Source: Octopus sinensis (taxonomy: Eukaryota). Taken from it: 64,000 bases of DNA. Position numbers and translations under genes: made by a program. The notes beneath the pieces were generated by a model. That model had not been told where the DNA came from. It did no database searches and saw only the letters and a list, made by a program, of their open reading frames with translations. The stretch is taken from NCBI RefSeq assembly GCF_006345805.1, contig NC_043007.1, positions 60,636,001 through 60,700,000 of the forward strand. The letters are read 5' to 3'. This document shows, in pieces, positions 1-64,000 of this stretch; the stretch's first letter is position 1; each line of letters opens with the position of its first letter.

Positions 1-75
1 ATCATTCAAAATATAAATTTAATTGTATTTTATATGCAAGTGAGTGTGTGTTATAATTTTCATATTATATTTTAG

Positions 76-372
76 TCCAAATTATTGAAATTACATGAAG
101 AATCTCTAAATCTGAACTCCAACAATGACATACTGAAGAATCAGATTGAAAAGCTAAAAATTGAACAGGATAATGATCAGCGCCACATTTTGGATAAACA
201 GCATACAATTGAAAAACTGAAGGAAGAGCTTGAATGTTTTTCTGCAAAGGAATCTAATTGGCAACAGGCTGAAACAAAATACAAATCAGAACTACAACAA
301 CAGCAAGCAAAGGTAGCTCAGATACAACAAGAGCTTTCTACTGTAAGCACTGAACTGAAATTAACAAATATG
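76..372 (+). CDS. NUMA1: NuMA/Mud-like coiled-coil protein, internal exon (gene starts upstream of window)
   Basis: TTTAG acceptor (AG 74-75) and ATG|GTAAGT donor after 372. 297 nt, phase 0-0, E/Q/K-rich heptad sequence SKLLKLHEE...ELKLTNM. Gene identity comes from the downstream tail exons linked by continuous phase. Confidence 0.8.
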
Positions 373-542
373 GTAAGTTTAGGGTACTTTAAAAATATTC
401 ATTTTATTTCCCTACATTTTTGTGTAGGGAAACAAGAAAACTTATTCTCAACACCCACTCACGATCCTCTGCCAGCATGTATTCAGTGGATCACCAGAGG
501 TATTTGTATGACTTGTTGAAGTTATTATTATGAGGATGTATG

Positions 543-1158
543 AAGGCAGTACCATTACCACACTGGGTAAAATACTTAGTGGCATTTTGTCTATCTTTAT
601 GTTCTAGGCTCAAATGCTGCTGGGATCAACTTTGCCTTTCAGAGTTGATAAAATAAGGACCAGTTGAACACTGGGGTCGATAAAATAAGGACCAGTTGAG
701 CACTGGGGTCGATAAAATAAGGACCAGTTGAGCACTGGGGTCGATAAAATAAGGACCAGTTGAACACTGGGGTCGATAAAATAAGGACCAGTTGAACACT
801 GGGGTCGATAAAATAAGGACCAGTTGAACACTGGGGTCGATAAAATAAGGACCAGTTGAACACTGGGGTCGATAAAATAAGGACCAGTTGAACACTGGGG
901 TCGATAAAATAAGGACCAGTTGAACACTGGGGTCGATAAAATAAGGACCAGTTGAACACTGGGGTCGATAAAATAAGGACCAGTTGAGCACTGGGGTTGA
1001 TAAAATAAAGACCAGTTGAACACTGGGGTTGATAAAATGACCAGTTGAACACTGGGGTTGATAAAATAAGGACCAGTTGAACACTGGGGTCGATGTAATC
1101 AACTCAGCCCCACCTCAAGTATTGTTGGCCTTATATCAAAATTGGAAACCATTATTAT
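543..1158 (+). mobile_element. SINE family 1 copy with an internal minisatellite expansion
   Basis: Head ...GGTAAAATACTTAGTGGCATTT...GTTCTAGGCTCAAAT, body ACTTTGCCTTTCA and tail AAATTGGAAACCATTATT, all shared with many copies in the window. Confidence 0.8.
646..1092 (+). repeat. 32-bp tandem minisatellite (about 14 units) inside a SINE
   Basis: Unit CAGTTGA(A/G)CACTGGGGT(C/T)GATAAAATAAGGAC recurs every 32 nt from 661 to 1013, then at 1042 (one 29-nt unit) and 1074. No spacers. Confidence 0.95.
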
Positions 1159-1610
1159 AAGGATGTATCAAATCGGTGAATTCACAGAATGGCTAGTGTG
1201 AAAAAAATTCTTTGAGGCATTATGGCTCTTTACAGTCCATGTTCAAATCCCACTTAGGTCAGCTTTGCCTTTCATCCCTCCAGGCTCAATAAAACAAGTT
1301 ACTAGTCATGTTCTAGATCAATAGTATCAACTAAGCCCCTCCTCTCAAAATTGCTAGCCTTGTGACTTAATTAGAAACAATTATAATATGGATGGATGAA
1401 ATACTTGAAGTGATCACAATTTTCCAAATGTGTAATTGAACAGTTGTGTTTCTTATTTCAGAAAAAACATTGTGTTTATTATATGAGATCTTCAGCTTAT
1501 TGCTCTGTAATACAGTATCTTAGTCACAGCTGTCAATTATTATTTAATGTTAACTTGAAATATTATTGTCTGGTTTGTTATTCTACTCAAGGTGGTTTTT
1601 ATTTTTGTAG

Positions 1611-4600
1611 CAAGTTGAATCTGATACAAAGAGCAATGAAAACAGGCGCCAGACACTGATTATGTCTATGGATTCTTTGAAATGTGAGAAAAAATCTCTA
1701 CAACAGAAATTTCTCTCTGAAAAGGCTGCACTGGAAGAAGAGATAAAAAATCTTTCTACTCAACTGGAATCGGCAAAAGAAGAATTTTCTGCTGAACAGC
1801 AAAAGTTGATGTCAGATAATGAAAATAGTTTGCTTGAAAAGCAGGAGCTGGAACGTCAACTTGGTGTTGAACAAAGGCTCCGTGAGAGTGCTGAGAAAAT
1901 ATTGGTCTCTCAACGGGAGGAAGCTGCAAAAGAGCTTGCTGATAATGTTGATATTTTAAAGACTGATATTAAGAAATATGAACAAGAAGTAAATAGCTTA
2001 CAGTGTACAATCCGTGAGAAGACAAAAGAGTTTGATTCTCAGATTGAATCACATAAAACAATAAAATTTGAATTAGAGCGCAAAATCACAAAATTAGAAT
2101 CCCATGTGAGCACAAGCAATCAAGAGAATATCACACTTCAAACAGAATTAAAAGCTATGGAAGAAACAATACTGGGACTAAAACAAACTACAGTGAAGCT
2201 GAATGATAAACTTAGCAAAAGTGATCATGAGAAGACACAGCTACATGAAAAAATACAAGATGTCGAAAATAAACTTGCTGAAGCTATTAGTGAATCTCAG
2301 CATTGGATGAAAAAGAACAGCACAGAAAAGGAGGACTTTGAAGCCAAACTAAACACTTTGTTACAAGAGAACAGTGAGATTTTAGAAACGAGTAAAGTTG
2401 TCCAGGAGAAGTTGTCAGAGCAGTTGCGGTTGTCATCAGAAGAGAATTCTCTATTGAATAATAAACTTCAAGAATTAATGGATCAAACTGAGGATATGAA
2501 AACTGATATAAAAGAGAGATCGGATGAAAATGAGTCTCTTCAGGACCAGTTAAGCCAACTCCAAAATCTGTATAAAGACTTACAAGAACAAAATGACATT
2601 CTAAATAACAACTGTACCAAAACTCAGAGTCAGTTAACTTTAAAAGAGACTGAATGTATTGAATTTGAAAAGAAACTCACCAACATACAGGCAGAGAAAC
2701 TAAAAATGGAAGAAAAACACTCGAGTGAATTGGGAAGTACTCGGCAAGCTTTGTCTCAAGAGATTATCAATTTGAATCAACAAATTGAAAAGAAACACCT
2801 GCTGTTGGAGGAATCAAAATCTTCTTTACATAACTTTTCTGAGAAAATTTTCCATGCCATTAAGCCCAATGTTTTGACAGAAGATCTAGAATTACCCACT
2901 GATCTTAATGATGTGATCAGCTTCTTGCATCAGAAAGTGTATCAGTGTGTTGAGGAAACTTCGAATGAGCGTGAATGTTTACAGAATCAGCTTAGTTCTC
3001 AGTCAGTAAATCTTGAGGAAATGAAGCAGAACTTTGATAGTCAGTTAAAAGTTCATGAGGAATCTTATGCAACTTTGGAAAATCAATTTAAAAACAATGT
3101 CTGTGAACACAGAGAATTGCAAGATAAACTAGCTAAACAAGAAAAAGCACTTGAAGAGCATATAATTGTCAAGCAGTCATTGGAAGAAGCCAAAACTGCC
3201 TTAGAAAATCAACTCTTAGATAAAGAACAATATTTTAAAACAGAGCTTGACTGTATCAGGGCAAAACATGAAACTATAGAATCACAGTTGGAAGAAAATA
3301 CATCCATTAAGAAGGATCTAACAGAACAGATTGAGGAACTTACAAGAGAAAAACAGAACATTTTAGAAAAGTTGGAACAAGAAACTGCAAATTCCAAAGA
3401 GATTGCAACTGGTTTAAAATCTGAACTAGAAACTGTGAAACAAAGTGCCATTGAACAAGAAAGTAAATTTAAGGGTGATTTTGAAGAACTAACCAAACAT
3501 TATACATTACTGATGGAGGAGAAACATATGGAGTCCCTTAAAGAAGTGGAACAAGTCAATGTACAACTTTGTGACAAGGACAAGAGAATCTGTGAATTAT
3601 CAGATGTCTTAACAGGGAAATCTTCACTTATTGAGGAATATCTAAATTCAAATAATGAACTGACACAAATTGTTACCAGCTTGAAAGAGAACGTTTCTGA
3701 GAAAGAAACTGAGACTAATTTACTGAAAAAGGAGTTAGAAGAAAAATCAGGCACCATCAGTGAGAAAGATGCTAAACTTGATGAACTTACTTCTCTTGTT
3801 GGAGAGATGCAACAGAAGGTCTCAGAAATCTCTCAGAAACACGTTTCTGAAATTGGAAAATTGCAAGAAAATCTCAAAGTGGAATATGATGAAAGAATCT
3901 CTTCTATTACAAGTGAATATGAGAATAAGATAACCAGCGATTATGTGTGTAAGTCTTTGATGGAAATAAAAGAAAAAGAACATTCAAAGGAATTGGAAAC
4001 TGCTAAAGAAACACTACATCATGAATACAACCAGAAGAGTTACTGCCTTATTGAAGAATATGAAAAGAAATTAAAATCTGTCTCGGAGGACTTTGAGAAA
4101 AAATTATCCTCTGATTATGTTGCAGTTGGTGAGATTAATGAACAAAATAAAAAACATATCCAAGAAGTTATACAAATAAAAGAAAAACTTGAAGAATATG
4201 AAGGGAAAATAAAATTCCAGGATGAAGAACATAAAGAAGCTTTGCAAAAAGTAATGGTAGAATTTCAGGAAAATATCTCCAAAAATTATATCTCAAACGA
4301 AGTGTTTGAAGCTAAGCTAAAAGATGAGACCATAAAGTATACAGAACTTGAACAGAAATATGTTGAAGAAGAAGAGAAATTACAGATAGTATTGAAAGAA
4401 CATGAGGAAAAATTAGCTCAAGTTACTTTGAATTATGAAGAGAAAATAGCTACTGACTTTGTACCTCAACAAACATTTGAATGTGAACAAGAAAAGCATG
4501 TTACAGCCCTTCTAGAACAACAAACTTTATATCAAGAGAAGCTTGAGTCACTTAATGAAACACACAAGATTTCCATTGATAAAAAAGCGGTTGAATTTGA

Positions 4601-5025
4601 AGATAATATTGCAACTAATTATGTGGTGAGATCTGATTTTGAAGATGTCCAAGCTAGGCTAAGTCAGAAGGAAAAAGAGTTCTCTAAACAACGAGCTGAA
4701 TATGATTTAGTTGTTGCTGCTTGTGACAAAGTCAATGAACAGTATGAGACATCAGTAAAGACATATGAGAAAAAGGTCACAGAAATGTGTAAGAAAATTG
4801 AAAGCCGAAACAAGCAAATTGAATGTCTTCAGGAACAAATTGCAGAGATGACAGTAAAAGCTGAACGGGAATACAATGAAATGAAGAGAGAGCAGAGCCA
4901 AAATCTGAGTGATAAAGATGAAGAAATGAAAACTTACAAACAAGAAATGGTGAAAATACAAAGTGCTTATGAAGATGAGATTACCAAGTGTAAATCACTG
5001 GAGGAACAGATAAACAACTTGAAAG
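1611..5025 (+). CDS. NUMA1: NuMA/Mud-like coiled-coil protein, giant 3415-nt exon
   Basis: TTTTTGTAG acceptor ending at 1610, in frame with ORF 1662..5054 (QVESDTKSNENRRQTLIMSMD...). AAAG|GTAAC donor after 5025 (phase 1) matches the phase-1 acceptor at 7118. About 1138 codons of uninterrupted coiled coil. Confidence 0.88.
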
Positions 5026-5050
5026 GTAACCATAATAATGTGATATCTTC

Positions 5051-5271
5051 TTAACCCTTTAGCATTCAGATTACTCTATGAAATATAATACTTATTTATT
5101 CACAATGTTTTGAATTACTCATGCATTATCCCATTGCTTCAAGATTTTGATGATGTGCTTGTATATTTTTAGAATAACATTGTTGTGCAGATGAGAGAGG
5201 CCAGATCTGGTCAGTTTGAATATAAAGTATATTAGGGCCTGATATGGCTGGATTAAATATTAAAGGGTTAA
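5051..5271. mobile_element. piggyBac-type MITE (further copies at 26462-26689 and about 45839-46070)
   Basis: TTAA|CCCTTTAGCATT ... AATATTAAAGGG|TTAA; the internal sequence is shared among three copies. Confidence 0.85.
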
Positions 5272-5324
5272 AAAAAGAAGTTTAGCAGGATGAAAACTAA
5301 CTTCAGACAATATTAATATGGTAA

Positions 5325-5660
5325 GGAGGCGCATGGCTCAGTGGTTAGAGCGGCGAGCTTACGATCGTGAGGTTGTGAGTTCGAATCCCGGACCGGGCTG
5401 TGCGTTGTGTTCTTGAGCAAAGCACTCTATTTCACGTTGCTCCAGTTCACTCAGCTGTAGAAATGAGTTGCAACGTCACAGGTGCCAAGCTGTATCGACC
5501 TTTGTCTTTCCCTTGGATAACACTGGTGGCGTGGAGAGGGGAGGCCGGTATGCATGGGCGACTACTGGTCTTCCATAAAAACAACCTTGCCCAGACTTGT
5601 GCCTCAGAGGGTAACTCTCTAGGTGCAAACCCATGGTCACTCATGACCGAAGGGGGTCTT
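5325..5660 (+). mobile_element. tRNA-derived SINE family 2 (related older copies at about 21870-22130 and 47865-48140)
   Basis: Pol III A-box (TGGCTCAGTGG) and B-box (GTTCGAATCC), followed by a non-tRNA body GTTGTGTTCTTGAGCAAAGCACT...; no cloverleaf 3' end. Confidence 0.8.
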
Positions 5661-7117
5661 TAAGATCAGCTAATATTAATATTACCATCATTATCATTGT
5701 TTGATGTCTGTTTTCCGTGCTAGCATGGGTTGGACAGTTCAACCGGGGTCTGGGAAGTCGGGAGGCTGCACCCGGCTCCAGTCTGATCTGGCAGTGTTTC
5801 TACAGCTGGATGCCTTTCCTAACGCCAACCACTCCGTGAGTGTAGTGGGTGCTTTTTACGTGCCAGGGGAGGCTGGCAGTGGCCATGATACCTTCTACTC
5901 TTTAAGGAAGGACAGAATAATACTAGTTGTTGTATTGATATTTCCATCCTAGTATTAGTTGTCTGGGCTATCAAATTTACACTTTCTTTTTTAATTAATT
6001 ACACTGAATGGAAGGTGTGCATGTACCTCTCACAACTTTTCAGACAAGAATATAGTGACAACTGTGGTTGGTGTCTGCTTTGAAATCTTACGGGTTAGTG
6101 TTTTTGAAGGAAAACATGGACCTGAAATAAAATTTAATAGTGTGTGCTTCTAAGCGTAGAAGGATAGCATTTAGTGTATTGTATAATAATACCTGTTGAT
6201 GTTGACAAGATGAAGATATGGTAAGAGAAGTGGAAACTTTGAATGTGTTTAGGTGAAGAATATTTTAGAGTTAGTAAATTTACTAACTCTAAAATATTCA
6301 TTATAGTAGCAGAAAGGAACCATGTCTCACTAATGGGTCTAAGGTTTAGTGTGGTGTGTTGAAAAATTGAAGGCTTGTCAGTGTATAATGTTTGAATATG
6401 TGGTACCACTGTGTCAGATATATGAATAATATAGAGATTTGGGTATGGAATAAGGCAGTGAAATGATAGAATCATTAGCATGCCAAACATAATGCTTAGC
6501 AACATTTCATCTTTCTTTACATTCTGAGTTCAAATTCTGCCAGTCAACATTGCCTTTCATCCTTTTGAGGTTGATAAAATATGTAGTAGATGAGCACTGG
6601 GGTAAATGTAATCGAAATTGCTGGCCTTGTACCAAAATTTGAAACCAATATACAAGTTCACATATGGAATTAAAGATGCAGTTATTTTCATAGATGGAAA
6701 GTGTACTTAAAGGCTACAGAATAGTGGACATGAACAAATGAACAAGTTTGTTTCACAGTCATCTGGTTCTTCGGGCTTTATCCCAGCAGCATTGAGCACT
6801 GTCATCTCAAACCTTGAGAGTAAAATTGAGTTGATAAAAATTGTATAGAAACCTTATGGACTGTACCTGTAATTCACGATTGCCAAACATTGTCATAGAG
6901 TATCATATTGAACTTACTTGATAATTACATTTTTTGTCTGTGGAATACTCAGTAAGTATTTATATGAAATATAAATGGGGACTGATTGTGAAACAGATAT
7001 GCTGAGACAAGAAAAGTTAGATTCCTTAAATTTGAATAATTGCTTTTAACATTTACTCACTAACAATGACTTTCATGTTATGCTTTCTTTATTACAAATA
7101 TTATCTTTTTTGTAAAG

Positions 7118-7308
7118 ATTCCCATTCTGAAGAATTGACTTTATCACAAACCAAGTGGGAGAAACTTAATGAGACTCAGTGTGCTAACTTAAGCAACTAT
7201 GAGAAAATTGTGACTGAGAAAGAACATCAGGTTGCAGGCATTAAACAGCAACTGTTGACTGAAAAGGAAGCCAACGCTGAGCTTGAAAAACATCTTGCTT
7301 CAAGCAAG
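7118..7308 (+). CDS. NUMA1: NuMA/Mud-like protein, internal exon
   Basis: Acceptor TTTTTGTAAAG, phase 1 (G+AT = Asp); encodes DSHSEELTLSQ...HLASSK; AAG|GTAAGT donor, phase 0. Confidence 0.85.
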
Positions 7309-7551
7309 GTAAGTTTATTTGATTCATCTCTCTTTAGAAAAGATTCATTTGTTTGATTTTTCAAAAAAAAAAACCTTTTGATTCCTGGTGAAATTGGTGC
7401 AGTGAATGTAAATCGTTTTCAGTGGTTGAGAAGATTGAGGCTTGGTTGTATCATGTTAACATGCAAGAAAGGTTGAGTGGAAATTAAAAAAAAGCAGTGT
7501 TTCAGTTCGTATTATCATCTTTATTATTACCAATATTGATGTTATCATTAG

Positions 7552-7803
7552 GAAAACCATCGAGAAGAGATTAAGAACCTAAATAGCATCATAAATGAAG
7601 CAAGAGAAGAGTACCAGCAGCTGAAAAAGAAGATCAGCAGCACTGAAGTTTTTTTCCATAGCAGAGAACAAAAGTTAATCACAGATCACACCAAGACTTT
7701 GTCCAAGGCTGAAGAAATGAATACTTCTTTGGCCAGTCGCTTACAGATTTCCCACAAAGAGTTAGCGATATTTAAAAAGAAGCATGAAAATATATCTGCT
7801 GAG
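7552..7803 (+). CDS. NUMA1: NuMA/Mud-like protein, internal exon (absent from ORF track)
   Basis: TAG acceptor; 84 open codons ENHREEIKNLNSIINEAREEYQQLKKK...KHENISAE; GAG|GTAATT donor; phase 0-0. Confidence 0.85.
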
Positions 7804-8321
7804 GTAATTTTTTTCTTCTTTTACTGAGTTTCGGTCATTGAACTGTAACCATGGGAGTATATCACCTTTACCAGCTTCTTAACTAATTATAACTTGCATA
7901 ACTTATAAATCATATATTCCCCTTACAAAACTAATTTGAAATATCTTTCAATAAGTGTGTGATGAAACATACTAAATTTGTTTTTGACTTTTGGCTTTTT
8001 TTTCACAAAATATATTTGGTAAATAGGTCTTATGCAACGTTAGATATCCCAGAAAATATGGTAAGTATTGGATACCAACAAAATATTCATCTGTTGTCCA
8101 GTGCTGACATTACTCTTTCTACAGCAGTCATCTATACTCTCTGTTAGTAGTCAGAAGTACTGGGTTGTTGAAGGTTAAATGTCTTAGTCATATACTTTAC
8201 CTGTCAAGTGGATTTTACAGTATATTTTCGACCCAATAATCTGTAGGCTATAGTAAATATACTGTATGAAAACAAAACACAACACTGTTTTCAATATTTC
8301 AACTGTTATTTTTTTCTCCAG

Positions 8322-8468
8322 GTGGAAAATATCAAAGAAGAACTCAAGACAACCAAACTAGAGAAGCAGGCTGTTGTTACTAAATTACAAGACTATGAAG
8401 TGTTTTATCTACAGAAAGAAGAGGAATTCTCTGACGTAAAACACAAACTTGAAATGGAAGTAACAAAG
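8322..8468 (+). CDS. NUMA1: NuMA/Mud-like protein, internal exon (absent from ORF track)
   Basis: Strong TTTTTTTCTCCAG acceptor; 49 codons VENIKEELKTTKLEKQ...KLEMEVTK; AAG|GTAGTA donor, phase 0 (an alternative in-phase donor GAA|GTAACA lies 9 nt upstream). Confidence 0.8.
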
Positions 8469-8791
8469 GTAGTAGCTGAGTGATTAATAAGTTGTACTCC
8501 TGTATTAGGTTTTGTCATTGCAGTTCTTTTGTTTGATTGGTTTTTTTTTTAACCAAGCTGTTGTATAGTTCATCAGTATTGTTGTATTGCTAGATAGGTT
8601 TTGTTTATGCTTTGTAAACATTTATGTTACATAATTGGAAATGTTGTTTGTCTTCCCCATACACACATTTATATGGGCATGTCTGCTTGAAATTCATGGG
8701 TGTGTGTAAAGTTTTTCTGTGTGTGGTTGTGAGTTGCATAATTAGTTGGGTCTGTGGGCTATTGGTAAAGGTTTCCTCTTAATATAGTGTA

Positions 8792-8985
8792 TAAGGTGGC
8801 AAGCTGGCAGAATTGTTAGCATGCTGGGTGAAATGCTTAGTGGTATTTCATCTGTTTTCATGTTCTAAGTTCAAATTCTACCAAGGTCAACTTTGCCTTT
8901 CATCCTTTTAGGAGCAATAAAGTAAGTACCAGTTGAGTACTGGGGTCAATGCAATCACTGCAATCAACTTACCTCCTCTGCAAAA
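8792..8985 (+). mobile_element. SINE family 1 copy (similar copies at about 1185-1385, 6495-6650, 22388-22590, 25838-26045, 38003-38188)
   Basis: AAGGTGGCAAGCTGGCAGAATTGTTAGCATGCTGGG...GTTCAAATTC...CAACTTTGCCTTTCATCCTTT. Confidence 0.85.
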
Positions 8986-10589
8986 TTTGAATTCAATATA
9001 TTGTATTGAAAATATGTTGACTTGGAAAAAACCTTTCATTTCTGTAGGCTAAACCTACATTTGTTAAACTCAATATTGCAATCTAACTAAATATACATCA
9101 ACTTTGTCTCCCACTATTAACTGCACTGTATTATTTCTACCTTGTGGCGCCAATTAACATTTGACTGACTGATTTGCTTAATCAAGTTTCTGGTTATGGA
9201 CTGAACCCTAGGCCAGTAACGTGATACGAACCACCAACTTTTGGATACTTCTCTGATATCTCTATTCATTTACTGACTATAAGCTTAGTGCACCAAAGTG
9301 TGCTTCTATGATTGAAACCTGTACTTGTCTTGATGTGAAATGAAACTTGGCAGAATACATTCCAATTTCCTGGAGCATTAGGTTTCTGAAGCACCAAACA
9401 CTGTTAGATATTGCTTAACTTTGCTGTGTAACCTTGCTGTTCTGCTGAGAGACCACAGTTTGTTAAAAAAAATTATCTGATTCCTTTCTTGTAAGGTAAG
9501 AAGCATTTCTTATTTAACTGTAAGTTCAGTATAGCTGTTGGCTTCAGCGGAACCTGATGAGAGGAAATGGTTTAGAAACTAGTGGTTCAATACCATTTTG
9601 CTGACAAGTTGAGATATACTGAAGATTCATTCCATAGCAAGAGGAATATAGTTCAGATATACTTTTATAATAGAATGCCATTCAACTACATTGATGTTAT
9701 TGGTTGACGCACACATGTAACTGAGTATCTACCAGAGCTAATTGGAGATAGAGATTTGTGGCATAGCATCACAAGATGCATCTCAGTTGTAAACACTTAA
9801 AGAAGAATGCTTTCTTGTGCTAGATTTTAAAATTTTCATGTTTGTTGTAATGAGTATTTGTCTTCATAAAAATACTGTGAATAGAACATTGGTACTTGCT
9901 TGTAGTTTACCCAAAACACGTGAAAAAAAAATTTAGTTATAAACATACACCTACACATAAACAATTAAAACTGCTTGGGTTTGATATACAATATATATAT
10001 ATACACCTGTATATATGTAAATAGAAAGAAGCAAGGATTGAAAATTTTCAAATGATGAATACTCAAGTATAAATATATAGATATTTATATATTAACAGAG
10101 CAAACTTACACAGAGTAGAAAAGTAAAGGGGAGAAGGTATGGTGTTACAAGTCCAACAGCTGTTTCTGGAGAGGGCTTAGAGTTACTTCATAATGTTGGC
10201 AGATGCAATTCACCAAGTGTTTTCTATATTGGGAATCTCTGGATCTCATCTGTTGACTCTTTACACCCAGACATATACACATGAGTTCATACTTTGTTTT
10301 ACATATTTAATAAGTTTAAAGCCCTTTCAATTAGCAACCAACCACTCTAACAGAGAAAGCCAAAGACATCTTAAAATACTACCACCAAAACAGTTAATAC
10401 TTTGGGTGTGTAGCCCCAAGAGGTGGTACTCTAGTATGGCCTTAACCACAATAGCTGAAACAAACTAAAGAAATATCTGTACATTCATATCAGTTTTATA
10501 TTTTAGATCTCTTCAACTATTGACTATTCTGTGGAATGATGAACTGTGGGGGATATAGAGAAAGGAACACTAATATAAAGACATGGTGT

Positions 10590-11600
10590 TGGTGTAGTAG
10601 TAGTAGTAGTTGTAGTAGTAGTAGTAATAGCAGCAGTAGTAGTAGTAGTCGTCGTTATCCGTTGGTCTTGAGAGGCCATGGATCTGCGCCAGAAAGAAAT
10701 CATGTCAGCTGCTGATAGCGGTGCAGCATTTGTTGTGGCTGTACAGGCCCACACAGGAATGACAGTGCTCTCTCCTAGCATAAAGCTTCCTATCTCAGAC
10801 ATGTGAGCATGCACACAACAGCCAAACACCACATCGCTGGAACTGTAAAGTGCACAGTTCTATACAAGGATTTTTGTACTTTTTTCATAAACTAGGGGAT
10901 GGCTACTGACGTTAAACTTAAGGATTATATAATGTACAAGTATAAAGAAAGAATTAAAGAAAAGAGGATTCATTATATTCAATGTTATCGATAATATCGA
11001 GTGGAAATAGAGGGGACTGTAGTTCCGCAGTGCCTATACATGAGCTGCCACTGCTCCATGTATCACTGCCATAAAGTAGTGTGCTAAGGATGCATGCTTT
11101 ATAGACAGCAATTTCGGTGTTAGCAGCCAGTTTTTTGTTTTCCCAGACTCTCTTTATGAGCCTGGAAAATGTGGAGGATGCTTGTTCAATTTACCTGTTG
11201 TTCTCAGGGTCCAGGGAGAAGTCATCAGCAATGGTAGAGCTGAGATAGGTGAATTGATGGACTACCTCCAGCTTGTAAGTTGTTGATGGTGGTGGGGTAC
11301 TTGACACTTTGGCCCATTACTTGCATCTTCTTCAGACTGAATTCCTGATGGGCCTTTGAAAGTTTGTCCACGAGGTGCTGCATTTGCTCTTTAGAGTGCA
11401 CTGTCAGTGCTGCGTCATCTGCAAACAGCATTTCTCTGACAAGTACCTGATGCACCCTGGATTTTGCTTTCAGCCTCAACAGACTAAACAGTTTGCCACT
11501 TCGTGTGGAGGTAAACACAATCAGTTGATGTCCCAAATGCATGTTTTGGCATGACTGCAAAGAAGATGCCAAACAGGGTGGGGGCAAGCACGCAGCCCTG
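10590..11600 (-). mobile_element. RTE-clade LINE family B (BovB-like) 3' fragment with (TAC)n tail
   Basis: TRSGKLFSLLRLKAKSRV...EMLFADDAAL (11225..11587), ACILSTLLYGSDTW near 11060-11100, simple-repeat tail at 10593-10650. Confidence 0.85.
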
Positions 11601-12003
11601 CTTCACGCTGCTATGTCAGTACAAAACCAGGTTATGTCAGATCAGTTATTTTCAGTTGATAGGAAGTTGACAGTAATAGGGAACGTAGTAGTTTTAATTT
11701 TTATTTTCACTAAGAATTTATTAAAAAAATCAGTTGTAGTTAGGCCTTACATGACATATTGCAAATAATGCTGAACAAGATAGACACAGAACTGCAAAGA
11801 AATTCAAGTGTATAAATATCAATGATGAATTTATGTATGTGTACTCATGTATATAATGTGTGTGTGTTTGTATGTTCACACAAGTAATCTTTCAAAATGC
11901 AATTCAAAAAGGAAAAAAATTGTACAATGCATTATTGTCCAAAAGCTGCAGGAAAATTGTTTCAAAGCCTGGCAACTTCTTATCAGACCCTTTGTATTTT
12001 CAG

Positions 12004-12229
12004 CTCAATGAGAAATATTCAGAGTCTCGGTTTGAAACTGAGAACCTTGAGAAATTAATAAAACACTACAAGACACACGAACATAACCTCCTTGCCAAGG
12101 TGAATGAGCGTGATGCTGAAGAAAAGAAGAATAATGAACGATTGATGAAGAAAGTGATGGAGTTAGAGAAAGAGAAATACTCATTCTCGGAGATACTGAA
12201 GAAAGAGCAGACTAAATTCCAAGAAACTT
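12004..12229 (+). CDS. NUMA1: NuMA/Mud-like protein, internal exon
   Basis: TTGTATTTTCAG acceptor; LNEKYSESRFETENLEKL...EQTKFQET; T|GTATGA donor (phase 1) matches the next acceptor at 15068. Confidence 0.82.
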
Positions 12230-12233
12230 GTAT

Positions 12234-12243
12234 GATTATTATG

Positions 12244-12275
<32 letters not shown>

Positions 12276-12277
12276 CA

Positions 12278-12339
<62 letters not shown>

Positions 12340-12340
12340 G
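12234..12340 (+). repeat. (ATT)n microsatellite
   Basis: About 35 ATT/ATC/ATG units immediately after the exon donor. Confidence 0.95.
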
Positions 12341-12344
12341 TTGT

Positions 12345-12967
12345 TAGACAACAAGATGAGCATGGTGCATTTTGCAATAGATTGTTTATTTAACAGCTTC
12401 ACCAATATTTCAACAGATTGTCTTCAGGTTCAAAATGTAAAATGAAAATAACTGCAGAAACACTGAAATTCAAAATATAAATGAGAAAATCCTGCATTGC
12501 TACAGTTTTCACTTTCATAACTGGTAAAAGGAAAAAGAAGAAAGAAAAAATAGGAAAAAAATATTTAGTTAAACAGTTTTGTTTAAATGTAATGAAATTC
12601 ACCTGTCATTTTATTCATTCCTCCAGGGCATGATGTAAGTAATTCACTACACTTTCAGTCCTCAAAATGCATGATGACAAATATATTTGTGAATTACTAA
12701 CATCATGTCCTGAAAGAATGAATAAAATGATGGACGAATTTCATGACATTTACACAAAAACTGTTCAGCTAAATATTTTTTTTTTTTCTTTTATCAGTTA
12801 TCAAAATAGCAATACAGGATTTCCTCATATTTTGAATTTTTGTGTTACTGCGGTTATTTTCATTTTACATTTTGAGCCTGAAGAAGACAGATGATCTGTT
12901 AAAATACTGTTCAAACTGTTAAATAAACAATCTATTGCAAATCGCATCATGCTCTTCTTAGTGTCTA
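12345..12967. mobile_element. Palindromic MITE (probably Tc1/mariner-type, TA flanks)
   Basis: TAGACAACAAGATGAGCATG ... CATGCTCTTCTTAGTGTCTA; the halves are imperfect reverse complements almost to the centre (about 12650-12670). Confidence 0.8.
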
Positions 12968-13027
12968 TTTATTATTGTAAAGAGTTATGTCAATCTTTTA
13001 TAAATTATTATTATTATTATTATCATT

Positions 13028-14132
13028 AAGGCGAAAAACTGGCAGAATCGTTAGCATGCTGGACAAAATGCTCAACGGTATTTCACCCGTCATGTTCTGA
13101 GTTCAAATTCCGTAGTGGTCAACTTTACCTTTCATCTTTTCGGGGTCGATAAATTAAGTACCAGTGAAACACGGGTTCATGTAATCAACTAGTCCCCTCC
13201 CCATAAATTTCAGGACTTGTGCCTTTAGTAGAAAGGACTATTATTATTAAGGCAGTGAGCTGGCAAAATCGTTAGCATGCTTGGCAAAGTGCTTAGTGGT
13301 ATTTCATCCTTCTTTACGTTCTGAGTTGAAATTCTGCCTAGGTAGACTTTGCCTTTCATCATTTTGGGGTCAATACAATTGACTAGTCCCCCTCCCCCGA
13401 ATTTCAGGCCTTGTACTTATAGTAGAAAGGATTGTTATTATTATTATTATTGGGGAGAGGAGGAGGGTAGCGAGCTGGCAGAATCGTTAGCATGCTGGGC
13501 AAAATACTTTGTGGTATTTTGTCCGTCCTTATTTTCTGAGTTCAATTGCTGCAGAAGTCTACTTTATCTTTCATCCTTTCAGGGTTGATAAAATAAGTAC
13601 CAGTCAATATAATAAGCTCCAGTTGAGCACTGGATCAATGTAATCAACTTGCCCATTCCACTGAAATTGTTGGCCTTGTTCCAAAATTTGAGACCATTAT
13701 TATTATTATTAGTAGTAGTAGTAGTAGTAATAGTAAGGAGGCAAGCCGGCAGAATTGTTAGCATGTCAGGCAAAATGCTTAGCAGTATTTTGTCTGTATT
13801 TATGTTCTGAGTTCAAACTCTGTTGGGATCGACTTTGCCTTTCATCCTTTTAGTCATAAAAGTAAGTACCAGTTGAACACTGGGGTTGATTTAATCAACT
13901 TAGCCCCTCCCTTGTGTCAAAATTTGAAACCATGATTATTATTATCATAATTATTGATATTAGAATGTCAGACAAAATACCTATTGGAACATCTGATTCT
14001 TTACATTCCGAGATCAAATCCTGTCAAAGTCAACTTTGCCTTTCCTCCTTTGTGCCAGTCAAGTCCTATAATAAATGCGACTAACTCCAACCCCCAAAAT
14101 TTGAGGTCTTGTCCCTGTGTTGGAACTAATTA
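13028..14132 (+). mobile_element. Head-to-tail array of five SINE family 1 copies separated by (ATT)n/(AGT)n tails
   Basis: Copies start near 13028, 13249, 13466, 13735 and 13957; each has GAG/TTCAAAT and ACTTT(G/A)CCTTT(C)ATC motifs. Confidence 0.88.
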
Positions 14133-15067
14133 TAGGGTTAGAAGATAAACCTGAGCACTAATGACTGTTTCATACTGTTGTTTTTTTGTTTTTTTTTCTT
14201 CCTATGTTTGGTCTTCAGAAAAGGCATGTTAAAAGTGAGGTTAGAAATAGTTACAATTTATACACACACACATACACACATTTGGGTTATCTCAATTTCC
14301 AGATCTGTGGATGATTCTTCTATTTTAATGAGAGCCATATCATCCATAGGAGCTGATACTTCAGTTAAGTGTCACATTTACTGTGACACACAACTTGTTA
14401 GTCACATTAGTTGAAACAGTATTCTTTTACTTGTTTCAGTCATTTGACTGTGGCCATACTTGAGCACTGCCTTGAATTTCTTTTTTTTTAGTCAAATAAA
14501 TCAACTGTAGGATTTTTTTTAAAGCCTAGTACTTATCTTATTGGTCTCTTTTGCTGAGCCACTAAGTTACAGAGATGTAAACACACCAACACCAGTTGTC
14601 AAGCGATGAGGGGAGGACAGACACACACACATAGATATATACATATCTATATATATATATATATATATGGGGGGGGGCTTTCAGTTTCCGTTTACCAAAT
14701 CTACTCACATGGTTTTGGTCGCCCTAAGGCTATAGTAGAAGACACTTACCCAAGGTGCCACACTGTGGCACTGAACCCAGAACCATGTGGTTGAGAAGCA
14801 AGCTTCTTACCATACACCCATGCCTAGATACAAGATTAAATGCTTGGCATCCTTATAAAAATCTCCCTTTTGAATTTAAATTTAAACCATTCACTACAGC
14901 ACTCTGAAGGAGATATGAATTTTGACCCTTCAACTAGTTGCTCATCACTCTAGGAACCTGAGTAGCTGTGAATTTCAATAAGGTACCTTCATAAATATAA
15001 AGCTCTATTGTTATTTTAAGAATTGGACCATATTCTCAACACTTATTTTACTGTGTTTCATTTCCAG

Positions 15068-15172
15068 ATAAAGAATGTAAAGATATGAAGAGAAAAATTG
15101 TGATATTAAATGAACAGCTTGAGAAGGCAGAAATGGCATTGTTTAACACTTCTCAATCACCAAACTGGGCCA
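15068..15172 (+). CDS. NUMA1: NuMA/Mud-like protein, exon at the end of the coiled coil
   Basis: TTTCCAG acceptor, phase 1; YKECKDMKRKIVILNEQLEKAEMALFNTSQSPNWA; A|GTAAGT donor, phase 1. Confidence 0.85.
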
Positions 15173-15344
15173 GTAAGTATGTGTGGCTTGTTTTACTTAT
15201 CAACATTTACTGAGATACTCATCATGTCAATCTCATTAACCTAGAAACAGTTTTGGATTAATGTTTAGTACTATCTTTGTGGTCTTAAATTTTAATTGCA
15301 CTAATGGAATATGTACATTATAGCTGGGAAAATTTACTAAAATT

Positions 15345-15560
15345 CTTTCCTGAGGAATATTGTCAACTGTTTGCAAATCATCAAAGTTTTTAGCTCCAGC
15401 TCTGTAATGAAGTAATAGTTTCAAATAGAAGAGTTCTACTTGTAACAGATGGACAGAGTATACTCTATCGAGCATCTCTGCTATTTCTTCTGGTTGTCTT
15501 GTTCTTCTTCACCAAATCCATGACTGTCACATAACGTTTAGAGGAGTTGCCATGTAGGAT
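15345..15560 (-). mobile_element. Ancient Helitron Rep-helicase linker remnant
   Basis: DRVYSVHLLQVELFYLKLLLHYRAGAKNFDDLQTVD matches the Helitron consensus pattern GR.Y.V....E.FYLRLLL....G..SFEDLRTVDG (recalled). Confidence 0.7.
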
Positions 15561-15837
15561 AACAAGTTAACTGGCTAATTGTAATACCAGTGCCTGTTCT
15601 GGCACTGTTTTTCTATATATTACTGGCAGGGAGATGATTTACTGCTATTTCTAGCAGTCAGACATCCATCACTGATAGACCAAGGAAGTTCAAAATCACA
15701 TGACCTAGTGGTCTTGGTGCTGAAGGTGGCAGAGATTTATCTCCCTGCAAGTGCTAGAAACAAGATTGCATTTTGCACTAAAAGCCAATATGAGAGTTTC
15801 TCTCATGGTAGCTATTGCAGTATAGTTTGTTCTAATA

Positions 15838-16105
15838 CAGTGGTTCCCAAATTTTTCAGGCTGCCACTCCCTTAGTTTTAAGGCCACATTTCTAGTGCCC
15901 CCCCTCTCACCTTCACAGACAGAGACCATTTCTGCAACAAATTCAAAACAACAGTATTTCACAAATAAAGCTTAACCTAATTACCCCTTTATTTTGTTTG
16001 CTTTTTTTTTACATCCATTGTCCCATTTTGGTCACCCCAATATTGTCCCATTTTTCTTCAAACCTGCCCCCTGGATCTTTCCACTGCCCACTTTGGGAAC
16101 CACTG
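15838..16105. mobile_element. hAT (Charlie-type) MITE
   Basis: Perfect 14-bp TIRs CAGTGGTTCCCAAA / TTTGGGAACCACTG; TCTAATA duplicated on both flanks. Confidence 0.88.
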
Positions 16106-16489
16106 TCTAATAGAACATCCACATTTAAGTGGGGATAAATAATTTACTTCTGGTCAGTCAAGTATAAATAATTGATGTTGTTCATCAGGTAAATCTGGTA
16201 CTTTTAGAATACAGATTAAACCAGATTTACAGCAGTAACCAAAATCACAATTAGCCACTGTTCCTCCTAGTGCACTTTTCTATGAACATTAATACATTAC
16301 AATGATAGCATCTCACATCCATTAAGTCATACCACAACTACGACAGGTTACATTGACAGCCAATTCCAGTATCAAGTCCATGTCATATTGTCTTGCAACA
16401 TTCAACAGCTGTTTTGACAATTTTATTTGTCCTACGATCCAAGGTACTTTGAATAGGCTGGAGCTGGTTATGTGAAGCTGGTGTAGGAT

Positions 16490-16715
16490 ACACCATGGAT
16501 TCACTTTGTCAGGTCTTCGCAGTCACAGCATATCTCCCGAGATCTCGGTCTTTCGTCATTGCCTCTGTGTGGCCCAACGTTTGAAGGTCATGCTTGACCA
16601 CCTCATCCCATGTCTTCCTGGGTCTACCTCTATCCCGGATTCCTTCAACTGTTTGGGAGTGGCACTTCTTCACACATCTCTCCTCATCCATCCTTAGTAC
16701 ATGACCATACCAGTG
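16490..16715 (-). mobile_element. RTE family A ORF 3'-end fragment
   Basis: MDEERCVKKC...RGRPRKTWDEVVKHDL, nearly identical to the C-terminus of ORF 50773..51717. Confidence 0.88.
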
Positions 16716-18904
16716 CTAGAAGATTAAAAAAATTATTATTTGAAAATCATTTTGCTCTGAAGATAGCATGTGATGGGTTATGGTTAGACTTAGAAACACA
16801 GTTCGTATTGTAACATAGATTAGTCATAACATGAACAGTTTTGTTTTGGTAATTTTGTCTTTTAAATTTTAGATGACTCTTTGGAATGTGCCTCAAGCAC
16901 ATTAAATAAAGTTCCTTATGATCTGAGGTCCAGAAGCAGTAACAAGATGAAAGATTATAACTTATCACCAATAAGGTTGGTTGGCTCAACGTTTGATTAT
17001 ATCACTCAAGTTTATTTCTATCTACAGCTTAGGATGTACAGTAGTTCATAGAATTTTCATCAATGATTTACAGTCCAGCTTGGGATACTTTTATGTTGCT
17101 AATGCAAGTGCATTGGATATTAGCATAATCGTTAAACCAGCTTTTATTCTCTCATACACTCTCACAAACTCCATCCACCTGCACTCCCTGTTCTCTTGTC
17201 CTCATTCACTTCTACTCACTGAGTGTCCTTGTTGTGGCACCAGGGTCCACTTTGATGCCTCATCACCACTATTTCATCTTTTTCCAGCTCCATTACACTC
17301 ACTCCCACCCTCTCTTCTAAAATGTTAGTATCCATGTAGATGTAGCTCCTCTGCTGCAAAAAACCTTTTCTTTTCTGTGTCCCCTTCTCTCATATTTAAT
17401 CCCTCCTATAAATCCACCTCCTTCTCTACTGAAGTCTCACTCAATTAAAGGGACTTTAGTCTTTTAAGCTGCATTACAATCTCACTAGTACTGGTGCCAC
17501 AACAAGAGCACTTATTACTTGCTGTAAACTGACAGATATTAGGAAGGGCATCCAGCCATAGAAACCATGCCAAAGCAGACTTTGGAGCACAATTCAGTCC
17601 TTGGACCTGTCAGATCCTGGGAAACCATCCTGTCCATGCCAGTGTGGAATATAGATGTTATGTGTTGATGCTTGATAATGACTAGAACACCAGGTAAGAT
17701 ATTTCAGTATTTACTGACATGCCCTTGACTTCTGAGTTCATATTAGAGCAAGGTCAATTTTACCATTAATTCTTCTAGAATTAATAAAGTACCATTCAAG
17801 CACTGCGATTTATTTAACTGACTCTTTCTTCCAAAATTTGTGGTTCTATGCATCGTCACCATCATTGTTTCATCATTCACTTTTCCATGCTTGCTTGGGT
17901 TGGCTGGAGTTTATTGAGGCAGATAAGTTTTGGTGCATGACTTTTGGCCTGCCTTGTATATTTACACGTTTTCACAGAATACTTGAAATGAACAACATTC
18001 GTTTACAACAATCAGGCATTGTCAAGATAAAAAGACATAAACACACATTCACATAAATGCATATATATGATGAGCATCTACCAAATCCACTCACAAGGCT
18101 TTGGTCAGCCTGGGGCTACAGTAGAAGACACTTGCACAAAGTGCCATGTGGTTGGGAAGCAAACTGCTTAACCAGACAACCATACCTGCATCTCTTGTCC
18201 ATGTAAGAATGTGTCTTAATTTTTTGTCATTTCCTATGCGTTTCCTTTATTTTTTCCATTTGATATATAAGTAAGGTTATTCACCACAACATTTTAAACA
18301 GTTGATGTATTAATTATTTAATCTCTTCCAGTGTGTATAGTACTTCAAGCATAAAGTCATTTGCTTCTAATGCCTCTACTTCATCAAGGACACCAGTACC
18401 TTGTAAGTATCCATTTACTCAGACTAATTGCTCAATTGTTATTTCCCTTCCTTTCATCACTCTTCTGGGTGAAAGAGAATTGATGAAAAGAATACTGAAA
18501 CTAAATAAATCCTTCATAAACACACCCTTGTTCTCCGTTTATTTTTTTGTGTATAGCTTAACAAAAGCTATAACTGGTGATACCATAAGAACAACAGCTC
18601 TCGCTTCACATATTGAAGTAAACAAAAAAAATCAATGGAAAACAAGAGTATGTTTATGAAGGATTTATTTAGTTTCATTTGGTTGGACACATCTGGGTGA
18701 AAGCAATAGGTCATCTTGCTCTTAGGAGAAATCCCGACTAACTGGAAGTTCTCTTCACTGCAGACCAGCTCACTAGCTAACCCACAGCAAAGTTCCTGTC
18801 TACAATTCATCTGTTATAAGTCCTTGAGCAGTACCCTACAATACCAAAAATATACTTGACTATCCACTATCAGAGTTCAGTATAGTATTTTTGATAGTTG
18901 AAAC

Positions 18905-19312
18905 CCCATTTGATTTTTTTGATGTACTTGACTCAATAGGTTTCCTCAAGCACAGCAGGTCGCCCTATAAAAATCAAATGGAAATTGTAGTTGTGATACC
19001 TGTGCCGGTGGCATGTAAAAAGCACCATCCGAATGTGGCTGATGCCAGCGCCGCCCTGACTGGCTTCCATGCTGGTGACATGTAAAAAGCACCAACCGAT
19101 CATGGCCGTTACCAGCCTCCCCTGGCACCTGTGCCGGTGGCACATAAAAAGCACCCACTACATACATGGAGTGGTTGGCGTTAGGAAGGGCATCCAGCTG
19201 TATAAACTCTGCCAGATCAGACTGGAGCCTGGTGCAGCCTCCTGGCTTCCCAGACCCCAGTCAAACCGTCCAGCCCATGCTAGTATGGAAAACGGACATT
19301 AAACGATGATGA
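18905..19312 (+). mobile_element. RTE family A 3' UTR/tail copy. At least 12 more, e.g. about 5690-5885 (-), 21670-21825 (+), 23030-23270 (+), 27765-28135 (-), 28445-28790 (-), 29990-30215 (+), 37200-37620 (-), 47700-47850 (+), 48600-48765 (+), 52704-52847 (+), 52885-53230 (-), 55005-55265 (-)
   Basis: Shared GTTAGGAAGGGCATCCAGCTGTA...CCCATGCTAGCATGGAAAACGGAC(A/G)TTAAACGATGATGAT and internal GTGCCGGTGGCA(C/T)(G/A)TAAAAAGCACC repeats. Confidence 0.9.
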
Positions 19313-20900
19313 AACCCTAGATTATACAAAAGTTAGCCAAAAAAAAATTCCATTGTCTGGAACTATTCCTCTTTTGGTTCACCTAAATTAGGCATGGGTA
19401 ACCTTTATTGAAAAGTGGATTGCATGAGACATGACTCATCAGGTGGGTCACACTAAAAATTTCAAGGTTATTTTTCATTGGACATTCAATTCAGAAAGTC
19501 CTGCAGATTGCTCTTGGCTGATCTAAATATTGGATGCCTTGATACTTTTGTCAGTCAGCAGATTTCACTGTATGCTAAGGTGCTGGTGCACTGAATGCAA
19601 GCTCATAAATTTAAGTCTTCTTACATCACAAAGCTGGAAATCTACCTGTTTATTGAGTCCCTAATAAACAGTTCAATTCCATGTTCTATAGCTTGAATGA
19701 GTCTGCTTGGTGGAGTAACAGCTCTTTCTCCAAAATATAACCGTAGGAAATTTTCAATTCACATCTGCAGACTATTTAAAATACCTCCTTGATTGCAACT
19801 TTCATGGAAGCAAACTCAAATATACACAAACACATGCATTCATCTTCTTTTCCATGATTGCATGAGTCAGACCGGAGTTCATTAGAGCAATTCTCTATGG
19901 TCAGATGCCCTTCCTGATGCCAACTACCACCTGTTTCCTGGTGAAGTAATAATCTCCCGGTCTACAAGACAATAACCAGCACAGGCATAGTTACACAAAG
20001 AACTGGAAACTAATTACACCATGTACATAAACAACAAGGTCATTGTTTATAGCCAGCGAACACACATGAAGATAGAGGAAAATATGAACTATCTCTTTCT
20101 CTTTCTCTCTCTCTCTCTCTCTCTCTTATACACACACAGTCTTTTTTCAGCTTACATCTACCAAATCCACACACAAGGCTTTGGTCAATCCAGTGCTATA
20201 ATTGAAGACACTTGCCCAATGTACCATGCAGCGGAACTGAATTCAAAACCAAGTAGTTTCAAAGTGAATATCATATACTCACAGCTATGTTTGTGCTTAC
20301 GTGTGGCCCAAAAACATGCTGTCTCTTTAATCTGCCTCTTCAACTGCAGCAACAACAGCAGCCCCTGAACCTAGCTACTTGCATACTATCTCCCACCAAA
20401 GCCCATGCATCTCTTCCAATAACCCAAATAGTCCAATCCACTTTTAGACCCTACACTAACCATTTCCATAATTTGTCACCCTCTGAAATTTTCTCCTACT
20501 CACTTTTTCTTGCAAAATAATATCTAAATATGAACATAAATCATATCAGTCTGACCAGTGTTGTCAGAAAGATAACACAGGCCATGGACACCGACCATTC
20601 CTTCAAAAACGAGAAAAACAATTACATCTATGTCATGTTGTTGTTTTTCAATAAGTCAAACAGACAGACTTTACACGTGATCACTTTTATTTACAATTCA
20701 GGATTACCCCCTCTCTCTCTCTCTCTCTTCCCCTCTGCGTACGCGCGCGATTAAAGGGACATAATCCAATGTTGCAATTCAGCTTTCTTGGAGAGCCAAA
20801 AGTTGTGAGAAAACAAACAACTTTGTTGAATCTTCTCTCAAAGCAAAAATCCAATTATCTGCAATGTCACAAAATCACTCTTGTTCCATTTTATTTTCAG

Positions 20901-21115
20901 CTGGCTGTGGCAAAATGTTTGCATGTGAGGATGAACCTAACACTTATGATTGGAGTCGGCTCACTGAAATTAAGCGACGAAACACTATGGTCCCTGCTCA
21001 CCTTCGTTCAACATATCCTGCTGAGCTGCAGAACATTCCAAGTCCATTTAAAGCTGACATCACTCTGCCAAAATCTGCAAGCAAACGCAAGCGGAAGAGT
21101 CCTGTCAGTTCTCAG
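20901..21115 (+). CDS. NUMA1: NuMA/Mud-like protein, exon with the NLM (LGN/Pins-binding) motif and a basic NLS-like stretch
   Basis: TTTTATTTTCAG acceptor, phase 1. ACEDEPNTYDWSRLTEIKRRNTMVPAHLRSTYPAE aligns by eye with the human NuMA segment TCQDEPEQLDDWNRIAELQQRNRVCPPHLKTCYPLE (recalled). SKRKRKSP basic cluster; CAG|GTAAC donor, phase 0. Confidence 0.88.
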
Positions 21116-22165
21116 GTAACATACTCTATTCTACTATTGCCATTCCTTTCTGTTTCTCCTTTTGCTTTATAAATGTTCTTGCTGTTATTTTTCTGCTTCT
21201 TTTAGTCATTCCCTAGTTCTTTTTTTTTCTTTTTGTTTTAACTTCACAGTTTTTCCCTTCACCTGCAAATTTACCTTACACTAATTGCTTTCAATTTCCT
21301 ACCATCTCCATTCCCTTTTCCTTGTATGTATGGGTGTGTATATATTCATTCTTATACTTAATGAAATCCTGGTTCTACTTTTGTTTCTGTGGAAGACAGA
21401 TTCAATTGAGCACTGTAACACCAAGGCAATACTATATATTATGTTGTTGTACATATTATGTATGTGTGTACGTGCATATATATATATACACATTATTTGG
21501 CATTAGAAGGGGCATGTGTGTGTATGTACACATATATATATATGTGTTTATATATGTGTATATATATATATTTGTGTATATATATGTGTATATATACATG
21601 TGTATATATATATATGTGTATATATATATGTATATATGTATAATGTATATATATATGTATATATATATTGACATTAAGAAGGGCATCATGGTACCAGGAA
21701 GAGCATCCAGCTGTAGAAACCATGCCAAATCAGACTGGAACCCAGTGCAGCTCTCCAACTCATCAGCTCCAGTCAAATCATCTAATCCATGCCAGCATGG
21801 GAGAGCAGACATTAAATGATGATGAGATATATATATATATATATATATATACTTGCATAATGAAGAGGTGATTAAGGTGTTGAACTCACAATCATGATTT
21901 CCATTCCTAGACTTGGTGGTGTGTTATGTCCTTGAGTAAAACACTTCATTTCACATTGCTCTGCAGTCATTTTGACATCTGATGTGTGGCACACTTCTGT
22001 ATGTGTACAAGCAGTGTCGATTTGATGGTGGGAGGTAGCTTATGTTAAACACAAACATTTAATCACAATAAGTAAACCATCTGGTTGTTCAGCAAGAAAT
22101 AGTGGAACCCTCATCTATTGTCAGAGTGAGAGTCCATAGTATATTATACGCAAATATACATACAA

Positions 22166-22202
<37 letters not shown>

Positions 22203-22680
22203 CATTCATTTAGACGTACTTTTTTCCATGCTAGCACAGTTTGGACAAATGTCTTTATTGAGGTTTTGTTTTACTGCCAAATGCCCTTCCTATTGCTAAC
22301 TTTTCTTGTTTTTCAACCAAGGAAGTTCTTATTTCATACATCTGATTCTATAAACCAGCTTTCTTTTCTTTATAGTGTTAAGTGGGATGGTGGATTAGCA
22401 GAATCATTAGAATATAGGACAATATGCCATGCAATAATCCTTCCAGCTCTTTATATTCAGAGTTCAAATGTAGCCCAGGTCAACTTTGCCTTTCCATCCC
22501 TCCAAAATCTATAAAGTACTAGCCAAGTACTGGGATTGATTTCACTAACTCCCAAAATTTGAGGCCATGTGCTTATGTTGGAATCAATTAGACAGTAAAA
22601 TTTACCATTAATGGTTGTTTGTATTGCTATTTTTGTTTCATTTTTTTATCTGTTACCCCTTCCTTTGCTTGAATCTTCAG

Positions 22681-22806
22681 AAAAGACATGTTAAAAGTGG
22701 AGGTCAAAATAATTTACAGCAAGCGAGAATTAAAAAAATCAACGATGAAAACACACCTCGTTCTGATAAACGATTACGAATAAAGTCACCCATTGGGCAG
22801 AAGGAG
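22681..22806 (+). CDS. NUMA1: NuMA/Mud-like protein, tail exon
   Basis: TCTTCAG acceptor; 42 codons KRHVKSGGQNN...ENTPRSDKRLRIKSPIGQKE; GAG|GTGAGA donor; phase 0-0. Confidence 0.8.
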
Positions 22807-24162
22807 GTGAGATCTTTCAGACATTCATGCCAAAACACACTCATGATAGCATGAAATAAAAATCCCTACTAACCCCACTGAATAAGTTCATACATACAGT
22901 TTTAAACAAAAGATTAATGAATGATCCTTTGATTTTGAATCATTGCATTGAAATATCTATATGATGCTCTTGTATTCTGAAATTTTGCATGCTAAAGACA
23001 AAATTACTTAATTTTCATATTTGTTGACATGTAAAAGGCATCCATGCCAGTGACATACAGGTCACTCATACTGGTGACACGTGAAAGGCACCCATACTGT
23101 TGACACAAGACACCCAGTACATTCTGTAGAGTGGTTGGTGTTAGAAAGGGTATCCAACCATACAAGCCAAAATAGACTGGAGCCTAGTGCAGCTTTCTAG
23201 CTTACTAGCTCCGATGAAACCATCTGACCCATGCCAGCATGGAAAACAGACGTTAAATGATGATGATGAATTCTTACCTAACACAACCAACTTATATGCT
23301 CCCAGCTGACCAGCTCCATGTCAAACTGTCCAACCCATGCCAACATGGAAAGCGGACATTAAACAATGATGATGATAATGATACACACATATATACAAGA
23401 TTGCCTCAACTTGTCAGATGATAACTGTCTCACATTATAGTGAGATATCTGTATGTCATTGGATTTAAGTGACAAAAGCTTGTACAACACTTTTTCCATT
23501 CTCTCTGGTGCCATAGTAGGTTCCAGTGACAAGCATTACAAGATGACTGGTACTATTTTGACTGCAAGTTTTATATCAGAGTATCTTTCTCTTAGAAGAG
23601 CTGCCTTCCCCACAGTTTTGTCAAAAATAACTGGAGCCTCTTCTATCTCTGAGAAATCTATTTAACCCATAGATGGGATCCTGGCAGAACAAACCTGGGA
23701 GTTGTGGTAATTAAGGAATGACTCCATACTCTCCAGAACTCCTGAGCTGGAGCCTCATCACTGAATACAGTTTAATGTCCTGCATACATACACACACAGC
23801 CATTGTGACATCTCTACTTCAGGATGAATGTCATTTTGAAATGTGTAGAAGGAAGCAGTATTTATTGAGTCACAAAGTGGTTTCAACTTTGTGTTAATTT
23901 AATTTAGGCATCTTAGTTTGGCGGAATGTTAATTTCTTTGAGGACATGGAGAATGAATTCATAAAAAGAAAAATATGTACTGCCCCAAAGATACATGGTT
24001 GCCATTTTGCTATTTCTTGATGTAAACCCTTTGAAAATTTTGGAAAACCTTAAAAATGTTTATAAAAGGTTATTTTGGTGTGCATGCTCTGTCTGATCTT
24101 TTATTTTGTCATGAATAGAACCATAGTTCTTAAGAAGGTTTTTACAATGTATTCATTTTCAG

Positions 24163-24249
24163 TATACTGGCCGACCAAGCATGGCATTTGATATAAGCAA
24201 CACACCCAAATTAGCTCGTCGCAGACAGAAAGGGCGGTCTACAATTTTA
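24163..24249 (+). CDS. NUMA1: NuMA/Mud-like protein, tail exon with SMAFxIxNTPK motif (absent from ORF track)
   Basis: CATTTTCAG acceptor; YTGRPSMAFDISNTPKLARRRQKGRSTIL; TTA|GTAAGT donor. Matches human NuMA SMAFSILNTPKK (recalled). Confidence 0.85.
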
Positions 24250-27200
24250 GTAAGTTAAATATGAACAAAGGAAAAATATGTTACACATTCTATGTTCAAG
24301 TGTGATTAACATTTGTATGGTTGTGTGTTCAATGTTTGTATGTTTATTTTGTTTTGAAGAAGTTCAATTGTACAAAGAATTTTCGCCCTAAAGATCATTC
24401 TAGTGATTTCTCTTCAGATCAATAATTGACCTGATTTTGATTCTCCCCTACATGATCTTCCCATTGACTCTGTATTACAGTAGATTTTCTTTACCTGGCT
24501 TCTATTAACACCCTCTGCTGTTGCAGCAAGTCACTACGGCTGCTACACTATTTCCTTTGATGCCTTTAGCATTTAAATTTTAGAAAGCATTTTCTATTTA
24601 CTACCATTACTTATAAATATTTCATCAAATTAACTCACTTGAGAGCTCAGCTTTAAGAAAAAAAAAATTTTTTTTAAAAACATTACTGTAATATTTGTTT
24701 TGCTATTTCTCAGAAATTTCATTCTTGTTAAATATTGAATTCTTTTTTTGAGATCATCATAGGCCTTTTCTGTTTTATTTTCAATGTTAGCAAGAATTAG
24801 CAAGATATTCAAAATATACCTTCCTCATTAGATGACATTTATTTATATGGTTTACTTAGGTCAAAGGAGCCCAAAAACCTTTACTGACTCTTTAGTTTAC
24901 GTCCATTTTCAATATCTGTAAGTGGATGTCTACTGAAAATAAGTTGGTAGGTATGAAATACTGGAGGTAAAAGGATTGGGTATAGTATTTAATGTAGTAA
25001 GACACAGGATAGACTAATGTATCAGGTGGACTGGAAAGATGATATATAATTAGCTAGAAACCATTTAACTTTTTGGCTGTAGCTTAAAGCTTGTTCGCCT
25101 ATTATTTCTGATCATCAATCCTCATTCATCCACTAGCCTCAGGTTGGGTGGGCTGTCTTGAGCTACATGCATTAACTTATTAGCACCAAATTATTCATTT
25201 TAAAATCATTATTGCAATGTATATTAACTGAATCTTTTCCAAAGGACAACCAATTTCTGTTTAAAACAGGCTAAGTATAGTCTAGCTAAGTATAGTCTAT
25301 TATGTACATAAAAAACTGAATGTAAAGAACCAGAAAGCAGTTTTACATTGACAGAATTGTGCAATATGTACAGAAGTAACTTTGGGGGCAATTGACAATA
25401 CCTGCCAATTAATAGGGTTCTGCAAACAGAGTGGAAGCTATCCATGGTGTAAGCAAGAAAACCAAGTCATCCGGAAGAAACCATGGGTCACATTTGAGGA
25501 TGTTGGGTCTTGTGAAAGATTATGCAGAATCAAAACATTCAGACATATACTGTACTGCAAACTTGTTCACCTTATGCTGACATATTGAAATGATAGGATC
25601 TTCACAAGAGAATATTTAAATTGGTCACATTGAAATTAGTTCAGGTAGGGATGATGGCAAATATGCCATTAAACAAATTTATTTCACTCTTGCCAACATA
25701 GAAAATTGAAAATTAAGCTGGTTTTGGTGGTCTTCCACTTTTTTTTCATCTTTTTTGAGTGGAATGCATCTAGTTTCAGTTGCAGGTCATATCACATGAT
25801 ATGTTAGATTTCAAATATATATATATATATACAATAAAGCAGTGAACTGGCAGAATCATTAGAATGCCAAGCAAAATGTTTAGAAACATTTCTGTCTTTA
25901 TGTTCTCAGTTCAAATTCTGCCAAGGTCAACTTTGCTTCTCATCCTTTCAGAGTTAAGAAAATAAGTACCAATTGAACATTGGGATCCATATAATCGACT
26001 CACCCACTCCCCTGAAATTGCTGGCCTTGTGCCAAAATTTGAAATCTTTGTATATATACAATATGTGTTTTTGTTTAATTCTATCTCAGCTCACAAGTGA
26101 ATGGTAAGATTTTCATTTGCCCTAACTTAACCACTAATTCCGTATTGACATTCCTATTACAAAATACTGAATGTTGTGACATTTTTATTTCACAAGTTCT
26201 ATCCTTATTACCAGAACCTGCAGGGTATTTTTTTTTTCCATCAGCTGAAAGCTAATTCTGGATCTTATCAGTAATCAATACTTATGTTGTTTTGCATCAT
26301 TTAAAATAATGTCAAAATAACAAACGTTGCCCAGAATTAACCCAATATTGAAAAGTAACAAAATTCTTGAAATGTTTTATTGGTGTATGTGTAAAAAGCA
26401 AGGATATTATTTACTGACTTTTCTGGCCCTTTAAGTCTGAAAATAGGGATAACTGGGTAATTTAACCGTTTAGCATTCAGATTATTCTGTCAAATATAAT
26501 ACTCATTTATTCATATTGTTTTGAATTAGTTATGTATTATCTCATAGCTATGAGATTCCAATGATGTGGTTGTTTGTTGTTAGAATGACAGTGTAGGGCA
26601 GGTGTTTGAAGCCTGATCTGGCCTGTTTGAACATAAAACATTTAGAGTATTTAAGCTAGATATGGCCAGTTTGAATGCTAAAGGGTTAAAGCATTTACTG
26701 TTCATATGAATTAAGAGACTTGGTGGTGGTGGTGGGGTTAGCACGAGGCAAAATATGGATCCAAAAAGGGAGTGAGGCACTGCAGAGATAACAATAGGAA
26801 GGGATGTGGTTTTAAAATGATATTTTGTGCATTTGGTGTAGATCTGGTCAGTTGTAGATATATGGTGTTACTTAAAACAATTTCAATTCACATGCACAAG
26901 AACTGTTGTTTGACTTGTAAATTAAATGTTGAAAGACATTTAGAAAATTACAAAACCTTTTTATAAAAATTTAGCTTTGTTTTTTTACAATTAGAGCTGT
27001 GTGACACTTGTAAACAGGCTGAGTATGATGTTAGAATGATGTTATTTGCCTTTGTATTGTTTTATTTCATAAAACTGTTTGGAAAACATATATTTTATGG
27101 TGACTACAGATGACCATGACAATAGTGTGTCTACAAAGGAACGGATTGATAATTCCTGTCCTCACAATACTGCAGTATCTTCATGGCCTCTCTTTAAATA

Positions 27201-27569
27201 GATATGATTAGGAAGATATGGTTTAGCATAGAGGCTAGCAGAAACATTGTACAATTAACAATTTACTTTATCTTAGAACATTACCTACTACAAATTTGAG
27301 TTATGGTGGAGGCATCAAATGCTAGAGTTCTAATCAGTTTTATGACCACCACACCCTAAAGCACTTGGTATGAATAAATCTTTTAGAATGCCATTTATGT
27401 GTTATTTTGCCTCTAATGATTGAAGTATGGGTGTATTGGTGAGAAAGGGGTTTTAAATTATATAGTTTTAGTAAATAACTTGAAGGTTAGTGCCTTCTAA
27501 AATCAGTTATGAAAAATGTGTAACTTTATTTAAGCATGACTTGAAGGACTAAACTGTCCTATGTATGTG

Positions 27570-27623
<54 letters not shown>

Positions 27624-28153
27624 TACATACGGAAGTACAATTAAAGGTTAAAAATCTCATTCAGGGATAGCAAAATCCTATAAAAGTACTGGTTACCTAT
27701 ACAAAGAATATTGAACATTACATTTAATGCTCAACTGCAAGGTAACTATATAAACCATGGTTTCATCATCATCATCGTTTAATGTCCGTTTTCCATGCTA
27801 ACATGGGTTGGACGGTTCGACCAGGGTCTGGGAAGCCAGGAGGCTGCACCAGGCTCCAGTCTGATCTGGCTGTGTTTCTACAGCTGGATGCCCTTCCTAA
27901 CGCCAACCACTCCGTGAGTGTAGTGAGTGCTTTTTATGTGCCACCGGCACTGGTGCCAGGCAAGGCTGGCAATGGCCATGATTGGTTGGTGCTTTTTATG
28001 TGCCACCGGCACGGAAGCCAGTCAAGGTGGCGCTGGCATCGGCCACGTTCGGATGGTGCTTTTTACATGCCAACTACACAGGTATCACAACTACAATTTC
28101 CATTTGATTTTTTGTTGTTGATGTACTTGACTTAATAGATCTCATTTATTATA

Positions 28154-28410
28154 ATGAGAAAATAGAGAAGTAATTAATAAATTATTATTTATTAATTAAA
28201 CATCCATTACAGTTGTTTCACTTCCAGACTTTCAGAAAATTAAATTAAAAATTATTTTGTATATCCTTAACTACCTCTAAAGAGGTTCAACTTTCAAATT
28301 TTTAATTGAATTAATTTTCTGAAGTCTGGAATTAAAACAGCTGTAAGGGATGCTTGTCAATTTTTTAATCAATAAATAATAATTTATTAATTACCTCTCT
28401 ATTTTCTCAT
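28154..28410. mobile_element. AT-rich palindromic MITE
   Basis: ATGAGAAAATAGAGAAGTAATTAATAAATT... versus ...AATTTATTAATTACCTCTCTATTTTCTCAT; internal TTCCAGACTTTCAGAAAATTAA / TTAATTTTCTGAAGTCTGGAA also pair. Confidence 0.8.
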
Positions 28411-31404
28411 CTTATTATATATATGTGTGTATATATATATATATATATCATTGTCATCGTTTAATGTCCATCTTCCATACATGCATGGGTGGGATGGATG
28501 ACAGGAGCCGGCCAGGTAGTAAAACTACCCAAGGCTATTGTGTCTATTTTGGCAGGGATTTTATGGCTGGATGCCATTCCTAACACCAACTATACCACAG
28601 AGTGGACTCAGTGCTTTTTATGTGGCACTAGCACAGGCAAAGTTAGTTTTGGCATGATTTTTACAGCTGGATGCCCTTCCAAACAACAACCACATTACAT
28701 TGTGGACTGGATGCTTTTAACATGGCACCAGCACTGGCAAGGTAACCAACTAACTCACAAATCAAGGGATTGTGAGAGGGGCAGGGTATTTGAGGAGGAG
28801 AACCTGTGTCGGAGGATAAAAGGTAAGTGTGACAGAGAGACTGAAGCAGGTGTCTGCCTCAACGGAAGGAGCATTAGAGGAGGTGATCCAGTATCATATG
28901 ATGACAGCTTAGTGTAACAGTGAAATAGGTGTCTTGCTATAGAGAGTGTACATGGTTACCTGGTGAGAGAGAGAGATTTCTATGCTTCTGAATTTGAGGT
29001 TTTCTCTTTAGGAATTATCAGATTACAACCTTTACATTATATACCCACACTCATTAGAGTCTAATAAGGAGTATTCTGGTAAATATATTTATTGATTAAA
29101 ATGGTTTATAATTATTATTTAGCTAAGTGTTATCAATGTCTGTTTCTGACACCATACTGAAACTATTCAAAAGTTTTGATATTTAAATAATTCTCTAACT
29201 GCTAACATCATTCATTAATCTGTCACTTTATGCCTAACTAAGAAATCAACATTATTATTTATTTTGTATTGTGATTGTTAACAGAAAATTCTTCCAACCC
29301 AAAATATTATAACAATTTTTTTGTTTTTTTGAGAACTGGAGAGGAGTACTTTCCAAATTTTTTCTATCATTTATTAATTTTTTTTTGTATTTATATTTAT
29401 ATAACTTAGCCATACCCTGTTATTCTTGAAATCATTTTAGCCAGTTTTGTGATCTTTATTGTTGTTGATTCTAAATTAGCTTCTATTTCTTGTTATTGTC
29501 TACAGTTAGTTAATACAGCTAATTCTCTTCTCCATTCAAATACTAATCTTTATAGTTATCAGTCTTTCATGGTGACCATTTGTATATCACATAACTAAAA
29601 TTGCACCATAAACTCTAGATTTCCATAGTCCTGAAGAGTTTTCACTTGATTAGAGAAAAAGAGGAAGAGGAAGCTTCGCTAGTTCCTTTATACACTCAAC
29701 ACTCGTTCTTCTTCCATTATATTCACTACCTCAGCCATTCTCCATCTCACACTCTCCCATTTACTCTTTCGACTTCTCCCTACCCACACTCCCAGTTCTT
29801 CCTCGCTCATTCACTTCTACTCACCTCATATCTTGAGGGTTCGCATTGCTACCTCTTCACCACTAATTTATCTCTTCCTCAATTACCCCTTCCCTATTCT
29901 AAATTTCTTTACAGCAAGAAACTTGTTTTGCTCTAGCCCCTTTTCTCATACTTTAACCTCTCATCTCCTTGCATAAAGCTGCCTTTCTTTGGGGTTTATA
30001 GTCTTGGAAACTGCATGGCAGCATCACCAGTGCTGGTGGCATGAAAAATGCATCTAGTACACCCTGTAAAGTGGTTGGTGTTAGGAAGGACTCAGAAATC
30101 ATGTCAAAGTAGACATTGGAGCACAATGCAGTCTTTGGACACATCAGTTCCTATCAAACTGTTCTCACCCATTCAAGCATGGGATACAGACATTAAATAG
30201 CAATGATGTTAATGATAAACTTCAGTTTTAATTCAACTTGTATTGCAAAACAGAATCATCTTTAAAAGGTGTCAATAAAATATGTTGGTATTAAAGAGAT
30301 GGGACTAAAACAAATAGGACCTTGTTTAGAATGCAGAGAACAAATATAAACAATTTCACTATCAGACACATGGTGTCTTAATTCATCTACAAAATGTAAG
30401 TTTTCACTTCTCATGTGATACATGAGATCTTTTGGTGATTTTTACATATAAAACATATCACATCAAGTAAGTTATGATGGGAAGAAAGGCCTAATATTTT
30501 TGAGCACCTTTCATTAAGGCAAGACTAATACTTCAGATTTCAGATAGCAAAATCTCAGAAAAATAGCAAAGGATATGCCTCTGGGTATTATCAGACTCGG
30601 CAAAACCGCAAATACTTCACTAAAATGTGGATATTATCCTTGTGTAGTTGGGCAGTTGTAAAATCAGCCATTTCCACCATTTTCTGCGTTTTTCTCAAAA
30701 TGACATTTCTGACTATGAGTAGCAATCTTTAGGTCACGATATCTCTGAGAATAATTGATGTAATAGGCTGAAATTTTGCATGTATTACTTTGATACTTGC
30801 CTAGTGTGATTAGACACTTGAATGCTACTACCCAGGGGTCAAAATCGCTTGAACTGTTGCATATGGCTATGAGCGACCCCACAATGAAATCTAGGCTAAC
30901 TTCATCAATGTCTTTGATTCAGCATCTAGTCTGTACCCCAATCTGTTGGTATTCCAAGTTAGAGCATATTATCTTTGATAGTTTGGTAGAAAAATTGACC
31001 TAAAATAAGGGTGTGTTTGCCTTGTTGGTCATTTTGAATTTATAATTAGGTCATGAATAGATATGAAAATTTGAATATTATGATTTTTGATAGAACTAAC
31101 ATTGTTCTTGATATATGCCATATTTGGTTTGCCTGGGTTTTATTCCTGCTGAGTGAGAACATCGTCAATTTAGGAGTGTTTTCCTACATCTGAGATGTTG
31201 GTCTTGCCTTAAAGAAATGACAAAGAACACTGCTGAAAATCTTAATTTCCCTCTACTTCACACTGCAACAAAATATTCCACTTTATGTATTTTTTCGTAC
31301 TAATTTTATTGTTGTATACTGTTATTACAGAATCTTTGAAATCTTGTAATTAGAATTGATTAAATATTTTGGTTTTTAATGTTAACTTAAAATTGTCATT
31401 TCAG

Positions 31405-31467
31405 CACGAAGCTCAGCCTGAGAGAAAACCCTTGAGAACAAGAAATTTCACACAAACAAGTCTTTGA
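31405..31467 (+). CDS. NUMA1: Probable terminal coding exon of the NuMA/Mud-like gene
   Basis: TTGTCATTTCAG acceptor, phase 0; HEAQPERKPLRTRNFTQTSL-stop; followed by AT-rich UTR-like sequence with AATAAA at 31766. No homology support available. Confidence 0.45.
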   Translation, partial: HEAQPERKPLRTRNFTQTSL

Positions 31468-32052
31468 ATTTAGTATCTTTGAGTGTAATTGTTAATGTAA
31501 CTTGGGCCATGCTTGTGTAATCTGAATCTGAAGTCTACCAGGGAAATATTAACACTGATGAATGAGTGAAAGTTAAAAAACGTTTGTTTTTTTTTATTTT
31601 TGTCCCTGAATATTTATTTATCCAAATCTCTACCCTCTTTCACTATTTTTATTTTGTTTTATATTTTATTTTATTTTATATTTTAATATATATATATATA
31701 TATATTCTTTTACTTGAAGGTCTTTTTTAAATATCATAATTTGTTTCTAAACGTTTTTAATCGCAAATAAACTCAATTTGAATTTGGCTGTCTCTGAACT
31801 TCCTTTGAGTAAATGGTCCTTTCTATGTGAACCAACCAGATACTTACTAGCAAAAGGGTAGAAAGCAATAAGAACATACATAAAAATATAAATTGTCAAG
31901 TACATAAATTCTTAATTTTGGACCAACAAAAATGCATATTTTCTAGTGCATAACTTTCTCTTAAAAAAGATTCAACAAAAATTTACTCTAGAAAGCATTT
32001 TACATTAGCCCGCCCGCATAGCTCAGTCAGTAGATGATGAATTAACATTTTT

Positions 32053-32893
32053 TTTTACATTCATCTCTCAAACTGGCAGATTTTGTTTTCCACTTATCCC
32101 TCTTTGAAATAACTAAAGCTTGCTGATGTTTCTAGCCAAGAGGTTGAGAAGTTGGGTATTATGTACAATAAACCAGTGTGTGCTTGTGTTGTGTGTCAAA
32201 CTTCACAACTTGTGTTCCTTAAAACTGAAAGCTATTGGAATGTTAAATGAGTCATTCTTTCTGTGACATGAAAGTGTTTCTTATTTCATCATCATCATCA
32301 TCATCATCGTTTAACGTCTATTTTCTGTGCTAGCAACACTACCTATTTTTATCTGTCTTCCAAACATCCAGTTTTTCATGTAAAACGTATTGTAGCAGCA
32401 TAAATTTTTATGTCAACAAATGTTTTGTTTCCAGATTTTTAACTGTAAAAAGACATTTTGTACAATTAAGACAATTTTACATTCATCTCTCAAACTGGCA
32501 GATTTTGTTTTCCACTTATCCTTCTTTGAAATAACTAAAGCTTGCTGATGTTTCTAGCCAAGAGGTTGAGAAGTTGGGTATTATGTACAATAAACCAGTG
32601 TGTGCTTGTGTTGTGTGTCAAACTTCACAACTTGTGTTCCTTAAAACTGAAAGCTATTGGAATGTTAAATGAGTCATTCTTTCTGTGACATGAAAGTGTT
32701 TCTTATTTCATCATCATCATCATCATCGTTTAACGTCTATTTTCTGTGCTAGCAACACTACCTATTTTTATCTGTCTTCCAAACATCCAGTTTTTCGTGT
32801 AAAACGTATTGTAGCAGCATAAATTTTTATGTCAACAAATGTTTTGTTTCCAGATTTTTAACTGTAAAAAGACATTTTGTACAATTAAGACAA
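32053..32893 (+). repeat. Near-perfect tandem duplication of about 420 bp
   Basis: 32053-32474 versus 32475-32893; two substitutions and one CAT-unit indel seen. Confidence 0.95.
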
Positions 32894-33827
32894 ATATTCC
32901 AAGTTAGTTATTCTCCTCAATCTGGGATCTTGAAATGTGTTAATATGGGTGAGAAAAATGTAAGAGTGAAATGTGAAGAGGAAGAGAATTGAGCAATACT
33001 TGTGGCTAAATATATCCAATGTTAACTGAATCAAATACTGATTTCTAACATTGAAACAAGGCTACAAATTCTTTGGTCAGTTAAATTAATCTCCCATAAC
33101 CAATTAGTACTTTGGTGATCTTGGATGAATGAGTGGACCTTGGTATTTAACTCAGAATGTAAAGTATAACTAAATACTACAAGGATTCTGTAAATCAACC
33201 AACCTTTAATAGAAATAAAATAAGAACTAAAATACATCTGCTTGACGGTATTCTAAAAAAAATTACAATTATGAAATGGTTTTAATTTAAAGGAAAACAT
33301 TAAAAAACTTTAAATCATCATTGTTTTGATGTTCCATTTTTTGAATGGCTTTTGAATTACAGCTCTATTTGGTGTGTCTTCAAGTGACATCTTGTATATA
33401 ATGGTTAGTTTGTTTTTTTTAAGATTTGATTTCTTCTAAAGTTACTTTCATGGTTATCTGCCCATTACAAATATGACATTATTTGTGCATTCACATTACA
33501 TATTTTTAACATAGCAACTACTCTGCAGAAATGTCTGTATATGTCTTTGCATCTGTGTTTGACCTATCACAGCTTGATATTGGTGTTAGTGTGTTTACAT
33601 CCTTGTAACTTAGCAGTTCAGCAAAAGAGACTGATTGAATAAGTACTAAGCTTTAAAAAAAAAAAAAATCCTGGAGTCGATTTGTTTGACTAAAACCCCG
33701 GCCGCAGTCGAATGACTGAAACCAGTAAAAGAATAAAAATGTAAACTGAGGATAGTTGAGCTGGTGAAGTTGCTTAGAAGATCATAGTAAAAATCTGTTT
33801 TATATGAATCATTCACTTTTCATGAGG

Positions 33828-36800
33828 TCATCGTTGTCGTTGTCGTTCAATGTCTGCTTTCCATGCTGGCATGGGCTGGATGGTTTGACTGAGGTCTGAC
33901 GAACCAGAAGGCTTCACCAGGCTCCAATCTGACCTGGCAAAGTTTCTACAGCTGGGTGCCCTTCCTAATGCCAACCACTCCAAGAGTGTAGTGGGTGCTT
34001 TTACGTGCCACCTGCACGAGGGCCAGTCGGGTAGTTCTGGCAACGACCACGCTCAAAAGGTGTTTTTTACGTGCTACCTATACAGGAGCAAGTCCAGTGG
34101 CACTGGCAACAACCATGCTTGAATGGTGCTTTTTATGTGCCACTGGCATGGGAGCCAATCAGCGACCCTGGCAACGATCACACTCAGATGTGCTTTTAAC
34201 GTTCAACTGGCACAAGTGCCAATCAGGTGGTACTGTGATTGGCCACGTCAGCGATTTTGATTTCACTTGCCTCAACAGGTCTTTGCAAGCAAAGTTTATT
34301 GTCCAATGAATGAAAAGTACTAAGTGGGCTGGTTACACCCACTGGCATAGACCATGGATTATGGTCTCACTTGGCTTGTTGGGTATCCTCAAGCACAGCA
34401 TATCTCCAAAGGTCTCAGTTACTAGTCATTGCCTCAGTAAGGCCCAATGTTCAAAAGTTGTGCTTCACCACCTCATCCCAGGTCTTCCTGGGTGTACCTC
34501 TTTCACAAGTTCCCTCGACTGCTAGGGTGTGACACTTTTCCACACAGCTATCCTCATTCATTCACAACACATGACCATACCAGCACAGCCTTCTCTCTCT
34601 TGCACACCACATCTGATGCTTCTTAAATCCAACTTTTCTCTCAGGGTGCTTACACTCTGTCGTGTATGCACACTGACATTACACATCAAGCGGAGCATAC
34701 TGGCTTCATTCTTTGCAAGCTTACGCATGTCCTCAGCAGTCACAGCCCATGTAGCATGGCTGTTCATACACATGCATCATACAGTCTGGCTTTTACTCTG
34801 AGCGAGAGGCCCTTTGTTACCAGCAGAGGTAGGAGCTCTCTGAACTTTGCCCAGGCTATTCTTATTTTAGTAGCGACACTTTCAGAGCATCCACCCCCAC
34901 TACTGACTTAGTCCCCTGGGTAACGGAAGCCACCAACTACTTGTAGTTTTTCTCCCTGGAATGTGGCAGAAGTTGTTCTCTGCACATTTTCAGTGTTTAT
35001 TGCTCCCGAGCATCTGCCACATACAAAAACTATCTTCCCAGTTAGCCTTCTTTGATATTACTGCACCTCTTATGTGTCCATAGCTTACACTAGGTACATC
35101 TTATGGAGTTTCTGCCTACGCCTTTTCTACAGATCGAGCAGGGCCATCTACCTGAAGGGATTTGTGGTTTGTCTGCCTTCCTATTTATTAAGACTTTGGT
35201 TTTAGCTAGGTTGACTCTAAGGCCCTTTGATTCTAATCCTTGCTTCCATACCTGAAGCTTTTCCTCTAGTTCTGATAGTGACTCAGCAATTAGAGCAAGG
35301 TCATCAGCATAGAGGAGCTCCCAGGGGCATCCTGTCTTGAATTCCTCTGTTATTGCCTGGAGGACTATGATGAATAAGAGGGGGCTGAGGACTGTTCCTT
35401 GGTGGACCCCTCTCCAGAATTTTCACTGTACTCGTTGCTAACCCTCACCTCACTGACAGCATCCCTGTACATGGCTTGCACAGCTCTCACTAACCATTCA
35501 TCTATCCCTAATTTCCTCATTGACACAAGATAAGGAATCAGAGGACCCTATGCAAAGGCTTTCTCCATGTTAATGAAAGTACAAAGGTTTATCTTTGGCT
35601 AGGTATTTCTCTTGCAGCTGTCTTATAGCATCAGTGGTGCAAACCCAAACTGCATCTCATCAAGACTGACTCTCTCCCTAATTAGTTGGGCTATGACCCT
35701 CTCCATGACCTTCATTATCTGATCCAATAACTTGATACCTCTGTAATTATTTGTATCTAAAGCATCACCTTTACCTTTGTAGCAGTTGACTATGGTGCTG
35801 CTACACCAGTCATTGGGTATGACTCCTTTGTGTATCAACTATACGGGTGACTAGGCTATAGCCGACATCGTACACATATTTTGAGCATCTCTGCAGTGAT
35901 TCCTGAATGGCCAGGGGCTTTCCCTGTTTTCATACTCTTGATTGCTTTATCTACCAAGGTACTGTCAATTCGAATAGCTGGTCCCTCTGTTGGGTCAGCA
36001 TTCAGCAGACTCTCTTTCTCCCATTCACTCTCATTATTTATTTAGTGGCGTCTCCACCCCCTCTGCAGCCTTGCTTAATGCAAGTGAACCATCATCAATG
36101 CGGACACATTTCTTTCCTACGACATCACAATTCTTTTTCACATGCTGTCTTGCAACACAAAATACTTCAAGTCTTTGGTCCTCACAATGCAGAACATTGG
36201 CAAATTTTTTCTTATCTGCTTCCCGTCTGGCGAAATAAACCTGTCTCCTAGCTTCCATTCTGGCAGTCTGATACAGTTCCCTGCTACCACTACACTTTCA
36301 GTCCTTCCATGCCTGTTTCTTTTCCTTAATGGCCCTGTCAACAACATTGTTCCACCACCATGTTACCTTGGGTTGAGAGGGGACTTTGCACCATCCACAG
36401 ATCTGGTGAGTGGCCCTCAGCAGGTTGTCTTACACATATGTGATGCTATATCCCCCCCTACTTCATCAAAAGCTTTGAGTAATACGTCTCTAAATCTCTG
36501 TCCATTCACAGGATCTTTAAGCTTCCAGACCCTTCTCCTCCGTGCTGGTCGTCTTCTGGGCATCCACTTAGCCCTGATCCTGAAGTCACTAATTACCAGT
36601 CTATGTTGTGGGGCACATTCTTTGCCTGAGAAGGTTTTGGAATTTATAAGCAGCCATCTTTTCCTTTTTCTGGTGAGGATGTAGTCAATTTGGCTAGTGT
36701 GTCTACCAGATCGGTAGGTGACTGGAAGGTTTCCTGAAGTTAGTATTGCAAACCATAAGATCATTTTCATCTCAGAACTCCAGCAGCATGGTTCCCTCCT

Positions 36801-36880
36801 CATTTTGTGAACCAAAATCATAGCCTTCATGTACACCATGGAAGCTCCATGCATATTGTCCAACAAGGGCAATGTTCTTA
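33828..36880 (-). mobile_element. Older, multiply frameshifted RTE family A LINE with end of APE endonuclease, RT remnants and 3' UTR
   Basis: TYRSGRHTSQIDYIL and PQHRLVISDF (APE C-terminus), NYRGIKLLDQ, MQFGF, TWAVTAEDMRKL; nucleotide similarity to 50237-52703. Confidence 0.92.
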
Positions 36881-37062
36881 TTGGATGGCTGTTTTAGAAG
36901 TAGAAGAAAAAGACCTGTCAACTAAGTACAACATGTAAAGCTAGAAGTGAAAGACATTTAGATAACTGCTATTGAGAACTCCTTCCCATACACCTCAGCC
37001 TCATTCTGTGCACATCATACATATACACAGAGACCATATCTCAACCTAAACTTTCACCACCC

Positions 37063-37104
<42 letters not shown>

Positions 37105-39479
37105 ACCAGTCTCTTCTCTTCTTTGTCTCTCACTTTGGCAGTCAGGAACACACTGAAAAGGAATATGTTTAAGATATGATCTGAAATATCATCCTTATCA
37201 TTTAACATCTGTTTTCCATTCTAACGTGGGCTGGATGGCTTGACAGATTCCATAAGTCTGTTTTGGCTTGGTTTCTACAGCTGGATGCCATTCCTAGGGC
37301 CAACCACTTTACAGAGTATATTGGGTGTTTTTTGAGAAAATTATTAAAATATATATGGGAGAAGCATTAAGAACAGTATCATTTTTATCATCATCATTGA
37401 ATGTCTGTTTTCCTTGCTGACATAGGTTGGACTGTTCAACAGGAACCCATGAACCAAAGGACAGTGCCAAGGTTCAATGTCTGCTTTGGAATAGTTTCTA
37501 TGGCTAGATGCCCTTCTTAATACCAACCATTTTACAGGATGCTGAGTACTTTTTTTTTTTATCATAGAACCTGCACTAGTAAGGTCACTGAGTAACTTTA
37601 CAAGACAAGATCTGTTAACTGAGTAGAGATGTTAAAGGAAATGGCTTTATGCCAGGTGTTGAGAGGTTAAAATATGATAGAAGGACAGAAACAAGTTTCT
37701 TGCTATAGAGGAAATACATGATTACTCCAGTTGGGAAAAAAGATATGTTGGTGATGAGAAATCAGGGTTACTTTCAAGGTATAAGAAGGTGAATATAGGG
37801 GAAAGTGGAACAGAGGATAGGACAGGTTGAGTGGGTAAGTTCACCAGAGTGTGAAAGGAGAGTTGCTGGTGGATAAAGATGGGGATAGGAGTGAATGCAG
37901 TGACTGGTGAGTATGGGTTGAGGTGTAGTCAATGGTTACAATCAGTTCAGAATAAGGCAAAGGAAATAGGAGCAGGTCAAGGAGGTAATATGCATGTGGG
38001 TGTAAAGCAGCAAGCTGGCAGAAATGTTAGCATACTGGGCAAAATGCTTAGCAGTATTTCGTCGTCTTTACGTTCTGAGATCAACTTTGCCTTTCATCCT
38101 TTCAGGGTCGATAAATTAAGTACCAGTTTCTATGGTAATTGACTGCCCCCTCCCCCAAAATTTCAGGCTTTGTGCCTAGAGTAGAAACGAATGTGTATGG
38201 GTGTGTAAGAGAGATGGTCAGGTGTATAGGAGTGAAAATAGTGAGTGAAGGACCAAGGTAGTGGGCGCTGTTGTTGACAGATGTGGGAGGGTATACAAGA
38301 GAAAGTGGGAGCAAAAGAGAGGGGAATTCAGTGGAAAGTAAGGTGGTAAGGGATGAGATTGAGAATACTGGTAACAAAAGGAGGTGGTTCCAATGAAAGT
38401 GATAACTAGTAGCGCAAAAGGGGGATGAAATATGTACAGTTGTATTCTCATATAGTTACAGCAACTGAGTGAACAATACTGCAATCAGAAGGGTGGGCAT
38501 TAAGGAGAGGAGTTGTGAGGAAGAGACCTAGCACAAACAGACTGGGATGAGGCCCTAAAAGCATATAAATAATATACTTTTAGGGCCTCATTTTTACTGA
38601 GATGAGCAGGTCTTCTTGATCACTATAAATCACCAATCATCTAGGTCCTTTGAAATCTCTTCTATGAGGTTCAACACCTTGAAGTCAATCTTCACTACTT
38701 TATCCCGCATCTTCCTGGGTTTCCCTCTAAGGTGCAATTATTCCATATAGATGTGGATTCATTTATTGTATGTCAATCAATTACATAGGTAAAAATGGAG
38801 ATACTGACAAAGTGATTGTTGAGTGAACTCTGAGTATCAGGAATCATGGATATTTATGATTCACTGAACCAATGCTTGTTTCTGTAGCTTTAATGGGATG
38901 AGAGCTAAGTCTCACCATGGACAGGACACCAGTCTATCATTGCTGTCTTTTCCTACGAGAGAAATTTAAATCAACGCTGGAGTTTAACAAATCTAAGTGA
39001 GCTGTCTAGTTTGTATTGTGGATGATGTCCATGTGTAGAATACTAAAGTGAAGTGTAGAGTCACACACAGATGTGCTGTCATTAGTATGCAAAAGAAAAA
39101 ATGTATGAGACATAATCAAACTTCGGGGTTCACCAGAGTTCATAGAATATGGATCAGAGACAACCCTGGAAACACATGAAGCAATATGACTCTCCAGTGC
39201 TACACCACATACTAACACTCCCTAACCTTATATACACACACATTTACAAAAATCAAAGAAACTTGATGTATTATATACAACCAAGTTCCTCCAAATCACA
39301 CCATACCATCTTACATTAAGAAAGTGTAGCGGACTCTCTCTCTGTTATATATATATAAGTACAGATGTAGTAGATAACAGCTAGCCTTTGGCTGCCCTTT
39401 TGGACCCTGTTGTGTCCACTACTCTGATTGATTGGTTGGTATTGGTGCAGTTTGTCTCTTGCTCTGTTTCGCGCCAATG

Positions 39480-39920
39480 TGCAACCCAACCAATCGAAGC
39501 CTTCTGATAAGGTCATGTGAGACAGTCTCTTCCAAACATCCGGTGAGCCGATAGCATGATATAAAATGGTAGCTTCAACACCATCTGGATGTCTTTCAGC
39601 TCCAGACCTTTTTAGGTCTAGCCACTGACTACACAGGGCACAGCCAATCCCAGCGACAACACAACAGCAGCCACATGGAGATGCAGCAACACTCTTCCAA
39701 CAGCATACAGCAGTCACTTTCTTCATCACTTCTGTCATCTTAACATTGTCAACATCTCTCTTCATACACAGCAGCACTTGCACAGGTTCTATCTCGGCAC
39801 TGTTCGTGAATTACTTCACCATGGTTAACAGCAAGTACAACCTGCGAGAACCTTCTGTACCAAGTAGCCATCTCTGCATAGTAGCCATAGCTTCCCACAC
39901 GACATGTGCCTCAATTGGTT
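39480..39920 (+). mobile_element. Probable degenerate Ty3/Gypsy RT-RNase H remnant
   Basis: Across frames with stops: GHV, then QLQTFLGLAT (resembles LQ.FLGL..Y), then a DAS..G-like and an ASRTL-like segment in the expected order. Confidence 0.45.
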
Positions 39921-40360
39921 CTTAATTGCAGCCTCAACTTCTTGTTACAGCACTTCAACTATCGTGCACTTTGACTACGAACTGGTATTTATCAACCTTG
40001 TGTCTGAACATTCTTCTAGCGTCCTATTATAGACTCTTTCAATACTCTGTATTTTATGCACAGACATACACACTTTGTATACAGACACCCTGTCTATTAT
40101 TATGCATATATGACGCACACACAGACACATATTAACCTATCAATAAAATCTTTCTCTTAAACATTCTATTGGTTGTCTCTCTTTTCCATGGTGTATTAAA
40201 GGAGCTATTCTAGTCACCTCTCCTTCGCACGGTCCTTCTACAAAAGCATACATTAGCTAATGTAATTCTATATATGTGAAAAAACAATACAAATATAGAA
40301 GCTAGCAGCAAACCACCCAAAGAATGTTTTTTCCTACTTGTATATAACAATCGTAGTTGA

Positions 40361-40749
40361 AACTAGAAAAGCACTCTGAGAGTGCAGACCTCTGCCAAGC
40401 TCATTTTAAGATAGATACGCAAGTAAAATTAATAATGGAGAAACGAAAATAAACTTTGGAAACAGCAACGTCACCATAGGTTATGTACGAGGAACGTGTT
40501 TTCAAGGGAGATAATTAAAGAACGTAACAATACTTCATGTAAAGTAAATATAACAAATGAAACATCGTTCAAGAATCCATAAAAATTCCAAGGATCATTA
40601 CCAAAATTTCATCCTCTGTTCCTTGTGTCATTACCAACTTTTCCTGCAAGTTTCATCAAATACCGTTCACAACTTTTTGAGTTATTTTGCACACAGACGG
40701 ACAATTCAACGCCAATGAAAACATAACCTCCTTCCTTGGTGAAGGTAAT
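40361..40749 (-). mobile_element. Helentron-associated non-autonomous element (HINE/DINE-1-like)
   Basis: Minus strand begins ATTACCTTCACCAAGGAAGGAGGTTATGTTTT and ends TTGGCAGAGGTCTGCACTCTCAGAGTGCTTTTCTAGTT: short subterminal IR plus terminal hairpin GCACTC-TGA-GAGTGC (40371-40385). Confidence 0.75.
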
Positions 40750-40822
40750 TAGTGCAATAACTTTTTTAGATATCCATAAATATTGTATACATCTTTCATT
40801 TGTTTCGGTCATTAGACTATGT

Positions 40823-41055
40823 ATTTCTTTACTACCCACAAGGGACTACACACAGAGAGGACAAACAAGGACAGACAAACGGATTAAGTCGATTATATCG
40901 ATCCCAGTGCGTAACTAGTACTTATTTAATCGACCACGAAAGGATGAAAGGCAATGTCGACCTCGGCGGAATTTGAACCCAGAACGTAACGGCAGACGAA
41001 ATACGGCTACGCATTTCGCCCGGCGTGCTAACGTTTCGGCCAGCTTGCCGCCTTA
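40823..41055 (-). mobile_element. SINE family 1, CpG-rich copy upstream of DcpS
   Basis: Reverse complement reads AAGGCGGCAAGCTGGCCGAAACGTTAGCACGCCGGGCGAAATGCG...GTTCAAATTCCGCCGAGGTCGAC. Confidence 0.88.
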
Positions 41056-41659
41056 TGGCCATGCTGGGGCACTGCCTTCAAGAATTTTAGTTGAACAAAT
41101 TACTTTTTTTAGTTGAACAAATTACTTTTTTTTAAAAACCTGGTACTTATTCTATTGGTATCTTTTGCCAAACTGCTAAGTTACGGGAACGTAAAGACAT
41201 CAGCATTAATTGCCAAGCAATGGTGGGGAACAAAGACACAGACACACTCTCTCTCACTCACTCACTCAGTACATTTTCAGTTTCCACTTATCAAATCCAC
41301 TCATGACGCTTTGGTTGGCCGATGGTTATAGTAGAAGATACCAGCTTAAGATGCCACGGAGTGGGATTGAACCTAGAACCAAGTGGGTTACGGGCGTTTT
41401 TACGTACATATACCGAAAGATCACCCATTAAGGTAAATCGAACAAATTTAATATGACTGTGTGGCATGGCTGGACATTTCAAATACAGTTATAATATAAT
41501 AAATATTTCCTCTAATAAATTTAATTAGCTAGACTAAATAAACAAATACTACATTAAAAGACACCTAGTAATGATTTCAGGCATTGAGATCGAACCCGGG
41601 ATCTCCTGATTATGAAATATGCTAATTAACTATTCGGCCATGATTGCGTATAAAGAAAG

Positions 41660-41975
41660 ATGGCGGAGAGTGGAGAACCTGCTTCAAAGAAACAGAAAGT
41701 AGAAGAGTTTAATAAAGTTAAGAAAGATCTAAGTAACTTTCAAGTCATCAAAGTTTTAAGAGAAGATGCTGCCAAAAAGCTTTTGGTCGTCGAAGGTAGA
41801 ATACAAGACAGTTCTGATGAAACTAGCAACGAAAACAAAGCCGTATTGTTTCTTGAACGAAATCCAATAAATATCGAATATGCCAAAGAATTAGTTCTTT
41901 CAGATCATATGGATGTCAGCTTCCGCAACGATTGTTATTATTCTTTATTGTTGGCGCCTTCTAAACCAAGTTACG
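41660..41975 (+). CDS. DCPS: m7GpppX diphosphatase (scavenger decapping enzyme), exon 1
   Basis: ATG at 41660; MAESGEPASKKQK (NLS-like)...FQVIKVLREDAAKK...AVLFLER...FRNDCY, resembling the DcpS N-terminal domain; G|GTAAA donor, phase 1. Confidence 0.88.
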
Positions 41976-42631
41976 GTAAAACATACCATTCATTTATTTT
42001 AAATAGATATTTTCTCGATATATTATTCGCCGTCATTTTCATGATTTTATTTTTGCATAAATATGAAAAAATAGGTGCAACTTGAAGAAAAGTATGAGAC
42101 CAGTAAGAGAATAAGTTATCCTCGTGTTTATAGTTCTAAATTCAAATTGGTGTATGTATGTGTATTTGTGTGGTTTTCTAGGAGTCGGTGTTTCGCTATA
42201 TGCATGTATGTAAGTTCACAATTTTAACTTTTATCATCCAAATTAGCGAAATTTCATCTCTCAGAGAACTAACCAACAACGAAATAGACATATATAGGAC
42301 TGTATTAAAAGACCAATTTGAATTTAGGACCGTAAAAGCGAGGATACCCCCTGAAAATGCAATAGCATAGCTGATATTTGGAATTTTCTTAATTTCATTC
42401 CTGCATACAAAAGTAAACCTTCAATAATTTCGTTTTTCCCGCTCGTTGAATGTCACTACTTTATTGACCGTTATTTTGTAAAAAGTCAACATTTCTTTTC
42501 TTTTGGGTATTTTTTACAAGGTTATGTCATAATATTTTCTGAAAATTTTATTAGATGCTTATTTATTGTTTTTTTTTTTTACGGCGGCAAATTTCTCTTT
42601 CTCTCTTCACACTGTGACTCCTTTGGTAACG

Positions 42632-43514
42632 GGCATAACTACATACCCTCTCACCCCCACCCCGACTTTGTTGCCTCATAACTTCCAGAAAAATGGATAC
42701 TTTTTAACGAAACTGTCAACAAATAATCGCTTAGATTCTGTAGATTGTGTTTATATAAAGATTTGTTGGAAAAAAATTTTCCGAAGAGTTAAGGAGAGGA
42801 GTTTTGGAAAATTCACACGACCCGACATTTCCCACCCTCCTAACTTTCAGGAAAATGGGTATTTTTTAATGAAATATTTTATACAAACACCTTTCAAACG
42901 GTGTAGATTACGATTACAAAAAAATTTGAAGGCAAAATTTTTTGGAAGGTTGTGTGTGTGTGTGGGGGGGGGGGTTCGGATCAGACGACCAACGTAAGTT
43001 GGAAATTCTCCGTCTTGACGGGGATCTTTTCAGCACAGTCTTCGGAATGATGGGAGGCATCTTTTCACGAAAACTAAAATATTATTATTATTTTTTTTTT
43101 ACTCTCACCAAGTCTGGACCGGTTTTGACAATTTTTTTCTTCACTACACACTAACCGTGAGAGAAACATTTTTGATTAAAAAAAATTAATAATTTCAGAG
43201 GAAAATGTGTGATTTAAGGGCGATCCTGCTAATCTACACCGTTTGAAAGGTATTTGTATAAAATTTCATTAAAAAATACCCATTTTCCTGAAAGTTATGA
43301 GGGGGAAAATTTCGGGTCGTGTGAATTTTCCGAAACTCCTCTTCCTAACCCCTCGGAAAAAAATTTTCAAACAAATCTTTACATACACTCAATCTACAGG
43401 ATCTAAGCGATTATTTGTTAAAAGTTTCGTTGAAAAGTATCAATTTTTATTTTTGGAGGTTCATAACCTCCAAAAATAAAAAAGTCGGGGAGGGGTATAC
43501 ATCTGTAGTTATGC
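42632..43514. mobile_element. Mutator-like (MULE) non-autonomous element in DcpS intron 1
   Basis: About 280-bp imperfect TIRs (about 42632-42915 and 43230-43514) starting GGCATAACTAC / GTAGTTATGC. TTGGTAACG is directly repeated on both flanks (42623-42631, 43515-43523), an 8-9 bp TSD. Confidence 0.8.
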
Positions 43515-46261
43515 TTGGTAACGAATGCTTTTCTATTAATTTGTTAATGAATAAAAGTGTGGCAACGAATGATTTCCTTAGATAAAAATTTACCAAAATT
43601 ATTTTAAAACTCATGTTACGAAATTTTCTCCGACGGGTTTGATCATTTTGAGGGGAAAAGTATTAGCTAAAAAGTGCGACAATAACAGGCTTAATAACAC
43701 TGATGCCTATTTTCTCGATTTCTATATCTAATATATTTCGAATTAGCTCCGATTGTCCAGGGTTGTTCGTCAATTGGAGACTAGATTAGATCAAACACCG
43801 TGTCACCAATCCACCGTCTTGTAAATGTTATACACACCGTTTATTTAGCAGGTGGGTGACTGGATCATTTATTTGCAAAAGAGCTAATTCTGTTTACGAA
43901 CAGCTTGGAGAATAAATGGAATTTAAAACTAGCGAAGTTGGACCCGAATTGTTCAAAAAACGTTCTGGGATTAACATTGTTACGAGACATGGCGAAGATG
44001 CCAACTGAGACACAGTTGCTGCAGGAGCATAATGTGTTGGACTTATGAAGGAAAGTAATTTGTGTTCTCGTGATGAGACTGGCTTGGGGGGGGGGGGATA
44101 TTCATGAAGTCCTACATTAGACAGGAGACCTGATTGTCTAAACATAAACCGATGGATAGGCAAACGGTACTTTTGGATTCTTCAGCAATTTTCACTGAAT
44201 CAGTATCATTATCTACATTTAACGTCTGTTTTCTATGCACAGGGCGACATCAAGTTCTAGTGTCAGCTTTGGTGTGGTTTTTAAGGGTGGATGTCCTTCC
44301 TAAAGCCAACTGCATTACAGTGTGTACTGGGTACTTTTTACATGGCATCAGCAAGGTCCATCAACACACCAGAGCAACTATGAAACTAGCCCATCTCAAT
44401 ATTGACAGCCCTGTTCAGGTAGCCCAACCACCCAACAGGGACTGCCCTAGGCAGATCACACCAACCCTTGACAAGAAACAGCCACCAAAGAACCGAGTAA
44501 CCACATGCATGGGCAGGACAATTAAAACGCCTTCCCAGTTCCAATGACAGTCAACAGTTCTGTGTGGGGAGCTATTTAGGGCAGGATTCATAACAGATGA
44601 ACTGTAGACAGGAATTTCGCTGCGGGCTAGCTGGGGAGTTGGTCTGCAGCGAAGTGGACTTGCAAAGAGAGAAGGGAGACAAAATAATGTTAGCAGTGAG
44701 CGTTAAATGAATCTGAATTAACTAAACAGACTAAACATAAATAATTGGCGACTTAAGCCCTGATGTATGTAAAGTAATAAACCATTGATAAATATATTCT
44801 TGTCTCCACTAGTGTATAGCTAAGTGGGTGGAGAGTATTTGAGAAGGGGCGGTATCTTTATGCCAGTTATTGAAAGGCTAAAGTATGATAGAAAGGCAAG
44901 CACAGGTGTCTTCCAGAAATAACATCAACTGCTTTAATGGCTTTGAGGAAAACAAAAACAATTAGATAGTTTTACTATGTGGATGACATATGAGCATATT
45001 TTTGCAATTTCCCAACTTTATGAGCCCTTTTCCAGGGAACTACACCAATGTATGCAAAATATCAGGTGTGTCATTGAAAATGTCATAAGGTAATAAATAG
45101 GTTCATTACTTATACAAAATTGTCCAGGTAGTTGTTAGGCCAAAATTTAAGATTACCTAAAAAACCCATGTAATTTATGCACTTTTTTCACAAACAAAAA
45201 TAAACTTTAGTGGGTGTGTAAGTTACATGAGTGAATTATTTCCAGATTTTGTTTAGAAATCTTTTTTGTTGAAAAATGACATACAAATTATAAACATTCG
45301 TATGGGAAGTTGACTCATTTAATGTCAGAATAGGTTTTTACAGATATAATGAAGTTGACTTTTATTTATGCTGGACGGTATAATACTTTTTCTGTATAAA
45401 TTTACTAAAACTATTAAATGGTTAACTACTTTTTACTATCGCAATGGAGCCCAGTAATTTCCTTAAATAGATCAATTTTGCTCAACTTAAGAAGTCTAGT
45501 TTGCATATGCCTCCAGGTAGCTAATTGCTCACTTTCTCTGCATTAGGACAATGAAATTCATCACTGCCAACATTGCCACTACTAGCTCTTACTACATCTA
45601 AAGTCGACAACATCATGATTCGTCCCTGCACATTTAAACTCACAAAGCGAATATGACTTAGCATGGATCTAGTCTTTTTCATTCACAAAATTAACCCCCT
45701 TTAATTTTGCTCAGATTGCTTTCAATTTTGGTGTATCAATGCAACTCTGAATTTTGATTATGATCAACTAATTACTTTATCTTATAAATTAAAGAATCTA
45801 ATGTTATTTGGAATTAAAGTTGGGAAATTTGGGTAATTTTAACCAAGCTACAGCTTGTTACCATGACAACTGCATATTGTGTTGTGTTCCACTTGTATGC
45901 TGTGTTGATTCTTCACACCATTGGATTTACTTCACCAGTATGTTCAGTGATTGTTTATTTTTAGAACAACCCTGTAGGGTTGGGGTGAGAGGCTGGATCT
46001 GGTTGGTTTGAACATAAAACTGGTAGACTATTTGGGGTGGATATGGTTGGTTTGAATGCTAAAGGGTTAAAGAAAAATGGTTACAGTTGTTGGCCAATCC
46101 TGATCAATCAGACCTAGAATCAAAGGTGTTTTGACTGTTACCATCCTGTATTTTTTGTATAAGGTATGATTCTGGTTGCTGTTTTCAGGAGTCTGAGAGA
46201 CCACATAGAGACTTGTTATTTTCAGCTGTTTGTTTACATAAGTTTTTTTTTTTCTTTGCAG

Positions 46262-46407
46262 ATGTAAAAGCAACATTTATTAATCCCGCCACAGACTTGC
46301 ACATTACCAAATATACTCAGCAAGAGTGTTTTGTTGTTCATGAAACACCAGAGATATATCAGAAAATTGCTTTGCCAGCCTTAGAAAAGGAAGCCCTTTG
46401 TATAGAC
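46262..46407 (+). CDS. DCPS: DcpS exon 2
   Basis: TTTGCAG acceptor, phase 1; DVKATFINPATDLHITKY...HETPEIY...LP resembles DcpS DVKTTVVYPATEKHLQKY; GAC|GTATGT donor. Confidence 0.92.
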
Positions 46408-47039
46408 GTATGTATTTTATCTTTCTTTTTTTTTCTCCAAGGAATTAATTTGCAGTGTTTTGGCCATGGAATAGCTTCCAGCTCATAAAGAAAAAGTGTA
46501 AAAAAAATACTGAAAACTTAGAACATTTTATATGAAATAGAAATGAAAAAAACCAGCTCTTTAATTTACAAAGAATTATTTTATGATGTTGCTATTTTTA
46601 ATTTATTTTGGAAAAATTTTCATCCAAAACTGTATTAAGACCAATATTGTTATAATTCAGAAGAGTCATGCTAATAAAGTCTATAAACACACTCACACAG
46701 ACAATATAGTTGTTGTGTGTGTAATGAAATAAAAGTGATATCAGTCTCACCATCATGTTCACATGTGACACTGACTTCAAAAACTTGGCAATATCCCTTC
46801 CATTATATTCCATGTCCTTGAAATCTAGCTGATATCTTTGCAAAACTCAGTCTTATCCTGTCTCTCACTCTCTCAAATGTCTCTCATCACTCCTTAGATT
46901 AAGCTCTCTGACCCAACCATTTCTGACCAATTTCTCTCATTTCTACCATCTTAAGGAGTATGGAAACAGTTATAAACAAACACTTCCATCCACTTCACTC
47001 TCTTCCTCCTACTGTAGAACCAAATCCAACACTTATATG

Positions 47040-47660
47040 TCACCCACTAAAAGATCCCTTTCTTTTAAGAATTTTGCTGAAAGCCATGTTGTTACCTTTA
47101 ACACAAGGCTGAATAGAAGTGAGAAGTGATGAAATCGAGGAGGTAGTGCACACAATGAATATGTGCCGAGATATGGATGCTGGAATCTCAAAGACAATAA
47201 GAGCAGAATGGATGGCATTTAAATCAATAAAGGATGTGCTTGGAACAAAGCTAGACAATGCCATATGTGCCAGACTCTTCAGTAGCACCATTCTACCTGT
47301 GCCCTCATATGCAAATAAGATGTGCACTACTACAAAAAGGATTGAACATCGATTGGTTACAACACAAAGGGCTATGGAAAGATCCATGCTAGGAACATCA
47401 CAAAGAGAACACATTCGAAATGAGATTTGAGAATGGAGCCGTGAACAATGTGATCACAGAGTACTGAAAGCACAAGTTCCGTTTGGGCCAGACATGTTGC
47501 AAGATTCACAGACAACAGGTGGATCCATGCAAGGTGCCAAGTAGTATCCAAGAGATTGGAAAGGGCCACCATGATATGGGAAGACAATTTAGTCAAGCAA
47601 TTTGGGTCAAGATAGAAAACAATGGTGCAGTCACGACAAAATTGGAAGTACATTGTTATC
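47040..47660 (+). mobile_element. RTE-clade LINE family C, RT C-terminal fragment
   Basis: RAEWMAFKSIKDVL...RLFSSTILPVPSY...TTQRAMERSMLG, then WARHVAR; typical RTE post-RT motifs. Confidence 0.8.
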
Positions 47661-48143
47661 AGCAGTGTACTATGAATGATATATATTTATAGTCCACTCT
47701 GCAGAGTAGTCAGTGTTAGGAAGGGCATCCAGGCATAAAAACCCTGCCAAAGCAGACAGTAGCATAGGGTAGTTTTTGTACTTGGCCAGTTCCTGTGAAC
47801 TGTCCTACCCATGCATGCATGGAAGATGGACGTTAAACAATGATGATATATGTATATATATGTGGAGGTGCAATGACCCAGTGGTTAGGGCAGCACATTC
47901 GCGGTTTTGATTCCCAGACTGGGCATTGTGTTTATTGAGTGAAAACACCTAAAGCTCCATGAGGCTCCGGCAGGGTGGGGGTGGCGATCCCTGCTGTACT
48001 CTTTCGTCACAACTTTCACTCTTTTTCCTGTAGGCTTGCTTGCTTAGCCAGCGGGGGTGGCATCATGTGAAGGCTAAAACAATGAGAAGTGCATTGTGAC
48101 CAGTGATGTGTAGCAACATCTGATAGCCTGGTCGGTCACGGTG

Positions 48144-48156
<13 letters not shown>

Positions 48157-48240
<84 letters not shown>

Positions 48241-48250
48241 TACACACGCA
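48157..48250 (+). repeat. (CA)n microsatellite. Others: (CA)n 27575-27620; TA/TG mosaics 21465-21670 and 59447-59705; (TA)n 52846-52885; (CT)n 37066-37100
   Basis: Direct reading of the dinucleotide runs. Confidence 0.95.
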
Positions 48251-48254
48251 CAAA

Positions 48255-48590
48255 CTTAGCAAAGACTAAGTAAGGTTTTTGTATGTAGGAAAAAAGATGG
48301 GACCCTGGTGTCTTCAGGGAAATAACTTTGCTCAATATACAGGAAAGGAGTATAAACTCCATATGTTGTAATCAATGTAAGCTATGGGTACATAAGAAGT
48401 GTAGTGGAATCACAGGCAATCTAATAGAGAAAGTAAGCTTTGTGACATGCACTTGAGCAATATGTATTATGAGCAATCAGAAATAGATTCTCTTAAATGT
48501 CCAGATAGCTCACTAGAAGTAGTTGATAGCTTTTTATTACCTAGGTGATGTAATAAGCAGGGAAGGTAGTGGCAACCTCACTAGAGCTGG
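48255..48590 (+). mobile_element. Diverged RTE family A-like fragment retaining the PHD-like insert
   Basis: Across frames: LAKTK, NSICCNQCKLWVHKKCSGITG, LEVVDSF.YLGD. Confidence 0.75.
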
Positions 48591-49137
48591 TGACACACAA
48601 AGTACCCTGTACATGCTGTAAGGTGGTTGGCATTAGGAAGGGCATCCAGCCATAGGAACCATACTAAAGTAGACAGTAGACCACAATGCTGTCCTGGGAC
48701 CTTTCAGATCCTATAAAAACCATTCAACCCCTACCAGCAAGGAACATGGACGTTAAATGATGTTAATAATATATAATAATTATTGGCTATTTTTAATTGG
48801 CAAAAGTTACAAAGGGATTCAAGAGCAAAAGAATTTCATGTGTGGCACTTATCAAACAATGAAATATGTATATGACACACACATATATCTCGATACAGGA
48901 GCAAACAATTCACGAGAAAAATAATTCACAAAAAGTTGATTTGCAAAGATATTATTAATTCTGTTACTATCCAATGTAACTAATTTTTAAAATAACAGAA
49001 TCGCCTATATACATGCATGCATATATTAAATGATTATAAATAAAAATAAATATATAAAATGTAGTAAATTTTAACATGCATGCATGCATACATACATACA
49101 TACATTCTATCTATCTATCTTTTGGTTTTCTTTTCAG

Positions 49138-49362
49138 TGGGTATATAACATATTGAATAAGAAATCTGAAAAGGAGAGAATTTTATATGAAGACCCAGAT
49201 CCTGAAAAGGGATTCATTTTATTGCCTGATCTTAAATGGAATGGCACTGATATTGATTCCCTGTACTTTGTAGCCATTGTCCATAAACGTAACATTAAAT
49301 CAATTCGTGATCTCAACCAGTCACATTTACCAATGCTCAAGTCTATTCTCACTGAATGTCCT
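49138..49362 (+). CDS. DCPS: DcpS exon 3
   Basis: TTTTCAG acceptor; WVYNIL...GFILLPDLKW...SIRDL...HLPML, hallmark DcpS cap-binding motifs; CCT|GTAAGT donor; phase 0-0. Confidence 0.95.
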
Positions 49363-50236
49363 GTAAGTTGTCCCTTTCTTTCTCTTTTCTTATTTGTCAT
49401 TAGAAGATTAATTAATAAGTGATAATTAATAATAATAATAATTCAGCTGTTTGGAAATATTACAGTATGCCTGACATTTTATATTATTATGGAGTTGTAC
49501 CCCTTCCATATCTGTTATCAATCTGCTATTATCTGTTGAAACCGAATAATTTACATTGTGGTAGTCGGGCAGCCACTAAATTCACACATACATCTTAACA
49601 CTTAAATGGCTAACATGAATGTACCACAAGTTGTATTTCATAATATTTAATTTGATTCATGTTTTGCCATCTTCAAACATTCTGTTGGTTATTTCTTAAC
49701 AGTGTACCAATTTGGTTGGTTCATTTTTCTGTAACCAAACTAGTTAATAAGCTGATTTATTCCAACTGAGTTGGCCTTCTGTGGGCTTCATCAATATTTG
49801 GATGTATTAAATGATTATAAATAAAAATAAATATATAAAATGTAATAAAATTTAACTGATGTAACAAAATTTGTTCAATACCCTCTTTGGGTGCTTAATT
49901 ACATCAAATATGAATTATTATTGAACCAACAGAAATGTTAGTGCTCTGAACAGCATTGTCCATATAGCAATGTTGAACTTGTGTATTTCAAGTTCAAGTC
50001 ATATCAAGGTAAATAGAAATGAACACCAGTTTGCAGTAGAATTGATGTAGTTTACTACTCCTTGACAAACTTGTTGCTTGTTGCTATGTAAACCATCATC
50101 ATTACCTTTGACTCAGCACTTATATTAAATCTTGTACTTATTCTATTGGTCACCTTTGTGAAACCAATAAGTTATGGGTCATAAACAAACCAACACCTAT
50201 TATCAGGTAGTGGTGGGGGACAAAAACACACACACA

Positions 50237-52703
50237 CATCATCATCGTTTAACGTCCGTTCTCCATGCTAGCATGGGTTGGGCGGTTCGACCGGGGATCT
50301 GGGAAGCCAGAAGGCTGCACCAGACTCCAGTCTTATCTGGCAATGTTTCTACAGCTGGATGCCCTTCCTAACGCCAACCACTCCGTGAGTGTAGTGGGTG
50401 CTTTTTACGTGTCACCCGCACAGGTGCCAGGCGAGGCTGGCAGCGGCCACGGTCGGATTGGTGCATTTTACGTGCCACCGGCACGGAAGCCAGTCGAGGC
50501 GGCACTGGCTTCGGCCGCTATTTGGATGGTGCTTTTTACACGCCACCGGCACGGAAGCCAGTCTAGGTGGCGCTGGCATCGGCCATGATTCGGATAGTGC
50601 TTTTTACGTACCACCAGTCCAGGGGTCCTGGCATCTGCCGGGTGCCAGTCATAGGATTGGTTCAATATCAATTCCAATTTCGATTTCACTTGCCCCAACA
50701 TGTCTTCGCAAGCAAAGGGGGTTGGCATGGGTGCCTGTCGTCGGATGAGGTTCGATATCGACTTCGCTTGCCTCAACAGGTCTTTATGTCCAAGGGAGGA
50801 AAGGCATGCATAAGTGGGCTGGGCTCACTTGTCCTGGTCTTCTCAGGTACAGCATATTTCCAAAGGTCTCGGTCGCTGGTCATTTCCTCAGTGAGGCCTA
50901 AAGTTCGAAGGTCGTGCTTTACCACCTCGTCCCAGGTTTTCCTGGGTCTACCTCTTCCACGGGTTCCCTCAACTGCTAGGGATTGGCACTTTTTCACACA
51001 CCTATCTTCATCCATTCTCGCCACATGACCATACCAGCGCAATCGTCTTTCTTGCACACCACAACTGATGCTTCTTAGGTACAACATTTCTCTCAAGGTA
51101 CTAACGCTCTGTCGAGTATGTACACTGACATTACACATCCATCGGAGCATACTTACTTCATTCCTCGTGAGCTTACGCATGTCCTCAGCAGTCACGGCCC
51201 ATGTTTCACTGCCATGTAGCGTGGCTGTTCGTACACATGCATCATACAGTCCGCCTTTTACTCTGAGCGAGAGGCCTTTAGTCACCAGCAGAGGTAAGAG
51301 CTCCCTAAACTTTGCCCAGGCTATTCTTATTCTAGCAGTTACACTTTCAACGCACCCACCCCCACTACTGACTTGGTCACCTAGATAACGGAAGCTATCA
51401 ACTACTTCTAGTTTTTCCCCCTGGAAAGTGACGGAAGTTGTTTTCTGCAGATTTTCAGAGGTTAATGCTCCCGAGCATCTGCCACATACAAAAACTATCT
51501 TCCCAGTTAGCCTACCTTTGACATTGCTGCACCTCTTATGTGTCCATAGCTTACACTGGGTACATCTTATAGAGTTTCTACCTACACCTTTTCTACAGAT
51601 CGAGCAGGGCCATCTTCCTGAAGACATTTGTGGATTGTCTACCTTCCTACTTATTAGTACTTTGGTTTTAGCTAGGTTGACTCTAAGGCCCCTCGATTCT
51701 AAACCCTCCTTCCACACCTGGAACTTCTCCTCCAGTTCTTATAGTGACTCAGCAATTAGAGCAAGGTCGTCAGCATAGAGGAGCTCCCAGAGGCAACATG
51801 TCTTGAATTCCTCTGTAATTGCCTGGAGGACTATGATAAATAGGAGGGGGCTGAGTACTGAACCCTGGTGGACCCCAACCTCTACTTTGAATTCTTCTGT
51901 GCACATGTTGCCAACCCTAACCTTACTTACGGCATCTCTGTACATGGCTTGCACAGCCCTCACCAGCCATTCATCTATCCCTAGTTTCCTCATTGACCAC
52001 CAGATAAGGGATTGGGGGACCCTGTCAATGAAAGCCAGGTACAGGGGCTTATCTTTGGCTAGGTATTTCTCCTGCAGTTGCCTTACCAGGAATATAGCAT
52101 CAGTGGTACTTTTCCCTGGCACGAACCCAAACTGCATCTCATCTAAACTAACTCTCTCTAATTAGTTGGGCTATGACCCTCTCCGTAACCTTCATCACCT
52201 GATCCAACAGCTTGATACCTCTGTAATTATTTGTATCTAGGGCGTCACCTTTACCTTTGTAGCAGTTGACTAGTATGCTGCTACACCAGTCATTGGGTAT
52301 GACTCCTTCGTGTATCACCTGGTTGACTATACTGGTGACTAGGTTATAGCCAACACTGCCAGATATTTTGAGCATCTCTGCAGTAATTCCTGATGGGCCT
52401 GGGGCTTTCCCTGTCTTCATGCTTCTAATTGCTTTAACTACCAAAGAATTGTCAACTCGGATGGCTGGTCCCTCTGTTGGGTTGACTTTCGGCAGACTCT
52501 CTTTATCCCATTCATTTTCTTTATTCAGCAACCTTTCATAGTGGCATCTCCAAACCTCTCTCTTTGCATCCTCATTTAGCGCAAGTGAACCATCATCCAT
52601 GCGGACACATTTCTCTCCTACCACATCACGATTCTCTCTCACACACTGTCTTGCAACACGAAATACCTCAAGTCTTTCATCCTCATGGCTCAGAACATTG
52701 GCA
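50237..52703 (-). mobile_element. 5'-truncated RTE-clade LINE (family A), young but disabled, in DcpS intron 3
   Basis: RT motifs QFGFVPGKSTTDAIF, GVHQGSVLSPLLF, LLYADDL and SFRYLG; C-terminal RGRPRKTW; 3' UTR ending in a (GAT)n tail at 50237. Frameshift near 52140, in-frame stop at 51739, short deletion after LAFID. Confidence 0.95.
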
Positions 52704-52843
52704 GGCGTTAGGAAGGGCATCCAGCTGTAGAAACACTGCCAGATAAGACTGGAGCCTGGTGCAGCCTTCTGACTTCCCAGATCCCCAGTCGAACCGTCCA
52801 ACCCATGCTAGCATGGAGAACGGACGTTAAACGATTATGATGA

Positions 52844-52888
<45 letters not shown>

Positions 52889-55623
52889 CATCGTTTAGCA
52901 TCCGTTTTCTATGCTGGCATGGGTTGGACGGTTTGACTGGGGGCTGGCAAGTCCAAGAGGCTGCATCAGACTCCAATCTAATCTGAACAATGTTTCTACA
53001 GCTGGATGCCTTCCTAATGCCAACCACTTCGAGTGTGTAGTGGGTGCTTTTCACATGCCACCAGCATGGGAGCCAGTCTGGCAATGACACGTGCATGAAT
53101 GGTACTTATTGTGTGCGACCAGCATATGAGCCAGTCAGGCAGTGCTGGCATTGGCCACAGCTACAATTTCCATTTTTGATTGTGACTTGATGTGTCATTT
53201 TTGATTTTACTTGACTCAATAGGTCTCCTCAAGCACAGTGTGTCACGTGACAATGCAAAGATACTTTTTAAATGGCCTGGTTATGTGACACTGGTATAGG
53301 TTACTGCTGTGATCTCACTTTACTTACCGGTCGTCTCTCTTGCACACCACATTTGATGCTTCTTATGTCCAACATTTCTCTCAGGGTGCTTACACTCCAA
53401 TGCGTGTGCACACTGACATTGGGCTAACACTTTATCTCTCCCTACACCTCCTTTTCTTTCAATGTGTCTGGGGTTTTTAAAAAAATTATATCTTTCTTTA
53501 GTATATACCTATAATTATTTTATTTTATTTGCTTTATGTGTCCATTAAACTCCCTCAACATACCCATTCTGGTTTATGTTACTTGTCACTATATCTGATA
53601 ATTAAATATATTTTACTGCTGATATATGCAAACATGTATGCATATATAGAACTTCTTGGTGTACTACATGTCTACAACCATGTGTGCATATCTGGGTATG
53701 GATCTTATATGTCATCTGTGTGTGTATATCTATTATTTTGTGTTTATTTACTATATGTTGCCACTTACATGTATTTTATAATATGAACGTATGTATCTGC
53801 GTATATACGTTTTGCATACACACACACACATATATATATATACTTTTTTTTTTATATGTGTGCGCCTTTCTCTTTTTGCACCGGTATGAGTATGTAGTTT
53901 TGTATGGTGTTTCTTTTGTGTATACCCTAATCAAAAAACAACTAGAAATCATATATCTATGTATACTAATGTGCAAATATGCCTCTACTCACGTATGAGT
54001 AAATATACTAAACACTTATTTCCTTATAAGATTTTTTTTTTCTGACGTTATGTATAAATTTTTTGTATACTTATGTGCACCCCTATACTCGTACCTTTTC
54101 TTATATTCATAATACGCAATACTCTTCTATTACTTGAATATTAATACTACCATAATAACATTAAATATCCCTCTCACATTATGCCAGGTTAGTTTCTTAC
54201 CTCATCATTTTTATTTATACTAAAACATAGTTACTGTATAACCTTACATATCAATACATATAAAATAAACCCTTTATTTTCATTCCCAGCTCATTTATCT
54301 CCCCTACATTGTTTTATTTTTCCGTACTCCAGCACCCATTATCTAGTTCAACTTTACTTTTTTCATCTTTATAGTCACATCAAGTATTTACTATCTAAAT
54401 TGTAATATTAACAGCTATTTTTTCTTTTCTTTTTTTTTTTTTTACTTATTTTTCTACCTTATATTTAATACATACTAACGAATATTAGTTCTTATGCAAA
54501 CGTAAGTCCATCTTACGCATCTTATTCTTTCTTTAACCCTTTTTACCTCTCTAACACTTTTTTACATTAACTATCTAGTAGCTCTTTATACACTATCTCC
54601 TCAATATTAACTTCATTCTCATGTATGATTTTTTTTTTTAAATATACACCACACTAAGTAATGTTTTTAACTTTCAGGTCATATCTTAATTCAAATATAG
54701 CCATGCCTTTCCATTGGATATTTCTATACAATTTTTTGCCCTCTGCAACTTATTTGAAGGTCAAATTTCTAATATCCTAACTCATCTATAAAGGGAACGT
54801 CTCTGTAACTTCTTTTTACTTATATTATCAAATAACCGTTATAGCCTTTAGTTATAGTTAATACAAAACTAGACTTGTATCTCTTTTTCTCATAAGGATA
54901 AAAATGACTCCCCTAAATTCTTCTCTGCTATTTCCTTTCTCAAGTTCATTGTCAAAATTTTGTTTATACTTCTTGCACTGAAGAGTACATTGATATGTAA
55001 TTAATGTTCGTTTAACGTCCACTTTCTATGCTAGCATGGGTTGGATGATTTTGACTGAGGGCTGGCGAACCAGATGGCTGCACCAGGCTCTAATCTTGAT
55101 TTGGCAGAGTTTCTACAGCTGGATGCCCTTAACGCCAACCACTCCGAGAGTGTAGTGGGTGCTTTCTACGTGCCACCAGCACGGGGGCCAGTCAGGCAGT
55201 ACTGGCAACGACCTTGCTCGAATCCTTTTACACATGCCACCAGCACAGGTGCCAGTAAGGCGATGTTATTTAATTCAGTTCAACCATGAATTTGCATTAT
55301 TTTTATATCTCTGTACGAAATGATCATCTCCATGAATTAAAATTCTCTTATATATTTTAACACCTTCTCTTCTCCATTGTTAACTAAATTGTTGAGTTTT
55401 ATGGGATTTCTTTCCATAAATTCACAACACACCATATACAAGTATTATTTTCAGATTCGCAAATTTACGCCTGTAAACTACCAGCAAAATATGAAGAATC
55501 AATATTAGAAATCTTTTTTGGCAACCTCCAAATTAAAGGACAAATCTAAATTCCATTTTTTACACTTGTATATATCATCATCATCGTCTAATATCCACTT
55601 TCCATGCCAACATGGGTTGGACG

Positions 55624-55655
<32 letters not shown>

Positions 55656-55838
55656 GGGCTTCCACACAGTTTCCCTCTACCAAATTTACTCACAAAGCAT
55701 TGATTGGCCTGGGGCTATAATAAAAGTCATTTGCCCAAGATGCCACACTGTGGGGACTGAACCCCAAACCATGTATTTTCAAGCAAAATTTTTTACACAG
55801 CTATACTTGTGCTTATTTTTTCTGTTTTTTTCTTCCAG

Positions 55839-56162
55839 ATAATCATTGAAAAGAAATATGGTGTGCCAGCATATAAACTATATATGTACTGTCATTACAA
55901 ACCATCTTATCCTCATTTCCATGTGCATATAAACAACATCAAACTGGACTGTCCTGGGAAAACTGTTCATGCAGCTCACCTTCTTAGTGATATTATTCAA
56001 AATATTCAACTTAAAAGTACTTACTATTTGGACAGAACAATAACATATCAGGTAAAACAGAAAACGTTGTTGTATGAGCAACTGAAAAGTGCTGGTCATA
56101 TAGGACAAGATGAAAATAACCCATGTGAAGTAAAAGATCTGGTTGAGGAATCACAGAAATAA
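55839..56162 (+). CDS. DCPS: DcpS exon 4 (HIT motif, stop codon)
   Basis: TTCTTCCAG acceptor; HYKPSYPHFHVH histidine triad and AHLL..II.NI motif; TAA at 56160-56162. Spliced CDS 316+146+225+324 = 1011 nt = 336 aa. Confidence 0.95.
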   Translation: MIIEKKYGVPAYKLYMYCHYKPSYPHFHVHINNIKLDCPGKTVHAAHLLSDIIQNIQLKSTYYLDRTITYQVKQKTLLYEQLKSAGHIGQDENNPCEVKDLVEESQK

Positions 56163-56621
56163 TATTTCATTTTTATATTCATTTTATCACTTGAGTTTAG
56201 TATTTTTATGCTCATTCCATCACATGATTTTAGTATTGAATCTTTGGTTGGAAAACTGACTGCAGTGGTTCATTTTGTCTTGTGAGCGTTGATATTTGGT
56301 ATCACAGGTGTGATGCTTATTGTGAGAAAGAATGAAAGTACTCTTACAAAATATGAGTCACCAGACTGATGACAATGGTTTAATTAAAGAAATTCTTTGA
56401 AATTATTCAATACTTGTTCCTTATATTTTAAAATATTTTGAAATTTTTGTTGTATTTGTAACTGAATATAGCAACTTAATTTTAAAGACAGCAATAGTTT
56501 GTATTGTATGTAGACATCTTGATATTGGTTTCAAATTTTGGCCCATGGCCAGCAGTTTGAGGAGCTGGGTATGTTGGTTATGTCAACCACAAAAGGATGA
56601 AATGCAAAGTCAACCTTTGAA

Positions 56622-56860
56622 TCAATATATATATATAAAGATGAGATTGTGTGTCTGTGTGAATCCCTAAAACTTGAGAACTACCCAACTGATTTCATTC
56701 AAATTTTACATGTTTTACTTAGGGTCTATGTAGTGTGATGGGCAAAAAAATATTCTTGCCTAATGCGTGCCCAGAGAGATCGCTAATCTCTTCCACTATT
56801 TCAGTATTACGTGTCAAAAGTGAAACAATAACATCTTTCTCTTGTAATGTCAGATACCTT
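56622..56860 (+). mobile_element. Short Helitron-like 5' fragment of another family
   Basis: TCAATATATATATATAAAGATGAGATTGTGTGTCTGTG... resembles the 5' layout of the adjacent Helitron (TC, TA-rich, GTCT run, GATTTCATTCAAATTTT). Confidence 0.45.
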
Positions 56861-56922
56861 CACTTCAATAGTTTCATTATTAATACTAAAATCTCACATA
56901 TATACAGGCATACATACATATA

Positions 56923-59445
56923 TCTTTCTATATATAAAAGACAGTTTGTCTGTCTGTGTATCTGTCAGGTTGTACCCTCACCCTGACCATGGCTTTCAAC
57001 CGATTCTGATGAAACTTGACACACACATAGCCCAATGTCATAATTCAAAACTAACGCAGTGAAAATTTTGAAAAGTTCCCCCAGTTCTGAAAAAAATCGA
57101 TAAATTCGACATGGGGTCGAGAATCTAAGCTTTTCATATGCAACACATTTTCTGTTGTAGTTTTCGCAACTTGCAATCAATTTTCACCAAACTCATGGTG
57201 AAGCTTAGTGTTACCCTAAGGAACTTAATTCTGTTGTTAGTTTTCCATGCAATACCTTACCATCAGAAAAAAATCGATAAAATCATGTCATTTTGGGAAA
57301 TCGCATTCAAATTCAAGATGACATATTTTCGACAATATCTTTAACAAATTGGCAGGAATTTTTTTGAAATTCACAGTGAGCATCATGTCCCTTTTGATTC
57401 CAATAGGATACGTTATTACTAGAAAAAATCGGTTAATTACATCATATATGGCACACATAGCAAACCGATTTTTCTGATATATTTTTTGAAAGTTCCCATG
57501 AATTTTCCCTACACCGATGTTGGACATCAAGTTTGCATTAAATGTCAAACTAACGACCAGCAACGTAGGGGGATTTACTTCCATGACGCACCTGGCGGCA
57601 CTGGCAAAACCTTCGTCACGAAACTAATTCTGGCGGAGGTCAGATGCAACACGGACATTGCCCTGGCTGTAGTTTCCTCTGGTATTGCGGCCACATTGCT
57701 TCTGGGTTGCAGAACTGCCCACTCTGCCTTCAGACTCCCGCTCGATCTGGCAAAGTCCGATCTGCAACATCGCCAAGAACTCAGAACATGGGACGAGTGC
57801 ACTATGGCACACAAAGGCGCCCTTGAGGCACTGGACTGGTCCCTGCAAGACATCAGAGACTCTACGGCCCCCATGGGAGGATTGACGTTACTTTTTTCAG
57901 GAGACTTCAGGCAGACTCTACCTGTTATTCCTAAAGGAACCCGTGCATGCGTGCCTTAAGTCGTTAGCTCTTTGGGCACATGTGCGGCCCTTGCACCTCC
58001 AAACTAACATTCACACGCAGTTGATTGGTGACAGCGGATCCGCTGCATTCTCCAGAGACCTTTTATCGCTCGGTGAAAATAGGATGCCGGCTGCGTTCAA
58101 TTGGACTCGCTTTGCACCACTGTCGACACCCCTGCTAGCTTCCGGGACGCTGTCTTCCACAACCTACAAAACAATTTACGCGACCTAAAATGGCTGGCAG
58201 GCAGAGCTATTCTCGCACCCAAAAATACAACCGTCAGCTACTTGAAGCTATTCCTGGTGATGTCCACGTCTACAAATCTGATAATTAAATATATTTTACT
58301 GCTGATATATGCAAACATGTATGCATATATAGAACTTCTTGGTGTACTACATGTCTACAACCATGTGTGCATATCTGGGTATGGATCTTATATGTCATCT
58401 GTGTGTGTATATCTATTATTTTGTGTTTATTTACTATATGTTGCCACTTACATGTATTTTATAATATGAACGTATGTATCTGCGTATATACGTTTTGCAT
58501 ACACACACATATATATATACAGCAGACCCTGCCAAGCTTGCCGATTATCCTGTTGAATTCCTGAATTCACTTGAACCGCCACACATCCTGAAGTTAAAAG
58601 TCTGCGCGCCTATTATGCTCATCAGGAATTTGGTTCCACCTAAACAGTGCAACGGCACACATCTGGTTGTGAAACATTTGGCACCACATTTAATAATGGC
58701 CACAATACTTACCGGTTGTGGGAAGGGAGATGATGTCATGCACCTTCAACCGTCGGGCGCTGACCTACCAATCCATTTCAGGCGTTCTCAGTTTCCTGTT
58801 AAACTCTGCTTCACAATGTCCATCAATAAATCCCAAGGCCAAATGCTACAAGTCGCTGGGTTACATTTGGGCGAACAGTGCTTCGCCCATGGTCAACTCT
58901 ACGTGGGCTGTTCACGCGTTGGGAGGCGCAATGATGTTTTCATGTTTTCGCCCAAAGGGACAGCTAGAAACGTTGTATACACAGAAGTATTGGAGTGAAG
59001 AGAAGACATTGCAACCTACACATGCGCCTTCGTTCCCTAGAGGGATTAGTCGTTGCCTACTGGAGGCTCCCGAGCCCCCTTTCGCTAGACTTAAGTTAGG
59101 ATTAGGTAGGGCTTAGCTGTGGTCCGAACCTAACTTGTGTTGTGGGGGGGGGGGGTCAAAAGGGCCGGCATGTGCAACCATATCACCTCTGCCTGTCAAA
59201 CTCCCAACCCATGCGTTCCCGTCGTGACACTGATCTCGCAGAACTGGGTTGGGTGTGCTAAACAAAACCAGAAAATGCACTTTGACTGTCATAGATTTTC
59301 TTCATGCATGCAAGGGAATGGTGCCTTAATGCCTTTTAGGCTTCATTTTACAAAATAACGATTCAATGAGTACAAAAAAAGGGTAAAAAGGTAAAGGGCA
59401 TTGCCTATCGACAAAGTTCCTTACATACCCGGGCTATGCTGCTAG
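56923..59445 (+). mobile_element. Internally deleted Helitron with a disrupted PIF1-family helicase
   Basis: A|TC 5' end (ATA|TCTTTCTATATATAAAAG); helicase motifs [61 protein letters not shown]; 3' CATACCCGGGCTATG palindrome then CTAG|T at 59442-59446. No Rep domain seen. Confidence 0.9.
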
Positions 59446-59535
59446 TATATATATATATGTGTGTGTGTGTGTGTGCGTCTATACATCTGTACAGATGTGT
59501 ATATATATATAGATGTACATGTATAGTATAGTAGA

Positions 59536-59588
<53 letters not shown>

Positions 59589-60089
59589 GTATATATAGAT
59601 TTGTTTATGTATGTATGTATATGTGTTCGTATATATGTATGTAATATGTACACATATACATGCATACATATATTTATACATGTATATAAACACACACATA
59701 TATATATAGGTCAAGGTGTGGCTGTGTGGTAAGAAACTTGGTTCCCATGAAATGAAAAGTCATAAATTTCTGATGTTAATGAAATTTCAACCACAGGTAG
59801 TTGACATAAATTGAGAAGTATTCCCAAAGTTTCCGCTTCTCACGAGGATTCTAAGACTCCCTAATAGGGGCTTAACTCTCAGATTTTAGTCATTAGTTGA
59901 TGGAAGCTTGTTGTGTGTATAAGGTGCTGATCTTGATCTTTTCTATATGACTGTTGTATATCATGTAAGCTGTGTAAAAAGATCAATAAGCAACAGGTTT
60001 AGCCGGAAATGAATATACACACACACATCTACTATACTATACATGTACATCTATATATATATACACATCTGTACAGATGTATACAGACG

Positions 60090-60125
<36 letters not shown>

Positions 60126-60164
60126 CTAGCAGCATAGCCCGGGTATGTAAGGAACTTTGTCGAT
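59407..60164. repeat. Inverted duplication (about 140-150 bp arms) of the Helitron 3' end plus flank
   Basis: 59407-59548 is the reverse complement of about 60014-60164, apart from microsatellite length changes and one 2-nt indel. Confidence 0.9.
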
Positions 60165-63100
60165 GAAATGCAGCTGAATCAATAATTTATGCCTTTGATT
60201 TTTAATAATTTATTCTAAAGGAAATTGTAATATATTGTCCCATGCATGCAATATGTCGTCCAGTTCAAGTGTTTGCCCAATAAATACAAAACAAGAATGA
60301 AGGCATCGATATTATATTTTCAAAGAAAATTTCAATACATTTGATATATATTCAGCAGTTGAATTAGGTTTTGGATCTATGATCACCATAAAATAAAAAT
60401 ACAAAGATATATGTTCAATGATGATTATATTTAAAAGTTTGCTTCCACGTTCATTAGGTTACTGTTCTCAGAAATATGTATTCAACCGCTGAAAGAAAAA
60501 AAATGAAACAAAACAAAAAAGAAAATTAATACAGGCATAGCCATGTGGTTAAGAAATTCACTTCACAACCATATGGTTCCAAATTCAATCCCACTGTATG
60601 GTATCTTGAGCATGTGTCTTCTACTCTAGCTTTTGAGGTAAAAATTTGATAGACAAAGACTGCACAGAAGGGATGCTGATAAATCATAGTACAAAAATTA
60701 CCCTATGGCATTCAGTTATTAGAGTTATGTTCTTTTAAGCTAAAATTAGTTTATGTTATCACTCTCTAATTATGGGAATATGGCCAGTATAGATCTGGGA
60801 AGTCCATAGTTCAAATGAGGACTCAATATACAGTTCCATAGTGTATATTTTATTGTAGTGAGAAGTTCTTATGAAGAGCTTTTCTGCTTCATGGGTCTAG
60901 TTGATATATGGAATAGCTAATAAAGTACTAAATCAATATAATCAATTAGAAGTCTTGAAAGTGATGCCTCATTCCAGAAGAGTGAAACCAGTCCTAGAAT
61001 ATAAGGCAATGTTTAATACTAATGAATTTTGTTTTCAGTTAGCATAATTTATAACAGAAGAAATAAAGAAAACTTTGGGATGGGAGTGAGAAAACTAAGT
61101 AAATGGGATGAATGAGATTGGTGTGTTGAAAATAAGGGGCTTGAGAGAGTGAGTGTATTCCAGGAATATATGTGAAAGAATAAAAGTGCTACAAGAATGT
61201 AGACAACTAAAATCATACAAAGCTAACACATTGAAGTTGATATTTTAAAAACAAAGACAACTATACTTCATGGTGGCCATTTTTGATAATCATAAAAAAC
61301 AAAAACTGATTATATGGACTTTAAATCAATATAGACTATATCACAAAAGGCCATAATAATGAGACAGAAAGGACTTGTGTTTGTAATTGTATCAGATTGT
61401 CCCAAACCAAACAAAGAAATGTTTCTTCAATACTCATTTCTGTATCCCACTCATTTTCAATTTGTTCTATTACAATAGACACATGACACTTTATTTCTAA
61501 AGTAGGAGAAAGCCAGCTTTGTTTTATAGTAATTGCCTTGCTTTTTTTTTACAATCCTTTGACTAGGCATGCAAGGAAAATATCTACAGGAGATGGGAAA
61601 AGTTGATTGAATTAATCTTAGTATTTTATATAGATTTAAGGCTTGTAAATTGTATAAAATAATTCGTGTGCTTATATATACATTTTTTTTTTGATTTATG
61701 TATGTATGTGGATGGTTGGCTTTGTATGCATTTAGGCACCTACTTCTTGAGTCAATTAATTGTAATAGGCTTATTTAGAGAGAAAATGTGCAAATAATGA
61801 GAAGCAGAGTTAAGTGCAAACAAAGTTTAAAAATGGAAAATAGTTACAATGAAGGCACATCATGGTGATGATTTGAACATTTTCAGAAGTGGGTGTCAAC
61901 AAAGAAGTCAGCTCTTTTTGTTTTTTTACTGTACGTAATGAATGCTTGTAACAGGGCTTACAATTCTGTACACATATGAAGCAGAGAAATTTTCATGTTA
62001 CCCTTTTGTTAATAAGATTGTAAAATCATCTCTTAACAGCACCACCTCATTATAAGAGGTGATTCTTAATGATTATTTTTATAAACTTATAAAGGATAAA
62101 AATAAATGTAAAAAAAAAAGTAGTATCACATGGAGAAGAGCATGCTTTCTCTGTAAGACAATTAGATAAAATACACCAAAAATCATTCCATCAATACTGA
62201 TCATAAAAGAAAATAAATAAAAATGCAGAAAAAACAATCCCACTTTGGTATCAAAATAACAAGGTTTAGTTACTGAATTAAATGAGAAAAGTAAGCAAAT
62301 CTTTCATAAAATTACATTGAGAAATATTATCAAACAGAAAATTATTTATTTTTAGGAATTCTATATCTAATTCAGCAATCAAAATAATGTTCAGATCACT
62401 TGCTTAATTGCAGCACATGTCTTTTGAATTTATAATTCCTTATATCTATTAACTGCATTTGTGAGGAAATTAAATATTTTTCTTCATGAGGCAAAAACAA
62501 AATTGGAAATTTAATTTTAATCCTTGAAGTTACATATAAAAATCCTTGTGTATTGATGAAACAAATTTACCAAAATGAAAACTATTATATTAAACAGAGC
62601 ATCACCTTATGAAACATTTAAGTGAAAAATATTTTCCAATCCTCAAGAACTCAGCTAATAATTTTTGTCTTATGTAAGAAAAATTTTAAATGTTACAGGC
62701 AATAGAAGAATAGAGCAATGAAAAGGGTCACAATTGTCAAAAAATGCCTAGATAAAAATGTCAACACTTAATACTGTATGGTATAGCATTGAAGACATAA
62801 GCTACAAAAGTGTGATTGTGATATTCCTTGTGATACAAGAAGTTATAGATTTGTTAGTTATGTTAATTTACATCTGCATACTTGGGAAAAAATTCATGAG
62901 GCTAAAAGATTTTAAGAAAAGTTGTTTAAGCAAGTTTCTCATCAACATACAGAACATAAATCCTTCCATACCTTTTAATCAATAAAAGCCAATTTCCAAA
63001 TTGCTAGGTTACAAAAAAAAATAATTGGTCAATTGCACAGCAATTACAATTTAAAATTAATACCTTTTGATATGGCCAGTTTTACAAAGTAAAAATGTGT

Positions 63101-63419
63101 TGTTAATTGTGCAGATGCAGACTGAGTGAGACTCTGCTTGACAGGCACCAAGGAGGATCCAAGAATATACCAACCGATGACAACTACAGCAACATATTGC
63201 AATGGCACATTCCCCACATCTGACCTGACAGACAATTATTACAAACTGATTCTTGTGAGAATTGAATTCAGAACAGTGAGGCTCTGGTGTAAATACCATA
63301 TTCAGTTCTCTACTGTCTGCACCTTAAAGCAAATAATTCATACTTATTTACAATGTCCATTTTCTCAAAGACTTTTCTTTAATTCAAATAATGTGTCGCA
63401 ATTGTATTTTGTTGTTTGG

Positions 63420-63770
63420 CATGGCTGTGTGGTGAGAAGTTTACTTCCCAACCATGATTCCAGGTTCAGTCCCAATTCATGGCACCTTGGGTGTCTTCTG
63501 CTATAGCCTTGGGCCTTGTGAATGGATTTGATAAGCAGAAACTTAAAGTAACCCATTGTGTTTGCCCCACCTCCTCTCTCTGCTTGAAAACTGGTGTTGG
63601 CACATTTACATCCCAGTAACTTAGTGATTTGGCAAAACAGACCAATAGAATAAGTACCAGGCTTTAAAAAAATAATACTGGGGTTGATTCATTTGACTAA
63701 AAAATTCTTCAAGATGGTGCCCCAGCATGACCGCAGTCTAATGACTGAAACAAGTAAAAGATAAAATATA
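63420..63770 (+). mobile_element. SINE family 3 (GGCTGTGTGGT head). Other copies: about 14405-14825 (-), 18065-18190 (-), 20140-20290 (-), 41125-41400 (-), 55655-55810 (-), 60535-60670 (+), 63962-64000 (+, cut by window edge)
   Basis: Shared head GGCTGTGTGGT(A/G)AGAAG, GTGTCTTCT(G/A)CTATAGCC core and 3' AATAAGTAC...GACTAAA...ATGACTGAAACAAGTAAAAGA. Confidence 0.75.
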
Positions 63771-64000
63771 CCTGCAGATATTTATAATTTATAACAGTTA
63801 CATAGTGTCTAAGTGGATAATAGTTACAAAAGAAAAAAAAAACGGTCTCTTGACTGAACTGGAAGTTGGCTCCTTGTATACTACAGATCTCTGTATCTTT
63901 GATAAAAGTATTAAATCTCAATGTCTCAATCAATTACGCTGTAAATTGGTAGCATATCACAGGAGTGGCTGTGTGGTAAGTAGCTTGCTAACCAACCACA

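Follow-up and report, generated by a model that had tools for sequence, protein, structure and literature searches.

The plus strand of the window (64,000 nucleotides of Octopus sinensis contig NC_043007.1, positions 60,636,001 to 60,700,000) very probably carries, between positions 76 and 31467, the 3′ four-fifths (13 exons, 1765 codons) of a single-copy-type octopod orthologue of NuMA/Mud/LIN-5. NuMA is a well-known animal protein that couples the spindle motor dynein to the cell cortex. The orthology, proposed earlier in the initial annotation of this DNA, is borne out by the matches of the exon containing the NLM, by a profile search of the PDB and by a colinear orthologue in Argonauta. 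The gene is an ordinary orthologue of the animal-wide gene NuMA and does not represent a new type of system; other molluscs already have an annotated NuMA, and the novelty implied by the initial annotation is overstated.

Gene model and splicing

The rebuilt gene (Table 1) was assembled into a spliced protein of 1765 aa, with a single open frame across the 13 exons and canonical splice sites throughout. The remaining ~455 N-terminal residues, including the Hook domain, are probably encoded upstream of the window.

Table 1. Exons and motifs of the octopus NuMA gene (window coordinates)
Feature	Position	Strand	Evidence
Coiled-coil exon, first inside the window	76..372	+	tblastn with P0001 456-557: 64% identity, E 3e-31; AG/GT sites
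Giant coiled-coil exon, 3415 nt, 1138 codons	1611..5025	+	open frame
Coiled-coil exon	7118..7308	+	splice sites, P0001 homology
Coiled-coil exon	7552..7803	+	69% identity to P0001
Coiled-coil exon	8322..8468	+	splice sites, P0001 homology
Coiled-coil exon, weak donor CTT/GTATGA	12004..12229	+	phase logic; P0001 1901-1975 aligns to 12228
Last coiled-coil exon, KECKDMKRKIVILNEQLEKAEMALFNTSQSPNWA	15068..15172	+	P0001 homology
Linker exon, NDSLECASSTLNKVPYDLRSRSSNKMKDYNLSPI	16873..16975	+	sequence and phases; matches Argonauta/cDNA linker NDSLE...Y.LRS
Linker exon, VYSTSSIKSFASNASTSSRTPVP	18332..18402	+	P0001 homology
Tip exon, 215 nt: LGN/Pins-binding-type peptide, NLM and basic cluster, including ...GCGKMFACEDEPNTYDWSRLTEIKRRNTMVPAHLRSTYPAELQNIPSPFKADITLPKSASKRKRKSPVSSQ	20901..21115	+	
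LGN-binding core and NLM, MFACEDEPNTYDWSRLTEIKRRNTMVPAHLRSTYPAE: acidic EDE/EPN stretch, W-x-R-L, then NLM core	20915..21025	+	HMMER vs 6hc2_B, 3ro2_B
Putative LGN-binding peptide, SGCGKMFACEDEPNTYDWSRLTEIKRRN			
KRKRK basic cluster (NLS-like), 19 residues past the NLM	21083..21097	+	direct reading
Tail exon, 126 nt, basic, S/T-P-containing, phase 0-0	22681..22806	+	
Tail exon, 87 nt, YTGRPSMAFDISNTPKLARRRQKGRSTIL	24163..24249	+	83% identity to P0001, E 3e-10
RPSMAFDISNTPK, counterpart of the vertebrate T2055 CDK-site motif	24175-24210 (motif 24178-24210)	+	Thr codon 24202-24204
Last coding exon, HEAQPERKPLRTRNFTQTSL, TGA at 31465-31467	31405..31467	+	86% identity to P0001 C-terminus

The three tail exons of the initial annotation lie exactly where it had placed them, with canonical AG/GT sites and compatible phases, but its model lacked two linker exons and the last exon; the gene does not end at 24249, the real last exon being 31405-31467, after which an AATAAA poly(A) signal occurs at 31766. 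Likewise, the linker between coil and NLM, which is rich in Ser, is indeed short, but 58 aa longer than had been thought because exons 16873-16975 and 18332-18402 sit between exon 15068-15172 and the NLM exon. Together these two exons constitute an in-frame cassette of 174 nt, the counterpart of which is skipped in Ptychodera isoform X3. Joining 15172 directly to 20901, as assumed earlier, keeps the frame but omits both conserved exons; this junction was therefore rejected, though it may represent a minor isoform.

Other alternatives for individual boundaries were also discarded. The stronger-looking donor at 12099 gave way to that at 12229 on account of the phase and of the homology extending to 12228; a (TAT)36 microsatellite (TRF) lies directly 3′ of this exon. 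As the main 3′ end, a terminal exon at 24360 (KFNCTKNFRPKDHSSDFSSDQ-stop) was rejected since the Argonauta protein and the cDNA carry the peptide of exon 31405-31467 instead, and these same two sequences contradict a read-through of the 24249 donor (…STILVS-stop); no poly(A) signal was found within 1.2 kb after 24258.

Splicing of the tail to the coil is supported by the Argonauta gene model and by a transcript-derived contig of a relative. The Logan contig L001 (RNA-derived, 1121 nt, with a 5′ adapter) consists of one ORF running across seven intron positions of the window and joins the coil end, the NLM, the KRKR cluster, the SMAF..TPK motif and the C-terminus in one frame. It is very improbable that this species transcribes the tail exons (20901-31467) separately from the coil exons (76-15172) or that the Tip exon enters only rare isoforms: gonadal isoforms of Drosophila do skip the Tip exons (PMC12505299) and isoforms of Ptychodera and Argopecten differ in linker and last exon, but here all phases match within one open frame, the Argonauta model is colinear, the contig is unbroken from coil to C-terminus and loss of the 215-nt Tip exon by itself would put the transcript out of frame.

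The Argonauta orthologue, the Hook domain and the rod

The best library match is P0001, an Argonauta hians protein of 2233 aa (GAB1599847.1) mislabelled "COP1-interactive protein 1-like isoform X2", a name that conceals its NuMA identity. Its residues 456-2233 are colinear with the window exon by exon (59% identity over 1743 positions): all 13 exons, the linker, the KRKRK cluster and the C-terminus are shared, whereas the giant exon of Argonauta differs in having an expanded ALNKDLTEQIEILNxEKQ repeat array. The generic mislabelling that had been predicted is seen in other relatives too, in which the names "leucine-rich repeat-containing protein DDB_G0290503" and "uncharacterized protein" occur.

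The view that the gene is no functional orthologue but a NuMA paralogue peculiar to this lineage, or a copy inactivated recently, has little to recommend it. Overall identity to Argonauta is only 59%, and paralogues could escape a library holding one representative per 50% cluster; yet neither stop nor frameshift interrupts the 5298 coding nt, all splice sites are canonical, and conservation peaks (78-86% identity) in the Tip, SMAF and terminal exons, that is, exactly at the functional motifs, which indicates purifying selection.

The N-terminus of P0001 matches the Pfam family HOOK_N_NuMA (PF21670) with 39.7 bits (E 5e-10, cut-off 27), as against 20.8 bits, below the cut-off of 23.5, on HOOK_N; the HOOK_N_NuMA gathering score is exceeded by the first 160 aa of P0001, as it is by those of five other invertebrate orthologues. 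The domain emerges only when these 160 aa are searched alone, since full-length Pfam scans of P0001, P0043 and P0051 returned no Hook domain, and the Argonauta N-terminus, compared as a single sequence with the PDB, yielded only noise. The evidence for this domain thus comes from orthologues, the Hook exons of the octopus gene itself presumably lying upstream of the window.

The rod (~1480 aa) contains 0.2% Pro, 0.8% Gly and 49% E+K+Q+L, is colinear with that of P0001 and is mostly encoded by one 3.4-kb exon, which matches P0001 558-1152 (65% identity, E 0) and includes five ~55-aa periodic E(Y/F)E.KI..(D/N)(Y/F)V units. Composition and homology point to the long central coiled coil (>1000 aa) that is a trait of NuMA/Mud. 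In Pfam, no myosin-tail, golgin or CENP-F family exceeded its gathering score on the giant exon, where only Rab11-FIP3 appeared (17.7 bits, cut-off 31.9). A word-indexed homology search found nothing for either the giant exon or the spliced tail, and the latter matched no Pfam family; Pfam contains no C-terminal NuMA model.

The putative LGN-binding core and the NLM

The NLM of NuMA comprises ~30-36 aa (1922-1957 in human NuMA). In the window the motif E...RN...P.HL...YP.E is found at 20966-21025. The presence of an NLM in the tail had thus been correctly recognised; its EDEP..DW.R portion, however, previously counted as NLM, belongs to the minimal LGN-binding peptide, whereas the NLM proper starts at about E...RN, the two elements overlapping, with boundaries as given in PMC8047419 and PMC12505299.

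In the six-frame translation the strict motif pattern has a single occurrence, and 200 shuffles gave none, so that chance is excluded. When the contiguous 71-aa Tip exon peptide was compared with 1,835,955,588 proteins, one representative per 50% cluster, 56 matches at E<=1e-3 were obtained, 53 of which (E=3e-28 to 1e-3) carry the same NLM core; the other three (P0007, P0024 and P0055) were dismissed as artefacts due to bacterial repeat proteins. The named matches include NuMA1 of Hippocampus (seahorse, P0049) and Nematostella (sea anemone), NuMA1-like proteins of Anneissia (crinoid), Saccoglossus (acorn worm), Lingula (brachiopod) and Cherax (crayfish), a partial NuMA1 of Plakobranchus (sea slug) and a UniRef NuMA1 of Sinanodonta, while the human-type exon peptide MGTCQDEPEQLDDWNRIAELQQRNRVCPPHLKTCYPLESR (P0048) was matched at E 2.8e-4. 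Apart from the artefacts, the reciprocal matches therefore lead back to NuMA.

A single-sequence PDB search retrieved LGN-bound NuMA peptides (6hc2_B and 3ro2_B) at E~1; with a profile of 11 C-termini these same chains, crystallised with LGN, became the sole matches (2e-7 and 7e-6), so that the alignment of the NLM is significant. Nine columns (E, W, R, E, R, N, H, Y, E) are invariant in the 11-sequence cross-phyla alignment. The stretch MFACEDEPNTY-DWSRLTEI aligns with MGTCQDEPEQLDDWNRIAEL of both chains and its EDE, R and L occupy the positions of the LGN contacts described in NuMA, namely the acidic E-x-E/QDE triplet, Arg1905 and Ile1906 (PMC3438535). Phe1888, a further LGN contact in human NuMA, has no residue in register, a conserved Phe lying 3 positions nearer the Cys, and EPE reads EPN, with Asn for its second Glu. 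A single-sequence AF2 model of the Tip exon, of low confidence (pLDDT 65), places a helix on WSRLTEIKRR. At the level of sequence, a putative LGN/Pins TPR-binding peptide adjoining and overlapping the NLM can be recognised.

Hardly any credence can be given to the idea of a long coiled-coil gene of generic type (myosin-, golgin- or CENP-like) whose tail motifs look like NuMA by chance, which the sub-threshold Pfam families of the giant exon and the generic database names of close relatives might suggest, because it is refuted by the library search, which retrieved no other real family, by the PDB profile, which matches only NuMA, and by the NuMA-specific Hook domain of the orthologue, as well as by the shuffles.

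The basic cluster, the T2055-like motif and the C-terminus

The NLS-like KRKRK run reported earlier is present, and a basic cluster is found 18-53 aa past the NLM in 30 of the 40 homologues with enough sequence. In the vertebrate-type tail the NLS has a microtubule-binding region on either side; a review regards the NLS as a vertebrate acquisition (PMC8047419). Several S/T-P sites had also been noted: eight follow the coiled coil, five of them in the three tail exons first described.

In human NuMA the SMAF-x-I-x-N-TP-K motif carries the CDK1 site T2055. Its SMAFDISNTPK-type counterpart was rightly assigned to the 87-nt exon, and the motif [RK].S.AF.I..[ST]P extends from cnidarians to fish NuMA, being common to fish RRQSLMFTVDNTPK and to cnidarian, echinoderm, hemichordate and mollusc sequences. 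Since the +3 residue of the octopus site is Leu, only a minimal T-P site is present. Conservation of both the T2055-like motif and the KRKRK cluster reaches well beyond vertebrates.

The clustering motif corresponds to human NuMA 1768-1777 and is of the ESL..LYFTP type. As anticipated, no ESLxxLYFTP-type match exists in any of the six frames of the window; the complete linker has NDSLE...Y.LRS instead.

The protein ends in the conserved RKPLRTRNFTQTSL, molluscs sharing the ending RKPL.TRN...T.[LV]-COOH. Molluscan NuMAs thus display a PDZ-ligand-like T-x-L/V at the C-terminus, the final triplet being T-S-L in the window and Argonauta, T-N-L in the cDNA relative, T-G-V in scallop and T-G-L in slug.

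Comparison with related proteins

In vertebrate NuMA (human NUMA1, seahorse P0049) one finds, as in the octopus gene, the Hook domain (seen here in the Argonauta orthologue), a coiled coil >1000 aa, the C(Q/E)DEP..DW.R(I/L).E LGN-binding core, the NLM, an RKR/KRKR cluster after it and the (R)xS(M/L)(A/M)Fx(I/V)xNTPK motif with its CDK threonine; the coiled coil of human NUMA1 is likewise derived mostly from one giant exon. On the other hand, the octopus coil-to-Tip linker is ~75 aa instead of ~200 aa, the ESLETLYFTP clustering motif of vertebrates is lacking, the LGN core has EPN in place of EPE with the upstream Phe shifted by 3 residues, and the C-terminal RKPLRTRNFTQTSL has no vertebrate equivalent. 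The tail past the TP motif, shorter than in vertebrates, is only ~35 aa, so that most of MTBD2 and of the DNA-binding region is without counterpart.

Drosophila Mud shares the acidic EDE before the NLM, the NLM motif and the Hook domain seen in the Argonauta orthologue (PMC12505299). In arthropods, however, the final K/R of the motif is also the precise end of the NLM exon, and conservation of the vertebrate-type LGN-binding sequence cannot be recognised (PMC12505299), whereas the octopus exon continues through KRKRK and its MF.CEDEP..DW.R core is vertebrate-like; furthermore, the crayfish orthologue is devoid of the SMAF..TPK motif. HOOK1-3 dynein adaptors resemble NuMA in their N-terminal Hook/CH fold followed by a coiled coil, but are without the NLM. 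C. elegans LIN-5 is much shorter (821 aa). It is a member of the NLM-defined family and has no NLS (PMC8047419). No nematode sequence is among the 56 Tip-exon matches and the octopus protein is therefore far closer to the vertebrate/cnidarian type than to LIN-5.

Proposed function and significance

By analogy with the family, the rod would mediate dimerisation, while the N-terminal Hook, CC1-box and Spindly-like region, present in Argonauta and presumably encoded upstream of the window, would bind dynein-dynactin. The Tip peptide, which resembles those threading the LGN/Pins TPR channel, could provide cortical anchoring by Gα-LGN, the NLM region and the basic tail may bind microtubules, and phosphorylation of the TP motif by CDK1 might switch the protein between spindle poles and cortex.

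A bolder proposal, which we consider unlikely, is that KRKRK is an importin-dependent NLS and SMAF..TPK a CDK1 switch, both ancestral to animals, and that molluscs possess in addition a class-I PDZ ligand tethering NuMA. Were this true, both elements would be functional and no vertebrate inventions, the CDK1 motif acting as the cortex/spindle switch; the C-terminus would give molluscan NuMA a direct tether to a PDZ polarity protein, the ligand being toggled by alternative last exons, as in scallop isoform X2.

As regards annotation, the gene sets of cephalopods and bivalves conceal a key cell-division gene behind generic coiled-coil names, and the 71-aa Tip-exon probe reliably recovers NuMA. 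No tRNA was predicted in the window by ARAGORN. No paper linking NuMA with cephalopods turned up in a literature search. The window supplies a cephalopod member of the Gα-LGN-NuMA-dynein spindle-positioning module. Its tail shows that a protostome has retained the vertebrate-type LGN-binding core, the T2055-type motif and the basic NLS-like cluster, features that flies and worms have lost or blurred; for these features the comparison suggests retention in vertebrates and loss in Ecdysozoa. Why vertebrate NuMA "acquired" an NLS and how the gene evolved are questions left open in a review (PMC8047419), and the octopus tail bears on both the origin of the NLS and the evolution of the NuMA gene.

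Family assignment

The plus-strand gene whose 3′ four-fifths lie in the window belongs, as the initial annotation had proposed, to the NuMA/Mud/LIN-5 family; this interpretation is supported and upheld by the data described below, and the gene model has been corrected. At the level of sequence comparison, the decisive evidence is an exhaustive HMMER search with the 71-aa peptide of the Tip exon (containing the LGN-binding core, the NuMA/Mud/LIN-5 motif or NLM, and KRKRK), which retrieved 56 proteins (E<=1e-3) from a library of 1.84 billion. The NLM core fits the strict pattern in 52 of these and occurs as a variant in one more (Lingula); the human-type exon peptide itself is among the matches (library protein P0048). 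The remaining three, all bacterial repeat proteins, owe their scores to many weak stretches and are not members of the family. In the source databases the matches are named NuMA1 for Hippocampus and Nematostella, NuMA1 partial for Plakobranchus, NuMA1 (UniRef) for Sinanodonta and NuMA1-like for Anneissia, Saccoglossus, Lingula and Cherax, and those of Argonauta, Argopecten, Tubulanus, Ptychodera and Arion bear generic or empty labels, generic ones having been predicted for this gene. Across all six frames of the window the strict motif pattern has a single match, and 200 shuffles yielded no match.

No Pfam family was matched by the tail, and its sole two matches among all PDB sequences are 6hc2_B and 3ro2_B, human NuMA peptides from co-crystals with LGN, the alignment pairing MFACEDEPNTY-DWSRLTEIKRRN with MGTCQDEPEQLDDWNRIAELQQRN at E-values that are weak because the chains are short. 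A profile made from 11 C-termini of seven phyla likewise matched NuMA–LGN peptides alone in the PDB (2e-7 and 7e-6); this profile is not fully independent, since one fish NuMA is included, and the single-exon library search is independent. Word-indexed homology searches with the spliced tail and with the giant exon returned no matches, this method having overlooked the Argonauta protein despite a 30-residue exact stretch common with the query.

Gene model and continuity of coil and tail

The top match is a 2233-aa protein of Argonauta hians (GAB1599847.1; Octopoda), whose residues from 456 up to the C-terminus are colinear with the window; from this colinearity, combined with splice-site and phase logic, a 13-exon model was built. 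The exons form a single open frame, 1765 codons long and closed by TGA, and every junction is AG/GT. The encoded protein is 59% identical to that of Argonauta over 1743 positions, the identity reaching 78–86% in exons 10, 12 and 13 (Tip, SMAF and terminal).

Exons of the NuMA gene and neighbouring features (window positions)
Feature	Position	Strand	Evidence or product
Exons 1-3	76-372, 1611-5025, 7118-7308	+	Argonauta colinearity, splice/phase
Exons 4-6	7552-7803, 8322-8468, 12004-12229	+	Argonauta colinearity, splice/phase
Exons 7-9	15068-15172, 16873-16975, 18332-18402	+	Argonauta colinearity, splice/phase
Exon 10 (Tip exon)	20901-21115	+	As above; encodes (S)GCGKMFACEDEPNTYDWSRLTEIKRRNTMVPAHLRSTYPAELQNIPSPFKADITLPKSASKRKRKSPVSSQ
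Exon 11 (basic tail exon)	22681-22806	+	As above; translation, two S/T-P sites
Exon 12 (SMAF exon, 87 nt)	24163-24249	+	As above; encodes YTGRPSMAFDISNTPKLARRRQKGRSTIL
Exon 13	31405-31467	+	Argonauta colinearity, splice/phase
DcpS scavenger mRNA-decapping enzyme, next downstream gene	41654-42082, 46135-46485, 49075-49419	+	Pfam DcpS 2.5e-15, DcpS_C 6e-15
PIF1-like (Helitron-type) helicase ORFs	57423-57956, 58465-58995	+	E 3.6e-33
Retroelement, two copies, one degraded	50776-52807, 35093-36893	-	Reverse-transcriptase-like ORFs by eye

The three tail exons of the initial annotation were recovered at exactly its positions and with canonical splice sites; linker exons 8 and 9 and the last exon had been overlooked. 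The direct junction 15172>20901 is in frame because the two skipped exons sum to 174 nt and constitute an in-frame cassette. Isoform X3 of the hemichordate Ptychodera lacks the equivalent 51-aa linker, so that, by analogy, a short-linker isoform of the octopod gene is plausible. AATAAA is found 300 nt 3′ of the stop in the last exon, and the 1.2 kb behind the alternative read-through stop (24256-24258) contain no such signal.

That coil and tail might belong to separate genes is unlikely, since a Logan contig of a relative (L001; 1121 nt, with an Illumina adapter at its 5′ end, a stop codon and a 3′ UTR) carries one unbroken ORF that spans seven of the intron positions of the window and is 50% identical to the window protein from the coil end through the last residue, and since the Argonauta gene model also joins coil and tail.

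Rod and N-terminal region

The rod portion inside the window comprises ~1480 aa with three prolines, mainly from one 3415-nt exon. Within this exon (4218-4922, model residues 870-1104) lie five E(Y/F)E.KI..(D/N)(Y/F)V units spaced by 54–58 aa, in place of which Argonauta has an expanded ALNKDLTEQIEILNxEKQ array. The dynein-binding N-terminus would be encoded upstream of the window; the expected Hook domain was found in orthologues, the first 160 aa of Argonauta and of five other invertebrate proteins passing the Pfam HOOK_N_NuMA gathering score (Argonauta 39.7 bits, E 5e-10, generic HOOK_N being under its cut-off). The domain was missed when full-length coiled-coil proteins were scanned and found on isolated N-termini.

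Genomic surroundings

The window, AT-rich metazoan DNA whose G+C ranges over 31–49% when taken in 2-kb steps, carries both microsatellites and SINE-like repeats, the core CCATGCCAGCATGGAAA of one SINE-like element being present in 18 copies on both strands, compared with 0.24 expected. Four SINE-like copies (21787, 22223, 23229, 23335) occupy introns separating tail exons, the first intron holds a 32-bp satellite (647-1094, 14 copies, 96% match), and a (TAT)36 microsatellite (12229-12339) begins 2 nt past CTT|GTATGA, the weak donor of exon 6. Duplicated ORF translations reveal a ~420 bp tandem duplication in the 3′ flank (32046-32330 / 32468-32750). The sequence of the insert splitting the helicase ORFs recurs at 53502-53783; the retroelement copies coincide with G+C-rich blocks and have a weak, sub-threshold PHD-finger match.

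Proposed mechanism

Judging from its sequence, the protein would dimerise via the rod, use its acidic EDE-P stretch and W-x-R-L to be anchored by LGN/Pins at the cortex, and bind microtubules by the NLM region and basic tail. Family knowledge (PMC8047419, PMC3438535, PMC12505299) suggests that the protein may be regulated by proline-directed phosphorylation at the conserved TP of SMAFDISNTPK and that the upstream Hook region may recruit dynein–dynactin. The human LGN contacts QDE1894-96, R1905 and I1906 correspond to EDE, R and L in the octopod; human EPE is EPN, and no octopod residue is in register with Phe1888 in the PDB peptide alignment. An AlphaFold single-sequence model of the Tip exon (pLDDT 65, low confidence) predicts a helix on WSRLTEIKRR, and the matching region is helical in the LGN complex (PMC3438535).

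Comparison with other NuMA proteins

The octopod tail is nearer the vertebrate and cnidarian type than that of fly or worm. It differs from vertebrate NuMA in its short linker (~75 aa even with the two added exons, in keeping with the earlier reading), in the short region past the TP motif, in a conserved C-terminus, RKPLRTRNFTQTSL, and in lacking the clustering motif, no ESLYFTP-type sequence being found, as had been noted, when the window was searched in six frames.

Alignment shows that molluscs, a nemertean, hemichordates and an echinoderm have kept the vertebrate-type LGN-binding core MF.CEDEP..(F)(D/E)W.R; outside vertebrates, Finegan et al. report it from Saccoglossus only. Of 40 homologues, drawn from many phyla, 30 have a KRKR-type basic cluster (21083-21097 in the octopod) 18–53 aa past the NLM; the NuMA NLS has been described as a vertebrate acquisition (PMC8047419). 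Molluscan C-termini are T-x-L/V, fitting the class-I PDZ-ligand pattern, and the ending RKPL.TRN(F)..T.[LVI]-COOH, encoded by exon 13, is kept in cephalopods, scallop and slug. Saccoglossus NuMA ends in ETNI, and in scallop isoform X2 the last exon is replaced by another.

For invertebrates, molluscs among them, NuMA orthologues are already found in public databases, some correctly named, and the octopod gene is therefore a further member of a known family. The comparisons of the LGN core, the basic cluster and the PDZ pattern reach slightly beyond the literature consulted, and the functions that these elements may have in the homologues are hypothetical.
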